From Selaginella moellendorffii (Eukaryota; Plantae; Lycopodiophyta): a stretch of 64,000 nucleotides of DNA. The position numbers were made by a program, and so were the translations under genes. The notes beneath the pieces are model-generated. The model did not search any database, was not told the origin of the DNA, and was given only the letters and a program-made list of their open reading frames with translations. Shown in pieces: positions 1 to 64,000 of the stretch (within the stretch, counting starts at the first letter, position 1; the number at the start of each line of letters is the position of its first letter). The DNA lies in contig NW_003314269.1 in NCBI RefSeq assembly GCF_000143415.4, forward strand, positions 1,619,544 through 1,683,543. Reading direction: 5' to 3'.

Positions 1-2976
1 GTAGCTCGCGAGCAGGCGGATAGGGGATATATGGGAGTCGCTAAGATGGAAACTGCTCCCGGTATATCGGCACCGTCACCTTTACTTTCTTCTCCTCTTC
101 CTTCGTCTCCTGTTGTAGCTCCTGTAGCTCAGACCCTCACCCCTGCCGCTACAGGAATCCCGTCTCCAGCGCCTCTTGCAGGGTATGTTCATTTGGTGGT
201 TTGTATCCGTTAAAACTCACTGATGTTCTGTAGGTCTGGCGCTGACGCTGCTGAGTCTACCGAGGAGACACAACAGACACAACAGGATCTGGAGGTAGGC
301 AGTAAATGCGGTTTCTTATGTATTCTGAGGTTTGAGTATCCTCAGGAAGCAAAAAAATCGTTACCATCGATTGGTAAGATCAATATTGCTCCAGTTTCAG
401 AGGGAAAGTCATTTTCCACGGAGGAGCCTTTGATTTCTTATGCGACAAAAAATGTACGCTCTGCTGATTGCAAGCTTGCTTCTAACTTCATATTCAGGAG
501 GCAAAAAGCGCCTTTAAAGAACTTTTGGAAGCCATGCACGTTCAATCCGATTGGACCTGGGATCAGGTTTGATAACTTTTCCTTCGTCGCTAACATGAAA
601 TTTAACATTTACTATATTTCAGGCTATGCGCGTAATTATAAATGACAAACGGTATGGTGCCTTGAAATCTTTAGGTGAACGCAAGCAAGCTTTCAACGAG
701 GTAACCTTAAATTTTTGTAGATTGTATCAAACTGTTTTATTCTGCCATCTCGTAGTATCTTGCGCAAAGAAAAAAGTTGGATCTTGAAGAAAAGCGTTTA
801 AAACAAAAGAAAGCACGTGAAGATTTTATAAAGATGTTGGAAGTAAGTTTTGTTGCTCTGGTATCTGTCAGCTTACATGTTTTGCCTCGGCAACAATTTG
901 TGTCTGCTTTAGGAATCCAAGGAGTTGACATCAGCCATGCGTTGGAGGTCAGGAGATTTAATTGGTTGCTTTGTTTTACATAACGTTTTATTTCTACAGC
1001 AAGGTCGTATCTCTTTTTGAAAGTGACCCACGTTTTCATGCCGTGGATAAAGAGCGAGAGCGTGAAGATCTTTTTGACGACTATTTGCTGGACCTGGAGC
1101 GCAAAGTAAATTATCATTGAGTTTTCTTTCGTTTTTTATTTGACATTTGCATTTCAGGAGCGAGACAAGGCTCGGGAGGAGAAAAAGAAAAGTCGCGCGG
1201 ACTTCAGAAGTTACCTCGAGTCCTGTGATTTTATTAAGGTATTTGTAGTGGTGCTTTAATCCTCTTACTCACTGTATGTATAGGTAAATTCCCATTGGAG
1301 GAAAATTCAGGATAAACTCGATGACGACGAGCGCTGGAGCCGATTAGATAAAATGGACCGCTTAGAAGTCTTTCAGGTTCTCGCTACATTTTTTTAAGTG
1401 CAAACTAACACGAACTTGTGAATTTTGAAGGAATATATTCGTGATTTGGAAAAGGAAGAGGAAGAAGAAAAGAAAATGCAAAAGGTTGGGATAGAGATTA
1501 TTTTCTTTAGCTTCTAATAATAATGTTGGCTTTTCCGCAGGAACAAATACGCCGGAAAGAGCGTAAGAATCGGGACGAGTTTAGAAGTCTCTTGGAATTT
1601 CACAAAGCAGCAGGAATATTGGTTGCAAGGTGCCCATGGCGAGACTACTTAGCTAAGGTAAAAAAAATTTGCGTCAGTTTAACATTTGACGATTTCTTCG
1701 CAGATCAAAGAGCATCCTGCTTATCAGGCAATATGTACGAATCTGTCGGGTTCGACACCGAAGGAACTTTTTATGGATGTCCTGGAGGAGCTTGACAAGC
1801 TGGTTAGTCAGAATGTCCATCTTAGTTTGTAATGAAACGTTTTCTTTTGAACAGTATCTCGAAGACAAGGCCAAGATCAAAGACATCATGAAGGTCGGAA
1901 AGGTAGCACGGTTCTTTTTATAGTAATTTGTATTTATCAATTATCATCTGTAGATTACGGTGGTACCGACAACCACTTACGACGATTTCAAGGCTGCACT
2001 AGCCGAGGCAGGTGACTTGACGGCGATATCTGAACTGCATATAAAGGTGAGTAACTTTCCAGTCTTTCTCTCTTCTTTTCTGACACAAACACGCAAAACA
2101 GCTAGCTTTTGAAGACGCTCTCGAACGACTAAAGGAGAAAGAAGAAAAGGAGGCTAAGAAACGGCGACGCTTAGCTGAGGAGTTCTCTACTCTACTCCGA
2201 TCAAACAAGGTTTCCGGTGATAGATTGGCTGGGAAAGTTAATGAAATTTTCTTGCAGACAATAACGGCTACATCTAACTGGGAAGAGTCCAAACCGTTGC
2301 TACAGGAGACGGTGGAGTTTAGGTACGTGTAGAATCTTCTCAAATAATTTACCGGTTTCGAGTTATACTGCAGGGCTATTGATGACGAGGTGGTGCTGAG
2401 AAAGCTTTTCGATGAGCACGTAGCTCATTTGCAACAGAAACTCAAGGAAAAAGATCGCAAGCGAGAGAAGGAGGAAAAGGTATGTGCATAAGGTATCCTT
2501 GGTAATGCTGGACTCACTTGCCCTCGTTCCAGAAGGACAAAGATAAAGACAGTAAAGACGACAAAGATAAGGAGCGGAAGAAAGACAAGAGCAGCAAGAA
2601 GGATCGTAACGAGGATGGTGAACCAGCGCTCAGTAAAGAAGAAAAGAAGAAGGACAAGGACAGGGACCGTGACAAAGAAAAGAGGCACAGAAGGCGTCAC
2701 AGGAGCGCAAGCAGCGACGATGGATCCGACAGAGATGACAGGGACGAGGCTAGGAAATCCCGGAAGCATGGACACGAGCACAGACGATCTTCAAGGAGGG
2801 TAAGCGTCGGTTATTTTCCAGGAACTTTCAGTCTCTAATTTTCGCTTCTTCCCCAGCATGGCCACGACTCTGATTCTGATACCGAGGCCAAGCCGAAACG
2901 GCAAAAGCGGGAGCGGCGGAGCACCGAGGAACTGGAGGACGGGGAGGTCGGCGAAGACGGCGAGATACGCAGCTAG
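1..2976 (+). CDS. PRP40: Pre-mRNA processing protein 40 (FF-domain U1 snRNP protein), 3' part, many short introns
   Basis: Exons separated by ~50-bp GT-AG introns encode FF-repeat pieces ([14 protein letters not shown]; [19 protein letters not shown]; [22 protein letters not shown]) and a K/R/D-rich tail ending [16 protein letters not shown]; stop TAG at 2974-2976. The 5' end is outside the window. Confidence 0.9.
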
Positions 2977-3340
2977 GATACCATGTTTGTTAACTCCTCC
3001 CTTTCTCGCTTGTCCATCTTTCTAGCTCTCTCCACCTCGCTAGTCCGGTGGCGTGATTGTTTGGAGAACTCTTTAACTCACGTTCTTAGTTTCTAGATCT
3101 TGGGCTTGCATTCGTGGTCTTGCCTGTTTGTCGATAGGCTTCGTGGTTCTGGATTCTGGTACTGAGACGTTTGTTTTGGTGTCTTCGTTTCTCCAAGCTT
3201 GGATGGGAGCTTACAAAGCAGCTGCTAGAACGAGGTATAGAACACAAAAGCTATGGAAGTTCTTTATCTTGGCGCTAACCAAACGTTTTTGCGTGTGTAG
3301 TCCCGGGAGTGGAAAGTTTTAAAGTTCGTGTAGTCATGGA

Positions 3341-5416
3341 ATGGCAACTCATGGAGATCAAGCCAAGACGGTCGCGCTCCAAGACTTCGCCGAGCGAGAT
3401 GAGCGGCAGAGAGCTCTGGCAGTGTCGATCCGCGGCTGCGGCGATCTCGCGGATGCGCGGCTCCTCCACTCCCGCGTCCAGGCAACTCACTTCCGCCACG
3501 ACAGGTACCTCTCCAATCTCTTCATCGAAGTCTATGGCAAGATTGGCAGTGTCGTGGACGCGAGACGAACTTTCGACTCCATCTCTCAGCCCAATGTATT
3601 CTCCTGGAACATGATCATCGGAGCTTACGCTAGAAATGGGTTTCTGAAAGAAGCGAGGCAGGCCTTTGATGCAATGCCCCAGGCATATTCCATCGTCGCG
3701 TCCACAGCCATGGTGGCGGCATATGCCCAGACTGGGCATCTGGACGAGGCTAAGGGAATCTTTGACAAGATGCCAACCAAGACCGTGGTGACGTGGAATG
3801 CCATGGTTGCGGCATTTGCGCAGAACGGTAGGATTGTCGAGGCACGTCAGCTGTTTGATTCGATGGACGAGCGCGATGTGGCCTCGTGGAACAACATGAT
3901 AGCAGCATATTCTTTGGCTGGGAATCTCCGGGTGAGTAAGCGCATGTTTGATTCCATGCCCGAGCGCAATGCCACGTCGTGGAATGCCATGATGTCGGCA
4001 TATTCTCGGGAAGGGGATCTGGAATCGACACACCGGATCTTTAACGAGATGCCAGAGCCCAACGTAGTGTCGTGGACAACGCTTGTCACGGCATATACCC
4101 AGAGAGGGGATACCGCCAACGCGAGGGGAACCTTTGACAAGATGCCCCAGAGAGATACCGTGACGTGGACGGCTATGATTCTCTCCCATGCGGAGAAGAG
4201 GGAAATCGGTGAGGCCAAGAGATTGTTTGACAAAATGCCCGAGTGGAGCAAGATCGTGTGGAACACGATGATGTGGGGATTCGCCCACAATGGGCTTCTG
4301 GACGATGCAAAGAAGCTCTTCGATTCGATGCCAGTTCGCGACGCGGCGTCCTGGACGATCGTGATCGCGGCGCTGAGTCGTGTTGGGCGATTGGCGGAGG
4401 CGAGGGCGCTGCTGGATCGGATGCCCAATCGCCTGCCCATGGCGTGGAATGCTGTGCTTGCGGGATACGTCGACTATGGCGAGCTGCGGGAGGCGAGAGC
4501 GCTGTTTGAGACGATGGGCGAGGCGGAGAAGGGCGTCGTGACATGGACCATCATGCTTACCGCATTTGCCCAAGGAGGGGATTTGGAGTACGCGCGCGTA
4601 GTTTTCGATTCCATGCGAGAGAAGGATCTGGTGGCATGGAACGCGATGATCGCTGCGTATGCGAGGTTCTCGAGAGTGAATGAAGCGGAGGATTTGTTTT
4701 TGAAAATGCCAAGGAGGGATCTTGTCTCGTGGACGGCAATGGCCTCAGCATTTGCCCATGCGGGGCAAATTTACTCCGCGTTGAGATTCATCCACGAGCT
4801 CATGCCGGAGAGGGACGCCATCACCTGGTGTTCGATCATCGCCTGCTGCTCGCAGAACGGGATGGTCGATCGCGCGAGGAGGATTTTCGACGCGCTGCAG
4901 CTTGGAGCGGAGGAGCTGCCCCTGTGGAACGCGATCATCAGCGCGTGCGCGCTCAATGGCTGCTACCGCGACGCACTCGAGCTCGTCTGCTCGATGCAAA
5001 TGGACGGGGTGGAAGCGGAGGAGATGACGATGGTGAGCGTGCTCATGGCATGCAGCCATGCCGGCTGGATCAAAGCCGGCAGGGGTTACTTCCTGTCGAT
5101 GATCGCCGACAGGGGCTTGTCGGCCAACCTGGAGCACTACTGCATTGTGGTGGACATGCTTGCTCGCGGGGGACAGCTGAAACGCGCGGAGCAGCTCCTG
5201 GAGACGATGCCGTTTGAGCCGACTCGCGTCGCGTGGACGGCGTTCTTGGGCGCTTGCAAGAACCATCGAATGCGATTGCGTGGAAGCACTGGAGGTGAGA
5301 TGATCGATCCAAAGCTTTTCTGGGCGGACGGGTCGTCGCCATCGTCAGCGTCTGCGCGAGTTAGTTCGTCCGGGACTCTGGTTCTGCTGTCCGAACTGCG
5401 CAAGCCGGGACGATAA
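3341..5416 (+). CDS. PLS-class pentatricopeptide repeat protein, intronless, no DYW domain
   Basis: 691-aa ORF of tandem ~31-aa repeats (FDxMPxRxxxSWxxM) followed by HYCIVVDMLARGG and an E1-like motif (AWTAFLGAC). Confidence 0.92.
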   Translation: MATHGDQAKTVALQDFAERDERQRALAVSIRGCGDLADARLLHSRVQATHFRHDRYLSNLFIEVYGKIGSVVDARRTFDSISQPNVFSWNMIIGAYARNGFLKEARQAFDAMPQAYSIVASTAMVAAYAQTGHLDEAKGIFDKMPTKTVVTWNAMVAAFAQNGRIVEARQLFDSMDERDVASWNNMIAAYSLAGNLRVSKRMFDSMPERNATSWNAMMSAYSREGDLESTHRIFNEMPEPNVVSWTTLVTAYTQRGDTANARGTFDKMPQRDTVTWTAMILSHAEKREIGEAKRLFDKMPEWSKIVWNTMMWGFAHNGLLDDAKKLFDSMPVRDAASWTIVIAALSRVGRLAEARALLDRMPNRLPMAWNAVLAGYVDYGELREARALFETMGEAEKGVVTWTIMLTAFAQGGDLEYARVVFDSMREKDLVAWNAMIAAYARFSRVNEAEDLFLKMPRRDLVSWTAMASAFAHAGQIYSALRFIHELMPERDAITWCSIIACCSQNGMVDRARRIFDALQLGAEELPLWNAIISACALNGCYRDALELVCSMQMDGVEAEEMTMVSVLMACSHAGWIKAGRGYFLSMIADRGLSANLEHYCIVVDMLARGGQLKRAEQLLETMPFEPTRVAWTAFLGACKNHRMRLRGSTGGEMIDPKLFWADGSSPSSASARVSSSGTLVLLSELRKPGR

Positions 5417-5728
5417 GTTATCCACAGATCAGATAGAACTGAACAATCACTTTTTGGAAGCTCTGACTCGTGGGTCCAATCGCTTGTACAAACAATAGTA
5501 GATCTCTTCCTATCCGATACAGAGCTCTTGGATCAAATGGTCTCGATCCTCTTGTCCCGCATTGCTTCAAACCACTGGATGGGATATCAAACAAAACAGA
5601 GGTTTTTTTTTCCTTTTTATCCATTTTGTACAGATCAAACCATATAGGCTGGAAATGCAAAACACCCACGAGCAAGAAGCAATAGTAGCAATTCTTGTGC
5701 TCACGGGACTAAAGATCACAAACAATCT

Positions 5729-6049
5729 CTAGTCCGAATCGCTGCTGCTGCTGCTGCTGCCCTTGTCCTCGCCTTCCTTGCGCTCCTTGCGGTCCTTCTT
5801 CTTCTTCTTGATTTTCTCCATGAACCCTTCGTGCTTCTTCTCCTCCCCGGCCTTGTGCTCCTCGTCCTTCTTGTACCCCGCGGCCGCTGGAGGAGGCACC
5901 GCCCCGGATCCGGAGCAAGGAACCCCCGCCGGATGGTCGTGGCCTTTGTGCTCGCCGGTGGCGTGGGCCTTGTCCTCCTTCTTGTGCTCCTCCTCCTTCT
6001 TGTGCCCGCCAATGTGGAGCGTCTCGCTGATCTTCTCCATCATCGACAT
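5729..6049 (-). CDS. KS-type dehydrin
   Basis: N-terminus MSMMEKISETLHIGGHKKEEEHK, K-segment-like EKKHEGFMEKIK, a poly-K stretch and C-terminal SSSSSSDSD are typical of KS dehydrins. Confidence 0.88.
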   Translation of the reverse strand: MSMMEKISETLHIGGHKKEEEHKKEDKAHATGEHKGHDHPAGVPCSGSGAVPPPAAAGYKKDEEHKAGEEKKHEGFMEKIKKKKKDRKERKEGEDKGSSSSSSDSD

Positions 6050-6180
6050 TGTGAAACAAAAACTAGAGAGCAAAAACTATGAAGCAAAGATTACTAAGAA
6101 CTTTCTCAACCCAACGGACTTTGATCCACACCAATGAGAACTCCTGGACTTGATACTCCTCCAATGGCCGGGTCGCGAGA

Positions 6181-6262
6181 CTATATAGGAGCCGAGAGCC
6201 AACGACATGGCGACGCGTGGGCGAATGGAATGCCCACACGCGGAGGACTCCACCGCGTCCGG
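6181..6262 (-). promoter_or_regulatory. Putative dehydrin promoter: TATA box plus CGCG/CE3-like elements
   Basis: CTATATAG at 6181-6188, about 130 bp upstream of the ATG; ACGCGTGG at 6213-6220; further ACGCGG and CCGCGT boxes to ~6260. Motif match only. Confidence 0.4.
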
Positions 6263-6458
6263 TGCGTGTATGGGCCCACTGTGATTGATATAGAACGATA
6301 CATGTTCGTACCTATAATAGTATTATTTCTCCGAAGGAGGAATCCATCACATCACCGACACATGATCTACACAACTGAACGCTTTATCAAAGTTTCTTCA
6401 TGGGTAAAAAAATCTTCGCTTTAATCGATTGTGTTCCCCACATTGGTTGGTCACAAAT

Positions 6459-8519
6459 TCACAAGGCAAAGTGTGGCTTTTTACTACTCTCAGCTGTTCT
6501 AGCAAAGATTCTTGCGCTTGATTCGTTTGCAAGCAGCACAAACGCGGCTGCGTTTCTTGGCTCCAGCTCCAACACCATCTTCGCCGCCGCTGCTGCTCGC
6601 TCGGGATCCCCGTGGCTCCGGGACGATCCCAGCAAGCTCATCCAGTCGAGGAGATCGGGCGAGTACGGCATTGAGCGGATGAGCTCCTCCGCTTGCTGCA
6701 AGTATCCCGAGCGGCCGAGAAGATCCACCAGGCAGCAGTAGTGCTGCTTGGTTGCGGCGATGCCGAAATCCATTGTCATCGAGCGGAAGCAGCCGCGACC
6801 ACCCTCCAGATCCCCCGTGTGGGTAAATGCGAGTAGGATGCTGGCGAAGCACGCGTCGTCTGGAGATATCGTGAGTTTCATGTAGTGGAAGAGCTGGATC
6901 AACTGGTGCGGCTGCTTGTTCTGTGCAAATCCACCCAACAACGCGGTCCATGACACGATGTCCCTCGCCGGGGATGATTGGAACAACTTTGTGGATTGCC
7001 GGGTCTGTCCGTTCAGCCCTCGCATGTACACCATCACGTTCCACGACACAATATCCCTTTCGACCATCTCCGCGACGAACATATGTGCAGCCCGAGCAAA
7101 ATAGCCGTTTAAGGCATATGCTGCGAGCATCGCGTTCCACGCGATAACATCCTTTTCCTTTATACTGCGAAACATTTGCTCTGCCTCCTCGACATGACCC
7201 AGCTTTGCATAAGCAACGAGAAGAGTGGTCCACGAGACTGTGTCCGGCATTGGCATTGAATCAAACAAAGCTTTTGCTTGTGACAAATGAAAAGAGTTGG
7301 CATACACCGCCAGCATGGAATTCCACGCGACGTTGTTCCATGCCGGCATTCTTTGGAAACAATCCCTTGCTTTATCGATATTCAACGTTTGACCGTAGCC
7401 TAAGAGCATGGCAGTCCATGTCACAATGTTGCTACCGCCAATTCTAGCAAACAATTCTCTTGCATGGTGCATATGCCCTGATGCGGCATACGCTGTAAGC
7501 ATGGTGTTCCAAGCCGGTAAATTCCATTCCGGCATTGAACATAGAACATTTCTTGCTTGCTCTAACCTAGAGTTTTCCGTATAGACAGATAACATCGTTG
7601 TCCAGGTTATCAAATTCCGCTCCGTCATCTCTTGAAAAGTCTGCTCGGCCTTGTACACATCCCCAACCTGGGCAAATCCTGACAGCATGGTGTTCCATGT
7701 GGCAATGTTTCGCTCCTCTAGTCTATGCAAAAACTCTCTTGCCTTAGAAATCAAACCATCGGAGGTGTAAGCAGCGAGCATTGTATTCCACGACACCACA
7801 TTCCACTCGGGCATCGATTGGAAAAACTTCTCGGCTTTGTGAACACCATGCGCCTGGGAATACGCAGAAAGCATCAAATTCCAAGAAAACATGTTCCACT
7901 CGGGCATTGACGAGAAAACAAAACACGCAAGCTTGCAGTCACGGTGTTGCACAGGCGCTGACAAAAGTGCCGTCCACGAAACTAGACTCCATTCTCGCAT
8001 GCTGTCAAAGATCTCAAACGCCACTTGCATATGCCCCGCACGGGCATATGCAGAAAGCAAAGAATTCCACGAGATGATGTTGCGTTCCGGCATCTGGAAG
8101 AAAATTCCCTGGACATCCGCAAGATTCCCAGCTTGAGAATATGCTGAGAGCATTGTGTTCCACTCCACGAGATTCGTCTCTCGCATTGCGTCGAATATCT
8201 CCCTGGCATGCTGGAGGTGCCCGTTCTGGGCATAGGCCGAGAGCATCAAGCTCCACGAGAAGACGTTTCGGTCGTTGGCGATGGAATCGAATACCTGGCG
8301 AGCATAGTCTGGCCTTCCAACCTTGCCATACGCTTGGATCATTAGATTCGCCGCATAAACATCGTCCAAGCAGCACGAAAGATCCCGCTGGATGCTAATG
8401 AGCTCCGCTAGATCTTTGCAATGTCTGATGTGCTCGATGCATCTCATAAATCCTCTCGCCTGTTGCCTCGATCGTTGCAAACACAAGAGCAAGGTGCTCA
8501 AAGACGCTGTAGAAGCCAC
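6459..8519 (-). CDS. PLS-class PPR protein with E-type C-terminus, no DYW domain
   Basis: Tandem MPEWNxxSWNxML repeats, HYCCLVDLLGRSG, and an E motif ending LEPRNAAAFVLLAN. The ORF opens at GTG 8519; the first ATG is at 8447. Confidence 0.92.
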   Translation of the reverse strand: MASTASLSTLLLCLQRSRQQARGFMRCIEHIRHCKDLAELISIQRDLSCCLDDVYAANLMIQAYGKVGRPDYARQVFDSIANDRNVFSWSLMLSAYAQNGHLQHAREIFDAMRETNLVEWNTMLSAYSQAGNLADVQGIFFQMPERNIISWNSLLSAYARAGHMQVAFEIFDSMREWSLVSWTALLSAPVQHRDCKLACFVFSSMPEWNMFSWNLMLSAYSQAHGVHKAEKFFQSMPEWNVVSWNTMLAAYTSDGLISKAREFLHRLEERNIATWNTMLSGFAQVGDVYKAEQTFQEMTERNLITWTTMLSVYTENSRLEQARNVLCSMPEWNLPAWNTMLTAYAASGHMHHARELFARIGGSNIVTWTAMLLGYGQTLNIDKARDCFQRMPAWNNVAWNSMLAVYANSFHLSQAKALFDSMPMPDTVSWTTLLVAYAKLGHVEEAEQMFRSIKEKDVIAWNAMLAAYALNGYFARAAHMFVAEMVERDIVSWNVMVYMRGLNGQTRQSTKLFQSSPARDIVSWTALLGGFAQNKQPHQLIQLFHYMKLTISPDDACFASILLAFTHTGDLEGGRGCFRSMTMDFGIAATKQHYCCLVDLLGRSGYLQQAEELIRSMPYSPDLLDWMSLLGSSRSHGDPERAAAAAKMVLELEPRNAAAFVLLANESSARIFARTAESSKKPHFAL

Positions 8520-9350
8520 ACAAGAAATTTATCGTGATTTAGAGTTTTTTAAGCAGACACTCGGAGGGACTGAGTTTTATGCGCCCAAAAATCTCCAAGA
8601 CTCTTAATGGCGCCATCGCCAATCTCTTGGTACGACTCACACTCGGATGCTACGAAAGCTTTTGGACTCGCTGATCATCTTGTGCAGAGAAGGCTGCTCA
8701 CTACTCACTACTTAATGTGTGGAAGCCAGAAATGTTGTAAGGTGTTGACGAAGGCAACACGGAGGCTCGGATTGGCGTGGTTGTCGCCGACTACGGGTGT
8801 CTTGCTTGCTCGTGCCCCAAGTTTGAGGTTTAACCAAAAGGCAGAGCTTGTCGTGGATCTTCTTCCAAGTCCTCCAACTCTGGCACATAGCCGCTGCAGG
8901 GTGATGCTCATCCCTCGATTCTTCGGGCCTTGCCCTGCTCGAAAGTTCAGGTTCTTGTCACCATTCCCGACTAGCTCATTGTTCAGTCCCAGAATGCTGG
9001 CTTCAGCGCAAACGTTCTCCCGGGGTCGGAGCTCAAAGGTCCATCTTTGGCTCATCTAGAAGCAACCAGAATCCGTTCTTGCATCGCAGAGAGTTTTGTT
9101 TCAAAATCAGCAGGGAAAATTACCATGCTCCCAGGAAGAACGAAAGGTTCTCGGGATTGTTTGGTTTTATGGCATTTTTTGATAGATTTAATTATTTCTT
9201 CCTTTTGCTTTATTTGTTTAAAATTTCCAAAACCTTTTGCGTGAGGGTTAAACTCTGCCGCGTGGCGTTTTGGACGGTCTAGATTAAGGGCCATGTCCAT
9301 CTTCCCTTTAAATTGGCATTTGCAAATCAGGGTAAAGGATTGAAGCAAAC

Positions 9351-9762
9351 GATGGCGAGTACTTTTGTGGAGATGCACGGCGGTATGCCCGTCACCAAGG
9401 AGCTGATAGTTGACAACGACGAGCTTATGGAGGCTTTGGCCGAGGCTGCCGAGGCACATAAGAAAAGAGAGCGTGAGGAGGAACACAAGGATGGGCAACC
9501 CCTCAAGAAGGTAAGGAGAGATGACATCCGAGAGGAACCCTGCAAGGATCAAGGGCAAAAGATGCCGAGTACTTTTGTGGAGATGCACGGCGGTATGCCC
9601 GTCATCAAGGAGCTGATAGTTGACAACGACGAGCTCATGGAGGCTTTGGCCGAAGCTGGCGAGGCAAGTAAGAAAAGAGAGCGCGAGGAGGAATGCAAAG
9701 ATGGCCAACCCCTCAAGAAGGTAAGGAGAAATGATGCCCGAGAGGAACCCTGCAAGGATCAA
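9351..9762 (+). repeat. 210-bp tandem duplication inside the orphan ORF
   Basis: GATG(G/C)CGAGTACTTTTGTGGAGATGCACGGCGGTATGCCC starts at both 9351 and 9561; both units end GAGGAACCCTGCAAGGATCAAG. Confidence 0.95.
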
Positions 9763-10185
9763 GACAAGTCGAGGGGTCCTATAATCGTGAGGATCAAGCT
9801 GCACAAGAAGGGATATGCAGTCAAAGAACCCTGCAAGGATCACTGCAAAGATCAAGTCGCGAGGATTGAGCTCCACAAAGAAAACAAGGAAAGCAGTAAG
9901 ACAGTGGTAAGGGCGATCAAGCCTTGCAACACAGCAAGAAAGGCGTCACAGCAGCGGAGGAGTCTTAAGGTGCTTGAGACGAGCGCTAGCATGAAAATCG
10001 AGTGTGAGCCAGTGAAGAAGGTGCTCAATGCTAGGTCCTTGAATGTACCATTGGGCGATGCTGTGAAGAGACGAGAGGAACGGGGCGTTCACTATCTTGA
10101 TTTTGGTGTTGGTGATGGGTGTGTTGCTCGTTTCACAGCTCCAAAGATCAAGTGGAACCCCATGCGCACCACCACTCGCACATGA
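9352..10185 (+). CDS. Orphan K/E-rich protein with a 70-aa tandem N-terminal repeat
   Basis: Intronless ORF from ATG 9352 with a charged composition and a codon-preserving 210-bp duplication. No family recognised. Confidence 0.6.
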   Translation: MASTFVEMHGGMPVTKELIVDNDELMEALAEAAEAHKKREREEEHKDGQPLKKVRRDDIREEPCKDQGQKMPSTFVEMHGGMPVIKELIVDNDELMEALAEAGEASKKREREEECKDGQPLKKVRRNDAREEPCKDQDKSRGPIIVRIKLHKKGYAVKEPCKDHCKDQVARIELHKENKESSKTVVRAIKPCNTARKASQQRRSLKVLETSASMKIECEPVKKVLNARSLNVPLGDAVKRREERGVHYLDFGVGDGCVARFTAPKIKWNPMRTTTRT

Positions 10186-10249
10186 TTTTCGTTAATGTTG
10201 CAAAATAATTATTATTATATGTCTTTCATACTTTAATAATTAACATTAT

Positions 10250-12940
10250 ATCTTTGTCTCGCTTCTTGCGATTGGTATTTTTGTCTCGCTCCTAGCAATT
10301 GGTGGCTTTATCTTGCTTTTAGCGATTGGAGCTTTTGTCTCATTTCGAATATTTTTCTTGCCCTCGTTTCCAATGATGGGTTTCAATGTCTGCTCTACAA
10401 GAGCGCGTCATATATACTATACTTTAAATATTTTATACATAATATATTTTCTAAAGTTGAGATGATTTAGTTTTGATATTCAACAATTTTAAAACGTTTT
10501 ATTGATAAAAAATTAATATTTTATGTAGTCTATAATTAATTGGTAGAAGAGGATAATAGTTGCAAAGATTAGATAAATTTGCTTGCATACAATAATAAGC
10601 AGCATAGTAAAAAATAATAAGTTAAAAGACACAATCTTTTATATAGACAAACTCATTAATTATTCACTTTTGTTACTTACAATTTATCACATTACTTTCC
10701 TAAAAGAGTTACTCTTTTAATACCCTACCCCTTAGAAGAAATATCAATTTCAATATATAACCAACTAATAAAATCAAACCTAAGACCTTTCTAATACCAT
10801 TATCATAAATTTTACTTTATTCTTCACTAGTAGTACTTTTGATATATGTTATGGATAATATCTTTGTTTTAAACAGTTTTTTTGTTTTAAAAAAATGTTT
10901 GAAATCAAGTTTTTTTAGTATTTACATTGGTGCTCTTTGTGATTTTTGCATTTGTTTTGCATAAATTTTTAGTGGAAGAACAATTAATAAGCTAAAAGAC
11001 TAAATAAAATAAAAAATATTAAATGGTCTTAGATCTAATCCTTATAATTTAGAATTTATGTCGAGAGTGAATATAAAACATATACACTTAACTTTTTCCT
11101 TAATTGATATAAATAATTACTTCTTTAATTGCAATGCCTTTGAGTTTTGTCCTATATTATTTCTTTAATTGCTTTATCTTTGCTAAAGATTTATGCTTGT
11201 AAGGTATTCTTTGTTTTTTTAACAATTTAAATTAAATATTAATATTTTTTAAACATAGATAAAATAGAGCTCATATTAAAAAATATGATATATGATTAAG
11301 CATATAAATATTTTTCAACAAAATAAATAATAATACTTGAACAATAGTTTTATGCTATAATCTACTATTAAAGGAAAAAAATATAAAAACTTTATTCAAA
11401 ATTTTATTGAATTGATGAAAATATATTTTAATTCAAACTTTTGCTAAATGAGCAAATTATAATATGGGTTTTATAAATAACTATTTATGTTACACCATAA
11501 TATTCTACTAAAAAAATATCTCTCTCATGCCACATTATGCATTAGCGGTTTAAGATACTTTGTCTAGCATTAGTTTAGAAATTTTTACTTGCAACAAATG
11601 AAAATAATTAAACACTACTAATATGAAATTTCATGCTATGTTATGCTATATAAGTATACTTTGAAATACAATCCATTATTTTTTTGTAATATTTGATAAA
11701 TCACCATATAAACTGTTTTGAGTTCATTGGTAAATTCCATTAGATATAAAAAATCTAATATAAACAAGTAATATAAATGCTCTTGAAAATTCTTCTTTGC
11801 CTTAATTTTATAAAGAGGTAGTGGTTTTAGAGGCTCAACCATGAAGGCATCCTTGCAAACCAAGTGGATATTAATATAGTGGAGATTTATGCTATGGCAT
11901 GAGGTTACACTTGAGGATATTTGGATCTCAACTTTAATAACTATGTCACTGTGAAAAACATGCTCATTAATATTTTGAAAGGTTGGTTAGCAAACTTGTA
12001 GGTGGTAGTGGATATACCTAAAATATGCTTTGATATTCTAAGGGTTTTCTACCGTTGTTATTCATTTAGATTAATCTTGTATTTATAATTTACAAACTTT
12101 CCTAAACACTTCCTAGTATATTCTAATTTATTCTACCATCTAATGGTATTGATATTCAATAAGATTAATCTTGTGTTTATAAATTGTAAACATTTTTATA
12201 ATCTTATATTAACTATATTATTAAATCTACAGAAAATTATTACTAATGTGGTAATAAAAAATTTCACTCATAAATCTTAAACATTTATTCTTGCTTATAT
12301 ATATAAAAAAACTTTTTACAAAACAAGCTAAGAGACATACTTTGGAAAAGATAGTGATTTTTGCAACCTTGCAATGTAGCATGTTCCTAACTTATAGCTA
12401 AATACATTGGATTGCATCACCCTCTTGGTTGGGGCAATACTACTAACTTTTTTGACAAGTTTGATTTGTTTTCTAAGTCTTCCTCTTCAGCTTCTTGTCT
12501 TTTTGAGAGTTTTGATTTTATACTACATGATTTGTCAAGCTTTTGCAACTTTTTTGTGAAAATGGTGGATTATTTTATTGTTCTGGGACCAACAATAGAG
12601 AGAAGAATGAAAGTGAGTAGGTCACTCATGTGTGACAATCAATATGTGATGCACCAGCATCAACCTCGAGGGCATAGAGAGCCAAGTCCAACCCAAAAAA
12701 GACCGAAAAGCCGTATTGTAATATCATTGACCATGCTAAGAATATTGTGATTACAGTCCAACGTATGCAATTGTATCCAAAGGTGAGTTGCCAGTATTTC
12801 CAATCAAGTCTGTCACTCTCTAGTAGCAATCTAATGATAGCACTTTTGAAGGAGAGGATTACTCACTCTTCGCAATCACCCGAGCCAGAATGTAGCTCTT
12901 GGTTCAAAGTCACATTTGCAATAAAATCTAATATGCCAAT
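10250..12940. mobile_element. Very AT-rich tract, probably a degenerate DNA transposon (hAT-like trace)
   Basis: Abrupt AT enrichment, no intact ORF and a short repeat array at the left edge. Minus-strand fragments LRSKYPQV and NIHLVCKDAF near 11850-11930 loosely resemble the hAT HCxxHxLxLxxxD region. Confidence 0.3.
10251..10348. repeat. Short imperfect tandem array, ~27-28 bp units, about 3.5 copies
   Basis: Units TTTGTCTCGCTTCTTGCGATTGG, TTTGTCTCGCTCCTAGCAATTGG, TTTATCTTGCTTTTAGCGATTGG and a partial TTTTGTCTC. Confidence 0.8.
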
Positions 12941-12947
12941 CAACTGA

Positions 12948-13040
12948 GATAGTCAAGGAGATGCATTCAAGGGGCATTATTCACCGGGATCTCAAGTTGG
13001 ACAATGTACTTTTCAACCTGGACGCATGCGAAAGACAAAG
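12948..13040 (+). pseudogene. Ser/Thr kinase fragment (catalytic loop only)
   Basis: KEMHSRGIIHRDLKLDNVLFNLDA is nearly identical to the kinase at 43302-44155. Confidence 0.85.
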
Positions 13041-14538
13041 TCTTTCTCACGTAGAGCATTCAAAATGGCTTTCCTGTCTATCTGCTTGGGCTCACCATGC
13101 CAGAACAGCCATTTCCTCTTTGCTGCCGTTTCCCAAGGGACACGACCAATGTACACGGACGCCGCAAACATCAGTCGGGAAAGCAGAGGTTTATCAAAAC
13201 TGCATGTATGCCCCAGCTGCTTGACTCCCTTCCACAACATCTCGTTGCCTCGCTCCACTTCCTCTGGAATCTTGTAATCCTCTGGACGCATGTTGAATGG
13301 TTTTCCAAGATTGTGCCTGATACGATCAACGCATTGGATTACATACATCCTCCGATTCTACGTACCAGAACACCACTATGGCGGCCTGCCTCAGGCTAAG
13401 CTCCAGTATAGACGGGCCCCGCTCCACGAGGTACCCGTCTTTAAGAGCCTACAAACAAGAAAAGCAAGTTTGAAAACACTGACCAGTGCACTACTTGTTT
13501 ACCTGACTTTCCGCTGCCGCAGCTCCTCTCGTGCATATTTCACCATCTGTCGTCACAGACGATTGATCACGGTTAGCCTCACAAAGCAAGTGGGCAAAAT
13601 AGACGTACACGTCAAGCTGAGGTCGTAGTAGACTCGAAGGTCGCAACGGTCAAGCCAGAGGCGCGCATGAGTAGCACAGTTGAGGAGCGAGTGGTAGTGC
13701 GGGAGGGTGGAGTTTGGGGGCCTCTCCAGCACCAGCAAACGCAGGAGGTGGCTGTAGAACACCCCGCGGCGCAAAAGCCTCGCCTCCTTGACGCGGAACG
13801 GCATGAAGAAAATGTCATCATAAAAGTACGGCGTCCGCCTGGCATATGTTTCGCCTATGGCACTCCTGTTGCCCATGAGCCCTGAATATGCTCTCGCCAC
13901 TCTCTCCTGCACGTCTTTATGACCCTCGCTGGCCCTCCGGAGGTTCCAGCCACGGGCAAACACAAGAAATAGTCGCTCTCCATCAACTTGCAGACAAGAT
14001 CGAAAATGTTGAGGACATGCTTTCCTGAAGGATTCAATTAGTACGCCCAGATACGATAAAAGGATAGGACACCGTCCCAGGTCCAAAACAAAAAGGAGAC
14101 TTTGAAGCCTACCGGAGAAGAGAACAAAAGATCCGGGTGCCGGAGAGCTCATCCCTGTCAGCTTGTCCCCTGTTGCAAAAAGTTGGCTCAGGCAAAGGAA
14201 AATAGATCAAAGCATGCGCTACCAACAATGAAGCAGAGAGGTGGTGGAGTGCAGAGGGGCTCCAGAGGATAGGATTCCAATTCAGTCTGCCAACGATCCA
14301 CAAAGCGACGAGGGTGCACAATCATCCCCTTGCTAAGACAAAACTGCTCCCAGGACCGCTCCAACGGCTCCCACACTTCATCGTCTTCGTGCGAATCGGC
14401 AAAGTCGTGCCGCAGCAGCTCTCGGGCGAAATCTGAGAGCAACCGCAGGTGAAAGCGGGCATCTGGTACATCTTTGCTGTGGCACAGCTGGTCGAGCTCC
14501 TCGGGGCTCAGGTGTCCCAGGTAAAGGCATCTATCCAC
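13013..14538 (-). CDS. Unidentified multi-exon orphan gene or pseudogene
   Basis: Three successive same-strand ORFs (14188-14538, 13553-14152, 13013-13348) with protein-like composition and a likely intron at ~13449-13502. No family recognised. Confidence 0.35.
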
Positions 14539-14739
14539 AGGGTGACAAGACTAGGACAAATTTGGAGGGACTCGGTAGGCATGGCCACAGAAGAAGTCTG
14601 CCAGTGTCCATTCCGACCGAGCCTGCGCCAGAGTCTGCTAGAAGTGTAGAGAAAGCAATGAAGCCTTCTCCCAAAAAGACCAAGAAGGTGCCTCCTGTTG
14701 CGCTCCTCTATGCAAAGGAGGACCTTGATTGGTCCTTTC

Positions 14740-14912
14740 TAGCTGGAAAAGCTTTTTTGGTGGCTGCCGAGAACAATTGCGGAGCAAGAACGAGATGGCG
14801 AACAAAACTATGCTCTTCTTCGACAAAGCGAGAAAGACGTGTGCTAAAGTTCATTTAAGAAACTCCCTAACGTTTATCGAAGGATCAAATTTCTGGCAAG
14901 AATGGCTATTCA
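14740..14912 (+). repeat. FFGGCREQ module, copy 1 of 3
   Basis: TTTTTTGGTGGCTGCCGAGAACAAT and flanks match reverse-strand copies at ~37020-37160 and ~42985-43175. Confidence 0.85.
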
Positions 14913-15185
14913 AATATTTGGTTGCCATTGGAGCTGCTCGACGCTGGAGGAAGGGATTGCAATAAAGACTGCATTGCCGTGGATCTTGGCCATGATCCGA
15001 GCTTCTCTCTCGGCGTCGTTCTAAGCAGACCTGGTTTTCAGAGCCGTATAACTAGACGGCTATGATGAACTTTGATCGACGGCGGAGATTTAGTCATGTT
15101 TTATCAAAAAAATCTGCTCTTTTCTGAAAGCTTTTCCAAACAGTTCATAGAGCAAAATTGTCATTCAGAGCTTCTCCTCTTTTTG

Positions 15186-17549
15186 CTAGACAGCAGGCGT
15201 GAGCTCCAGCTCGATTTCTTCCAGGGACCGTCCTTTGGTCTCCACCACATTGTTTGCAATGTAAATCACTGCCAGAAGGCACACGGTAGAGAAGGCCAAG
15301 TACACTTTGCTCACGCCGAACTTGTTGACGACACTCAAGAACCAGAGCCCAATTGCAAAGTTACACACCTGCATTCGTATCCCATTAGCACACAAGCTAG
15401 CAAGACAATTCTTCTTCGTACCCAGTGCACACCCATGCACAGTGAAACAGCCTTCGCTCGGATTTTGTTCGCGAATATCTCCGGAAGAAGTAGACCGGGC
15501 ACAGGACCAGCCCCCAGCGAGAAAGAAAGAACATATCTGGAAAGAAACGCCATAGTTTTCGTTAGAGAGACAAACATCATGAGACAAGGATTGCACTTAC
15601 GTTACAGTCCCCAGAACAGCCAAGGATCCAGAGTAAGCCTCCAATGCCTTCCATGAAAGAGCAAGGGCCAATACGAGCATTGATATTGACTGCCACACGA
15701 CGGATAAGATCAGCGAATGGGACAAGCTTGAAAGGCCTTACCATTCCCGCAAAACTTGTGATTAGAAGCTTTTTGCGTCCTTGTTTGTCCATCAGTGATG
15801 CGGCCACAGCAGTTCCTGATATGGTGTCGAGTTAGACGAAGAAAACAGAGGAGAGCTACGCGTACCAAAGACGTTGGCAGCTCCAACGAGTGCACTCGCT
15901 GCAACATCGGACGTGATGCCGGCGCTCCGAAACACTGCAGTTGAGTAATAAACAACTGCATTGATACCAGCAAACTGTTGAAGCAAGAACAACGTTGCCC
16001 CAACGCCTACAACTGCATCGACCACAAAAGATTTAAATCAAAGAAGAAAAATGAGGAAAAGGCTGTCATACCTCTGCGATAACGTCGACTAAACAAGTCG
16101 CCAAAGCCAGCGCTCTCCTCAGAAGAATCCTGTTTGCTACCGCTACCTCTCAACTCCGCCATGGCATCATTCACTCTGGCCCTTCCCCACAGACGTTCAA
16201 TGGCCTTCTCGGCATCGGCAGGCCGTCCTTGCTGCATTTAAAATGTTGTAAGAAAGAGAGAAACCTCCAAAAAAACTCTCTTACGTTATACAGCCACCTT
16301 GGGCTCTCAGGAGAGAACACCATTCCTAGCCACATAAGAATCGCCGGTACAGTAGCCAAAGTGAACATAGAACGCCACCTGCATCATAGACTTGGGTCAT
16401 TTTCAGTTCCATTTTCTATCGCAAAGCTGAAGTTTACCATCCAGGATTTCCAGCCAAGGGTAACCCAGCAACCAGTGCGGCCAAAATACCGATGCAAATG
16501 AACAGCTGATTAACCGAGCCGAGGGCTCCGCGGATTTCAGTTGGGGAAATCTGCACTTGCCGGATAAGCTAAGGTTTAAGTTGAGTGATCTTTGGTGACA
16601 CCAACCTCAGAAATGTAGAGAGGTACAATAGAGGACGTGACTCCTATTCCGACCCCCACCAGAAACCTTCCTGCTATCATGGCCTGCACAGTGGTCGCTG
16701 TTGCACTGCATGCGACTTTTCGAATATTAAGTGCTGGTAAAACGATAAGAAAACGAGATTGACCTGAGAAATGCTCCAATTGCGAGCGGCAACGCATCGA
16801 GCTGAAACGTGTGCCTGCGGCCGATTTTATCAGCCAGGGATCCGCCGGTGAAGGATCCAATAGTCGCACCAGCCAGCGTGGAGCTCACAACCCATCCTGT
16901 AAAGTGTGAACGTGTCACTGAAAGCGCAGGAGGAGCTCTAGAACGCATTACCCTGTAGAACAGCGTTGCCAGCGAAGCCAAGGTCCTTGGCGAGGTACTC
17001 CAGAGCTCCATTTACAACCCTGTCCAGAGGAGCAGATTGAGAGCGAAGCGTGCCAGAAATTAGCCATACCCGAGATGGTAGCCAAACAGAAATGCTCCCA
17101 AGCTCGCGATTGCCACATAAGGCAGTACTGCTCCTCCAGAAGACGACTTTTTGTCGACAAATTCTTGCATCTCACCGTCTGCATGGAAAACCCAGTGAGT
17201 AGATCAATGCCTTAAAGATCTAAGCCCCCAAGAAGCGATGGAGCACTCCCGGGATCAATCAGATCAGGCTCGGAGAGCCAGGAGAGGAGAAAGCAGGAAA
17301 GAAAAACTCACCACTGGCGCGTGCTCTCACCAAAGACGGCAGCTGGAGCCTGTTGCTGAACCCCAAAACGCTCATCTTCTTGACCTCGGCATGCATGGAC
17401 CTGCCCCTAAACTCGGAGCCTCTAGCGGTCTCCCATGACGAGGATCTGGAGCAAGTCGCCACCGGCAGGCACCTTTTGTGTTGCTGCTGCTGCGCGAAAA
17501 CCTGTGCCGATGGCGTGGACGAGCACAATTTGAGAGCAAGCTGATGCAT
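15186..17549 (-). CDS. pGlcT: Plastidic glucose transporter (MFS sugar porter), multi-exon
   Basis: Transit-peptide-like N-terminus; GWVVSSTLAGATIGSFTGGSLADKIGRR, PESPRWL, QQFAGINAVVYYS and VETKGRSLEEIE motifs. Confidence 0.9.
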
Positions 17550-18684
17550 CTCCGGTGCGGGTGAGCTAACTTCGCTATCTACGAAAAAGAGGATCCCGGT
17601 ACAGCCCCCTTCCTTCTTTTCTCACACCCTGACGCACCGATCCCGTTCTCTCGAGTTGAGCGAGAGAGCCGAGGAGAGCGAGGAAAGCTTTGCTCGGCTC
17701 CGGCACCGCTGCTGCTGGAGGCTCTGTGCCAGTCAAAGTTTAATATACCGGCCGATAATCGTCGTTATCCACCCGCTGCTAAATAAGCTCCCACCTTTGC
17801 TTTCCTATGGATTGCCGTCAACCACACCAACGGCTAGGATGCTACCACCGGATCACCGAGACGCTTGTGTCTGTGTCTGTGGAAATCTAGCCTGTCCAAT
17901 CCACTTTTGCAGATATCTCTTCCTTTCTTGTTTGATCTTCCATCCCTGCGCTTAAGTTCCTGGCACGTAAGCTGGATCGTTGCGTTTGATCACGACAGGA
18001 CCACTCCAGTGCTGGAATTGGAATCAAGCTCTCAGCTTCTTTGCGTGGTCCGGGCCAAGGACGATCCGGCAGACTAGTAGATGATGGTTGTTCTTGAGAG
18101 ACTGGATTTTTATTCTTTCCTTGCTCGGGATTCTCATGCTCATCTCGTTGTTCTTCCTGTTCAAGCGGAAAGTGGTCATCGTGTTAGCGAGATTTCTTTT
18201 GCGATAACACGGGAAAAAAAAAAGGATGCCAGTCCAGTCGCTCTCTTAAAGAAAACCACCAAGAAGGAAGAACCAAGAAAAAAAAAAGGCAAATCCATCG
18301 ACACAAGACAAGACGATCGATCAAGACGAGAAGCTTGATGAAATCATCGAAATGCCAATATCACGCGAAGCGCCTGGGTTTAGGGCGCTGGCAATCGAGA
18401 TTTTGAGGCCACGCAAACCCTGATCGCACGGATTCGCAGCGCTGAGAGCAGCCAAATCTCCCAAAATTCCCTTCCAATGCAATGCACTACTTACCGGATC
18501 GATCGATGCCAAATCGCGAAGAGCGCCTTCTCCGCCTTCCCTCGCTCGCTGCTCCTTCAAACCTTGCAATCGTGGGCGTCCATCCATATCGCGAGTGACG
18601 TCTCTTTTACCATTTTAACCGGGTAGCAAATATTTTTTTCACTCCAACCTAGCTAGGGTTCTTGTTTTGTTCCATGGAAGTTCT

Positions 18685-20897
18685 ATGGAGAATGAGCTCG
18701 CTCCTCCAGCCGCGGGCGTAGCATCGATCCTCACAGAAGAGGCGCGCCGGGTGCTCGGCTCCGCGCATCACAATGCGGCGCTGGGACACACAGGGCCGGG
18801 TTTGGGTACGATCTCGGGGATTTTCGCCCCTGGAAGCTCCGTGGAGCTCAGGGATCACGACCTCGCGGCTCCATCCGCCAATGCAGGCTGGGATGCGTCT
18901 GGTATCACCGACGAGGCGCGCGCGGCGATCGGGAGTGCGCATCACAACACGGCATCCGGGAGCATCGCTCCAAATCTTGGGACGATCGCGGGGATTTGCG
19001 CTCCTGGAACGTTTAGAAACTCCAGGTTTAAGTTGCTAGGTAAGTTTCTTCTCGGGCTTCGGCGAAGAGTGAGAAAGAGAGCTCTTACTTTGGAGTTTGC
19101 TTGATTCCAGGTCGGCCTAGACGCGTTCTTCGTGGGGACGACAGCACTGGCTCAGACGAATCACTTGAGGCTGCCGAGAACCAACAGAAGCAAAACGACT
19201 TACAAGCAGAGAACCAGCAAAAACAAAGTGAGCTCCTCGCAGAGATCCGTCACGACCAAGTCGAGGTGGTGGAGTCCCGGCAGCAAAGCGAAGTAGCAGT
19301 GAATCAGCTAGTCCAGGTAGCTAAGAACCAGGAGGTCCACGTAGTGAACCATCACCAAGTCGTAGTGACAGAAAACCAGCAAATCCAAGTTTCAGAAAGC
19401 AAGCAATTCCAGCAGATTGAGAGCAAGCAAGGAAGCGTAGGAGGTGCCTCCAAGCTTCTAAACGGTTTCAGTGGTGTGAAGGAAGAGCTTCACAGCTTGC
19501 GGTCACAGCAGCAGGAAGTGAAAGTTGCCGAGGGTGCCAATGTTCACGACAAAGTTGTCACAGAGAGCAAGGAGAGTGATTCTTCTCGCGGCAAGACAAG
19601 AGAGAATGCGAACTTTGTGTGGGTGAACAACAAGAGGTATCAGAAGCTTGGCAAGATCGGAAGCGGTGGAAGCAGTCACGTATTCAAAGTCATCGCCCAA
19701 GACTGCACGATTTATGGTCTCAAGAGGATCATCTTGAAAGGACGGGATCATCAGACAGCTTGCGGTTTTCATCAGGAGATCGAATACTTGGAGCGTCTGA
19801 AAGGAAAGAATCACATTATCCAACTTATAGATTACGAGGTACGTGTCGACGCTGGTAAACTATTGTGCTCAGTTGTGTCTATTCTTCAGGTGACCGATAA
19901 AACCATCTTCAGGTCCGATAGTGCTGCTACCCATGGTGAAATCCTTAACGACGTGCGGATTTACATGGTGCTGGAGTACGGAGAGATTGACTTGGCACGC
20001 ATTCTTGAGCGGAAGAAAAGCGAGGATGGACAGCTTGATGAGAATTGGTTGCGGTTGCATTGGGAGGTAAAACATTCTAGCTCGTCGTCTTCGTTTAAAC
20101 TTGTCTTCCATTCGCAGCATATCTTGAAAGCTGTGAATACAATACACGAAGAGCGGATCGTCCATGCCGACCTCAAGCCCGCGAACTTTCTCCTCGTCCA
20201 AGGAGCTCTCAAGCTTATCGACTTTGGGATCGCCAAAGCCATACAAAACGACACAACCAACATCGTGCGAGAGTCTCAGGTACAAAGCTTCTTCGTTACT
20301 TTCTTTGATAAACATCGAGAGCTCTTGCGTTTCCAGGTTGGGACTCTCAACTACATGTCCCCGGAAGCGTTCCTCATGAACTCGAGGGACGAGCAGGGAA
20401 CCGTCAAGTGTGGTCGCGCGTCAGACATATGGTCGCTTGGATGCATCCTTTACCAGATGGTTTACGGCCGGACACCATTCTCCCACCTCAGCTTCTACCA
20501 GAAGATCCGAGAGATCACCAACGAGAACCATGTAATCAACTTCCCGCCGGTGTCCAACCCCCTCATCGTGGACGTGATGAAGAGCTGCCTTATGTGGGAC
20601 AAGGACAAGCGGCCGAGGATACCCCAGCTCTTGGAGCACGCGTTCCTCAAGCCAAGGCCGCCGCCACCGTCAGACGACCACCATTACCTCCGAGAGGCCC
20701 TCCTCGAGAGCTTCCAGGCCTACGTCTTGGCCAGGGGGAGCATGGAGCTAACCGAGCTGATACGAAAGGCCATCAAGCCACCTCTGGACGGTGGCCACGA
20801 AAAGCTCGACGAGGTGTTGCTACCTTTTGCTCGATTGTACGTGAAAAGAGTTGGGAAGGCTGCGCTATGTGAGCTGCTAACATCAGTCACTATGTAA
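18685..20897 (+). CDS. MPS1: MPS1/TTK-family spindle checkpoint kinase
   Basis: [65 protein letters not shown]. Introns at 19040-19110, 19839-19889, 20067-20117 and 20280-20336. Confidence 0.9.
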
Positions 20898-20954
20898 ATT
20901 ACTTCTAGAACGAAGTGTTAAGAAAGAAAGCGATGATTTTTTTCTCTCCCGACT

Positions 20955-22963
20955 TTACATTGTCTTTTGATTGTTTGCGTGATGTTTCTTCCCAGTCTCG
21001 ACGGCTAACCTGTGATCAACCCGAAAAATAGAAACTAGGATAGAAAACAATGGCTACCTGAAAGCTTCTTGCAACTCCTTGTTGTTTGGTTCCAGATTGA
21101 TACCATCGTAGAACGCAGTAGCAGCCTCCTCATATCGCTGTTTTGATAGAGTTTACTGTAAGTTCTGGACCCGAGAAAGTATTGGAAGCTACTTACCTCT
21201 AAAAGCCTTAATGCAACGCCTTCTCGATACCGTGCCTTGGCCCAGTCTGGTCTTAAATCCACTGCCGCCTTTGCGTCTTTGAGTGCCTGCTCGGCTTGGC
21301 CAGTTCGTATCCAACACACACTCCGGTTTGAGTAGAGCGAAGCATCGGTAGGATTTATATCAAGGGCCTGGAATCAACACAGTAAGCACAATAACACGCC
21401 GAAAAGAAAAAGAAAAAAGTAGAAAAGGTGTGTGTATGACCTGTGTGTATGCATCTATAGCAATCAAGTAATCTTTCCGGTTGAAAGCTTCAGTACCTCT
21501 CGACTTGGCTTCACTGGCTTTGTCCAGCATTTCTTGAGATATCTGCAGCAACATGGATCGATCCATCAGCGGAGGAAAAGGATAGAAACTCTGACCTCTG
21601 TCGTCCTTTGAGGCGCTTCTCTGGCGATGAGATCGTCCACACTCCACTCGTTATCCTTTGCGTCTTGTGACGTGAGAGGGAGAAGCATCTGCACGATCGA
21701 GCGAGAGTTTCTGGCAGCAGCGGCTTGGATAGGCTTGGCACCATCCTGAAACACCAAAGTAGTAGAAAAACCGAGTTAAACAACAGCATCTAAGGAAAAA
21801 AAAAAAACCAAACTGAAGCTACCTCGTCTTGAGCGTTGGGATCGGCTCCAGCGTCTAGAAGACATTTCACCATCTTCTCGTCTCCAGTGTCAGCAGCTAC
21901 ATGTAATGCAGTTACTCCACTAGCGCTGATGTTTACATCGGCACCATGCTGTGTCAAGAGTGAGTTAATAGAAAAAAAAAGTTTCCAAAAACTGGAGAAC
22001 TTATGGCATACCCTGATCAGGAGAGAAACAACGTCGTAAGATCCAGTGGCTGCTCCGGATATCAATGCACTCACGCCATTCTCTGCAAGTATGTTTGGCT
22101 AAAGTCATAGAATCAGAAGTGGTGGAACGTTTTTCTTTTTTCTGAAAGTACCGTACGTTTGCACCACTTCCGAGTAACAGCTTCACGGCTTCTGTGTTTC
22201 CATGCCCGGCTGCCCAGACTAGAGGCGTTCCAGAAGTACTTTCAGTGTTGATCTTAGCACCATTGTCTAGGAATAGTCGCATCAATTCAATCGAGCCTAT
22301 AAAAAAACATCGTCAGAATTCATATCTTTTCTAGCTCAAGGTACCTATCCCCGCAGCATGATGCAGCGGTGTGGATCCAAGGTCCAGTGAGGACATCGAA
22401 ACTTGAGCGTTATGCTCTATCAGAAACTTAGCTGTGTCAAAGTGTCCCAGTCGTGCCGCATGGATCAGTGGAGTCTCTCCTGCAAAAACAAAACCAAACG
22501 AAAAGTCTCAAGTCGATAAGATCACAAAACACACCATCGTTGTCTTTCTGATCCACTTCCAGATGGAAATTCTCCACGAGCTCTTTGCAGACTTGGAGAT
22601 TTCCTCCGCGAGCAGCAAAGTGAAGTGGTCCGCGACCATTGGCATCTTTTACTGCAGCAATGACATCCACGATAGCCTCCTGTCCTTGTGCCATTTTCTT
22701 TGCAGCATCTGGAGCACACACACACACACAAAGATTTAGAATCCTCCTAGTCCTTCTTCTTCTTCTTCTCGAAATAAACCAGATTTTACCTTGAAACTCC
22801 TCCAAAGTTCCAGTGAGGGAAGCGTTCAGTAAATCGCCGACAGCTTCGCGAGCTGCATTTTCACCACATCTAAGCTTGAAGATCGAAACAGTGAAAATCC
22901 AATACCTGAGAGCGCGGTGGTGGCATCCGCCACCGTTTTGGAGCTCGGCGCTCCCTCCACCAT
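20955..22963 (-). CDS. Ankyrin-repeat plus TPR protein (similar to Arabidopsis TPR10), multi-exon
   Basis: Ankyrin repeats (GRGPLHFAARGG, GTPLVWAAGHG, GVTALHVAA) and TPR segments (EAKSRGTEAFNRKDY, LRPDWAKARYREG). ATG 22963 splices in phase to AREAVGDLLNA; stop at 20955-20957. Confidence 0.9.
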
Positions 22964-23023
22964 CGCTCCCTTGATAGGATTTTTAGGGTTCTAGAGGTTA
23001 GGGTTTTTCGAGGTTTTTATCCA
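22964..23023. promoter_or_regulatory. 60-bp divergent intergenic region with telo-box-like motifs
   Basis: Lies between head-to-head ATGs at 22963 (-) and 23024 (+); contains TTAGGGTT and TTAGGGTTT. Confidence 0.6.
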
Positions 23024-24733
23024 ATGGAGAATGGTGCTGTGGGCGACGACGCCGCGGCCAAGATCACGAGACAGGTGAGTGGAAGCGCATTGTGAGATGG
23101 AGCGCGACTTTTCTCTTCTTCGCAGGTGGAATTCTACTTTAGCGACAGCAATCTCGCCAACGATGCGTTTCTACTGCGCTCGATTGAGGAGAGCGCCGAC
23201 GGCTGTACCTTTTTCTTTCGCGCTTTCCACTCAAATCGCTTTTTTCATTCTAAACATCCATTCCTTGTAACAGTGGTGAGCTTGTCGGTGATTTGCGCCT
23301 TCACTCGGATGAGATTTCACTTGCGGCTCTCTCAAACCACTCCAGAGACGATTCCCAAGGGTGTCGTCGCTGCGGTCGCGGATGTTTTGAGGAAATCCTC
23401 GTTCCTTAAAGTTTCGGACGATGGTATGTGTTCTAGCTGGAAAATAAACAAAGGTTTTCCCTGTTCTAAAACGTGTTCGTTGTTTACAGGCCTCCGTGTG
23501 GGACGAGTCCACGAAATGCAAAAGCCGGAAGAGGTTCGTGCTGAAGTTGATGCTCGGAGTTTGGCAGTGTCACCGTTTTCGTGGAAGACCACGAGAGAAG
23601 AGATCGAGGCTTTTTTTGAAAGCAACTGCAAGGTAGGAGTTATACTTGGTTTGGCTTTGGATAATTCAACGTTTCTGGCTTTCTAGATTCTTAGCGTGCG
23701 GGTGCCTCGTCACCCTGCAGTAAAAGCTTTCAGTGGCTACGCTATTGTGGAGTTTGCATCTCCAGAAGAAGCACAGAGAGCGTCTGGGATGGGACTAAAC
23801 TTCAAGGGCGCCGACTTGAAGTTCCAGTCCAAGTAAAATTCTTTCAAACTTCTGTTGTGAGTTCGTCTTTCACGGCGTGGTTTTCTCTCGCAGGGACTCC
23901 TTCGAGACACTCATGAATTCCCTGCCAAAGAAGGAACAGAAAGAGAGGTAATTCCGTCTGCCTGGAAATTTGCGATAGTGATTGTTTTTCTTCCTTCAGG
24001 GACGACTATGTGAAAGGACTTCTTGTGCGCTTTAAACTGACGAAGATTGAGAAGGGCGCCCAGCAAGAATCGGAGAAGAAGGCCGAGGAGGAGAAGAAGG
24101 ACGAGGAGAAAGAAGAAGACAAGAGCAAAGACACTGAAGATAAAGACGGAGAGGCAAAAGAGAAAACAGAGAAAGGAACTCAAAGTGACGCGGTCATAAG
24201 GGAGGACCTCAAGGCGGTCTTCCAGCAGTATGGGAGCGTGAAGGTCTCAAAGCCATCGTTCTTTCTTCTCTTCACTTTTGATTTTTCCTGCAGTTTGTCG
24301 ACTTCTCAAAGGGCGAGACCGAGGGATACATCCGCTTCGAAACTCCAGAGGACGCAGGCAAGGCACGGACAGCAGCCGTGATCTCGGACGAGGGCGGTCT
24401 TGTGATCAAGGATTACTTGGCAACGCTGGAAGCTCTCGAAGGTTTGCAATCAAAGCTGGTTTTTCTTCTTTGCTTTACTGTGCGTTCTCTCGCCCAGGAC
24501 AAGCCGAGCGTGACTACTGGAAGAAAATCTGGGATCAACAGGTCAAGCGGCGAGAAACCTCCGGCCAAAATCGATACAGCAGAGACAATCGAGCTCGAAA
24601 TCCCGGGAAGCAAGACAGGAAATTCAAGGGAAATAGTAACCATGAGGATAAGAAGAATGCCGCGACCGGGAAGCGCACGATCTTCCAAGACGATGACGAT
24701 GCGCCCGAGCCGAAACTCCAGAGAACAGAGTGA
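23024..24733 (+). CDS. La protein (La motif, RRM and C-terminal xRRM), multi-exon
   Basis: KITRQ|VEFYFSDSNL La motif, LKVSDDG, RRM1, and xRRM (IREDLKAVFQQYGSVK|FVDF...GYIRF...ERDYWKKI). Confidence 0.92.
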
Positions 24734-24897
24734 AAGCGAAGAGCTCTCTGCCAAAATTTTGCCAAAGTTTTTAGGGCTCCAACGACGTACTTTTCAAATT
24801 TGAAAGTGGGAATATCCTTTTGACGCGTGTCGAGGTTTTATTTGTTGATACACCTCACGCGGGGCTCCCTAGGGTTTGCGCGGGGGGACTTTTGGCG

Positions 24898-25988
24898 ATG
24901 GCTGGAAGGCGCGGCGGTCGTAGCAACGGGATGCTCCTCATGCTGGCGCTTCACGTTTTCTCGCAGTTCGTCCAGCTCGAGAGGAAGCCGCCGGTTACGG
25001 CGGCGCTGATTCTCGCGAATGTGATCGTCTATCTGCGCCCTGGGAGCCTGCACGAGGTTTTGCCATCGATCGAGGAGGTCTGCCTCAGTCCCTACCTTGT
25101 TCTCCGGGTAAGCGCTCGTAATCCTCTTGAGAATCCCCCGGTTTGATCGAGATTTCGCAGAATTTCGATGTGAAGCGCTTGCTTCTCTCGGCTTTCTACC
25201 ACGTCGACGAAGCGCACCTGTTCTACAACATGATCTCACTGCTCTGGAAGGGCGTCCAGCTCGAAGGTAGAATGGGAAGCCCGAAATTCGCGTCCATGGT
25301 GGCTCTCCTCCTGGGGATGTCTCACGGCTTGATGGTGTTGCTGGGAACGCTCGTCTCGACCCTGACCGATTCGCCTGCGCCTTACACGTCCTGTGCCGTG
25401 GGATTCTCGGCGCTTCTCTTCGCTCTCAAGGTAGTCCTCAATCACAACTCTCCAGCCAACGCCATCGTCTATGGCTTCGTAGTACCAGCGAGGTTTGCAG
25501 CATGGGCAGAGCTCGTTCTCGTCCAGATGTTCATGCCAGGCGCCTCGTTCTTGGGCCACCTCTCCGGAATTCTAGCAGGGCTGCTCTACGTACGTGCTCC
25601 CAGGTTCTTCTCCAGTGGCATCGGGGCTCTCGTAAGAAGATCGGCGAACTGGTCGTGGATGGTGACTAGGCCGCTGTGGTTCTTACTGGGACGACCATCG
25701 CCACCGCCGTCTCGTCGCTTCGGTGGAGGATCTGTGGGATCCAGGAATGAAGGTGGCGGAAGTGGAGGCGGGCTAAGTTTTCAGATGTGGAGGTGTCGAG
25801 CTTGCACGTACGAAAACTGGGAGCCTGCCGACAGCTGTGAGATGTGTGGAACTCCGAGGTCTGGTGGCGGCAACAGTTCCTTCAGCCCGACGGCTCCGCC
25901 GTGGCCACAGCATGAACCGCTGCCTGGCTCGCCGCAAACTTCTGCCGAGGCCATACGGCAGGCACGTATTGCAAGATTTACGAGGTGA
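24898..25988 (+). CDS. RBL14: Rhomboid-like protease with C-terminal RanBP2-type zinc finger (RBL14-like)
   Basis: KPPVTAALI, HLFYNM, catalytic GFS, ASFLGHLSGI and WRCRACTYEN...CEMC. One intron at ~25108-25160. Confidence 0.88.
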
Positions 25989-26301
25989 CGGCGTGCGTCG
26001 TCCATCGGCGGAATTTTTTTGGAGAGTCCCAGCAAAATATGTGGAGTGTTTTCCCTCTCGACCGGGCCGGGGGGGTCATGTAAGTCCGATGTTCTAGATG
26101 GCGTGCGAAGTCGACAACTTTATCACGAAGCGAGAATGCGCTCAAGAAATCACCCGCGGCAATACACGACAGTGAAGGTAGACTGGAGGAAGTTATCCCA
26201 GCAGTGAAAGGCAGGTTCGACATTCGGGCAGCATTTATATCTCCGCCTCTCGCGCTTTTCGGGGCAAGTCAGTTTCCAAGTTTCCGAAGTTCCGATCGAG
26301 C

Positions 26302-28044
26302 ATGGGCTTTTGCGGTGGTGTGCTACTCGTCGTCCTCACTGTGCTCTTGGCATCGTCAATGCGAGCAAGACCGACGGCATTTAGCTGCAAGTGTCTACCT
26401 TCTGATGACTGCTGGCCCGACTCAAGCGCCTGGCAGGCTCTCAATGCGTCCATTGATGGGCAGCTCGTAGCTTCGAAACCGCCGGCTTGGCCGTGCCACG
26501 AGCCCGAGTACAACGCTCTGCAGTGCCTCGAGGTGACGCAGAAATGGAGCGATGCGTTTTGGAGAGCTGCGCAGCCCGGTGCCATGCAAGACTCCTTCTT
26601 CGAGATGGATGGCAACGAAGGTTGCCTTCTCTCCGGGAACAAGAAAAGTAGCTGCTATCAAGGGCGGGTCTCGGTGTTTGCCGTCAACGTGTCGAGCGCA
26701 TCGCACGTCCAGAGAGCTGTGGAATTTGCCGCGACTTACAACCTTCGTGTGACCGTCAAGAACACGGGTCACGACTACTTTGGACGCAGCAACGCAGCGG
26801 GGTCGCTTAGCATATGGACGCACCACCTCAAGGATATTTCTTTCGTCGAGGAGTTTGTTCCAGAGGGATGCAACAGCTCGGCTGCTCGATCCGGCGTGAC
26901 AATTGGAGCAGGAGTTGTGTGGGAGGAGCTCTACCGCGCTGCCGACGCGCATGGGAAAGTCATAGCTGGTGCTCAGTGTTCCTCGGTTGGAGCTGCCGGA
27001 GGCTATCCTCAAGCCGCGGGGCACAGTCCTCTGTCACCCAAGTACGGCCTCTCGGCGGACAACGTTCTCCAGTACAAGGTCGTGACGGCGGACGGGAAGC
27101 TGGTGGTGGCGAATGCCTGCCAGAACAAGGACCTGTTCTGGGCTCTTCGTGGCGGCGGCGGAGGAACTTTCGGTGTCGTGGTTTCCGTGACTCACGCGAC
27201 TCATCCTGCGCTGGAGAGCTTGCAGTTTGCCTCGTACGTTGTCGGCGCCAACACTTCCGAGAGCTTTGAGCTGGTCGTCACGGAGTTCGTCAAGAGCAAT
27301 CCGGGCCTGTCCCAGGACGGATGGGGTGGCTTCTTCCTCATCGCCAAGCGGGCGCTCATCGTCCAGTACCTTCTTCCAGACAAGAACTCCTCCTTTGCGC
27401 AGAGCTCGTTTGATCCATTCCTCTCGGAGGCGAGGGGCATCGCCGGCGTGAGCGTCAACGGGGCAATGCAGAGCTTCTCCTCCTACCTCAAGTGGCACGA
27501 GGCCGTCCAGTGCTCCAAGTCCGGCTGCTCCTTCGCAACTGGCTCCTCGGAGCTGCTGGTGTCGAGATTGATCCCGAGCAGCACCTTTAGCGACGATCCG
27601 GAGGAGCTGGCACAGACTCTAGTCGGGATTTGGGACGAGGGATACGATCGAGTCATGGGGTACTTGACCGCGGGTGGCGAGGTTTCAGTGGCTCGAGACA
27701 ACGCAGTGAATCCGGCATGGAGGGAAGCGCTGTGGCACATCATAGTCGTGAAGCTCTTCCCTGCCAACGAGACCCAGGCGGCGAAGAAGTCTCTTGCTCG
27801 CGCCATCACCAAGACCGGGGGCCGGCTGAGGAGAGTGGCGCCATCCTCGGGCTGCTATCTCAACGAGGCGGATGTTAACGAGCCGGACTGGCAGCAGGCA
27901 TTCTTTGGCGACAAGTATGACAAGCTCAAGCTCATCAAGGAGGCTGTCGATCCGCAGGGCCTGTTTGTGTGCAAGAAGTGCGTTGGGAGCGAGGATTGGA
28001 GCGAGGATCTGACGTGTAGAAGCAAGAAGAAATGTAGAACTTGA
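26302..28044 (+). CDS. Secreted FAD-linked oxidoreductase (BBE-like/VAO superfamily), fungal type, intronless
   Basis: Signal peptide, CKCLPSDDCWP, KNTGHDYFGRS (FAD-binding His), GAQCSSVGAAGGY, DLFWALRGGGGGTFGVV, YLNEAD...KEAVDPQGLF and CVGSEDW. Confidence 0.93.
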   Translation: MGFCGGVLLVVLTVLLASSMRARPTAFSCKCLPSDDCWPDSSAWQALNASIDGQLVASKPPAWPCHEPEYNALQCLEVTQKWSDAFWRAAQPGAMQDSFFEMDGNEGCLLSGNKKSSCYQGRVSVFAVNVSSASHVQRAVEFAATYNLRVTVKNTGHDYFGRSNAAGSLSIWTHHLKDISFVEEFVPEGCNSSAARSGVTIGAGVVWEELYRAADAHGKVIAGAQCSSVGAAGGYPQAAGHSPLSPKYGLSADNVLQYKVVTADGKLVVANACQNKDLFWALRGGGGGTFGVVVSVTHATHPALESLQFASYVVGANTSESFELVVTEFVKSNPGLSQDGWGGFFLIAKRALIVQYLLPDKNSSFAQSSFDPFLSEARGIAGVSVNGAMQSFSSYLKWHEAVQCSKSGCSFATGSSELLVSRLIPSSTFSDDPEELAQTLVGIWDEGYDRVMGYLTAGGEVSVARDNAVNPAWREALWHIIVVKLFPANETQAAKKSLARAITKTGGRLRRVAPSSGCYLNEADVNEPDWQQAFFGDKYDKLKLIKEAVDPQGLFVCKKCVGSEDWSEDLTCRSKKKCRT

Positions 28045-28101
28045 GAGAAGGACTCTCCAAATCTAAAAAGTTGATAGTATTGTCTCGGCCTGGGTTGTCT
28101 G

Positions 28102-28165
28102 GTATATTCATTGAATATACTTAGAAATTATTCGGTGAATAAACCAGAAATTATTCAATGAATAG
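28102..28165. repeat. Array of three TATTC-N3-GAATA palindromes
   Basis: GTATATTCA-T-TGAATATAC (28102-28120), then AGAAATTATTCGGTGAATA (28123) and AGAAATTATTCAATGAATA (28146). Confidence 0.8.
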
Positions 28166-28177
28166 GTTTCGGGTTTG

Positions 28178-29035
28178 ATGGCGGTGAATAGGCGATGCAA
28201 ATCAGGTTCCGAGTGGACAGAAACTCAGGTAAATTACTTTAAGATGGAGATTGCCCAGGAAAGAGAGTTTCGCTCGTTTTTCGGGGTAGAACCTCCGCAG
28301 ATGTTCAACGAGGACGTGAGTGAGTTTCTGGGTTTAGACTTGAGCGATGTCATGCTGCAGTCGACGATACAAATCCGACACATAAGGTCTCGCTTCGTCA
28401 AGCTCCTGGTCAAGCACATAATCGCAGTGACCAAAACACACAGGCACGAAGAGTCGGCCGTGGAAGACATGTCAACCTCACTCCTGGAGCTGTTTGAGTA
28501 CGATGGCGACGACAATTCGGTGCGCAGCAGATGTACCCTGGATCTCTTCATGTCCAACGCCAAAACTCAAGCAACCCCTGATGTTCTCATCGAGAGATTG
28601 GACACCGCAATCAAGCTACTGGTTCAAGAAGACAAAAGCTACGATGTAGGCCATCATCCAGAAGCACAATTGATGGCAGAGGCGGTTGCAGCATACCAGG
28701 AGAACAGGCGCTTGTACGAAAGGCTGGGAAGGGAAGATTTTCCGGACCAGCAGACGATTCCAGGCATTGTCATGCTAGGTAAGTACTTGGTATTTCGTTT
28801 GATCGAGCTATAGCCACATTGTTCTTCAGGTACTTGTCCTACCTTTTACGTCATCCCAATGACGAAAGCTCTGGCCGACTGTGTGAGAAATGGAGATGAG
28901 CCCACTCTAGTCACCCGGGTCAAGAAGTATGTCATTCCCAATCTCCCTGCCAGCAAATCCGATACAATGCTTTCCAGGCAGCACCGCCATCACATTGCTC
29001 AGTGCTTGGAGGCATTCAAAGCCTTCGTTGAGTAG
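28178..29035 (+). CDS. Uncharacterised 268-aa protein with a PD-(D/E)XK-like motif; join(28178..28778,28830..29035)
   Basis: A 51-bp phase-1 GT-AG intron joins ...GIVMLG to TCPTFYVIP...CLEAFKAFVE*. Motifs KSGSEWT, EESAVED, TPDV, LLVQEDK and PEAQLMAEAVAAYQ. Confidence 0.75.
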
Positions 29036-29339
29036 GTTGATATGTATCTCGCTGTTTGTCCTTCGGTTTTAAAGTCAATAATGCAAGGTGCGTAAATCTC
29101 ATTTCTCCTTACCGGTTAGCAACATCGGAATCTCTTATAAACCTACCCTTCGAGCAAATCCTTTACGTGACAAATACGATGAAAACGTGAGCCTTTATTG
29201 TTTCTGCGTCCCTAACAGAAGACCTGCTTGTTCCTGATTAGACACCTCTACCACCTTTCCCTTTTACACGTCCTTTTTAGGAAACACGGTTCACTTCAGT
29301 TGAGAAGAGAAATATATTAAGAATTCAAATACAATACAC

Positions 29340-31260
29340 TTTAGTTTTCTACCAATTACCTTAAAGAAGTATAGCCTAAACTGGCTCGAAACTAGGTGAA
29401 GTATTTTTTTATTTCTCCTTCTACTCTATGATCTCAAATAAAGAAGTGATCCATCTCAATGTGTTTTGTTCTAGCATGAAAGATCAGATTTTCAATCATG
29501 CTAAAGTTGACGTATTGTTATTGTAGACAATTGGGTTTTAAACATGGACGTCCAATATTTGCTAGAAGTCTTCTCAATCAAATTGCTTCTTTTGTGATAT
29601 TTGCATTGTATTCAGCTTCACATGTTGAAAGAGTAATTTGTTTTCTTTTTTCCATGACCAAGAGACAACAACTCCACACATTTCCACTTTTGGACTCCAA
29701 TTGTCAAGATCACCTGCTAAATTTGCATTGGTAAGGCTGATGACTTCAGAAGCTTTAAGACCAGAGTAGACAATCCAAATTTTGGATGTACCTTGGAGAT
29801 AGTTTAGAATTCTACATGCCGCATACCTGGATTATTTAAGAAACGCCTCATATTTACAACAGTAATAGCAATATCTGGCCTTGTAGCAAGATACATGAGT
29901 GATCCCACAAGATTTTGGTAAGACTTCGTCTGCAAAATCCATTTCTCCCCCTCAGTGCATGGACTATTTGCTTTAGATAGTTTATCATGCAATGCCAGAG
30001 TGGATATAGATTAGTGCTTGCACATGTTTGAATAGCACACAATAATGCCAGTAGTATATTTCTCTTGAAAGAGAACTAATGTGCTGTGCTTAATAGATAC
30101 AATTATTAAGTCATATAAATAAATTGCAATTATAGTTTATGATAAATATAAATATTCCAATCTACTTCAGTGTGAGTGAAGTTTATGGATCATTAATGGT
30201 GTTATACCGGTGATAACATTTTTACAAAAACCAACCCTGCTTTAAGCCATAGCCAGATTTTTGTTATTTCCAAAAAACTCAAAATCTTAAGAAAAGCATT
30301 TCATTTGATGTAATTCCAAGTTTTGAGCTGCAGAGATAGTAAATAATACCCAGATAGATTAGTTTTTGCCACAAAAGATATCTGTGTATAATCAATGCTT
30401 TATTTCTGAGAGTGTTCTTTGATCACAAGACGAACTTTATAATTATCTATATCACTATTTGACATTAACTACTCATCCATGGTTTCAATTCCCAAGATTC
30501 ATTAGCAACCTAATTTCTGAAAGAAGTGCTTAGCATTAAAACTTCTTTAAATGTATGTAGTTCATTTATATCACTGTAAAGATAAAATATATGTAATAAC
30601 TGTCACATAGTTTTTTTTTTCGTGGTTTTAGGACTCTAATAAAACTATTCTTCAAATTTATCTGAATGTGAGTCAAAATTTGAAGTACTTTCCAAAAACG
30701 ACTAATCATGATCAATTTCTTTAATTTGAGTTTGATAGATATATTGAATAAAGGATGTATCTTGTGTCATAAGTATTTATAGACTCATGAGTATCCATTA
30801 TCTAAGTTAAAATAGATTCCAAATAAACACAAAAAACTCTTTGAGACTAAATTATATCCTAATTTAATGTTAAATTTGAAATCCAAGCTTCTGTGCATGC
30901 CATTCATTTTGGATAAGAATTAACAAATCACATACAAATTTTAGCTCATTAAGTTTTATTATCTGTCAAGAGACAATACATCTTGAATCAATTTTCCTTA
31001 TTAGGAATGTATCCTAATAAAATGGAATTTTGTGCTTTATTTTGAAGTTTATATTGACAAACTTCAATTTTTGTTTAGCCCATTATGGCTTTAGTATGAC
31101 TCTACTAATAGTATGAGTTTGAAGTTGATTCTAAACATAAATACTTGTACATCTAGCAAACATCTGTGTGTTTCATGATATATCAAGTGATATTTAAAGT
31201 TAAAAGCTTCTTCCTGCCATTTTTTGGCCATGTTATTTTGGATTTAGACGCTAAAAATGA
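29340..31260 (-). mobile_element. Highly degenerate Ty1/copia retrotransposon relic
   Basis: Minus-strand traces in copia order: HTDVC (integrase, ~31165), ELHTFKEV (~30555), YKVRLV..IDY (RT, ~30430), YQNLVGSLMYLATRPDIA (~29900) and FHARTKHIEMDHFFI (RNase H, ~29460). Many stops and deletions; no LTRs seen. Confidence 0.8.
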
Positions 31261-31399
31261 ATCTCATGCATTAAAAATTCTTGTGATTTAAATTCTCTAG
31301 CATTATCTACTCAAAGTTCTTTGATTGATCAATTAATTATACTTTGGATTTGTATAATCCATGCTTCGGTATGGTTTCTCAGTGCAAATATCCATGATT

Positions 31400-31600
31400 T
31401 ATGATCTCTTGGATCACGATGCTCACGCACGGCAGTCCAAGAATCTCTTCGATCACATCCGGAGATTCGAGTTCCCTCGTCTCCTGCTGTGCTGGACCGT
31501 CGTCACATCCACGGCCATTCTCATGGCATTCGCCAAGAAGGTGTTTGATTTGATGTCCCCAGTGAGAGTGGTAGCAACATACAGCCAGATTCCTCGTTGG
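31400..31600 (+). pseudogene. PPR gene remnant
   Basis: TGGATCACGATGCTCAC, CCAAGAATCTCTTCGATC and GCTGGACCGTCGTCACA are shared with the PPR remnant at 42110-42790, with internal deletions. Confidence 0.7.
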
Positions 31601-31809
31601 TGGCTCTTCTCCTCTCAAGTTCCACCACCAAAAAACTCTAATCTTCGTTTGAGTTCGTCAAGGCGGCTAACGTGAGAAGAACTTCCATCATTTCTCATCA
31701 GGCGAGTTTCATCCTTAGAACTGTGAGAGTTGAACTAAAAAAGCTTTTCGCTGGTCTTTAAGGAAAAGCTTTTGAAAATCTCTTGATTTCAAGTAAGAGC
31801 GAATAGAAG

Positions 31810-32215
31810 GTTTGTCTCATCGACACTCCCGACTTCAAGAACAGTGACATTTTGGGTAGGAGTTTGCTGTCATTCTCTGATTCTTCTTCTTCTCCTAGGG
31901 AAATCAGACCCTTATGCGATCCTCAAGAACTCTCATAGTTTTTTCTCTTATCTAGACCAAAACTTTGTCTTCCATCTTCCAGGGTAGGGTTCCACTCCGA
32001 AGTGGAACGAAAAATTCGTGTTTAGCCTCGAGGGTGAGAGTGATGTTCCTCTGGAGGACGAAAGCTGTTTGAAGGATCACGTCATTGGCAATGATGATTT
32101 CATTGGGACTGTTAAGAAAGCTTTGTTTCTTTTTTCTCTGTCTTTGTTTTTTAGAGAGAGTATTAACATTTTTTTCAGCTCTGGGACAACCAAGGCAAAG
32201 TCAAACTCTCCATGA
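31810..32215 (+). pseudogene. Small C2-domain protein remnant
   Basis: Spliced pieces FKNSDIL|GKSDPYAIL, GSTPKWNEKFVFSL and DHVIGNDDFIGTV; incomplete. Confidence 0.7.
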
Positions 32216-32337
32216 AGTTCAAATATTTATTAGTAGAATTTGGGTTGGACTTCTCTTCTGATTCCATGTTCGATCATGTGGCCAATTGAGATTGGTGGAC
32301 TTTTACATATACTGTAAGCATATTGCTAGGCATTCTA

Positions 32338-34638
32338 ATGGATCCATGGAGGCTGCTTGCTCTTGTCCTGCTTGCTGTCACAATTGTTTTTCATGCAAGT
32401 GCTGAAGATTCAGAGGTTGAAGCACTCTTAAGCTTTAAACTTTCTGTGGATGATCCTCTTGGGGCACTGAATAACTGGAAGGCGGGCACAAACGTTTGCC
32501 ACTGGATTGGTGTAAGTTGTTCCTCAGTAGGGCGGATCACTGGCATACAGATTGATTCTCTGTCACTTTCGGGCCTTTTTCCACTTTCAACAATCCAAGC
32601 CCTGCCTCAACTACGCAATTTGTCTGCTTCGGGGAACAACTTCACTGAGATCAACATATCACCGCAGAAATGCTCTTTGGAGTTCCTCAATTTGTCAAGC
32701 AACGATTTCACTAGTCATTTTCTAGATATTCTTTTGGTTACTTGCAAAGGCATCAGGCACTTGAACCTCTCACACAACAAGCTAAGAGAAATTTCGCTGA
32801 AGGGATCAATCGGGCATGTTATGGTTTCGGTTGATTTATCTCACAACAGAATCAGTGGCTCAATACCTGCTTCCTTTTTCGCATCGTGCAAGAGCTTGCG
32901 GTTTCTAGACATATCGAGCAATCAGCTGGTTGGAGGGGTGCCTGAAGATATGTTTATAAACTGCAGAAGCTTACAAGAGCTTTCATTGTCGTCGAATAAT
33001 CTGACAGGGGAACTTTCTGGTCTACGTTCATCCACCAGTCTTCAGAAGCTCAACCTGTCTACCAACTTCTTCACAACATTTCAGATAGACCACTGTCCTA
33101 GTCTGGAGGAGCTGGATCTCTCGTTTAACAACATTTCTGGGACAGTTTTTCGGAAGGATTGTGCTGCTTTGAAGATGCTCAATCTATCAGACAATCACTT
33201 ATCTGGACCATTCCTCTCGGTATTTGCCAATCGAAGTTTAGCTACGGTTTTTAAGTCTCTTCAAGTTCTCCAAGCCGACCACAACAACTTTATAGGTGAA
33301 CTCCCTACAGTTCCTCCAAGTCTTAAGGTTCTAGACCTGAGCTGCAACTTGTTCAACACTGGCAACCCAAGCATCTGCCCTGCAAGGTCCTCACTTAAGT
33401 CTTTGCTGCTGATATATAACAGGTTGCATGGTCGGGTTCTGAACTCAGCCATGAACTGTGGTAATCTGGAAATGCTTGATATGAGCATCAATTCTCTAGC
33501 AGGGCCCATTCCAGTGGATATGTGCAGCAGACTCCCGAAGCTTCAACATCTTCTTCTTTGGGGGAACAATCTTGAAGGCAGCATACCCGCTACAATCAGC
33601 AACTGTAGTGAGCTGGTGACACTAAATCTCAGTTTTAACAATATCACAGGCGTCATTCCTCAGCAAATATCTAGGCTGAAGAAACTCAGCCTGCTGTTTC
33701 TGAGCAACAACATGATATCTGGAGCAATCCCGGCATCTATTGGAAGTATGCTGAGCCTTCGATCTCTTTTACTGAGTCACAACAAGCTTCAGGGTGGCCT
33801 ACCAAGCGAGCTGAGGAACAGCAACGTTCTAGTCCTGCTTTTAGTGAACGACAATCAGTTGACAGGACAAATTCCAAGCTGGATCGGCCGCTCATCAGTC
33901 GTGGAAGAGGATGAAATAACCGAAATAACCTTCCCGTTTCTGATGGTGTTTGCAATCAACATAGAGGCATCCATCTGCAAAGCTTATGAGGAGGTTTTCA
34001 TACTGCAAGGGATCCGCTTGGATGACTTTGAGCAACTTCCGTTTGCAACCAGATGCAGAAGATGGTTCTTTCTGGCACCTCCTGGTTTCAACTTAACAAT
34101 ATATAATCTGGTAAACAGTCCTTTGGCTATTGATCTCTCGCACAACAGCTTCACTGGAACAATCCCAGAGGAATTCGGTGGCATGCAAGACTTAAATGTG
34201 CTAAATCTCGCACACAACTTACTTACAGGGGCCATTCCTTCCACAATTGGAAACCTCAAGAACCTGGAGTGGCTAGATTTATCACAGAACTGGCTTGAAT
34301 CACACATCCCGGACTCGCTTGGCAACCTCACCTTCCTGAAATACTTAAACATCTCGAACAACAAGCTTCTCGGAAGGGTTCCACAGAGTGCTCAGCTTGC
34401 ATTATTCCCGGTGAGCAGCTATGAAGGAAACCCAGGCCTTTGTGGCTTCCCCCTTGCAGAGTGTGCTGGTTTGCATAATCCTTTCCATGGCGATCACACA
34501 GATGAAGACAGTGATGATGGACATGGTGATGAAACGATTCTGGCTGCCATTGTTGGTGGTGGTGTTTCATGCATACTATGGACTTTTGGAGTTTTTTTCA
34601 GTAAGAGATGGGAGGCACTGCTTAAACGTTTAATATAA
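32338..34638 (+). CDS. LRR receptor-like protein (no kinase domain), intronless
   Basis: Signal peptide, CHWIGVSC cap, many LxLSxNxLxGxIP repeats, an island region, YEGNPGLCG cap, acidic juxtamembrane stretch, transmembrane helix and short tail. Confidence 0.92.
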   Translation: MDPWRLLALVLLAVTIVFHASAEDSEVEALLSFKLSVDDPLGALNNWKAGTNVCHWIGVSCSSVGRITGIQIDSLSLSGLFPLSTIQALPQLRNLSASGNNFTEINISPQKCSLEFLNLSSNDFTSHFLDILLVTCKGIRHLNLSHNKLREISLKGSIGHVMVSVDLSHNRISGSIPASFFASCKSLRFLDISSNQLVGGVPEDMFINCRSLQELSLSSNNLTGELSGLRSSTSLQKLNLSTNFFTTFQIDHCPSLEELDLSFNNISGTVFRKDCAALKMLNLSDNHLSGPFLSVFANRSLATVFKSLQVLQADHNNFIGELPTVPPSLKVLDLSCNLFNTGNPSICPARSSLKSLLLIYNRLHGRVLNSAMNCGNLEMLDMSINSLAGPIPVDMCSRLPKLQHLLLWGNNLEGSIPATISNCSELVTLNLSFNNITGVIPQQISRLKKLSLLFLSNNMISGAIPASIGSMLSLRSLLLSHNKLQGGLPSELRNSNVLVLLLVNDNQLTGQIPSWIGRSSVVEEDEITEITFPFLMVFAINIEASICKAYEEVFILQGIRLDDFEQLPFATRCRRWFFLAPPGFNLTIYNLVNSPLAIDLSHNSFTGTIPEEFGGMQDLNVLNLAHNLLTGAIPSTIGNLKNLEWLDLSQNWLESHIPDSLGNLTFLKYLNISNNKLLGRVPQSAQLALFPVSSYEGNPGLCGFPLAECAGLHNPFHGDHTDEDSDDGHGDETILAAIVGGGVSCILWTFGVFFSKRWEALLKRLI

Positions 34639-35232
34639 TATATTATATGTTCGATGACTCCACGTGCCTTCAACAGCAGGCGCTACATGTTGTTCCATGG
34701 TGTCCCAGACCTACCTTCGAAAAGTTTGTTGCTTAAGACGAGTTTATAAGAGGAGAGGTGTCAAGAAAGAAGGAACAATTAATTCTAGGAGAGGATTTGG
34801 AACAAAATTAGTCCTGGAGTCACCGAGCAAAAAGAGAAATTAAAGTATGATCCAGAAGAACGAGGACATGTACACTGATGTTTTCCAATGAATTCATGAG
34901 TAGCTCTCTCGAGTTCCACTTCTTTTGAAGGACCAGGCTCGGGATCATCTGCTTAGTCGATAAAAAAAATAACAAAAAAAGAAAGAATTAGAACTCTATC
35001 GAAGATTGCTTTCCGGAACTGGAGTTCTGGCAGGAGTTGAGAATTCGTCCTCGGACATCAGTGTTAGAGGTAGAAGGTTTCCACATGTCTGCCTATCCTT
35101 ACAAGAGAAAAGTCCAAACGTTTACTAGCTTTACGATGTGATGCTGATCTTGTCCGATCTGTTCGCCATACTCTTGACTTTCCTCCATTGAAATGCTTCC
35201 ATGGATGGAAGAAACTTGTTAGCAATGAATGA

Positions 35233-35444
35233 ATTAATCGATATTGTTTTCACTTTTTGGGGAGCTATTGTTGAAATTAGATGCTCAGGTAGATGCTTAG
35301 CTAGGAAGCTAGGATGATGTGGCATTAGGCAGTTGCCACAGCCCATATATATATAGCTTCATATATACAATATGAGCAGTCGTTGCCAGCAGTCGCTGCC
35401 TTTTTTATCATTAATCGATATTGTTTTCACTTTTTGGGGAGCTA
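35233..35444. repeat. 35-bp direct repeat pair
   Basis: ATTAATCGATATTGTTTTCACTTTTTGGGGAGCTA at 35233-35267 and 35410-35444. Confidence 0.9.
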
Positions 35445-35785
35445 AGCAAGCAAAGATTCACGTCGGATTTTGCTGGATTGGATTCACCAGTTATCTAATG
35501 TTATAGTAGCAATGCCGTTTCACTCAAATCAATGCTTAGGTACATGGACAAGCATGAACAAATTCTCCACAACTTGTTACTTCAGTTTTATTTGGAAGTC
35601 AACTTTGCACACAATCTGACCCACGCATTGACATCATCGTCCACAGCAACTGGAAATGCTCCGCTAGCTAGAATCCAAGTCCCAATCGAGTTCCTGGAAG
35701 CATAAGAAAGAGCTGATGATCGTCTTCCATCCTTAGTTCCATTGAAATCTTTTTTCCACCACCATCCAAGCCAATCCAGATCCCA

Positions 35786-36889
35786 ATGGAAGTAGCTTCC
35801 AATGTCCGAGATCTCATCAAGCCTGCGAACTCCTCTCCACTACCACGAACGTCCATACTTCTCAGCTGCCTCGACCAGATTGCTCCTCGGGTCTACACGC
35901 CTTTCCTCTACGATTCGTCCCTTCCGACCAGCTCAAGCTATCCCTCTCCAAGACGCTCTCCCTCTTCTATCCGCTAGCCGGCCGCTACAAGCTTCTTCCC
36001 AATCAGGCCCCCGAGATCCAGTGTTGCGACTCCGGCATCGAGTTCTTCGAAGCGCTCGCCAGCAAATCTCTAGGCCTTCCCAACGCAAGAAACCACGGAA
36101 CTTCCTCTTGTCTCGATCAAGCTCACTCGGTTCCTGTGCGGCCCAGGTAGCGACCCACCACAGCGCAGCCGATGGAGTTGCCACGGCCGATTTCGTGAAA
36201 GCCTGGGCGCTGATTTCCTCAGGCCAGGAGCATCGCGTCAATCCGCCACACTTGGAACGATCCCTGCTCCTGCAACCTGACGCAATTCCACCGGAATCCA
36301 CTCCAGCGGAGTACCAGATTGAGCCTCCGCCCTTCCCCGACCCCAGAAATGTGGAGCGCGCAATCCTCTCCTTCACGAGCAGCGGCATTCGGTCGCTGCT
36401 AAAGAGCGACACCACCGCGACTCTACCTGCGGCTCACCTCTGGATCGCGATCACCCGCGCCAGAACCGAGCTCTCGCTTCTTCAACCGCATGAACGAGGC
36501 TAGGCTTCGCGGTGAATGGGAGAAAACGTTTCAATCCTCCAATTCCCGATGGTTTTCTGGGCAATGCGGTCTTTCTTGCAATCGCATCCTCCAGCGTCGA
36601 GCAGCTGCTTATCCACAGCCGCCTGGATTGCATCGAGGAAGTGCCCGCTAGAGATTTCGCTCTCCTTCCAGCGCTCGAATCTCGTGATCTCGAGCTGGCA
36701 GCGATTGGAGATGGCTGGCGCGGATCCGTAAGCGGCAAGCCGGTATTCGCTGGAACCATGGGAATTGTGTGGGCTGGAGTGGCCATCATCTTTCCCGAGA
36801 TCGAAGGGAACGATCAACTTGTCGTCAACACAATGCTAAAGCGCCATCAAATGGACGTTGTTCGCAGAGATCCTGGGCTCATAGTTTAG
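35786..36889 (+). pseudogene. BAHD acyltransferase pseudogene
   Basis: LLSCLDQ, FYPLAGR-like segment, HHSAADG (HxxxD), PPIPDGFLGNAV and a degenerate DFGWG region (GKPVFAG). Spread over several frames with an in-frame stop at 36501-36503. Confidence 0.82.
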
Positions 36890-37019
36890 GGCAACTATTG
36901 ACAAGAAAATCTCAGGGTCTATCGAAAGATGGGACGTTGGCAACCAGCCATTCTTGATTCAACTTGAGCTTTGATCTTTGCTTATATATCAATAAACGTT
37001 TTACAATTCCTTAGAAACA

Positions 37020-37690
37020 TTCAATGAACTTTAGCACGCTTCTTTCTCTGAGCGGATTTGTTTGGCTTCTCACACACACATCCATCTCTTTTTCGTTCTA
37101 GCTCGTTTTAGTTCTGCAGTTGTTGTTGGCAGCCACCAAAAATGTTTTCTAGAAAGATATTGGTATCTCGAAAATACAAAAAAAGAAAAAGAAAAGTAAT
37201 AATTGTGAAAAGGAAATAGGAAATAGCAAGTTAGTTTATTACTGGCATTCACTTTTAAGCCGCTTGAACTTTCTTCATGACCAGGCCAGGAGCACTTCTT
37301 TTCACACCACTCCAACTTGGCTGTTGCAGAACCTGATCGACCGTCAACCTCTATTTCAGATCCACAGCCAGCATCTTAGAAAGGAGATCCTCCTCTACAA
37401 ACGAGAAAGGACCACCCCTTATCACACGAGATCTCCTCCCTTTCCCAGCATCTCATATAAAATTGCTCCTAGTCCCCGCTGCCATGTAGAAACTGCCATC
37501 CTTGTTCTCCACCTCAGGTGGCAATGCCAAAGTTGTTGATCTCCACTTTGTCGCGCATGTTTAGCTTGGAGAGAATGTTGTCAAGCTTGAGATCCTAATG
37601 AACCACGCCCCTCAAATGCATCTCTTTGAGGGTCTTTACCAACTGCTTGATGATTCTGGCTGCTTTCTCCTCACCCATCTTCTCGCAAAT
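37020..37690 (-). pseudogene. Ser/Thr kinase remnant plus FFGGC module (copy 2)
   Basis: EEKAARIIKQLVKTLKEMHLRGVVH*DLKLDNIL is collinear with 42957-43880 and carries stops and deletions. Confidence 0.85.
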
Positions 37691-37694
37691 ATAA

Positions 37695-39972
37695 TTAACG
37701 AAATAATTTACCGAGTTTGGCATAACGCCTTGAAAGGAAGGCAATATTTCCACCAACGAACGTAGCAACCACTCGAGAAAAATTGCCCGTGCCCTGTGCA
37801 AAAGGAGACTCTGACAACACCACAAAGTCGGCAAACTTTCCTGGCGTCAGTGACCCAACCAAATCCTCCAATGCAGCTGCATACGCAGCCAAGGATGTGT
37901 ACCTGTAAATCCTTTCCTCGGGAATCCAGGGATGACTCCAGCCTGCAGGTGTTCTCTCCACGGCTGCACGGACCACTCCAAGTGGATTCACTGCTACCAC
38001 CTTGAGACGAACCATTCACGTAACGCCGAAGAAAAACTATCTGACAGACATACAGGCCAGTCGGATCCTAAAGCAACCACGCTTCTGAGGAGGGAGCAGA
38101 GGTTATAAGATCCGCGTGAGCGCTTCTCACCAAGTTCCTTCACGGCGTAGTAAGCATCATCTAGAAGTTGCTCTGGCTGTGCAAAAATCCAGGGTAATGG
38201 AGGCAGCATGCATTCATCTGCTTACTTGCATCGATGCAGATATGGAGAACTTCCCAAATTTGAGGTGCGCTCCAGGTGAAAGGTGCTGTGCATGCTCTAC
38301 CTGCAATCCCACGAGTTCAGTGATACAAACGTAGATTTGTTCATCGTTACTCTCAATCGATGTCCTTGACGAGGATGTTTAGAAATAGCGTCAGTGTAAA
38401 TTCCAGTACATCATCGTTTGCTGCATCGCCAATCGCATGTACTGCTACCTGAAGTTCATGATTAAGCATCGGATCAAAGATCATCTAAGTACCTGTAATT
38501 TCGACTCAAAAGCAGCACTCACGGACTCGGAAAGCCAACTCAGATCGGCCACACGGAGGCCAAAATTGTTTGGATCGATAAATTTGAATACCTCAGAAAA
38601 GCTACTTAATATTTACGTGACACCTGGTGAAAAAGAGCTGTTCCCGAGCCCAGCGATCCATCGGCAAAAGCTTTGACCCCATCAATGTGAACCAGTCGCT
38701 TATATGCCGTCCTCTCTCTTTTATCAGAGCCTGAAGAAAAAATTCAAGTATCGTATAGTAAAATGACAATCAGAACTTACAGCGACTCGCGGCCAAGTCT
38801 CGAGTGGGAAGAAAAGTGCAGACCTCACAGTCATATTCCCGAGTGAGTCCATCCATGTGTATACCTCTAGAGAAAGAATTTAGACGAGGAACATGATGTT
38901 TAAAATGGAATTACCTTCAACATCGTTCCATGAATCTTTGATTGATCCACCAGGAAAGTATGATCCGAAGTCAACTACTGAGGTGACGCCTTTAGAGACA
39001 GCATACTGGCTTGCTCTTGCCAGAGCCGCTCCAATGACGGTTTAGGAAGACAAGAAGTTAACAATATCATAGCAGCATCAACGAGTAAACCAGTTGGAAC
39101 TACAAAGAAGGATGTTAGAACCAACTTCTCTATAATTCAGATAGGAGAATAAAAACTGATCACCATCTTCATCTCTCACAATGCTCCCACCAACTGGATC
39201 GTCTTTAACGCTCTTCAAATCACAAATCTCCATGACAACTTTATTTACAAGGCCCATGTGACCGTCCATCCTGCTGAGCCACACCTGTGTGATACTATGA
39301 ACGTCAGGTTTTTATAACCTCAAAACTACAACAAAAACTCACCGGATTGTTTTCGGTGACACTATCAATCCAGGATGAATCTGGCCACTCACCTCCCCAG
39401 TGTTCGTTGCTCCATCCAAATCCTTGAAGCCACTCATTTGGCTCGAGCCCTTCAAAAGAAGCGATGAATACTATACACTCAAGAAGAAAACAAATTCAAG
39501 AGCACCATGAGCAGCATGTTGAACTTTTTGTGTGAACTCTAGATGTGTGTGTTGAGGATCCAATCTTAGTAGCTGCAGGTAAGACGTTAGTTTCCCTTAT
39601 TGTTTAAACTTAACATACCTGCAGGCCCCCAGGAATAAAGTGAACATGAGAATCAATGAAACCAGGCACCACAAACTGCCCCTCGAGATCACGGAATTCG
39701 GTATCAGAACAGGCAACGTCCTACAAGCATGAAAATTCGTGAATAGAGATACCGAGGAAAACAAACGCTTATCTTGACAGCCCACGCGTAAGGATTCTTC
39801 CCCGTCTCACAGCCATGGATTCTGCCCATGGAACATCCTTGTCTGCAGTCCAGATACTGCAGTTCGTGATGACAAAATCAGCCGGTGCTCCTGGAATTCG
39901 TTTCCAAGATAGAAGAGCTGCTACGGCTAGGGACAGCAGCACTATCCCAAGTGAAGTTGCTAACGAACCCAT
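37695..39972 (-). pseudogene. LAF3: LAF3/YtcJ-like amidohydrolase, apparently disrupted
   Basis: PWAESMAV, VPGFIDSHVHFIPGG, WLSRMDGHMG, ALGSDWPV and GSLTPGKFADFVVLS. Apparent frameshift near 39795 (RILTRG versus expected RILRVG) and missing segments. Confidence 0.75.
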
Positions 39973-40015
39973 CACGACTGTCTAGGGCCAGTTAGCTTTA
40001 ACATTTAAATACACA

Positions 40016-42056
40016 CTAGCTGCTTTTATCTGCATCCAAAGGAGACCCGATTCGATAAAATGTACTCGAAAGGATACCTGAGAAGCGCCTTGTTTCAAAA
40101 TTGATTTACAAAAGCTCACCGTCAGTGAAGCTTATATCCCAGAAATTTCTCCATGACACTGTCCAAAGCCTGAGACAAAAGCACCGTTTAACAGCAGCGA
40201 AATAGCTTCAGAATCTTTACCTTTGATGCGAACGCTTCCTTCCTATCGAGGAGCGCAGCCATTGCGACACTGGAGTCGTCAAAAACACTGTAAAAGTGCT
40301 TGTAGAACTCTCCTCTGTCAAAACCAAAGCCATAACAACGTAAAATCAACAGCATCCTACAAGTTCCTTACTGTGATGCTTCAGAAGCAATCGAGTCCAT
40401 CTCTTCAAACTGTTTTGTCAAAAGTTCTGCAGCGACAGGACTGAGAGCATGCAATACGAGTGCTTCTAGTGAACGAGGAAATGTAGTCTGCAAATGCACA
40501 ACTTGTTAGCGACAATCATAGCATACAGTGCCTCGCACTTACCACCATCGTAAGAAAGATTCGACGAAGGCTTCGAGGGCTCGTATTTAGAAACACATTT
40601 GCGACAGGATCGTCCTCACAATTGCCATTGTTCACTGCGACCGCTACGCAGGATAGTATGACGTGAAGTTGTTTTGTTTCTAGTGAACTCAAGCTGTTCA
40701 CGGTAAGATCTTCTACTCCTTGCACGTCATCAAGATCACCTTCTACATCCACGTGAGGATTCCATCCGAGCATCGATCTCTGTAGAACAATATAAGTAAA
40801 TTGCATCGACAATTGTTGCTTGTTGACCTTTTCGGCGTCCAAAAGACTGGAAAACGAAAGAAGCTGTGAAAAACTCAAGAGCAACATTTGCTTACCTCAT
40901 TAAAATCCTCCGCAAGTAATATGAATCCATGGGCGTGTCGAATGCGTAAGATTGTTTAGACGCCCACCAAAAGTTTACGGCAATGGTTAGAGCAGCACTG
41001 TCCACTTGGTGGAACCAAGCCTCTGGTATAAAAACTGCACTGCCAGCATCGACTACCAGAACCAGACTGTGTTTTGATGCATCTCTAAAGCGTGGATATT
41101 TCTGGTAGTCTGGTTCAACAAAGTTCACCTCGCTGAATAGAAACAGGAATAAAAGAAGTGTATCTTTTTCTATAAAAACAAATACCTATGGTTCGAAGCT
41201 TCTCCATACAGTGGCTTGGGGTACAGGTATGGCGCCGCATCAGGAGGCCACAGAGTAACTGCAACAAATACAACACTGAAACATGCCACGCATGAAAAAG
41301 CTCTACCTTTCTTCTGACCCATCACGACTCCAAGCACATTGCGGTATGGATCATAATGTATGCTTGACCGAGAAGACGTCGAACTCATCCAAAGGTTGAT
41401 GTTTGAGACCGCATCCTCGTCCAGGAACTCTGGCTGAGCACGATAAGTGTCACAAAAACACAGAAAAAAGTAGACGAAGAAAATATGATACCACGGAGAT
41501 TTCGGATTCCAGAGAAGCGAGCGGAGGTTTCTCCGTTGAGTCTTTCACGCGTATAGGAACCTGCAGTGATATCCTTAATATCGGCAACACGAACAACAAG
41601 CTTAAATCCTAACCTGTGCCAGATAAAACTGATCGTTGTGCTCTCCAGGTGACAAAACCATGTCTAGATATTCTCTGAAAGGCAACGCCACCTAAGGAAG
41701 AACAAGTTTAAGAACAAAAGACAAGGAATCAAAGAAATAATACAAACTCTTTCATGGCTTCTAATATCACCGTAGAACCATCGGTGCTCACCATTGCTTG
41801 CACTAGAGGTTCTCCTGCGATTTCCTTGAGAAGAGGTCTAATCCCTGCTCTAGAACACGAAAGTCCTCACCTTAAGATGTTCGACACCGCCAGTGGCTGG
41901 ATTCCACCGCTCAAATGCGGGCCATTGCCGCAGAATCCCTGGAAAAACCTGCCAGAAGCTCCAGCAATTCGACGCGTCTTGGGTTACCTCGGGAATGTTT
42001 CGAGCTGCCATCTCCCGGAATTCGTCCCTCGACGGTGGGCGCCAATTTTCCCCCAT
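40016..42056 (-). CDS. JmjC-only 2-oxoglutarate oxygenase (JMJ31-like), multi-exon; integrity not verified
   Basis: INLWMSSTSSRSSIHYDPY, VTLWPPDAAPYLYPKPLYGEASNH and FIPEAWFHQVDS...IAVNFWW give the HxD...H triad. The 3' end is approximate. Confidence 0.82.
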
Positions 42057-42109
42057 AGCCTAACGTTAAAAATGAAGAACCCTAGCTAGGAGGTAAGAGG
42101 ATTTTGGGC

Positions 42110-42790
42110 TAGTGTATGCGAATGCGGCAGCGTCGGCGAGGCGCGGGAGATCTTCGACGGCATGGACGATCACAGCAAGAACAGGTTCTCCTGGATCACG
42201 ATGCTCACCGTCTACGCGCACAACGGCAGGCCCTGGGACGCCAAGAATCTCTTCGATCGCATCCCCGGCGGCAGAGATTCCGTGGCGTGGAGTTGCCTCA
42301 TCGGCGCATTTGTCAAGATCGGGGATCTTGAGCACGCAAGGCGCGTCTTCGATCTCCTCCCGCGCTGGACCGTCGTCACAACCACGGCAATCCTTGTGGC
42401 GCTGGCGAAGCGTGGCAAGGCCGAGGACGCCAAAGCGATGTTCTTGGCGATGCCGAGAGAGATCTCGTCGCCTGGAACGCGATGATCACCGCATATGCCC
42501 AGAATGGGAATCTCCAGGTAGCGCAGGCGATGTTCTTACGGATGCCCGCTAGGAACTGCATCTCCTGCAACGCGATCTTCGATGGATGCGCCCAAAGCGA
42601 GGAAAGCACTGGCCAAGAAGGTCTTCGATTCGATGCCCCAGCGAGAGGTGGTGTCATGGACATGAGCGGGCGTTTGGAGGAGCTGCCGGCCTTGAACATC
42701 GTCTGGTGGAACGTGATGATCCAGGCGTTCGCGGACAATCTCCTGGTTGACGAAGCCAAGGAGCGCTTCAATCGAGCGAGCACGACTTCG
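42110..42790 (+). pseudogene. PPR pseudogene
   Basis: FSWITMLTVYAHNG and MITAYAQNGNLQVA repeats split by frameshifts and truncated. Confidence 0.82.
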
Positions 42791-42956
42791 TGTCATGCAC
42801 GGCCTACTCGCAAACCAGCCAGATCTTCCTCGCGAGAGCAGCCGTCGATCGAATTCCCCAGCGCGATGTGGTGTCCTGCCAGTCGTATGCAAAAGCATGG
42901 ATCAAGCGGACTCTTCCTTCCCGACTGATCTCAAGATATGAAGTTCCCCAATGATT

Positions 42957-44155
42957 TCAAGAAATTGTTAGATTAGCAGTGATCAATAGCCATTCTCGAT
43001 TTATATATGGATAGACTTTTTTTAATTCTTTCTTGAGGGAAGACTTCCCTTGTTTCTTAAAGAAGAGCGGCATAGCTTTGTGTGTAACACGTTTGCATCT
43101 ATCTCGGCATTTGCTTGGATCTCGTTTTTGTTCCACGATTGTTCTCGGCAGCCACCAAAAAAGTTTTTCCAGACAGAGACACGAGAGATGTCGATGATGT
43201 CCGGAGGATACAAAAACGAACCCAAGCAAATGAAGTTAGTAACTGCGAATACGAGAAATAGGAAATGGCAAGTGTGCTTACCGGACTGACTGCTGCCACT
43301 TTTAAACCGCTCGAACTTTCTTCACGACCAAGTCCTTGTCGAGGCCAGGAGCACTCCTTTTCGCACCACAGGGCCTCCTCCACGTCCTGTAGATCTTACT
43401 GCTGCTGCTTCTGCAAGGGTGTTGTAGAACCTGATCGACTGTCAGCCTTTGTTTCGGATCCACAGCCAGCATCTTGTCAAGGAGATCCTCCGCTACAAAC
43501 GAGAAAGGACCAACCGGGGATGCCCCCTGTCGCACACAATCAAATGCTTCACTCGGCTGATATCCTCCCTTTCCCAGCATCTCGTATAAAATTGCTCCAA
43601 GCCCCCACACGTCGATAGCTGCTGTGTAGAAGCTCCCATCCTTGTTCTCTGCCACCTCGGGTGCCATGTACTTTGCCGTGCCACAGTACTGCAACATCTC
43701 CTCAGGGTCGTCTGTGGCAATACCAAAGTCACTAATCACCACTTTGTCGCGCGCGTCTAGCTTGAAAAGGATGTTGCCCGGCTTGAGATCCCGGTGAATT
43801 ATGCCTCTCGAATGCATCTCTTTGAGAGTCTCTGCCAGCTGCTTGACAATCTGAGCTGCTTCTTCTTCGCTCATCCGCCCGGAAACGCGCAAGCAATCAG
43901 CAAGACTAGATCCACATAGTTCCATAATAATACTCCCAAAACACTGTCCTCCATCTCTCTCCTTGATGAAATCTCTGAAGGAGACAACTCCAGGGCAGCC
44001 CCGGAGCTTGGCCATGATCCCAACTTCTCTCTCAGCGTCGCTCCCTGATCGAAATGCCTTGGCTGCATATGACTTGTGACCGTCCAGATTCTGGAGCGCC
44101 CCTGGCTGCCACACCCTAGCGTCCTACCTTTCTCAAAACCTCGCTGCCTTAACAT
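42957..44155 (-). pseudogene. CAMK-like Ser/Thr kinase with 5' frameshift, followed by FFGGCREQ module (copy 3)
   Basis: The Gly-loop (GRTLGCGSQG, ATG 44155) is in a different frame from YAAK...HRDLKPGN...DFG...GTAKYMAPE...DVWGLG (ORF 43302-44114). Confidence 0.85.
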
Positions 44156-44346
44156 ATGAATGCTGAGAAGTTTTTTGCAATCTTCCTCTCTAAACTCACT
44201 AACCACCCTTATCGCTCTTACAAGCTTTGTTTTCACCTCAAGAAAATAAACCCTAGTTTCTTCTAACAAATTTAACTACATGGCTAAGATGGTGTTTGAT
44301 CGACGGCGATGATGTGCTGTGTTTTTTCAAATAGCACAACGCTTAA

Positions 44347-44428
44347 GAAAGGAATGCCTTATATTTCCACCAACGAAAGTAGCAACCACTCAAGGAAAAA
44401 CTGCTGAGGATGTGTACCTGTGAATCCA
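44347..44428 (-). repeat. Deleted copy of the LAF3-like gene 3' end
   Basis: ATATTTCCACCAACGAAxGTAGCAACCACTC (44361) matches 37744; AGGATGTGTACCTGTxAATCC (44407) matches 37892. Confidence 0.85.
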
Positions 44429-44449
44429 AAAACAAGGACTGCATTTCAG

Positions 44450-47400
44450 TATCTCATCATTTTTCTCTTATCCTGCCACTGCATATCACTTACTCCCATT
44501 TGGATCAAATGACTTCCATGATCCAAGACACAATTGATAAATTTCTTAGCACCCTAAGCAGGAACCATGTGTCAATTCCCAAGTTTTGTGACTTTGTTAA
44601 ATTAGATCCAATTTGTATGTAATCACTTTGGATGAAAAATACAAAGTTAAAATAGAATTTTCATCAATGCCTAAATTGTTATACTAACCTTAGTATATCT
44701 TTTAAAGGCTTCAAAGAGTTGTTATTCCTTTTTCACAAAAATTGGTCATAGGAGTGAAATTGAGCTCGAAATCATACCCTACACTTTTTCTTTGTAATCA
44801 AAGATTATACAAGAGGAAACTAATTTAAAAAAATGTTTTAAAAGAGCATAATAACAAAGGTAGATTTTGCCTCAGCTTTATTGTTGCCATAACAATAAAG
44901 AATAAACTAGATAAAAGAGACTATAGAAAAATGAGAACTATGAAATGAAAGCAAAAATGAGAGCAAAAATAAACACTAGAGAATGAGAGACAAGACCAAA
45001 AGGGATGTTACTTTTAAGTGAAATTTTTGTAATGTGTGATAAAGAATGTGTTAGTTTACATGTAAAGAGAGGCTTGATCATTTGATTTTTAAGGCATAAT
45101 AATATGGATTGGGATTTAGCTAATCTAAATTGTATAATGTTTTGAGCTACATGAATGCCCTTTCCAATTCCAGAAGAAAAAAAGGGATCTAGATAGTCTA
45201 CCACTATTTCTTGTCATACTTCTAAAAGATTTTTTTGTAAATGCTTTGTTTGCAACTGTGATGCCTCTAGTCTCCTCATCTTCCCCAGCTCCCAATATCA
45301 ATCCATCAAGAATTCTAGAGGAATAAATTACACTTTGGATCCTTAGAGCTTTGCTAGGAGATAGACAAAAAATAAAAAAAGAGTAGATAGAGAAATGATT
45401 TTCTCCTTTATTTCCAAGGTGTATGCTTGTAGAATTCTCCCAGAATGGCAATCTGGATCTAAATTTGCCTGACCTAATTTTAAGGCATAAGCTATATGTC
45501 ATTGTATTCTTGCAAGACAATGTTGTGGATGACGGTAATCAAAACCTAGAAATGTCTTCAATAAAATGTTTAAGAGGACCATAGTCAATTATGCAAAATT
45601 GCTTATGCTTGAGGAAGTGGGGATTTGCCATTGGCTCATTTTGAGACCATATTTGACATGGCATCCCAATCAACCTATAGGTGGTGCTAGTTGCAGCCAT
45701 TTTATAGTTGACATTTCAATGTATGTCCATGCATACATAACTATATACTACTATATTAATAATGGTATTGGCAATTGGAGGGAAGGGCACAATAGCTGGA
45801 GGAGAGCAATTGGAAGCACTGGCTGCTTGGTTTGTGGCTTGAGTTATGTTTATAGCAACTACTGAAATTAGAAGGATTGGTTAGAGGGTGGTTTGTGAAG
45901 TTAAAGGTGTTAACTGAAGAGTTGTGGTAGTGTAATGCACTCTATCTTTTTCCCCTTTGAAAAGGGCCAATTGCTTAATGAAAGAACTTTTAGTGGTTAT
46001 TTTATCCCTAAGGTTCCAAAGATCTACGATGATAATACATTTAAATTTCATCCCATGATCACATATATTACAAGTAACAATAGAGTTAGAAACATTAGCT
46101 GGAAGCTAGAGCTAGAGGTGTTCCTGGGCAAAGACAAGGTTTTCATTAGCAACTGGAGGAGATGATGTGGCTAGGTGGTGGCATGAGGCCAACTCTCAAT
46201 GCTTAGGTGAGTTTATGAGATCCCATTTTTCTGTAGAGTGTAAGTTTGTTTGCTATCTTGTTTCATTGATAAAACAAATGGCAAGGAAATTTCATTCATA
46301 TGGTGTGTGTTGTTGAAATCATTTAGCAAGCTTTTGATTTAAATTTAACAGACTTTGTTGATTACATTTCTTCCGAGATGCTACAGTACAAAACCATGCA
46401 AGTGGTTGTTTTAAGTCTTGGATGGCCATGGGCAAAGCTTTATCAGGTTCTAGAAGGGAGTGATTGGAGGGGTATATTTTACACAGACACATTCCAGAAG
46501 ATGGTATGGGTGTACTCCCTCTTGATGAAGCTGGTTAGGGGTGTGGAGGGCCATGTCAATGCTATTTAAAACAAGTTTTTGAGCTGGACAAGAAAATATT
46601 AGAAAGGTACTCCATGTTATTGATGCATAAATGGTGATACATGCATATTAAAGTGGTCATACTCCATAACCCACCTGATACTTTACTGGCACATTGATTG
46701 CAAGTTTATTTTTATGTTTTAATGTGCTTTTGTATGAATCAAATTTTTTTCCGCAGGCCATTATAAGCTTGAGCCTTGGAAAATCTACACCCATGCTATG
46801 CATCAACTTTATATAGTCTCTCATTGCATAGCAAATACGAAGTCATTTTCATATATAGTAGCAGTCTAGAAATATGAGAGGTATGTGCTCAAAAAAGTTT
46901 AATAGCATTGAAGCCAATTTGAGCACAACCTAGCATGTTAGAACCTTTATATAATACGTTCCTGCAATTGGGTCTACCATTCTGGCCTTCCAACCAGCTG
47001 GCAAACACTCAGAATGAGTTGTTAGGTCAGCTTGTATCACAAAATTCATGTACTCTTTTTCAAGATCATTCCATTGTTGAAGGAAAATGAATTTTACTTA
47101 TTAGAGGTATGTCTGTGCAACTTTGAAGCTTTTTTTCTCGTGGTAGCATCTCAAAACAGTCTTATAGCCTTAAAGTAGATCTGAACAAACCCTTGAGGAG
47201 TACAAGGTGCTACTCAACCTTACCATAGAGTGTGACATCGTGGATGTCCAACAAAAGCCCATGCCCTTGTTGTGCTTCACTGGCAAGACATAGACAATAT
47301 ATCCAAGATTACTTCCATGTCAAACTCCTTCACAAAGGTTTCCATGAAGCTCAATCATAAGATACTCAGCCATATTCAACCACGAGTAGTTGAACCATGT

Positions 47401-47800
47401 TACTAGATCAAAGTTCAAGGTTGCAATTGTAGTTCTTTGGTCTCTTTGGTCACCTCTTATGGTTCCTTGCTCGAATGCGAAGGGCCAGATATATTTCTCC
47501 TCCCTATTCATGTATGCTTTGAAGAAAACATTCATGAATCTCAAGCTGGATCTTATGGAAACAATAGGACTGCTACAAGTTTTGATTTGAGAGGGACTGG
47601 GTAAGCACTTACAACAATAGCCTTTTCTCTAAGGCTTGCTCTTAACATGGCTGATAATAGCTTTCTCCTCACCTATTTGACACACCAGTTCATAAGACAA
47701 TTTAACACTGTTTCGAGCTGCAACAGAAACAAGATAATTTTATATTCTTGATGAAAGAAATATAAAAGTTAAAGGCATAAAGGACTTCTTTTGCCCCTTG
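44450..47800. other. AT-rich unresolved tract, probably decayed repeat or TE sequence
   Basis: About 3.3 kb with only short ORFs and lower GC than the flanking genes. No diagnostic motif found. Confidence 0.3.
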
Positions 47801-47831
47801 GCATAGAGTACCATTTTCTACCACCTTTATT

Positions 47832-49220
47832 TCATGCAAGAGACCGCCTCAAATCGCTTGCACCCGAGGAAACAAGACGCGTGATCAATGCTGCAACTCT
47901 CTGGAGGTGGTGCTCCTCGTCCTCCTGGCCGTGACCACCCATGTAAGCTGGAACCACGAGAAGGTTCTGCCTCATCGATGCCGGGTAACGCCACTCCGAA
48001 TCGTCCACGGCGATCACTCTCTCCAGCCTCCGCCCCAGCTTACTCAGATCCTTGGAGTCGCTCACCAGGTGCTGCGCGTACAGCCGGTGCGAGAAGATGC
48101 CACTCCCTGCGGGATCCAGCACCTCGTCCACCACCGCATCCGCGTAAGCCTGCCACGACGCCGTCCACAACACCAACTCACACTTGTTCGCCATGCTCGC
48201 CAGGAACTCCTCCACCCCCGGGCGCTTGGCCACCCTGTGCAGTGTGGCGTCCTCACTCGACGATACCCGGTAGCTGCTCACCAGCGTCTCGTCCAGATCT
48301 AGCACCAGCGTCGGCCTCCCAGAGTCCGGGGCCGGGGGGAGATACGCCCCATCACCCGCGGGGAGTGGAGTGATGGGTTTGCCAAGCGCGACTCGCAATG
48401 CCAGGTTGTGGCTCGCCGTGCTCATGCTGCTTCCCAGCCCGAGATTGAGATTGTATCTCTGTTGCTGCTCGCCGTTGCGGATGCTCCGGAAGACACCTTG
48501 CACCTTGAGGTGCCTCAACCCCCATAGCCAGTCGTCGCTCGAAAGCTTGGCCAAGTCGAGCAGCACCTGAGCAAGGAGCTTGAGTCGACCATCGTCGCTA
48601 TGCCGGGCGTCCGGGAGATACTTCGGCACCACAATGACGTGATCTGAGTCGCCAGCGGTTGTAGAGCTCGTTGCTGTCACAGCCAGCGCCTGGAAGGTAG
48701 CATCACTACACAGTCTAGCAAGCGAGTCGCTTGCTTGGATCGTCCCATGGTTCTGGAGCTGGAACCATCCAGAAGAGAGCTCGCACTGCAGTGCCTGCTT
48801 GACAACTCGCCGTGCGTGATCCTGCTGGAGCGCAGTGCACAGGACGAGCTCGTACTGCTTGGCCATGTCTCGCAGGAAATCATCCAGGCCCGGTCGTTTC
48901 GACACGAGAATGCAGCCATCCGGGAGCTCGACACTGCTCGTCAGGGTGTCTTCCAAGAGGAGGATCAAGGCCCGGCCGGATGGTGTCCATGATCGGCCAT
49001 CCAGCAGCGGACAGAATCGATCATCCTCCTCCTGATGTTGCCGGAGTTTCACGTCGAAGTAGGACCACTCTACCTTGGGCACGGACGAGAGCGCCAGAGA
49101 GAGCTCGCGCCTGTCGTCGTCTGCGGATCTGTCGTAGCATCTGTTGCGAGCGTACCAGTAACGCTTGGTGTCCTGGTTGGCTTTCTCCTGCTTGAGAGCC
49201 TTGAGCATAGCCTTCGACAT
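47832..49220 (-). CDS. SCP/FCP1-like (NIF, HAD-fold) phosphatase with two tandem domains, intronless
   Basis: C-terminal domain PTLVLDLDETLV...KRPGVEEFL...ELVLWTAS...KDLSKLGR...AVDDS; N-terminal degenerate copy LILLLEDTL...KRPGLDDFL...ELVLCTA. Confidence 0.88.
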   Translation of the reverse strand: MSKAMLKALKQEKANQDTKRYWYARNRCYDRSADDDRRELSLALSSVPKVEWSYFDVKLRQHQEEDDRFCPLLDGRSWTPSGRALILLLEDTLTSSVELPDGCILVSKRPGLDDFLRDMAKQYELVLCTALQQDHARRVVKQALQCELSSGWFQLQNHGTIQASDSLARLCSDATFQALAVTATSSTTAGDSDHVIVVPKYLPDARHSDDGRLKLLAQVLLDLAKLSSDDWLWGLRHLKVQGVFRSIRNGEQQQRYNLNLGLGSSMSTASHNLALRVALGKPITPLPAGDGAYLPPAPDSGRPTLVLDLDETLVSSYRVSSSEDATLHRVAKRPGVEEFLASMANKCELVLWTASWQAYADAVVDEVLDPAGSGIFSHRLYAQHLVSDSKDLSKLGRRLERVIAVDDSEWRYPASMRQNLLVVPAYMGGHGQEDEEHHLQRVAALITRLVSSGASDLRRSLA

Positions 49221-49416
49221 CTTAAACCCTAAAATGGTTCTCGAGACCCTAATTTTTTTAACCTTTATTAAAAAGTTCTATTCTAAATGTGTACCTTTTT
49301 CAGTGTTTTCTGAAAAAATCTCGAACTTTTTGTTTAGAGAGAGATGGTGTTTTAGCTCACCGCAACAGCGATCGACTTTTAAACACCTTGCACCGTCGCC
49401 TGCTACCTAGACGAGG

Positions 49417-51198
49417 TTATTTTAGATAGAAGACACTGTACAAATTGGCTAGCATGACATAAACCCTCGAATTCCTACGATCCAGCTCGAATAGGCGCGC
49501 GGCCACCCGCACTCCGCGTCCAACATCTCGGTGACCACGACAAGCGGCAAGCAGGCACACCCAGTCGAAAGCATCCGGCTCGTAAGGCATTGCCGAGATG
49601 AGATCCCATGCATCTCTCACGTATCCTGCGCGTCCCAGGAGCTCGATCATGCAGCAGTAGTGCTGCTTGGTGAGATTCCCCAGCCCGAAATCCGTGGTCA
49701 GGGACAGGAACACTCGTCGCCCCTTTCGGACATCGCCCGCGTGGCTGCTCGCTCGGAGGATGCTCGTCAGGGACACCTCGTCTGGAGTGTACAGGAGCTC
49801 CATCTGGTGGAAAGCCTTCGTTGCTTGGAGTGGTTTTCCGTTGTGTGCGTAGGCTGCAAGGATCAAGTTCCAGGACACCAAGTCCTGCTCGGGCATCTCT
49901 TGAAAGAGTTTCAAGGCCTTTGCAACATGTCCAGAGAAGGCATATGCACAAACGATAGAGTTCCACGAGACAAGGTCTTTTTGCGGGAAGTTATCGAAGA
50001 ATGGCTTTGCTTCTGACGTATGGCCGTAAGTTGCATGCCCGGATAAGACTGCATTCCAGCAGCCTGGGCTAGAAAGTTGATGAGCTTTAAGGAGATTTGT
50101 TGCAAATGCGGTGTGCCCGTTTTGGGCATATGCTGCAAGGAGCGTCATCCACGAGATCTCGTCGTGCTCAGGCATTGTGTCAAACAAAAACTTTGCCTCT
50201 TCAAGGCTGGAATTCTCAGCAAGAGCAAAGATCATTGCTGTGTTTGAGAAGAGATCCTTCTCTCGGAGGCTTTCGAACACCTCCTTCGCGACTTTGTAAT
50301 GACCGTTCTGGGCATACGCGCAGAGCATGATCGTGCATGAAACAGAGCTCACGTCCTTCATCTGATCAAACAGAGCCTCCGCCCGGCACAAATCCCCACT
50401 CCTAGCGTAGGCATCCAGCATCGCATTGTGCGCTACGAGGTCCCTCATCCCCACCGGCATCGACTCAAACACCTCCCTGGCGCCGCCGAAAGCTCCCACC
50501 AGCGAGTACGCCGCCAGAATGGTCGTGCACGACACGGAATCTCGCTCCGGCATGGAATCAAACAACCCTTTCGCGCAGCCGAGATCCCCGAGCTGGCAAT
50601 GCCCGGCAAGCATCGTGTTCCACGACACAAGGTTCCACTCGGGCATGGAATGGTAGACATGGGCGGCCTGGATAAGATCCTTGCACTGAACGTACGCCGA
50701 AAGAAGCGCCGTCCACGAAACAATGTTCCTCTCCTCCATCGCGAGAAACAAATCAGTCGCCAAAACAAGATGCCCGCTTTGGGCATATGCTGCAAGCATA
50801 GTGTTCCAAGAGACCAGATTCCTTTCAGGCATTCGATCATAGAAAGCTTGCACCTGTGAGGTTACACCAAGCTGGGAATACGCTGCCAGTATTGCATTGA
50901 ATGACACCAGGTTTTGGTATTGCATAGAATCAAACACCAACTTCGCAGCTCCAAGATGCCCGTTGTGGGCATATGTATTGAGGAGCAAAACCCACGAGTA
51001 AATGTCGATACGGGGCATCGCGTGGAACACGGCGAGCGCGTCCCGTACGCTCCCACACCGTCCGTACATCTCGATGAGCTTGTTGTGGGCGTAAACGTCG
51101 TCGTGGCGGATTGTTTGCGCGGCGCGTGTGTGGGCATTTTGAGCGGCAGCGAAAGTGGCAGAAGATTCTATCAAGCACAGACAATCTGTGCGATTCAT
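49417..51198 (-). CDS. PLS-class PPR protein with E-type end, no DYW domain
   Basis: Tandem MPERNLVSWNTML repeats, HYCCMIELLGRAG and VYVMLANLYS. Confidence 0.92.
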   Translation of the reverse strand: MNRTDCLCLIESSATFAAAQNAHTRAAQTIRHDDVYAHNKLIEMYGRCGSVRDALAVFHAMPRIDIYSWVLLLNTYAHNGHLGAAKLVFDSMQYQNLVSFNAILAAYSQLGVTSQVQAFYDRMPERNLVSWNTMLAAYAQSGHLVLATDLFLAMEERNIVSWTALLSAYVQCKDLIQAAHVYHSMPEWNLVSWNTMLAGHCQLGDLGCAKGLFDSMPERDSVSCTTILAAYSLVGAFGGAREVFESMPVGMRDLVAHNAMLDAYARSGDLCRAEALFDQMKDVSSVSCTIMLCAYAQNGHYKVAKEVFESLREKDLFSNTAMIFALAENSSLEEAKFLFDTMPEHDEISWMTLLAAYAQNGHTAFATNLLKAHQLSSPGCWNAVLSGHATYGHTSEAKPFFDNFPQKDLVSWNSIVCAYAFSGHVAKALKLFQEMPEQDLVSWNLILAAYAHNGKPLQATKAFHQMELLYTPDEVSLTSILRASSHAGDVRKGRRVFLSLTTDFGLGNLTKQHYCCMIELLGRAGYVRDAWDLISAMPYEPDAFDWVCLLAACRGHRDVGRGVRVAARLFELDRRNSRVYVMLANLYSVFYLK

Positions 51199-51354
51199 CC
51201 ACCATCTAGAAAGAAGTTCTAGGAATAAAACAAAGAGGGTGTGGAAGGCGACGCATTATGGTGATTTTGGGTCATGGTGCCCAATAAACTTCGTGGTTTT
51301 CATGGACGAAAGGAGAAGCGTCCATTCTAGGGTTCCATTCCAACCTTCCTGGCC

Positions 51355-53209
51355 ATGGCCGAGGCGCCTCTGCCTGGCGGCCTCAAGGACAGCGGCTGCG
51401 GCGGCGAGGACAGCTTCTTGCAAGCGCTGGATCGGTGCATTGCGGCCGCTGGCAAGGGATTCGCGATTGGAGCTGGATTGCGTGGTGGATTGGTGATTTT
51501 TGCCGTGATGGCGCGGCTCAGGAAGGCGTCCTTGCTCCTCAGGTCTGTCTTGCGCGTGTCTAGCCACGCGAATTTCGCTTCTTAGCGTTCTTGTTTTCGG
51601 CCTTTTCTAGATCAAGTGGAGGGAGGATCGCTGACAAGCATTTGGTTCGCAATGCCTTGAAGGAGACATTGCGGTATGGATTCTTTGTGGGCGCCTTCGC
51701 TGGTGTCTACACAAGCGTGGACGAGCTCGTTGCTTCCTTGGTAGGATTTGGAAGGTATGTGTGGACCGCTCTTTCAAATTTTGTGACTTAGTTTTGCGAG
51801 TTCTTCTATCTATCAGGTCTGCGAGGTGGCGATCGCTTGTTGCCGGCGCCATTGCCGGCCCCTCCTTGCTCTTGACGGGGCCCAAAACTCGTCATACAAG
51901 CATGGCGCTTTACATTCTCATGCGAGCAGCTGTACTTGCTGCTCGGTGCGGTGTCAAGAGCAAGAAGGTTGGGTGGCTGTTTAGTCCCGTCTCTTGGAAG
52001 CACGGTGATGTGCTGCTTATGTGCTTGTCATCATCACAGATCTTGTAAGGTTCTTTGTCTTTGTTTTGATTTCTTTGCTGGCTTTGCTATTTGCTAAAAC
52101 CGGTTTTGGCTTCCGGACAGGTCCGCGTGGATTCTCAAGCCGGACACACTTCCATCGTCTTATGTTTCATTCCTAAACAAGCACGGTGGCAAGGACATGT
52201 CAGTAGTCCGAGGCATTCGGGAGCTGGCGCTCCGGGAGCCACTGACGAGCTTAGCGAAAATCCAGGAGCACTACAGAGACAACGGGACTGAGATTCAGCT
52301 CGACCCGACGATGAAAGTACCCTGCACTGTAAGTCATGTAGTACCACTCTTTGTTTTGTAGCTTGATTTGTCAATTCTTTATGCAGATGATTCATGCCAA
52401 TCAGCTTTGTCTAATTCATTTTCTGCAATTCATAGGAGACGCGTATGTGAGATCGCTAATGGTCTACTTGCCGGTGTACCTCGGCCCCGCTGTCGTAGTA
52501 CATCGACAGGGTCTTCTCAAAAGGTACCACACACTTGCAATTCGGTTGCTACAAAGCATCGTCTTTTGTCATGGTGATTTCAGGCCTTTTACAATTCTAA
52601 CAAAGTCGCTATTGGGAACAGCTAGATCCAGCTTATTCCTCGCAACGTATTGTGCATCAGCCTGGTAAGCTAGGATCTGTTCATTCGGAAATTGATGCTT
52701 GAAACTCTGTGTAGGGGCTGGACTTGTCTTTTGTTTCGACTGCTCAACGGATGCAACCCTGCAACTCTGGCCTTGGGAACTGTAAGAAAAAATCCAGCTT
52801 TTTATTTTTCGTTCTAAGCAGATTCCACTTTGTCCAGTTCCCGACCGGCTTGGCACTCACGATCGAGAAGAAGAGCCGCAGGATGGAGATCGCCCTCTAC
52901 TGCTTCTCCCGCGCGCTGGAGAGCCTGGGCCTGTGCATCACGAGCTCCGCCGCGTTCCAGCCACACCACCACCGCCTCCCAAAGCGCACCGACGTGGTGC
53001 TCTTCAGCTTCGCGACGTCGATCATCATGCACTGCTACGCGCGGGAGCGCGACGTCTTCCGATCAAAGTACCTCAACGTGCTGGACTGGGTGTTTGGCGT
53101 CCCCCGCAGTGACGATCCTGTTCAGCGCTCGGTAGACAAGAAGAAGAATCGCGCAGAGAAAACTAAAGAAGATGGAGATGACGATGAGAGAGCCAATTGC
53201 GCGGCGTGA
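51355..53209 (+). CDS. TMEM135-like membrane protein, multi-exon
   Basis: KGFAIGAGLRGG, ETLRYG, WRSLVAGAIAGPS, HGDVLLMCLSSSQIL, IEKKSRRMEIALYC and REREVFRSKYLNVLDWVFG-type motifs. Confidence 0.85.
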
Positions 53210-53253
53210 TTCTCATGCTCTAGACAAAAGTAATCTAAGAACTATTGTGAGAA

Positions 53254-53256
<3 letters not shown>

Positions 53257-53284
<28 letters not shown>
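53257..53284. repeat. (AG)n microsatellite
   Basis: About 14 AG units upstream of the YUCCA gene. Confidence 0.95.
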
Positions 53285-53287
<3 letters not shown>

Positions 53288-53599
53288 ACACTGCTTGCCA
53301 AGTGGCGACATCTCCCAGTCCCCAAATGGAAGGCCTCTGGGAAATGTGAGCCTCCCATTATATTAGCGATGATTGTGGATATCTCTTAAGCTTTATATAA
53401 TCTTAGCAGGCCAAGGAGGAAGGGAGGGAGGCTCTATTGCTTGGGAGAGGCTTCCATTTTCTAAAAGCATTGCTTGTCCCATTTTCTTTGTCCTACTAGT
53501 ATAAACACTATAGTAGCGGAGCAAGGGAGAGCTCCTCGCCTTCTTCTCCTTCCTCTTGCTCCTCAGCTCTCTTGGCCTTTTCGTACGCTCCTTTCCACC

Positions 53600-55219
53600 A
53601 TGATTGAGGGAATCGAGGCGATGGAGCAAGCCTGGATGATCAGCGACACCAGCGACAGCAGCAGCGACAGTGATCTTGGCGGGCGGAGCGGCTCCAGCTC
53701 CTCCTCCCCATCTCCTCATGCTCCTTCTCCTCCTCCTCCTCTTCCGAGCGCCAATTCGCCATCGATCGTCGATTCTTCTTCGTGGGTCGAGGGAGCCATC
53801 ATCGTCGGGGCCGGGCCGGCGGGGCTGGCGGTGGCGGCATGCCTCAAGGATCGCGGCGTGCCCAGCATTGTCCTGGACAAGGCCAATTGCATCGCGTCGC
53901 TGTGGCAGCAGCGCACCTACGATCGCCTCCACCTCCACATCGCCAAGCAGTACTGCGAGCTTCCCCTGCTCTCGTTCGCGCGCGACGTCCCGCAGTACCC
54001 CACCAAGAACCAATTCATCGACTACCTCCACGATTACGCGCGCCACTTTGAGATCCAGCCCCTGTTCGATCGCTGCGTGGTGGCGGCCACTCGCGAGCAG
54101 AGCGGCGATCGATCGCTCTGGCGAGTGGAGACCGTGGACAAGAGGAGAGGCGTGAGGGAGGAGTTTAGGAGCCGATGGCTGGTGGTGGCCACCGGGGAGA
54201 ACGGCGCGGAGAGGATTCCGGAGGATTTGCGCCCCGGGCTGGATCGTTTCCAAGGCACGGTGCTCCACTCGAGCCAGTACCGCAATGGCAAGCCTTTCAA
54301 GGGCCAGCGCGTTTTGGTGGTGGGGTGTGGCAATTCGGGCATGGAGATTGCGCTGGATCTTCTCAACCATGGCGCACAGCCCTCCATCGTCGTTCGCAGC
54401 CCGGTAAGCTCTCTTCTCTCTCGCTCTCTGTGTCCTTTCCATGCATGCATGCATTGTTCACATCTTTCGGAGAAAAATCTCCAAATATTTACCTTGATTT
54501 TGATCACCTGTCGTGGTTTCAGATGCACATACTTCCTCGGGAAATGTTTGGGAGATCTACATTTGCAGTTGCGATGTCGCTAATGAAGCTTCTACCGTTG
54601 CGTGTTACGGATAAGTTGCTGGTTATGTATGCTACTTTGGCACTTGGAAACACCACTAAGTATGGTATTTTGCGTCCCTCCACTGGGCCACTCGAAACCA
54701 AGGCAAAATTCAGCAAGACTCCCATTTTGGATATGGGTACTTTTCGCAAAATTAGGAGTGGATCTATAAAGGTAAAATAATTTTTATTTTTATTTGTTAT
54801 TTTTAATGGATATAATGGATATTCTAATTTATTCCAGGTGATGCCATGTATGGGAAAAATTGATAGGGAGGGTGTTTATTTTGAGAATGGTCGTTATGAA
54901 TCATATGATTCCATCATTTTGGCAACGGGTTATAAGAGCATGGTGTGTTCATGGTTTAAGGTAATTAGTTTATTAAAAAAAATGGAATAATAATGCTTTG
55001 GTTATTTAGGATGACGGGAATTATTTTTCAAGAGATGGCTTTCCAAAATCGGGCTGGAATTGTGATAAAGGTTTATATGCTGCTGGAATGTCAAGACAAG
55101 GCATTTTTGGAGTATCAAAAGATGCTAAACACATTTCCGATCATATCTATGATGATTTTAATTTTATTGAGAGAAAAAAGACCAATAGTATAGTAAATTT
55201 TAAGATGATGATGAAATGA
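53600..55219 (+). CDS. YUC: YUCCA flavin monooxygenase (auxin biosynthesis), 4 exons
   Basis: GAGPAGLA (FAD), ASLWQQRTYDRLHLH, ATGEN, LHSSQYRNG, GCGNSG (NADPH), HILPRE, ILATGY and GLYAAG; stop TGA at 55217-55219. Confidence 0.93.
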
Positions 55220-56532
55220 CGTAGAAGTTTTTTGTTACGAAATTCTTTTTGAGAAATAAATTAAAATCGAGGAATAAATTTAAGAAAAGTTGTTATGATT
55301 AAATGTTCACACGTTTGTAATCATAAACTCAAGACAGTTTGTGGTTGAGTTTTGTATAATTTTGAGGTCATGACAAATAACTGCTTTGCTAATATTTATA
55401 GATAACCTCCACTTCACTACCAAATCATAGCCTGTATGATAAATATATATAAGCTGATGATGTTGATTCCCCTTTGCATATAGAGAAGATAGTTCTTTCT
55501 AACCAGCAAACTTTAGAATCTTTGACTCACGGGCACTTATTTTCTAATCCCAAGGATCATGAATTGCATTTTTTCCACCGACGTTCTTCACGCACCTATA
55601 AAACCTACGCACAACACAACCACAATTCTAACAGCGGACTTGTTCTTTCCTCTTTATGAGCTTTTGCAATCTTCACCATCCAAGAGCGAACACCACAGCA
55701 ATCTTCATATGATTTTTGCAGTACATCTCCTTACTCCCATGTATATCTATCTAAGTTCATATATGTGGCTGAGAGCTTGAGATCTCTAAAATTCCGAAGG
55801 ACCACATTGTTAGGGACACGAAAGGAAAAAAAAAAAAAAGAAGAGAGAAACAATCTGGAGCTTTCGCACAGAAAGCCTGCACGAACACTCGGGTTGCAAC
55901 AAGATGGCTAGCATGATGTAAAGCTTGTCCAAAAGCCCAAAAGTGATGGGGATGCGAAAGGAAGCACAATCAGGAGCATTTTCATGATCAAAGGGTATCG
56001 ATCGATGGGTGACGTTGGCGGTGCCCCTGGCCAAGGATTAATCGGACGGACCACTCCACAATCATGAGCTCTGGGGTCCCAGCGCTTTGTCCCAGCACCT
56101 GGCTTCACACAATCATCTCCACCTGACGATCTCAATCTCATTCGCGGCTCCAGAAGTGTTTGATCCACAGACGAAAGCTTCATTGGCGGTAAACCGACAA
56201 TGTCCTCGATGCCCAAAAAGTTTTAGAGGCGTTTGATTCGCGCAGTCGAGTCGTCCGTGAGGTCACTCGAGTCTCAGTTGGTCTAGATAACAAAGCCCAT
56301 TGCATTCCAGATGCCCTGCATGGGCATATGACAACGTTTGCACGTACTCTAAAACCAACTTTCAGGAAGCTTTCTGTCAATCCAAAAGAACGTAACGCAA
56401 GATCATTCTCAAAATGCCGGTGATACACTGCAAAAACCAGGGTTTTCCACAGATGCCAGTCTTGGGCATATGGCATACTACATGACTATAGACAACTTGG
56501 GCATAAGAAACACAAGCTAAGCTACCTCCAAT

Positions 56533-57351
56533 TCAACGCTCCTTCCTGGCCGCCTCGATCTTGGATTCCACCCTGCGCGGCAAATCCTTGGCGAGCAGCA
56601 GCAGCAGCGTCGATCCCAGGCCCATCACCGCGATCCCAGTGAGGAGCATCCGGAGCGGCAAGTACCACGCGGGCAGCAATCCCCTCGCCGCCATAGCCCA
56701 GTCCACCGCGAGCGCCAGGAGGAAGGAAGAAACCAGCACCGCCAGCCCCGACGATCGAGGGAGGAGCATCGCAAACCATCCCAGCAAGCACGGCGTCACG
56801 CCCCAGACGTACCTCACCGTGGCGATGGTGTAGCCCGAGAAGCTCACGGGGCTGCTCGACTCGGGGCTGGCCATGGCCACCCCCCAGTGAGGCCCCCCGA
56901 GGAAGGAGAGGATGAGCGCTCCATAGGCGGCCTGGGCGTCGGCGGCGTGGATCGAGGCGAGGAGCTCGGGCAGCGGGAGGACGTAGGCGATCGGGGGCGA
57001 GAGCGCGACGAAGGGGATGGCGCCGGCGAGGCCCAGGGATCTGGCCAGCGGCGGCACCAGCTTGAGATCCCGGCCCAGGTCCGTGAGTTTGGCGCGGATC
57101 CACGACGCCGGTGATGGCGGCGGCGGCGGCCGTGGGGGTTCCTCTCGCCCGCCTTGCTCATGCGATGGCGCTGGAGGCGAGTTGATCGGATTGGAACCCG
57201 TGGAGAAGAAGAAGCACGAAACCCTGGGCGAGATTCCGGGCTCCAGCGCTGGCGCTGGTGCTAGGAATCGGGAATGTGGGAAGACCTGTGAGCGCTCGCG
57301 GCTGAGAAGGAAGCGCTGGAGCCGATTGAGCACTCCATCCCCGGCGCGCAT
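56533..57351 (-). CDS. DUF3429/TMEM69-like membrane protein
   Basis: LGLAGAIPF, YGALILSFLGGPHWG and PAWYLPLRMLLT; transit-peptide-like N-terminus. Confidence 0.85.
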   Translation of the reverse strand: MRAGDGVLNRLQRFLLSRERSQVFPHSRFLAPAPALEPGISPRVSCFFFSTGSNPINSPPAPSHEQGGREEPPRPPPPPSPASWIRAKLTDLGRDLKLVPPLARSLGLAGAIPFVALSPPIAYVLPLPELLASIHAADAQAAYGALILSFLGGPHWGVAMASPESSSPVSFSGYTIATVRYVWGVTPCLLGWFAMLLPRSSGLAVLVSSFLLALAVDWAMAARGLLPAWYLPLRMLLTGIAVMGLGSTLLLLLAKDLPRRVESKIEAARKER

Positions 57352-57556
57352 TGTTGCCCTAGAAACACGATCGAGGCATATTCTCTTAGACTTGGATGAA
57401 TATACTCTGGAAAGGATAGTTTCAAATCAATCAGATCGTATTCCCTCTCGAGAAACCATACAAAAAAAATTATAAGAGCGACGCTAGGGAGATATTTTTT
57501 TCATCGTTTTCTTCGTATAGTAGTGATGTCCTAGGCCTTACCACGAACTCGATGTT

Positions 57557-58517
57557 TCACTTGCATTTGAATCCTTTACAAATCGAGAGCCAGATGATGA
57601 GGATGAGCACGATGACGATCCCGAGAACAATCAGCTTCACTTTCATGTTTTGCAGCCACATCTTCCGGCGAAGGTCTCTTCCCTGGCGTCTGAAGTTGTC
57701 AGCCTGGAAGAACATAAAAAACACGGATGTGTATCAGTCAAAGAAAGAACTTTGATCTAGAAACGCGGGTGTTGAGTTACCTGGAAGCGCAGATTGTCGG
57801 TTTTGTCAACGAGCAGCTCGATCTTCTCGCCTCGATCCAGCACCTGTAGCGGCGAAGCAGAGCTCACAAATCCATCCCCCAATCGAGAAACTAGGCAAGT
57901 ACCTTCTCGATGTTGTCCATCATGATACCTTTCACCTCGGAGACCTGGGCTTTGATCTTGGCGATCTTGTTCATCTCGTCGGGATGAGTGACGCAGTACT
58001 GCATGTGTTCCTTGAGCTTCGGCCTGGATCAAAAACGAAAAGCGAGCTGGACCACCAAACAAAAGGAGAAAACGAACTTACCCATATTCCTTGTCTAGGC
58101 TGTTGGCAATGGCAGTGTCAGCCTTTCCTCCCCCATAGCGACGCTTGAAGTCCTCCTTGACACGCTCTAGGAACGCGAATGGTATCTGCCTTCCAAATTC
58201 CTCGTCAGCCACAACCATGTAAGCTACACAAGATCACAAGAGAAAAAAAAAAAAAAACGAACAGCCAGTGAGCCAAGCGATCGATCGATCGAACGAACAA
58301 AACTAAACAAAAGAAGAAAAAACTCACTGAATCCATCCTCGACCAGATAGTTGAAGGTGTGCTTGTCGCAAGTGTACGTGAACTTGTTGTTGTTGGCGGG
58401 AAGCTTCTGGAGGCACTGAATGGCGATGGTGCTAAAGTTACCGGAGAAACCCGTGTACTCGGCGAGAACCACAGTGCCCCGCGCAACAAAGCTGTAGATC
58501 AGCGAATCCTGCCCCAT
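57557..58517 (-). CDS. VAMP72: VAMP72-family longin R-SNARE, multi-exon
   Basis: [40 protein letters not shown] and [15 protein letters not shown] followed by a transmembrane helix. Confidence 0.95.
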
Positions 58518-59041
58518 TTCTCCTCCTTCCCCGAAATCCACGCAATACCTATCGATCCCTCACTGGCATCGGCGAGGCAAGCCGAGAGATCCTGCGCAAA
58601 AGAGAGCTCAGCGACCTAGGACGCGCACAGATCTAAGCCCTAGCGAGTGATCTCAGCTCGCATGCGCTGCCGAGAGATAGGGATTGGGATCGCGAGGTAC
58701 AAACCTAGCGGAGCGCGCCCGTGAGAGAGCACACCGACAGAGATCAAGTGCTGTTCCTCCTTTACCCCCAAAAAACCCCTCCTTCCTCGGTATATGCTCT
58801 TTTTCCAGGGGCAGCGAATATGCTAATTCGGTAGCTCGTCGTTGCTGGCGTGGCAGTAGCTGGAGCGTCCGATCGCGGAAAGCTATCTCCTCGCCGGAAT
58901 CGACCGCGAAACCTACTAAAAACTTTCCCGCGTGGAAAACAATGACATTTATATTTCATCCCTTTTTTCAAATTTTGACAGGGTAACAGGCAAAAGCCCT
59001 ACCGTACGATAAGTTACGAGAAAAGTTCTACCGTACGAGTT

Positions 59042-59488
59042 CTAGGGAATTTCGATTCTTAGATTTCTCTTGGGAGCAGTGAGGCGGCACCGTGGGGCCT
59101 CGTCGCCAAACTGGATGTAGTCCGTGAATCTCTTTAGCTTGGGTGGATCCCTTATCATCCCTTCCTTCACCTTGGTGGAGTTCGTTTTAGATGATCCAGA
59201 GATTGTTGCGGAGTTGCTAGAGATTGTTCTTGAGGCCATTGTTTTGCTAGGAATGGAAACAGGATCCCTGATCTCTGGAGCCAATTCCTTGTTTAATTCC
59301 ATAGCCTGCTGCTGCTTCAAGATTGTTCTTGAGGTCATTGTTTCGCTAGGAACGGAAACATGAACATGATCCTTGATCTTGGCCTCGTCTAGTTCCATTG
59401 CCAGCGGCTTCTTCATCACCACTGGTTTCTTTGGAGCCAAAGCATCTCTCTCCTTTGGGCCATCCTTAACGATCTTAACTTTCACCAT
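59042..59488 (-). CDS. Orphan basic protein (~148 aa) with an internal 33-aa repeat
   Basis: ATG 59488 (MVKVKIVK) with promoter-like motifs just upstream, a 99-bp internal duplication (59221 and 59320) and a C-terminal motif shared with the ORF at 9352-10185. Confidence 0.55.
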   Translation of the reverse strand: MVKVKIVKDGPKERDALAPKKPVVMKKPLAMELDEAKIKDHVHVSVPSETMTSRTILKQQQAMELNKELAPEIRDPVSIPSKTMASRTISSNSATISGSSKTNSTKVKEGMIRDPPKLKRFTDYIQFGDEAPRCRLTAPKRNLRIEIP

Positions 59489-59505
59489 TGATGGATCCTT
59501 TTTAT

Positions 59506-59570
59506 AAACCCTAACATCTCGCCCTCTATATGTAGACAAAGGTGGCGAGATCCAACGGTGGGGCGCGAAA
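59506..59570 (-). promoter_or_regulatory. Telo-box, MSA-like and E2F-like motif cluster
   Basis: AAACCCTAA at 59506, AGATCCAACGGT at 59548 and GGCGCGAAA at 59562 (reverse TTTCGCGCC). Confidence 0.55.
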
Positions 59571-59920
59571 AGGGTGCTGATGTTAACGAGCGAGCGGCAG
59601 ATATAAACACCGACGAGGCTCTGCTGCATCGCAGGGATCTTTTTGAGCTGTCTCTCGGATTTCACCAAATGCCTTAAATGGGGAAATTCCATTTCATAAA
59701 TAAAAAGCACTCTTTTCTTGCAGTGATCGGGCTCGCGCTGCCAATACTGTGGCTGGATCAGAAATAACGAACACCAACCTCGATGATTCCACGATCGCGG
59801 TTCCATTTAAGATCAATCGACCGATCAATTGGGCCTCTGTGGAGCAGAGTAAACGAAGATTTCGTGGCTGGCTATAAGAAATCTCGGTGACTATCCATCG
59901 TGAATTCATCCCCGGTCGCC

Positions 59921-61325
59921 ATGGCTCAGCAGCTTTTCCTGCTCTTGATCGCCCTGCAATTGACGCTTTTCTCCCGATTTCCAGGATTTTGTAAGGCGGC
60001 CCAAGTTCCTGCGTTTTTCGTGATCGGAGACTCGCTCGTGGATCCCGGCAACAACAATTACATTGTCACGATCGCCAAGAGCAATTTCCCCCCGTATGGC
60101 ATGCAGTTCGACACGAGAATGCCGACCGGGAGATTCACAAACGGTCGCACTTCCGCGGATTGGCTCGGCAAGATCTTCTTTCTCTCTTCCTCTGTTTTTT
60201 TTTTTTTTTTTCCCCCAAGAGATTCATGAAATCTATGTCGTTTTCTTGGTTTTTTCAGCTGCATTGCTTGGACTTCCACTCCCTCCGGCATTCCTGGATC
60301 CATCACTGACTGCCGTGAATTATCTCCAAGGTGTCAATTTCGCTTCCGCTGGCTGCGGAATCATCGACGCCACCGGAAACATCTTTGTAAATTCGATCCA
60401 TTTCTCTCTTTCCTAAGTTGTGAATTCTCCCACTGATCCAAGTTCTTTTTCTTGGACATACAATCACAGGTTGGGAGGGTTCCACTGTCGGAGCAAGTCA
60501 CGCAATTGGCGAAGGTGAAGCAACAGATTGCTGGTGTCATCGGGCCTGGGGCGGCGGAGAACTTGATCGCGAGCTCCATCGTCGCCACCATCGTTGGCAG
60601 CAACGATTACATCAACAATTATCTCTTCAAGGCCACCAAGGAGGCCAAGCTCCCCCCGAAACAGTTCCAGGACCTTCTCATCGCCACATACGCGGAACAA
60701 GTAAAGGTTTGTGTGCCAAACGATTCATCTCTCATAGATCTCTAGCAAACCACACTGGCTTCCAAAAGATTAAACTCTCCCTCGCAGAGGCTCTACGATA
60801 TTGGTGTGCGCAAGCTCATCGCCTTCAACATCCCGCCGATTGGCTGCATCCCTCGCTCGCTCGCATTCTACGGCAGCAAGAACGGGGAATGCATCCAGTT
60901 TGTCAACGACTTCGCCATCAATTTCAACAAGGAATTCAAGCCTTTGATCCAGAAGCTGCGCAAGACGCTCTCGGGGCTGGAAATCGTCCACACGGATTCG
61001 TATAAGGAAGTCACCACAATCTACAACAATCCCTCGAATTTCGGTATAAACCACCCAAGATCCGAAACTCTGTTCTTCTCACAAGTTCGTCTCTTCCATC
61101 TCAGGGTTTACATTCAACTCGATTGCGTGCTGCGGCAAAGGACGGTACAATGGTTTGATTCAATGCCTGCCTCACTTTCCATCTTGCCGGGACTACGACC
61201 AGCGCATTTTCTTTGATTCCTTCCACACCACCGCGAGGGCCAACAACATCGTCGCGAATTTCACGTATTTTGGAGGCCAGGAATTCAATGATCCCATCAG
61301 CGTGCAGCAGCTGGCATCGCTCTAG
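59921..61325 (+). CDS. GDSL esterase/lipase, secreted, multi-exon
   Basis: [34 protein letters not shown] and FFDSFHTT. The first intron appears to be GC-AG (60168-60258). Confidence 0.93.
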
Positions 61326-61546
61326 AAATCTCATGTGATCTCACTCGCATCAAAAGAATCTCAAACGCTTGAAACTTTGATGTCGAGAGAGAGAGACTTC
61401 TCTTAGCCCTTGGATGCGTTGCTCGGTGGACGGCGGCGATCTTGCTTAGGACCTCTTTATATCTCTTCGCTTTGTAGGGCTCTTTCATTGCTAGCGTTTT
61501 AGGGTTCTTGGGCTAGGTTTCTTGGCGCATCGCGCTCCCGGCCACG

Positions 61547-62251
61547 ATGTCGCTCTCCAAGAGCTCCAAGATGCTCAACTACATCAACTACAGGATGCGG
61601 GTAACGATCCAGGACGGGCGGCAGCTGGTGGGCAAGTTCATGGCCTTCGATCGCCACATGAACTTCGTGCTGGGCGACACGGAGGAGTTCCGGCGGCTAC
61701 CGCCCAAGAAGGGCGCGGGCAAGCAGCAGGGCGGCGAGGAGCGAGAGGATCGGCGGACGCTCGGCCTGATCCTCCTGCGCGGCGAGGAGGTAGTGTCCAT
61801 GACAGTGGAGGGGCCGCCGCCACAGGAGCAGTCCAAGGGGGCGGGGATCGCGCCGCCAGGGCAAGGAATGGGGCGCGCGGCCGGGCGGGGGATGCCGATG
61901 CCCATGGCGGCGCAGCCGGGGCTAGCGGGGCCTGGGCGGGGCGTGGGCGGCCCAGCTCCCGGTCTGATGCGGCCGCCACCCACGGTCTCGGCGGGGCCGG
62001 TGACGTATCCTCCTCCACAGCGGCCGCCGCCCATGACCCCGGGGGTGATCCGGCCGGGGATGGCGCCGTTTGGGCAGCGGCCGATGGCTCCTCCGCCGAT
62101 GATGCGGCCCGGGGGTCCGCCGCCAGCCATGGGAGCGCCGCCGCGGCCCGGGATGCCGCCGCCCAATTTCGCTGGAGGTGCGCCGCCCAGGCCTGGAGGG
62201 CCGCCGGTGTTCCCTGGGAGGCCGCCGGTTATGCAGCCTCCACCGCAGTGA
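61547..62251 (+). CDS. SmB: Small nuclear ribonucleoprotein SmB/B'
   Basis: [36 protein letters not shown]...[21 protein letters not shown] followed by a Pro/Gly-rich tail. Confidence 0.96.
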
Positions 62252-62522
62252 GAGGAAGGATTGGACGTGGAATGGATTGGAGTGGCAGTGGCGATCACTT
62301 GAGGATGATTGTAAGTTTTTTCTTGTTCTTCTCTTGGGCTGGACGGTGTTTGATGGTACTCTTGTTTAAGGCAGAGCTATGTAGCTAAAGAAAAAAGAAA
62401 ATTCACTTCTCGACTAATGCAAGACTATAGCTTCAAGTAAGTTTCACTATTTTGTCACAAGTTATAACTTCTCTCTTTTCTTTCAGCGAGGAACAGCCGA
62501 GTTACAGAGTTAAGTTCTTCTC

Positions 62523-62707
62523 GAAGAGCTCCTTACTAGTGTATCAATGGATCGATGTTTTGTTTCTCTTGTTTCTCTTTACTACGACGCAGAGCTCCTC
62601 TTGTTCTTCCTATCCTAATGTATCAATGGTTTCACTAAGTTCTTCTAGATCTCTGGAGTTCTCTAAGAGCTCCTCTTGTTCGTACTAATGTATCAATCGA
62701 TCGATGC
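62523..62707. repeat. Three imperfect ~70-bp tandem units
   Basis: AGAGCTCCT...TA(A/G)TGTATCAAT at ~62525, ~62591 and ~62666. Confidence 0.75.
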
Positions 62708-64000
62708 TTCGACCGGTGTTCCTGGAGTTAGATAACAAGATCTAACGCGCTCTAGAAGCCTGGCCTCTTCCTCCGCCATCCCGGCGCTCCCATAGACGTT
62801 CGCCATCAACACGTACGCCGCTGGCCCGTCCGGATCAATCCCCAGCAGCGACTCAAACGCCACGCTCGCGACGTCCAAGTTCTTCCACTTGACGCAGGTG
62901 CTCAGCACGGTCGTCCAAGTCACGGAGCTCGGCCTGTGCGGCATTGCCGCCACCTCCGCCAAGGCTTCCTCGAGCCGGTTCGCCCTCCCCAGCATGTCCA
63001 CCAGGCAGTGGTAGTGCTCGATGCCCGCCTCTATCCGGTAACTCTCCACCATAGCGGCGAAGGCCCGGCGTCCATGGTCGACCAGCCCGGCATGGCCGTA
63101 GGCCGCGAGAAGCGCCAGGAAAGTGATACCGTCGGGTTCCAGGCCTTGGTCCTTGATCGCCCACAAGAGATCCACCACAAGGCGGTAGCTCCCCTGACGG
63201 CTAAACCCCGCGGCCAGCGCGTTCCAGGTCACAACGTCGACGCTCGCCAGGGACTGGAAGACGAGCTCGGCGTCGGCCATCCTGCCAGACTTGCCGTAGA
63301 AGTCGACGAGCGCGTTGTGGACGAAGGCGTCAGTCTCCAGCCCGGCCTTGCAGAGTCGCCAGTGGATGTCTCGCGCGGCTCCCAGAGACGCGAGCCCGGC
63401 ACAGGCCGCGAGGGCCGAGGCGTACGAGGCTGGATCCGGCGAGCAGCCTCGGCGGTCCATCTCGAGGAAGAGCTGCAGCGCTCGCTCGTCCAGGCCGTTG
63501 TCCAGGTGCCCCGCTATCAAGGCGTTCCACGAGACGAGATCATGCTCCGCCATCCTGTCGAAAGCTCTCGTCGCGTCCTGGAGGCTGCCGCACTTGGAGT
63601 AGAAATCCACCAGCGTGTTCCCCACGAACATGTCCGTGACGTCGTATCGTTCCTTGGCGGCCTGCGAGTGGAGCTCCATTCCTCTCTCCAGGCTCGCAAG
63701 CTTGATCGCCATCCTTGTACCATCCGGGAGTATTTCCAACCGAGCTTCTTCTTTGGCTGCCAAGTTGGTGCACGCCATCAGTCCCGCCACGAAAGTTCTT
63801 GCATTGGGCTCGCAGCCCCGTGCTCTCATCGATCCAAGGAGCTCGAGGGCAGTCTCCGCTCGATCGCCCTCCACCGCTCCGAGCATCAGTGCCGTGAACG
63901 AGACAACGTCGTGGCGTGGCATCCGATCGAAGACGCGGCGAGCATCCAGCAAGCTCCCGGATTTGGAGTAGGCATCCACCAGCGTGTTGCTCAGGCACAC
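62693..64000 (-). CDS. PLS-class PPR-E protein, 5' end outside the window
   Basis: NTLVDFYSKCGSLQDA, HYHCLVDMLGRA and AAYVLMANVYGSAG; no DYW domain. Confidence 0.92.
   Translation of the reverse strand: MCLSNTLVDAYSKSGSLLDARRVFDRMPRHDVVSFTALMLGAVEGDRAETALELLGSMRARGCEPNARTFVAGLMACTNLAAKEEARLEILPDGTRMAIKLASLERGMELHSQAAKERYDVTDMFVGNTLVDFYSKCGSLQDATRAFDRMAEHDLVSWNALIAGHLDNGLDERALQLFLEMDRRGCSPDPASYASALAACAGLASLGAARDIHWRLCKAGLETDAFVHNALVDFYGKSGRMADAELVFQSLASVDVVTWNALAAGFSRQGSYRLVVDLLWAIKDQGLEPDGITFLALLAAYGHAGLVDHGRRAFAAMVESYRIEAGIEHYHCLVDMLGRANRLEEALAEVAAMPHRPSSVTWTTVLSTCVKWKNLDVASVAFESLLGIDPDGPAAYVLMANVYGSAGMAEEEARLLERVRSCYLTPGTPVEASID

Follow-up and report, generated by a model that had tools for sequence, protein, structure and literature searches.

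Two oxidases of Myceliophthora thermophila, MtVAO615 and MtVAO713 (PDB 6F72 and 6F74), are the closest described counterparts of the first gene reported here. MtVAO615 tethers its FAD bicovalently via His157 (8-alpha-N1-histidyl) and Cys222 (6-S-cysteinyl); it and its relatives are predicted to be secreted, and it is without a known substrate (PMC6017366). For the second gene, the closest described cases are the NCLDV-like genes that Maumus et al. found in Selaginella moellendorffii in 2014, namely, an exoribonuclease family (EFJ26844) and an unknown protein (EFJ10148) (PMC4083422). Here, we report a locus of S. moellendorffii in which a fungal-type oxidase gene and a nuclease-fold gene lie side by side. 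The two are probably genes of foreign ancestry that were acquired independently long ago and are now neighbors in an ordinary Selaginella gene neighborhood; the pair does not represent a novel type of system.

The DNA analyzed was a 64-kb stretch (hereafter, the window) that matches S. moellendorffii scaffold GL377573.1 with 100% identity. Gene 1 (26302 to 28044) is followed by gene 2 (28178 to 29035) on the same (+) strand, with 133 bp between them (28045 to 28177), exactly the coordinates of the original prediction. Two host genes flank the pair as predicted, with Pfam and annotation in agreement, and serve as context only. Upstream (24898 to 25988, + strand) is a rhomboid protease gene with a RanBP-type zinc ribbon (Pfam Rhomboid, 6e-22), annotated with 345 aa (L008 8597 to 9687) and with one intron of ~53 nt (span minus coding length); downstream (31361 to 34638, + strand) is a gene for an LRR receptor-like protein (Pfam LRRNT_2 and LRR_8; annotated at L008 15060 to 18337). 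The other open reading frames of the window belong to PPR, kinase, LRR, and NIF genes. The same gene order recurs, at 98.5% nucleotide identity, in the second haplotype of the assembly (GL377565.1), so the physical linkage of the pair is real.

In the spacer (28045 to 28177, + strand), the near-palindromic motif ATTCNNTGAAT occurs three times (at 28106, 28130, and 28153). It is found nowhere else in the 64 kb, and the other haplotype retains all three copies; that they drive gene 2 as a promoter element is a guess. A copia relic had been thought to abut gene 2. A degenerate Ty1/copia pol fragment (RT end plus RNase H motifs, in at least two frames, seen in stop-to-stop pieces) does lie at 29577 to 30010, on the minus strand, and its pol motifs start ~540 bp past the gene 2 stop. 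The pieces carry ...YLATRPDI... and ...STCEAEY... motifs, and we take them to be copia-type pol by these motifs, because a Pfam search of the pieces gave no score. Most of the copia-relic block (29656 to 31770) is missing from GL377565.1, which has ~0.5 kb there instead.

Gene 1 is an uninterrupted, intronless open reading frame for a 580-aa, putatively secreted flavoprotein oxidase of the VAO/BBE family. It is XP_002961034-like (NCBI name, FAD-linked oxidoreductase ARB_02478), and its protein is 99 to 100% identical to annotated Selaginella proteins. Pfam finds a PCMH-type FAD_binding_4 domain (PF01565; 1.2e-21, residues 128 to 269) and a C-terminal BBE domain (PF08031; 2.6e-10, residues 518 to 556). 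The closest solved relative is the fungal MtVAO615 (6F72; 3e-77 over residues 27 to 573), and MtVAO713 matches at 1e-72. The likeness to both runs the full length of the protein, including the Cys-rich N-terminal extension, and extends to the FAD_binding_4 plus BBE architecture, a probable secretory-type N terminus, and both FAD-tether residues, with His157 (in NTGHD) and Cys226 (in AQCSSVG) of gene 1 aligning with the FAD-linking His157 and Cys222 of MtVAO615. In contrast to these enzymes, gene 1 is a plant nuclear gene that belongs to a family of Selaginella and ferns. Seed-plant BBE-like enzymes (AtBBE-like 15 [4UD8], Phl p 4, EcBBE, and THCA synthase) share the superfamily, the domain pair, and covalent FAD with gene 1 but match it at 1e-21 or weaker and over the FAD-binding domain only, which places gene 1 outside that plant lineage.

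The N terminus of gene 1 (26302 to 26367, + strand) is hydrophobic (mean Kyte-Doolittle hydropathy of 2.3 over residues 5 to 19) and is a probable signal peptide, with an inferred cleavage site. The protein has 18 Cys residues and 6 N-glycosylation sequons and is probably secreted. The reaction of MtVAO615 cannot be transferred to gene 1, because that enzyme itself has no known substrate; the gene 1 product would most likely oxidize an alcohol, a sugar, or a secondary metabolite in the apoplast, releasing H2O2.

The statements on the oxidase family refer to the best 120 of 2,939 homology hits. At least 14 of these sequences are from Selaginella, at 41 to 53% identity to the window copy. The best hits outside plants (44 to 49%) are from Calcarisporiella, Basidiobolus, and Mortierellomycotina (the nearest including Mortierella), and further hits fall in ferns and bdelloid rotifers. 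Among plants, matches came from Selaginella and ferns only, with no seed plant or bryophyte sequence in this set. In the phylogenetic tree (a quick search, with the root assumed on Dikarya plus chytrids), the window copy belongs to a Selaginella clade of 11 sequences (SH-aLRT, 98), whose members are no more than 50% identical to it, and 13 Selaginella and 5 fern sequences form one clade (87). This is contained in a larger clade (91) with Mortierellomycotina, Calcarisporiella, Basidiobolus, and the rotifers, outside which fall Umbelopsis, Dikarya, and chytrids; one Selaginella sequence (P0075) lies outside the plant clade. Since the window oxidase is deep in the Selaginella clade at 50% identity or less, it must have originated from a duplication within the plant lineage. 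Gene 1 belongs to an MtVAO615-like bicovalent-FAD oxidase family with about ten or more loci in Selaginella. The idea that the oxidase is of fungal type was borne out, given the full-length match to MtVAO615 (3e-77, versus 1e-21 for seed-plant BBE enzymes) and the fungal origin of the nearest nonplant hits. The most likely history would be a transfer from a fungus to an early vascular plant, followed by duplication inside the plant. No published account of this family as horizontally transferred in lycophytes or ferns was found in the literature searched.

Gene 2 consists of two exons on the + strand. Exon 1 (28178 to 28778; 200 codons plus 1 base) encodes an N-terminal domain and most of a PD-(D/E)xK core, in which the E, PD, and Q-E-D-K positions are conserved; exon 2 (28830 to 29035; 67 codons plus stop) encodes, by homology, the last strands and the C-terminal helices of the nuclease fold. 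The intron between them (28779 to 28829; 51 bp) interrupts a Gly codon in phase 1, has GT..AG ends, and contains an in-frame TAG; its removal restores the ...GIVMLG/TCPTFY... block, which is continuous in every gene 2 homologue. The two exons were searched separately, and the fold was modeled with the annotated paralogue P0121 in place of gene 2. Pfam had no match for the gene 2 exons, for P0121, for a further sequence (P0124), or for a divergent viral paralogue.

The AF2 model of P0121 (pLDDT of 90) identifies gene 2 as a PD-(D/E)xK nuclease-fold protein, with VIA Z scores of 9.4 to the BpuSI nuclease domain, 9.3 to DrdV, 7.6 to TT1808, and 7.3 to HsdR (rmsd, 3.0 to 3.9 Å). With nucleases of this kind (BpuSI, DrdV, the HsdR N-terminal domain, and Uma2/TT1808), the protein shares the core fold and an arrangement in which an acidic residue precedes one strand and E-x-K closes the following one. 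The catalytic positions of gene 2 are E92, the PD-motif D, and E151-D152-K153; in the model, they stand before the strand at 148 to 152 and at the end of the strand at 156 to 163, and across 29 sequences, each is either invariant or at least 90% conserved. Unlike those nucleases, gene 2 has an extra N-terminal domain of ~100 residues, no partner methylase or translocase, and no membership in Pfam or any other sequence family. The best whole-protein structural matches are two mammalian mitoribosomal chains, 3J7Y_5 and 7A5F_s3 (Z, 13.2 and 12.4; 216 to 220 residues aligned; Foldseek E value, 3e-6; identity, 8 to 9%), which are presumably mL37 and mL65/MRPS30. Because these are ribosomal structural proteins that superpose at an rmsd of 8.6 to 9.5 Å, the resemblance is at the fold level only. 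The gene 2 product is most likely a metal-dependent nucleic acid endonuclease with low expression.

The original prediction was that gene 2 has a nuclease fold and resembles a family expanded in fungi. The fold stands, and structural twins do occur in uncharacterized fungal families (Atlas clusters in Basidiomycota and Mucoromycota, e.g., Lactarius EDB83DRAFT_550814), which share the length of gene 2 and its fold over the whole protein (TM, 0.77 to 0.86; rmsd, 2.5 to 3.1 Å; feature score, 0.97). The nearest relatives by sequence are instead viral-like. Exon 1 is 60% identical to the Selaginella paralogues EFJ26042 and EFJ14584 (a third paralogue is EFJ33210), and the nearest relatives outside Selaginella, at 38 to 57% identity, are on giant-virus-like metagenome contigs; the fungal relatives, including the intronless and solitary Lactarius gene, are ~30% (29 to 30%) identical. 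No plant other than Selaginella appeared in the homology search.

The viral-like contigs that bear gene 2 relatives are 31 to 97 kb long, have 35 to 43% GC, and are dense with mostly ORFan genes. They carry Rpb1, Rpb2, Rpb5, MutS domains I to V, an XPG-type nuclease, and SFII helicases, as well as protein kinase, GT61, Kelch, HIRAN, and DUF5757 genes; the SFII helicase beside a viral-like gene 2 homologue has 1,138 relatives, all of them metagenome proteins. Capsid, PolB, and packaging ATPase (A32) genes were not seen in the fetched stretches of these contigs. One gene 2 relative lies on an IMG/VR viral contig (UViG_3300036715_003133), a match that came from a tighter family alignment; a single viral homologue used as the query matched nothing. 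Named viruses yielded no member of the family, and BFVD gave only generic phage nucleases (TM, ≤0.36). The mimivirus early-promoter motif AAAATTGA was not enriched upstream of open reading frames on the viral-like loci, so no assignment at the level of a virus family is made. The gene 2 family is multicopy on the viral-like contigs, including paralogues that are only ~25% identical. When the window and two other Selaginella loci were compared with six viral-like loci by tblastx, only gene 2 was shared.

In the maximum likelihood tree of gene 2, three Selaginella sequences form a clade of their own (100/99), nested with the viral-like sequences in a clade of 17 rows (96/100; 91/100 in another run), and the Lactarius pair is set off from this group by a long branch, exceeding 4 substitutions per site. 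A monophyletic viral-like clade with Selaginella outside was not rejected by the AU test (P values of 0.31 and 0.23), so the nesting, and hence a virus-to-plant direction, is not statistically secure. The same test result is compatible with a gene 2 that is not virus derived, having been captured by viruses from a lycophyte-like or fungal host or passed to Selaginella and viruses alike by an unsampled fungal or protist donor. Such a history would also suit the structural sameness with large fungal families, and the intronless viral copies fit capture of a cDNA or spliced plant mRNA. We regard it as rather unlikely, since the viral-like sequences are many, multicopy per contig, and divergent (~25% identity between paralogues), which suggests long residence in viruses, and since Selaginella alone among plants appeared, the maximum likelihood tree nests it among viral-like rows (96/100), and the fungal sequences are far more distant. 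The preferred history is that gene 2 derives from a multicopy PD-(D/E)xK family of giant (Nucleocytoviricota-like) viruses, of which one copy would have entered the Selaginella lineage. There it would have gained a short intron of host type, drifted to the host GC content, and duplicated into two subfamilies that were kept under purifying selection.

The intron is in all four Selaginella copies and is absent from all viral-like and Lactarius copies. In the other three Selaginella copies, it is 54 bp long, identical in position and phase to the 51-bp intron of the window, and unlike it in sequence. Its size is that of host introns (the neighboring rhomboid intron is ~53 nt), and splice signals are canonical in all Selaginella copies. 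Compared with its Selaginella paralogues, gene 2 has a pN of 0.24 and a pS of 0.73; for exon 2 alone, the values are 0.21 and 0.70, from which it follows that the exon 2 frame is translated. The common intron, together with a pN far below pS, shows that gene 2 has been under selection inside the plant. GC3 is 0.71 for gene 1 and 0.58 to 0.61 for gene 2, within a host range of 0.48 to 0.74; the viral-like homologues have 0.28 to 0.39.

That gene 2 might be a decaying relic or a repeat passenger without host function is an idea in keeping with its very low expression, with its absence from the public annotation of GL377573.1 and its fusion into an LRR gene model on GL377565.1, with the location of the other gene 2 subfamily in repeat-rich, gene-poor DNA, and with a 27-nt indel between haplotypes in the start codon region. 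We consider this improbable: neither haplotype nor any paralogue has lost the open frame, the catalytic positions are retained, the splicing signals of every copy are canonical, and, over the divergence of the copies that followed the gain of the intron, pN is far below pS in both exons.

The genes of Maumus et al. (PMC4083422) resemble gene 2 in being solitary, with giant-virus affinity and no viral neighbors, and in having multiplied in the host, there with an omega well below 1; EFJ10148, like gene 2, has relatives in a few fungi and an NCLDV. Gene 2 and its paralogues (EFJ26042, EFJ14584, and EFJ33210) have accessions different from those in that study. They differ also in the intron common to all host copies, which places selection inside the plant, a point left open for the exoribonuclease family (PMC4083422).

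The pair had been proposed as a two-gene module acquired together from fungi. Both genes do have fungal relatives, only 133 bp separates them on their common strand, and both haplotypes keep the pair. Joint acquisition is nevertheless extremely unlikely: the two genes do not trace to one donor lineage, the oxidase falling in a Selaginella and fern clade among early-diverging fungi and gene 2 with viral-like contigs, the window oxidase arose by duplication inside the plant, the nearest relatives of gene 2 are viral-like (38 to 57% identity, versus ~30% for fungi), and neither gene departs in GC3 from the host range, so that no compositional anomaly sets the pair apart. By tblastn, moreover, no oxidase was found within ~10 kb of any other gene 2 copy examined (three Selaginella loci, seven viral-like loci, and the Lactarius locus).

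Independent arrival could still have been followed by recruitment as a coregulated defense pair, in which an H2O2-producing apoplastic oxidase works with a nuclease. The tight same-strand arrangement in both haplotypes, the conserved triple palindromic motif in the spacer, and the LRR receptor-like gene alongside would fit such a pair. In RNA-type assemblies, however, the oxidase was covered in four of four runs and gene 2 only as 204- to 214-nt fragments in two of the four, and no contig bridged the spacer as a joint transcript would; neither the gene 2 splice junction nor its transcript ends were readable in these contigs. The RNA data are assembled contigs only, the depth of which cannot rank expression. 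The two products would also occupy different compartments, the oxidase being probably secreted and the nuclease lacking a signal peptide, and the other gene 2 copies have no oxidase beside them and yet function or, at the least, persist. We therefore hold a functional pair to be very improbable, and the suggestion of an undescribed defense unit, or defense island, did not find support. A unique adjacency of genes that are not coexpressed was named beforehand as refuting the proposal, and this is essentially what was seen among the copies examined, although the expression evidence is weak.

The adjacency of the two genes is probably without function. By a rough estimate, the chance of a gene 2 locus lying beside one of ~10 oxidase loci is a few in a thousand. 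Pure coincidence is therefore somewhat uncomfortable and is acceptable only in view of the post hoc choice of this pair among thousands of windows.

Two histories that looked like one are now separated. The locus is a new one for a fungal-type, putatively secreted oxidase family that, within plants, appears in lycophytes and ferns only (best 120 of 2,939 hits) and that is a candidate for an ancient fungus-to-plant transfer. A small Selaginella gene family with its nearest relatives on giant-virus-like contigs is also identified, and its host-gained common intron provides a clean argument for selection in the plant and not only in a donor virus. Tentatively, and with somewhat less than even confidence, gene 2 and its paralogues may be a third, unreported giant-virus-derived family in Selaginella and a genuinely domesticated viral nuclease of a vascular plant. 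If so, it would be the first such family in which an intron common to all host copies shows in-plant purifying selection, and gene 2 might have come to lie next to a presumably H2O2-producing oxidase and an LRR receptor gene by being recruited to a defense locus. The public annotation is corrected as well, gene 2 being missing on one haplotype and LRR fused on the other.

Two genes on the same strand, separated by a 133-bp spacer, occupy positions 26302 to 29035 of the window. Gene 1 (26302 to 28044, +) is a single open reading frame without an intron that carries FAD_binding_4 and BBE domains and encodes an oxidase of 580 amino acids (99 to 100% identity to annotated S. moellendorffii proteins); the 12 kb around it were identical (100%) to scaffold GL377573.1. 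Gene 2 consists of exon 1 (28178 to 28778, +), a 51-bp intron on the same strand with GT..AG ends and an in-frame stop inside, and exon 2 (28830 to 29035, +). Taking out the intron exactly restored the block GIVMLG-TCPTFY, which is unbroken in all homologues. The pair is flanked by a rhomboid gene upstream and an LRR receptor-like gene downstream, with PPR, kinase, and NIF-phosphatase genes in the rest of the window. The pair is also present on the second haplotype (GL377565.1; 98.5% nucleotide identity), which rules out misassembly as the source of the linkage, and both the adjacency described in the original prediction and its physical reality are borne out.

Gene 2 lacks annotation on GL377573.1 (28178 to 29035) and is swallowed by a 1007-aa LRR gene model on GL377565.1 (11961 to 16715 of L009, the locus on that haplotype). 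Its public annotation is faulty: uncalled on one haplotype and fused to an LRR model on the other. A 27-nt indel between haplotypes at the gene 2 start (window 28160 to 28195; L009 11870 to 11912) leads to different in-frame ATGs, the first 5 to 6 residues reading MAVNRR... or MRRLP..., ahead of a conserved CKSGSEW block.

A Pfam search of gene 2 found nothing. Each exon was searched and analysed on its own; a word search with exon 1 recovered two Selaginella paralogues (EFJ26042 and EFJ14584; 60% identity), about 28 metagenome proteins (38 to 57%), and two Lactarius proteins (29 to 30%); EFJ33210 is a third Selaginella paralogue. The metagenome relatives are encoded on contigs of 31 to 97 kb (35 to 43% GC; one is IMG/VR UViG_3300036715_003133) with dense, short-spaced, mostly ORFan genes. 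Among these contigs are ERZ25039592 contig_2741, ERZ26273096 ctg165865, ERZ25070695 ctg130337, and JGI Ga0495356_0000091 and Ga0373634_0001941. The same contigs encode Rpb1, Rpb2, and Rpb5 (RNA polymerase), MutS with domains I to V, an XPG-type nuclease, SFII helicases, a protein kinase, GT61, Kelch, HIRAN, and DUF5757, and judged by sequence this gene content is that of Nucleocytoviricota. Because no capsid, PolB, or packaging gene was found in the examined parts of these contigs and the mimivirus promoter motif was not enriched on the viral-like loci, we label them giant-virus-like and no finer. The family is multicopy on them (L003 12072 to 13040; L004 11115 to 12095 and 12384 to 13110; L005 16556 to 17401; L010 16137 to 16514), with paralogues down to about 25% identity and some of about 320 amino acids. 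Copies lay within 0.5 to 10 kb of a contig end in three contigs (L004, L005, and L007), and an intein-type Hom_end_hint domain is present in some homologues of the helicase next to the family.

For structure comparisons, an AlphaFold model of the annotated Selaginella paralogue P0121 (pLDDT 90) was used in place of the window protein. The model has a restriction-endonuclease-like core, matching the nuclease domains of BpuSI (Z, 9.4) and DrdV (Z, 9.3), followed by TT1808/Uma2 (Z, 7.6) and HsdR (Z, 7.3). The E, PD, and Q-E-D-K positions, invariant or almost invariant across the family, are intact in gene 2 of the window. The predicted nuclease fold is confirmed. The top whole-protein matches were 3J7Y_5 (Z, 13.2) and 7A5F_s3 (Z, 12.4), with high rmsd (Foldseek E value, 3e-6). 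These are mammalian mitoribosomal large-subunit proteins, which outrank any bacterial nuclease domain against this model and possibly have a two-domain architecture in common with it. An ESM Atlas shape search returned full-length twins (TM, 0.77 to 0.86) in uncharacterised families of Basidiomycota and Mucoromycota; cyanobacterial HSDR_N proteins and oomycete Crinkler-associated domains matched less strongly. The suggestion that gene 2 belongs to a family expanded in fungi thus holds at the level of fold, but not of sequence, where its neighbours are viral-like.

In maximum likelihood trees, three Selaginella gene 2 sequences were monophyletic (100/97-99) and fell inside the viral-like clade (91/100 and 96/100); approximately unbiased (AU) tests did not reject the alternative of a clade made up of viral-like sequences only (p, 0.31 and 0.23). 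Virus-to-plant transfer, which is not proven, would be the more parsimonious direction because the family is broad and multicopy in viruses versus a single plant lineage. The intron occupies the same position and phase in all four Selaginella copies compared (the window and loci L001, L002, and L012), and its site is continuous in every viral-like copy and in the Lactarius copy. Its length is 51 nt in the window and 54 nt at the other three loci; all these introns have canonical ends, whereas their interiors do not align. Since it is of host size (the intron of the rhomboid neighbour is about 53 nt), it is no pointer to a fungal origin; since it is common to the copies, the two Selaginella subfamilies split after integration. 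Between these subfamilies, pN was 0.24 and pS 0.73 (exon 2 alone, 0.21 and 0.70), with dS saturated, hence a ratio of ~0.1 that is only rough. From this excess of pS between post-integration subfamilies, it follows that purifying selection has acted on the protein within the plant, spliced-on C terminus included. GC3 of gene 2 (0.58 to 0.61) lies within the range of the host genes of the window (0.48 to 0.74) and far from that of viral-like homologues (0.28 to 0.39), which indicates long residence in the host. Gene 2 is probably a nuclease of giant-virus descent that became domesticated and gained its intron in the host. Its accessions differ from those of the two NCLDV-like families described in S. 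moellendorffii, EFJ26844 and EFJ10148, both solitary (Maumus et al. 2014; PMC4083422).

The second gene 2 subfamily occurs on three scaffolds (L001, L002, and L012, around 10001 to 11100 in each) as a 1.1-kb unit, with 95 to 96% identity between L001 and either of the others. The units lie in gene-poor DNA, their flanks holding 80 to 90% similar repeats that differ in order and orientation, and they may have spread by repeat-mediated or transposon-mediated copying.

Among solved structures, gene 1 matched two fungal oxidases of the VAO type best, MtVAO615 (3e-77, residues 27 to 573) and MtVAO713, whereas seed-plant BBE-like enzymes matched the FAD domain only (1e-21), in agreement with the fungal type originally assigned to it. 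His157 and Cys226 align with His157 and Cys222 of MtVAO615, which tether FAD bicovalently (PMC6017366). The strongly hydrophobic N terminus of the gene 1 protein and its richness in Cys and glycosylation sequons would fit a secreted enzyme, as predicted for its fungal relatives (PMC6017366). Because MtVAO615 is without known substrate (PMC6017366), we infer the reaction class alone: an O2-dependent oxidase that would release H2O2.

Among the best 120 of 2939 word-search matches to the oxidase, at least 14 were Selaginella sequences (41 to 53% identity), followed by Calcarisporiella, Basidiobolus, many Mortierellomycotina, the ferns Adiantum and Ceratopteris, and bdelloid rotifers; none came from seed plants or bryophytes. 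In a 70-sequence tree (quick search, root assumed), the window oxidase fell within an 11-member Selaginella clade (SH-aLRT, 98), and 13 Selaginella and 5 fern sequences formed one clade (87). With the assumed root, that clade grouped (91) with Mortierellomycotina, Calcarisporiella, Basidiobolus, and rotifers, leaving Umbelopsis, Dikarya, and chytrids outside. Read most simply, this tree would mean that a fungal gene passed once, long ago, into a vascular plant and was then duplicated there, the window oxidase being a product of such duplication and not a fresh import. P0075, a partial Selaginella oxidase on a 0.99-Mb scaffold, was placed outside the Selaginella and fern clade, near Umbelopsis, which may be due to a long-branch artefact or point to a second acquisition.

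The original prediction proposed that the pair could be an island acquired from fungi as a unit, and this is not supported by the viral-like sequence neighbours of gene 2 or by its other loci. No oxidase homologue was found within about 10 kb of other gene 2 copies (three Selaginella loci, viral-like loci, and Lactarius), and the plant and viral-like loci had nothing in common beyond gene 2. In all four transcriptome-sized assemblies searched, the oxidase was covered by contigs as far as about 28038; gene 2 was represented in two of the four, by fragments of 204 to 214 nt only, and no contig bridged the spacer. The contigs, which cannot measure expression levels, are weak evidence and lend co-expression no support. 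Donor, arrival time, and copy history all differ between the genes, and coincidence accounts best for the pair: two genes of foreign ancestry in a gene-dense genome, chosen post hoc by the scan. Chance adjacency for a given gene 2 locus is roughly estimated at a few in a thousand, so a secondary functional link is conceivable, though it seems very improbable to us. What remains of most interest is gene 2. In the transcriptome-sized assemblies, a single contig runs unbroken from the rhomboid gene across a 313-bp intergenic stretch into the oxidase (25900 to 28038), which could reflect overlapping UTRs or read-through transcription. All contigs end at 28036 to 28038, beside a haplotype SNP at 28039.

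The copia relic said to abut the pair (29577 to 30010, minus strand, at least two frames) is real by its motifs, with no match in Pfam scoring of its pieces, but is separated from gene 2 by about 540 bp. Most of it falls, together with very AT-rich DNA (GC, 0.26 to 0.37), in a 2.1-kb block (29656 to 31770) that gives way to about 0.5 kb in GL377565.1, and only the last ~80 nt of the relic are common to both haplotypes. In the spacer upstream of gene 2, the near-palindromic ATTCNNTGAAT occurs three times (28106 to 28163; spacing, 23 to 24 nt). The motif was not found upstream of gene 2 paralogues or viral-like copies; within the 64-kb window it is confined to these three copies, all kept in the other haplotype, and the triple may be a cis-element.

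What the first reader, a model, noticed from the sequence alone, without database searches (positions are those of the whole stretch)
26302..28044. BBE-like oxidase of fungal rather than seed-plant type
Seed-plant BBE-like enzymes typically have RSGGHDYEG. This one has KNTGHDYFGRS, an N-terminal CKCxPxDxCWP, CxQGRV and a C-terminal CVGSEDW, the pattern of fungal FAD oxidases such as isoamyl alcohol oxidase and ZEB1. It is intronless, secreted, and keeps both the His and the Cys (GAQC) expected for bicovalent FAD. Its substrate is unknown.
Basis: partly seen in the sequence, partly recalled or inferred. Interest (0 to 1): 0.7.

Follow-up and report, generated by a model that had tools for sequence, protein, structure and literature searches.

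The report
Fungal-type flavin oxidase gene in Selaginella
An intact, transcribed, intron-free gene in the spikemoss Selaginella encodes a secreted flavin oxidase of a type otherwise centred on fungi; it belongs to a multi-copy family shared only with ferns, so it probably entered early vascular plants from a fungus, though the trees cannot prove the direction.

Summary
Window 26302-28044 (+) is an uninterrupted 580-aa ORF with Pfam FAD_binding_4 and BBE domains, and all quoted motifs are present. The genome is Selaginella moellendorffii. The neighbours are ordinary plant genes, so this is not contamination.

The nearest solved structures are two fungal oxidases, MtVAO615 and MtVAO713 (E 3e-77 and 1e-72 over the full length; model TM 0.84-0.89). 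Seed-plant BBE-like enzymes match only the FAD domain (E about 1e-21, TM about 0.6). His157 and Cys226 align with the two FAD-tethering residues of MtVAO615. RNA contigs from four studies cover the ORF with no splice joint while splicing the neighbours' introns.

The only named plant relatives are Selaginella paralogs and Pteridaceae ferns, in both a word search and an exhaustive profile search of 1.84 billion representatives. These form one clade next to early-diverging fungi and bdelloid rotifers. The root is unstable: AU tests reject neither a nested nor a sister position. Fungus-to-plant transfer is therefore probable (about 0.65), not shown. The substrate is unknown.

The scan already reached the same reading for two paralogs on other pieces of this genome (s1-363803, s1-380734). 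This is a new member of a known enzyme kind, of moderate interest.

The parts
26302..28044 (+). Complete intronless coding sequence (580 aa plus stop) of the FAD-linked oxidase
   Evidence: ORF list; Pfam domains; end-to-end alignment to MtVAO615; RNA contigs cross it with no joint
26302..26367 (+). Predicted signal peptide (about residues 1-22; hydrophobic core 5-17)
   Evidence: Kyte-Doolittle 11-mer mean up to 3.35 at residues 7-17 and no other membrane-like stretch; helix 5-18 followed by low pLDDT at 15-26 in the model. The cleavage site was not computed.
26386..26418 (+). N-terminal Cys-rich motif CKCLPSDDCWP (residues 29-39), a subfamily hallmark
   Evidence: C.C.{3,6}C[WF]P is present in 29/30 Mortierellaceae, 7/8 Calcarisporiella, 5/5 Ascomycota and 12/15 Selaginella entries. 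A shorter C-x5-CWP form is seen in bacterial L004 and L008.
26683..27108 (+). FAD_binding_4 domain (residues 128-269)
   Evidence: Pfam PF01565, E 1.2e-21
26770..26772 (+). His157 codon, the predicted 8-alpha-N1-histidyl FAD attachment site
   Evidence: Aligned with His157 of MtVAO615 (PMC6017366); invariant in all 112 eukaryotic family members aligned, gaps aside; translation
26977..26979 (+). Cys226 codon, the predicted 6-S-cysteinyl FAD attachment site (second covalent bond)
   Evidence: Aligned with Cys222 of MtVAO615; translation. A rare state in the family: 5 Selaginella paralogs, 1 Umbelopsis, 1 rotifer, 2 unnamed proteins and all 6 near-bacterial homologs.
26986..26988 (+). Val229 codon, the small 'gatekeeper' residue that permits reaction with O2
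   Evidence: Aligned with Val225 of MtVAO615, which PMC6017366 names as the oxygen-reactivity gatekeeper; nearly invariant in the family
27853..27969 (+). BBE domain (residues 518-556), including the invariant YLNEA with Glu522
   Evidence: Pfam PF08031, E 2.6e-10; Glu522 aligns with active-site Glu519 of MtVAO615 and is invariant; translation
27979..27999 (+). C-terminal CVGSEDW motif (residues 560-566)
   Evidence: C[VI]GSE.W is present in 29/30 Mortierellaceae, 8/8 Calcarisporiella and 11/15 Selaginella entries, and absent in the 8 Basidiomycota
25989..26301 (+). Upstream spacer of 313 nt (promoter and 5' UTR region), transcribed continuously with the upstream rhomboid gene in RNA contigs
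   Evidence: Contigs X1 record 4 and X13 record 6 run from 24911/24889 through this spacer into the ORF
28045..28077 (+). Short 3' UTR; transcript coverage ends here
   Evidence: Contigs end at 28038-28077. The X1 contig ends at 28077 followed by adapter letters. Depth is zero from 28232 to 29500 in all four runs.

Best explanation
This is a genuine, expressed nuclear gene of Selaginella moellendorffii. It encodes a secretory-pathway flavoprotein oxidase of the VAO/PCMH superfamily, in the fungal-type MtVAO615/MtVAO713 subfamily. Inferred mechanism: FAD is attached autocatalytically by two covalent bonds, 8-alpha-N1-His157 and 6-S-Cys226, which raises the flavin redox potential. A substrate C-H (most likely the carbinol of a bulky, non-carbohydrate alcohol) passes a hydride to flavin N5. 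His241, Tyr159 and the invariant Glu522 line the site. The reduced flavin is then reoxidised by O2, with access allowed by the small gatekeeper Val229, and H2O2 is released outside the cytosol. Evolutionary reading: the gene is one of roughly ten or more Selaginella loci that form a single clade with fern genes. That clade most likely descends from one ancient transfer of an already intronless fungal gene into an early vascular plant, followed by duplication and loss (or non-detection) in other plant lineages. Shown here: gene integrity, transcription, family membership, conservation of the cofactor-binding residues, restricted plant distribution, plant monophyly. Inferred: covalent flavinylation, oxidase chemistry, secretion, direction and date of the transfer. 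Unknown: the substrate.
For: Identity and fold: Pfam domains. MtVAO615 and MtVAO713 are the top hits by sequence (3e-77 and 1e-72) and by fold (TM 0.84/0.89 and 0.84/0.85; model pLDDT 83, pTM 0.86). Catalytic residues: His157, Cys226, Val229, His241 and Glu522 align with His157, Cys222, Val225, His237 and Glu519 of MtVAO615. PMC6017366 shows bicovalent FAD, a high redox potential and fast O2 reoxidation for that enzyme. Real plant gene: P0001 is 99% identical and lies on a 6.95-Mb Selaginella scaffold. The neighbours are PPR-E proteins, an LRRNT_2 LRR receptor, a kinase and a rhomboid. GC3 is 0.71, within the neighbours' range of 0.47-0.78. Expression: 20 runs from 8 studies hold the ORF. Contigs from 4 studies splice GT..AG introns in the neighbours, cross the ORF unspliced and stop at about 28077. 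Distribution: the only named plants among the top hits are Selaginella, Adiantum and Ceratopteris, in the word searches and in the exhaustive profile search of 1.84 billion representatives. All other named top hits are fungi of every major phylum or bdelloid rotifers. Tree: the plant clade has SH-aLRT 98 and 93. With a bacterial root under LG+C20 PMSF it is sister to Calcarisporiella + Basidiobolus + Mortierellaceae + rotifers, with Dikarya, chytrids and Umbelopsis branching earlier. Plant-to-fungus path lengths (about 1.4) equal those between Selaginella paralogs (1.3-1.4). The closest fungal genes are intronless too.
Against: The direction of transfer is not established. Under LG+F+G4 with 42 taxa the long bacterial branch attaches inside the Selaginella clade (support 53/42). 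AU tests reject none of three root placements (p 0.60, 0.43, 0.41), so plants may be sister to the fungal sequences and not nested within them. Backbone support in the rooted tree is only 83-93 SH-aLRT. Cys226 is shared with the near-bacterial homologs but with almost none of the sampled fungi. Sampling of lycophytes, ferns and streptophyte algae in the protein databases is uneven, and unnamed transcriptome proteins cannot be assigned to organisms. No substrate is known even for the crystallised MtVAO615. One relative, AspoA, works without using its flavin (PMC8752850). Secretion was judged from composition only.
Confidence: 0.7

Rival explanations
1. Ancient vertical inheritance. The subfamily was already present in the common ancestor of plants and fungi and was lost independently in algae, bryophytes, seed plants and nearly all animals and protists.
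For: The AU test does not reject a tree in which plants and fungi+rotifers are reciprocal clades (p 0.43). The plant clade is monophyletic. Bacterial homologs with the same N-terminal motif exist.
Against: It requires very many independent losses. No other named plant, alga or non-rotifer animal appears among the top hits of two word searches and the exhaustive search. Plant-to-fungus distances are no larger than those between Selaginella paralogs or between fungal phyla, which does not fit a split more than a billion years old. Rotifers, known recipients of foreign genes, show the same pattern.
Confidence: 0.12
2. Transfer in another direction or from another donor: bacteria to plants independently of fungi, or plants to early-diverging fungi.
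For: In the LG+F+G4 tree the bacterial branch joins Selaginella paralog P0011. All six near-bacterial homologs and the window gene's subclade share the Cys that forms the second FAD bond, whereas sampled fungi mostly lack it.
Against: That attachment has 53/42 support and sits on a branch of length 1.1, so long-branch attraction is likely. The site-heterogeneous model puts the root on the Dikarya/chytrid side. Bacterial identity is only 30-34% against 45-49% to Calcarisporiella. His241 is Phe in the near-bacterial homologs. The family is present in all fungal phyla, including chytrids, which predate vascular plants (established knowledge). Cys and Ser differ by one nucleotide and the state changes repeatedly across the family.
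Confidence: 0.1
3. Fungal contamination or an assembly artefact, not a plant gene.
For: Best non-Selaginella hits are fungal. Lycophyte assemblies are known to carry endophyte contigs (bioRxiv 10.1101/2022.12.06.519249).
Against: The gene lies 313 nt downstream of a spliced plant rhomboid gene and among PPR-E and LRRNT_2 genes on one contig. RNA contigs physically join it to that neighbour. A 99% identical copy lies on a 6.95-Mb scaffold. Composition is host-like. It is only 45-49% identical to any fungal protein.
Confidence: 0.01
4. An ordinary divergent member of the land-plant BBE-like family (the AtBBE, EcBBE and THCA-synthase lineage).
For: It shares the Pfam architecture FAD_binding_4 + BBE and the His/Cys bicovalent pattern.
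Against: Plant BBE-likes align only over the FAD domain at E about 1e-21, against full-length 3e-77 for MtVAO615. TM is about 0.6 against 0.84-0.89. The plant enzymes lack the N-terminal CxC...CWP extension and the C-terminal CVGSEDW, and the window gene has KNTGHDYFG where they have RSGGHDYEG. No seed-plant protein appears among the top 120 or top 150 hits.
Confidence: 0.01

Closest known systems
MtVAO615 (PDB 6F72), Myceliophthora thermophila VAO-type oxidase
   Same: Full-length homolog (E 3e-77; 29% identity in the Foldseek structural alignment; TM 0.84/0.89). It has the same N-terminal Cys-rich extension, the same His and Cys bicovalent FAD tethers, the same Val gatekeeper and the same active-site His and Glu, and it is secreted.
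   Different: It is fungal (Sordariomycetes). Several pocket residues differ; for example, Thr221 and Thr341 correspond to Gln225 and Phe344 in the alignment. No substrate is known for either enzyme, so functional equivalence cannot be judged.
MtVAO713 (PDB 6F74) and its relatives (Hypomyces subiculosus alcohol oxidase, Nomuraea rileyi ecdysteroid-22-oxidase)
   Same: Same subfamily and fold (E 1e-72, TM 0.84/0.85). These are secreted oxidases of bulky secondary alcohols, with weak activity on ricinoleic acid.
   Different: MtVAO713 has Ser in place of the Cys and so binds FAD through one covalent bond. That is the state of the fern genes and several Selaginella paralogs, but not of the window gene.
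ARB_02478, uncharacterised secreted FAD-linked oxidoreductase of Trichophyton (Arthroderma) benhamiae
   Same: NCBI names the Selaginella protein after it. Homologs named after it are detected in fungal secretomes and binned as CAZy AA7 (PMC11339117).
   Different: It is itself uncharacterised, so the name conveys similarity only.
AspoA, BBE-like enzyme of cytochalasin biosynthesis
   Same: 35% identical to MtVAO615, so it belongs to the same broad subfamily. It uses a Glu (Glu538) as its catalytic residue (PMC8752850). This may correspond to the invariant Glu522 here, but that correspondence was not tested.
   Different: It catalyses a flavin-independent double-bond isomerisation within a fungal biosynthetic gene cluster. 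The window gene keeps every flavin-binding feature and is not in an obvious cluster.
Seed-plant BBE-like enzymes (AtBBE15, EcBBE, THCA synthase, Phl p 4) and moss PpBBE1
   Same: Same superfamily, same two Pfam domains, and bicovalent FAD in many members.
   Different: Similarity is confined to the FAD domain (E about 1e-21 or weaker) and TM is about 0.6. They lack the N- and C-terminal Cys motifs and have a different flavinylation motif, RSGGHDYEG.
Microbial terpene-synthase-like (MTPSL) genes of Selaginella and other reported fungus-to-early-plant transfers (Richards et al. 2009; review PMC12448838)
   Same: A microbial-type enzyme family that is present and expanded in non-seed plants and absent from seed plants (own knowledge; review read).
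   Different: A different enzyme family. I found no paper that lists this FAD oxidase family among plant HGT cases. Richards 2009 and Ma 2022 could not be read.

Membership tests
VAO/PCMH flavoproteins, BBE-like subfamily (Pfam FAD_binding_4 + BBE) | N-terminal FAD_binding_4 (PCMH-type) domain | tested here: met
   PF01565, 77.3 bits against a cutoff of 26.4, residues 128-269
VAO/PCMH flavoproteins, BBE-like subfamily (Pfam FAD_binding_4 + BBE) | C-terminal BBE domain | tested here: met
   PF08031, 40.6 bits against a cutoff of 20.6, residues 518-556
VAO/PCMH flavoproteins, BBE-like subfamily (Pfam FAD_binding_4 + BBE) | His for the 8-alpha-N1-histidyl-FAD bond | tested here: met
   His157 aligns with His157 of MtVAO615 and is invariant in the family
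VAO/PCMH flavoproteins, BBE-like subfamily (Pfam FAD_binding_4 + BBE) | Cys for the 6-S-cysteinyl-FAD bond (bicovalent members) | tested here: met
   Cys226 aligns with Cys222 of MtVAO615
VAO/PCMH flavoproteins, BBE-like subfamily (Pfam FAD_binding_4 + BBE) | Covalently bound FAD in the protein, and oxidase activity | not testable with these tools
   Needs purified protein
Fungal-type MtVAO615/MtVAO713 subfamily ('clade II' of Ferrari et al. 2018) | Full-length sequence homology, including the substrate domain | tested here: met
   E 3e-77 (27-573 against 26-570) and 1e-72 (23-568 against 25-589)
Fungal-type MtVAO615/MtVAO713 subfamily ('clade II' of Ferrari et al. 2018) | N-terminal Cys-rich extension (C-x-C...CWP) and C-terminal CVGSE motif | tested here: met
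   Present in the window protein and in most fungal members
Fungal-type MtVAO615/MtVAO713 subfamily ('clade II' of Ferrari et al. 2018) | Same three-dimensional fold over the whole chain | tested here: met
   Foldseek TM 0.84/0.89 (6f72) and 0.84/0.85 (6f74); the next best hit is 0.59/0.72
Fungal-type MtVAO615/MtVAO713 subfamily ('clade II' of Ferrari et al. 2018) | Small gatekeeper residue that permits O2 reactivity | tested here: met
   Val229 aligns with Val225 of MtVAO615 (PMC6017366)
Seed-plant BBE-like clade (AtBBE15, EcBBE, THCAS) | Flavinylation motif R-S-G-G-H-D-Y-E-G | tested here: not met
   The window protein has K-N-T-G-H-D-Y-F-G; AtBBE15 has rsgghdyeg
Seed-plant BBE-like clade (AtBBE15, EcBBE, THCAS) | Closest full-length similarity to other plant BBE-likes | tested here: not met
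   Only residues 128-295 align, at E 1e-21 or weaker. No seed-plant protein is among the top 120 or top 150 hits. A joint tree was not built.
CAZy AA7 oligosaccharide oxidases (GOOX, ChitO, XylO) | Close similarity to characterised carbohydrate oxidases, or carbohydrate oxidase activity | tested here: inconclusive
   TM 0.59-0.61 and 18-22% identity. MtVAO615 was inactive on 23 carbohydrates. Homologs are binned as AA7 in secretome work. dbCAN was not available.
Horizontally acquired gene (fungus to plant) | Integrated in the host genome and expressed | tested here: met
   Plant neighbours, RNA contigs joined to the neighbour gene, host-like GC3
Horizontally acquired gene (fungus to plant) | Patchy distribution in the recipient kingdom and broad distribution in the donor kingdom | tested here: met
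   Only Selaginella and Pteridaceae ferns among named plants; all fungal phyla represented
Horizontally acquired gene (fungus to plant) | Recipient clade robustly nested inside donor diversity in a rooted tree | tested here: inconclusive
   Nested under LG+C20 PMSF with 83-93 support, but the root moves under LG+F+G4 and AU tests reject no placement

The most novel reading that the evidence does not exclude
A single ancient transfer from an early-diverging soil or symbiotic fungus (relatives of Mucoromycota or Zoopagomycota) gave the ancestor of vascular plants a secreted flavin oxidase. The gene then expanded to ten or more loci in Selaginella, persisted in ferns and was lost in seed plants. 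The window gene's subclade carries the second covalent FAD bond, a state rare among the sampled fungal relatives, which would suggest a plant-specific shift to a higher redox potential or a bulkier substrate in extracellular H2O2-producing chemistry.
Probability: 0.55. Interest if true: 0.6.

Novelty: new member of a known kind. Interest (0 to 1): 0.45.

Why it matters
If the transfer reading is right, this adds a well-documented case (expressed, multi-copy, shared by lycophytes and ferns) to the short list of fungus-derived enzyme families in early vascular plants. It also supplies plant members of an oxidase subfamily whose substrates remain largely unknown even after two crystal structures. 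The Selaginella paralogs vary naturally at the second FAD-tethering position (Cys, Ser, Gly, Ala), which offers a natural series for studying mono- versus bicovalent flavinylation. The gene is, however, already annotated in NCBI under a fungal-derived name, two paralogs have already been followed up in this scan with the same conclusion, and neither the substrate nor the direction of transfer is settled. The value is solid but moderate.

Tried and rejected
1. The AU test of fungal monophyly under the LG+C20 PMSF model did not finish in three calls. I replaced it with LG+F+G4 tests on 42 taxa.

2. Rooting with bacterial homologs gave model-dependent positions, so I do not claim that plants are nested within fungi.

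3. The paralog P0075 falls outside the plant clade in the free trees. Forcing it inside costs 0.8 lnL (p-AU 0.50), so I rejected a second acquisition as unsupported.

4. Literature searches for a prior description found nothing specific. Richards et al. 2009 is not held and Ma et al. 2022 could not be read. From memory only, the nine families of Richards 2009 do not include this one.

5. Intronlessness is not evidence for retroposition or recent transfer, because the Calcarisporiella, Mortierella, Adiantum and paralogous Selaginella genes are intronless too.

6. I rejected contamination on the basis of context, composition and RNA contigs.

7. The ESM Atlas search only repeated 'Ascomycota FAD_binding_4 + BBE' clusters.

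8. The organisms behind the three unnamed Logan proteins in the fern subclade (P0045, P0049, P0123) could not be determined. P0045 comes from run SRR2103735.

10. The first look-up of encoding contigs failed on a server error and succeeded on repeat.
Full report
**1. Observation.** Window 26302-28044 (+) is an uninterrupted ATG-initiated ORF of 580 codons. Pfam finds FAD_binding_4 (residues 128-269, E 1.2e-21) and BBE (518-556, E 2.6e-10). The contrast with seed-plant enzymes is real: in the HMMER alignment AtBBE15 carries RSGGHDYEG where this protein has KNTGHDYFG.

**2. Whose gene it is.** A 99% identical 580-aa protein (5 substitutions) is annotated by NCBI as 'uncharacterized FAD-linked oxidoreductase ARB_02478 [Selaginella moellendorffii]' on a 6.95-Mb scaffold. 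The window's other long ORFs are five PPR proteins (several with E motifs), a protein kinase, an LRR receptor-like protein with the plant LRRNT_2 cap, an NIF phosphatase and, 313 nt upstream, a rhomboid protease exon. The ORF's GC3 (0.71) lies within the neighbours' range of 0.47-0.78. Contamination is excluded.

**3. Transcription and gene structure.** Twenty public runs from eight studies hold the ORF. I laid contigs of four runs from four studies on window 24000-29500, within the 6,000-letter limit. All four remove GT..AG introns at 24241>24292, 24439>24496 and 25106>25160 in the neighbouring genes, so they are RNA. All four cover 26302-28044 with no joint, end at 28038-28077, and give zero depth from 28232 to 29500. 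The mRNA is therefore intronless with a 3' UTR of about 30 nt. Two contigs run without a break from the rhomboid gene through the 313-nt spacer into the oxidase ORF. Contigs cannot tell overlapping UTRs from read-through.

**4. Family.** Against all PDB sequences the best matches are MtVAO615 (6F72, E 3e-77, residues 27-573 against 26-570) and MtVAO713 (6F74, E 1e-72). The next is AtBBE15 at 1e-21, aligned over the FAD domain only. An AlphaFold2 model (pLDDT 83, pTM 0.86) gives the same order by fold: 6F72 has TM 0.84/0.89 and 6F74 has 0.84/0.85, while carbohydrate oxidases and plant BBE-likes score about 0.6.

Ferrari et al. [quoted passage not shown] It is reoxidised fast by O2, with Val225 as the permissive gatekeeper, but it has no known substrate. 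MtVAO713 binds FAD through one covalent bond (Ser231) and weakly oxidises ricinoleic acid. In the alignment these residues correspond to His157, Cys226 and Val229 of the window protein, and active-site His237 and Glu519 correspond to His241 and Glu522.

Across 127 aligned sequences, all eukaryotic members have the His, the Val (rarely Ile or Leu), the His241 equivalent (rarely Asn or Gln) and the Glu. The Cys is rare. It occurs in five Selaginella paralogs, all in the window gene's subclade, and in one Umbelopsis, one rotifer, two unnamed proteins and all six near-bacterial homologs. Ferns have Ser, most fungi have Ser, Ala or Gly, and Mortierellaceae mostly have Glu or Asp.

**5. Secretion.** The N-terminus has a strongly hydrophobic core (residues 5-17) followed by a polar stretch. 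There is no other membrane-like segment. The protein has six N-x-S/T sequons and 18 Cys. MtVAO615 and MtVAO713 are secreted and rich in disulfides. Entry into the secretory pathway is likely. The final destination is unknown.

**6. Distribution.** In the word search with the protein and with a profile of 15 plant members, the only named plants among the 120 best hits are S. moellendorffii (about 13 entries), Adiantum nelumboides, A. capillus-veneris and Ceratopteris richardii. All other named hits are fungi (Calcarisporiella 48-49% identity, Basidiobolus, many Mortierellaceae, Umbelopsis, chytrids, Asco- and Basidiomycota) or bdelloid rotifers.

Because the argument rests on absence, I ran the exhaustive profile search over 1.84 billion representatives. 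I classified the 140 new representatives by BLAST and looked up names for ten of them. The only further plant entries were another Ceratopteris locus and two Selaginella fragments. Of the other seven looked up, six were fungal and one was an unnamed JGI/IMG protein. No bryophyte, seed plant or alga appears.

Caveats: representatives stand for 50%-identity clusters, unnamed transcriptome proteins cannot be assigned to organisms, and lycophyte and fern proteomes are thinly represented.

**7. Phylogeny.**
- A 112-sequence tree (LG+C20 PMSF, quick search) unites 13 Selaginella, 6 fern and 3 unnamed sequences with SH-aLRT 98. The window gene is sister to P0002 within an 11-member Selaginella subclade (99).
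- With 12 bacterial outgroups taken, the plant clade (93) is sister to Calcarisporiella + Basidiobolus + Mortierellaceae + rotifers (92). Umbelopsis, Dikarya and chytrids branch earlier. In that tree the plants are nested within fungi.
- Under LG+F+G4 with 42 taxa, the long bacterial branch instead joins a Selaginella paralog with 53/42 support.
- AU tests do not reject any of three root placements: p 0.60 for the free tree, 0.43 for reciprocal plant and fungal clades, 0.41 for plants nested.
- The outlying paralog P0075 can be placed in the plant clade at no significant cost (p 0.50).

Plant monophyly and fungal nearest neighbours are therefore supported, but the direction of transfer is not resolved by the trees. 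It rests on three points. The family occurs in every fungal phylum but in only two plant lineages. Plant-to-fungus distances are no larger than distances among the plant paralogs. The bdelloid rotifers offer a parallel case.

The genes are intronless in Selaginella (window gene; P0002, which lies next to an AP2 gene), Adiantum, Calcarisporiella and Mortierella. Intronlessness is therefore a trait of the family, not a mark of the transfer.

**8. Mechanism proposed.** A secretory-pathway oxidase with bicovalently bound FAD takes a hydride from a substrate carbinol (or a similar C-H) and passes the electrons to O2, producing H2O2. My best guess for the substrate class is a bulky non-carbohydrate alcohol, such as a lipid or a specialised metabolite. 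This rests on the MtVAO713 relatives and on the inactivity of MtVAO615 towards sugars. I put it at about 0.5, and it is inference only. AspoA, 35% identical to MtVAO615, acts as a flavin-independent isomerase through a Glu (PMC8752850), so non-oxidase chemistry cannot be excluded.

**9. Prior knowledge.** I found no paper describing this family in plants. Richards 2009 and Ma 2022 could not be read. Two earlier follow-ups in this scan, on paralogs elsewhere in the genome (s1-363803, s1-380734), reached the same conclusion. My tests were made independently and agree with them.

**10. Verdict.** This is a new plant member of a known, mostly fungal, enzyme subfamily. It probably descends from an ancient fungus-to-vascular-plant transfer (about 0.65). 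The substrate is unknown.

Noticed in passing
window 24889-26301: The upstream gene is a rhomboid protease with a RanBP2-type zinc-finger-like C-terminus (WRCRACTYENW...CEMCG) and a 53-nt GT..AG intron at 25107-25159. In two RNA assemblies its transcript is contiguous with the oxidase ORF across the 313-nt spacer. This means either overlapping UTRs or read-through.
   Followed up: partly
window 28175-28813 (and to 29035): The downstream orphan ORF, flagged elsewhere in the scan as PD-(D/E)XK-like (s1-375086), has no Pfam hit. It has no coverage at all in the four RNA runs that cover the oxidase.
   Followed up: partly
window 3341-5416, 6459-8519, 49417-51198, 62693-64000: The window holds several intronless PPR genes, some with E motifs. 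This fits the large family of RNA-editing factors in Selaginella.
   Followed up: no
window 10001-12000 and 30001-32000: There are two AT-rich islands (GC 0.27 and 0.33) among genes of 50-60% GC. They were not examined.
   Followed up: no
Proteins P0013-P0095 (Mortierellaceae), alignment column of Cys226: In 22 of 30 Mortierellaceae homologs the position of the FAD-linking Cys is Glu or Asp, an unusual acidic residue next to flavin C6. Ferns uniformly have Ser.
   Followed up: no
L004 and L008 (a gammaproteobacterial and a Kofleriaceae MAG), about 501-2170: Bacterial full-length homologs (30-34% identity for L001, L002 and L004) carry the C-x5-CWP N-terminal motif and the bicovalent Cys, but have Phe at the His241 position. 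The subfamily is therefore not confined to eukaryotes.
   Followed up: partly
P0012, P0036, P0037, P0098 (one 4.46-Mb scaffold); P0014, P0256, P0273 (one 1.44-Mb scaffold); P0082/P0099 and P0044/P0122 in ferns: Several paralogs share a scaffold or have consecutive locus tags. This points to tandem duplication as the mode of expansion in both Selaginella and ferns.
   Followed up: no
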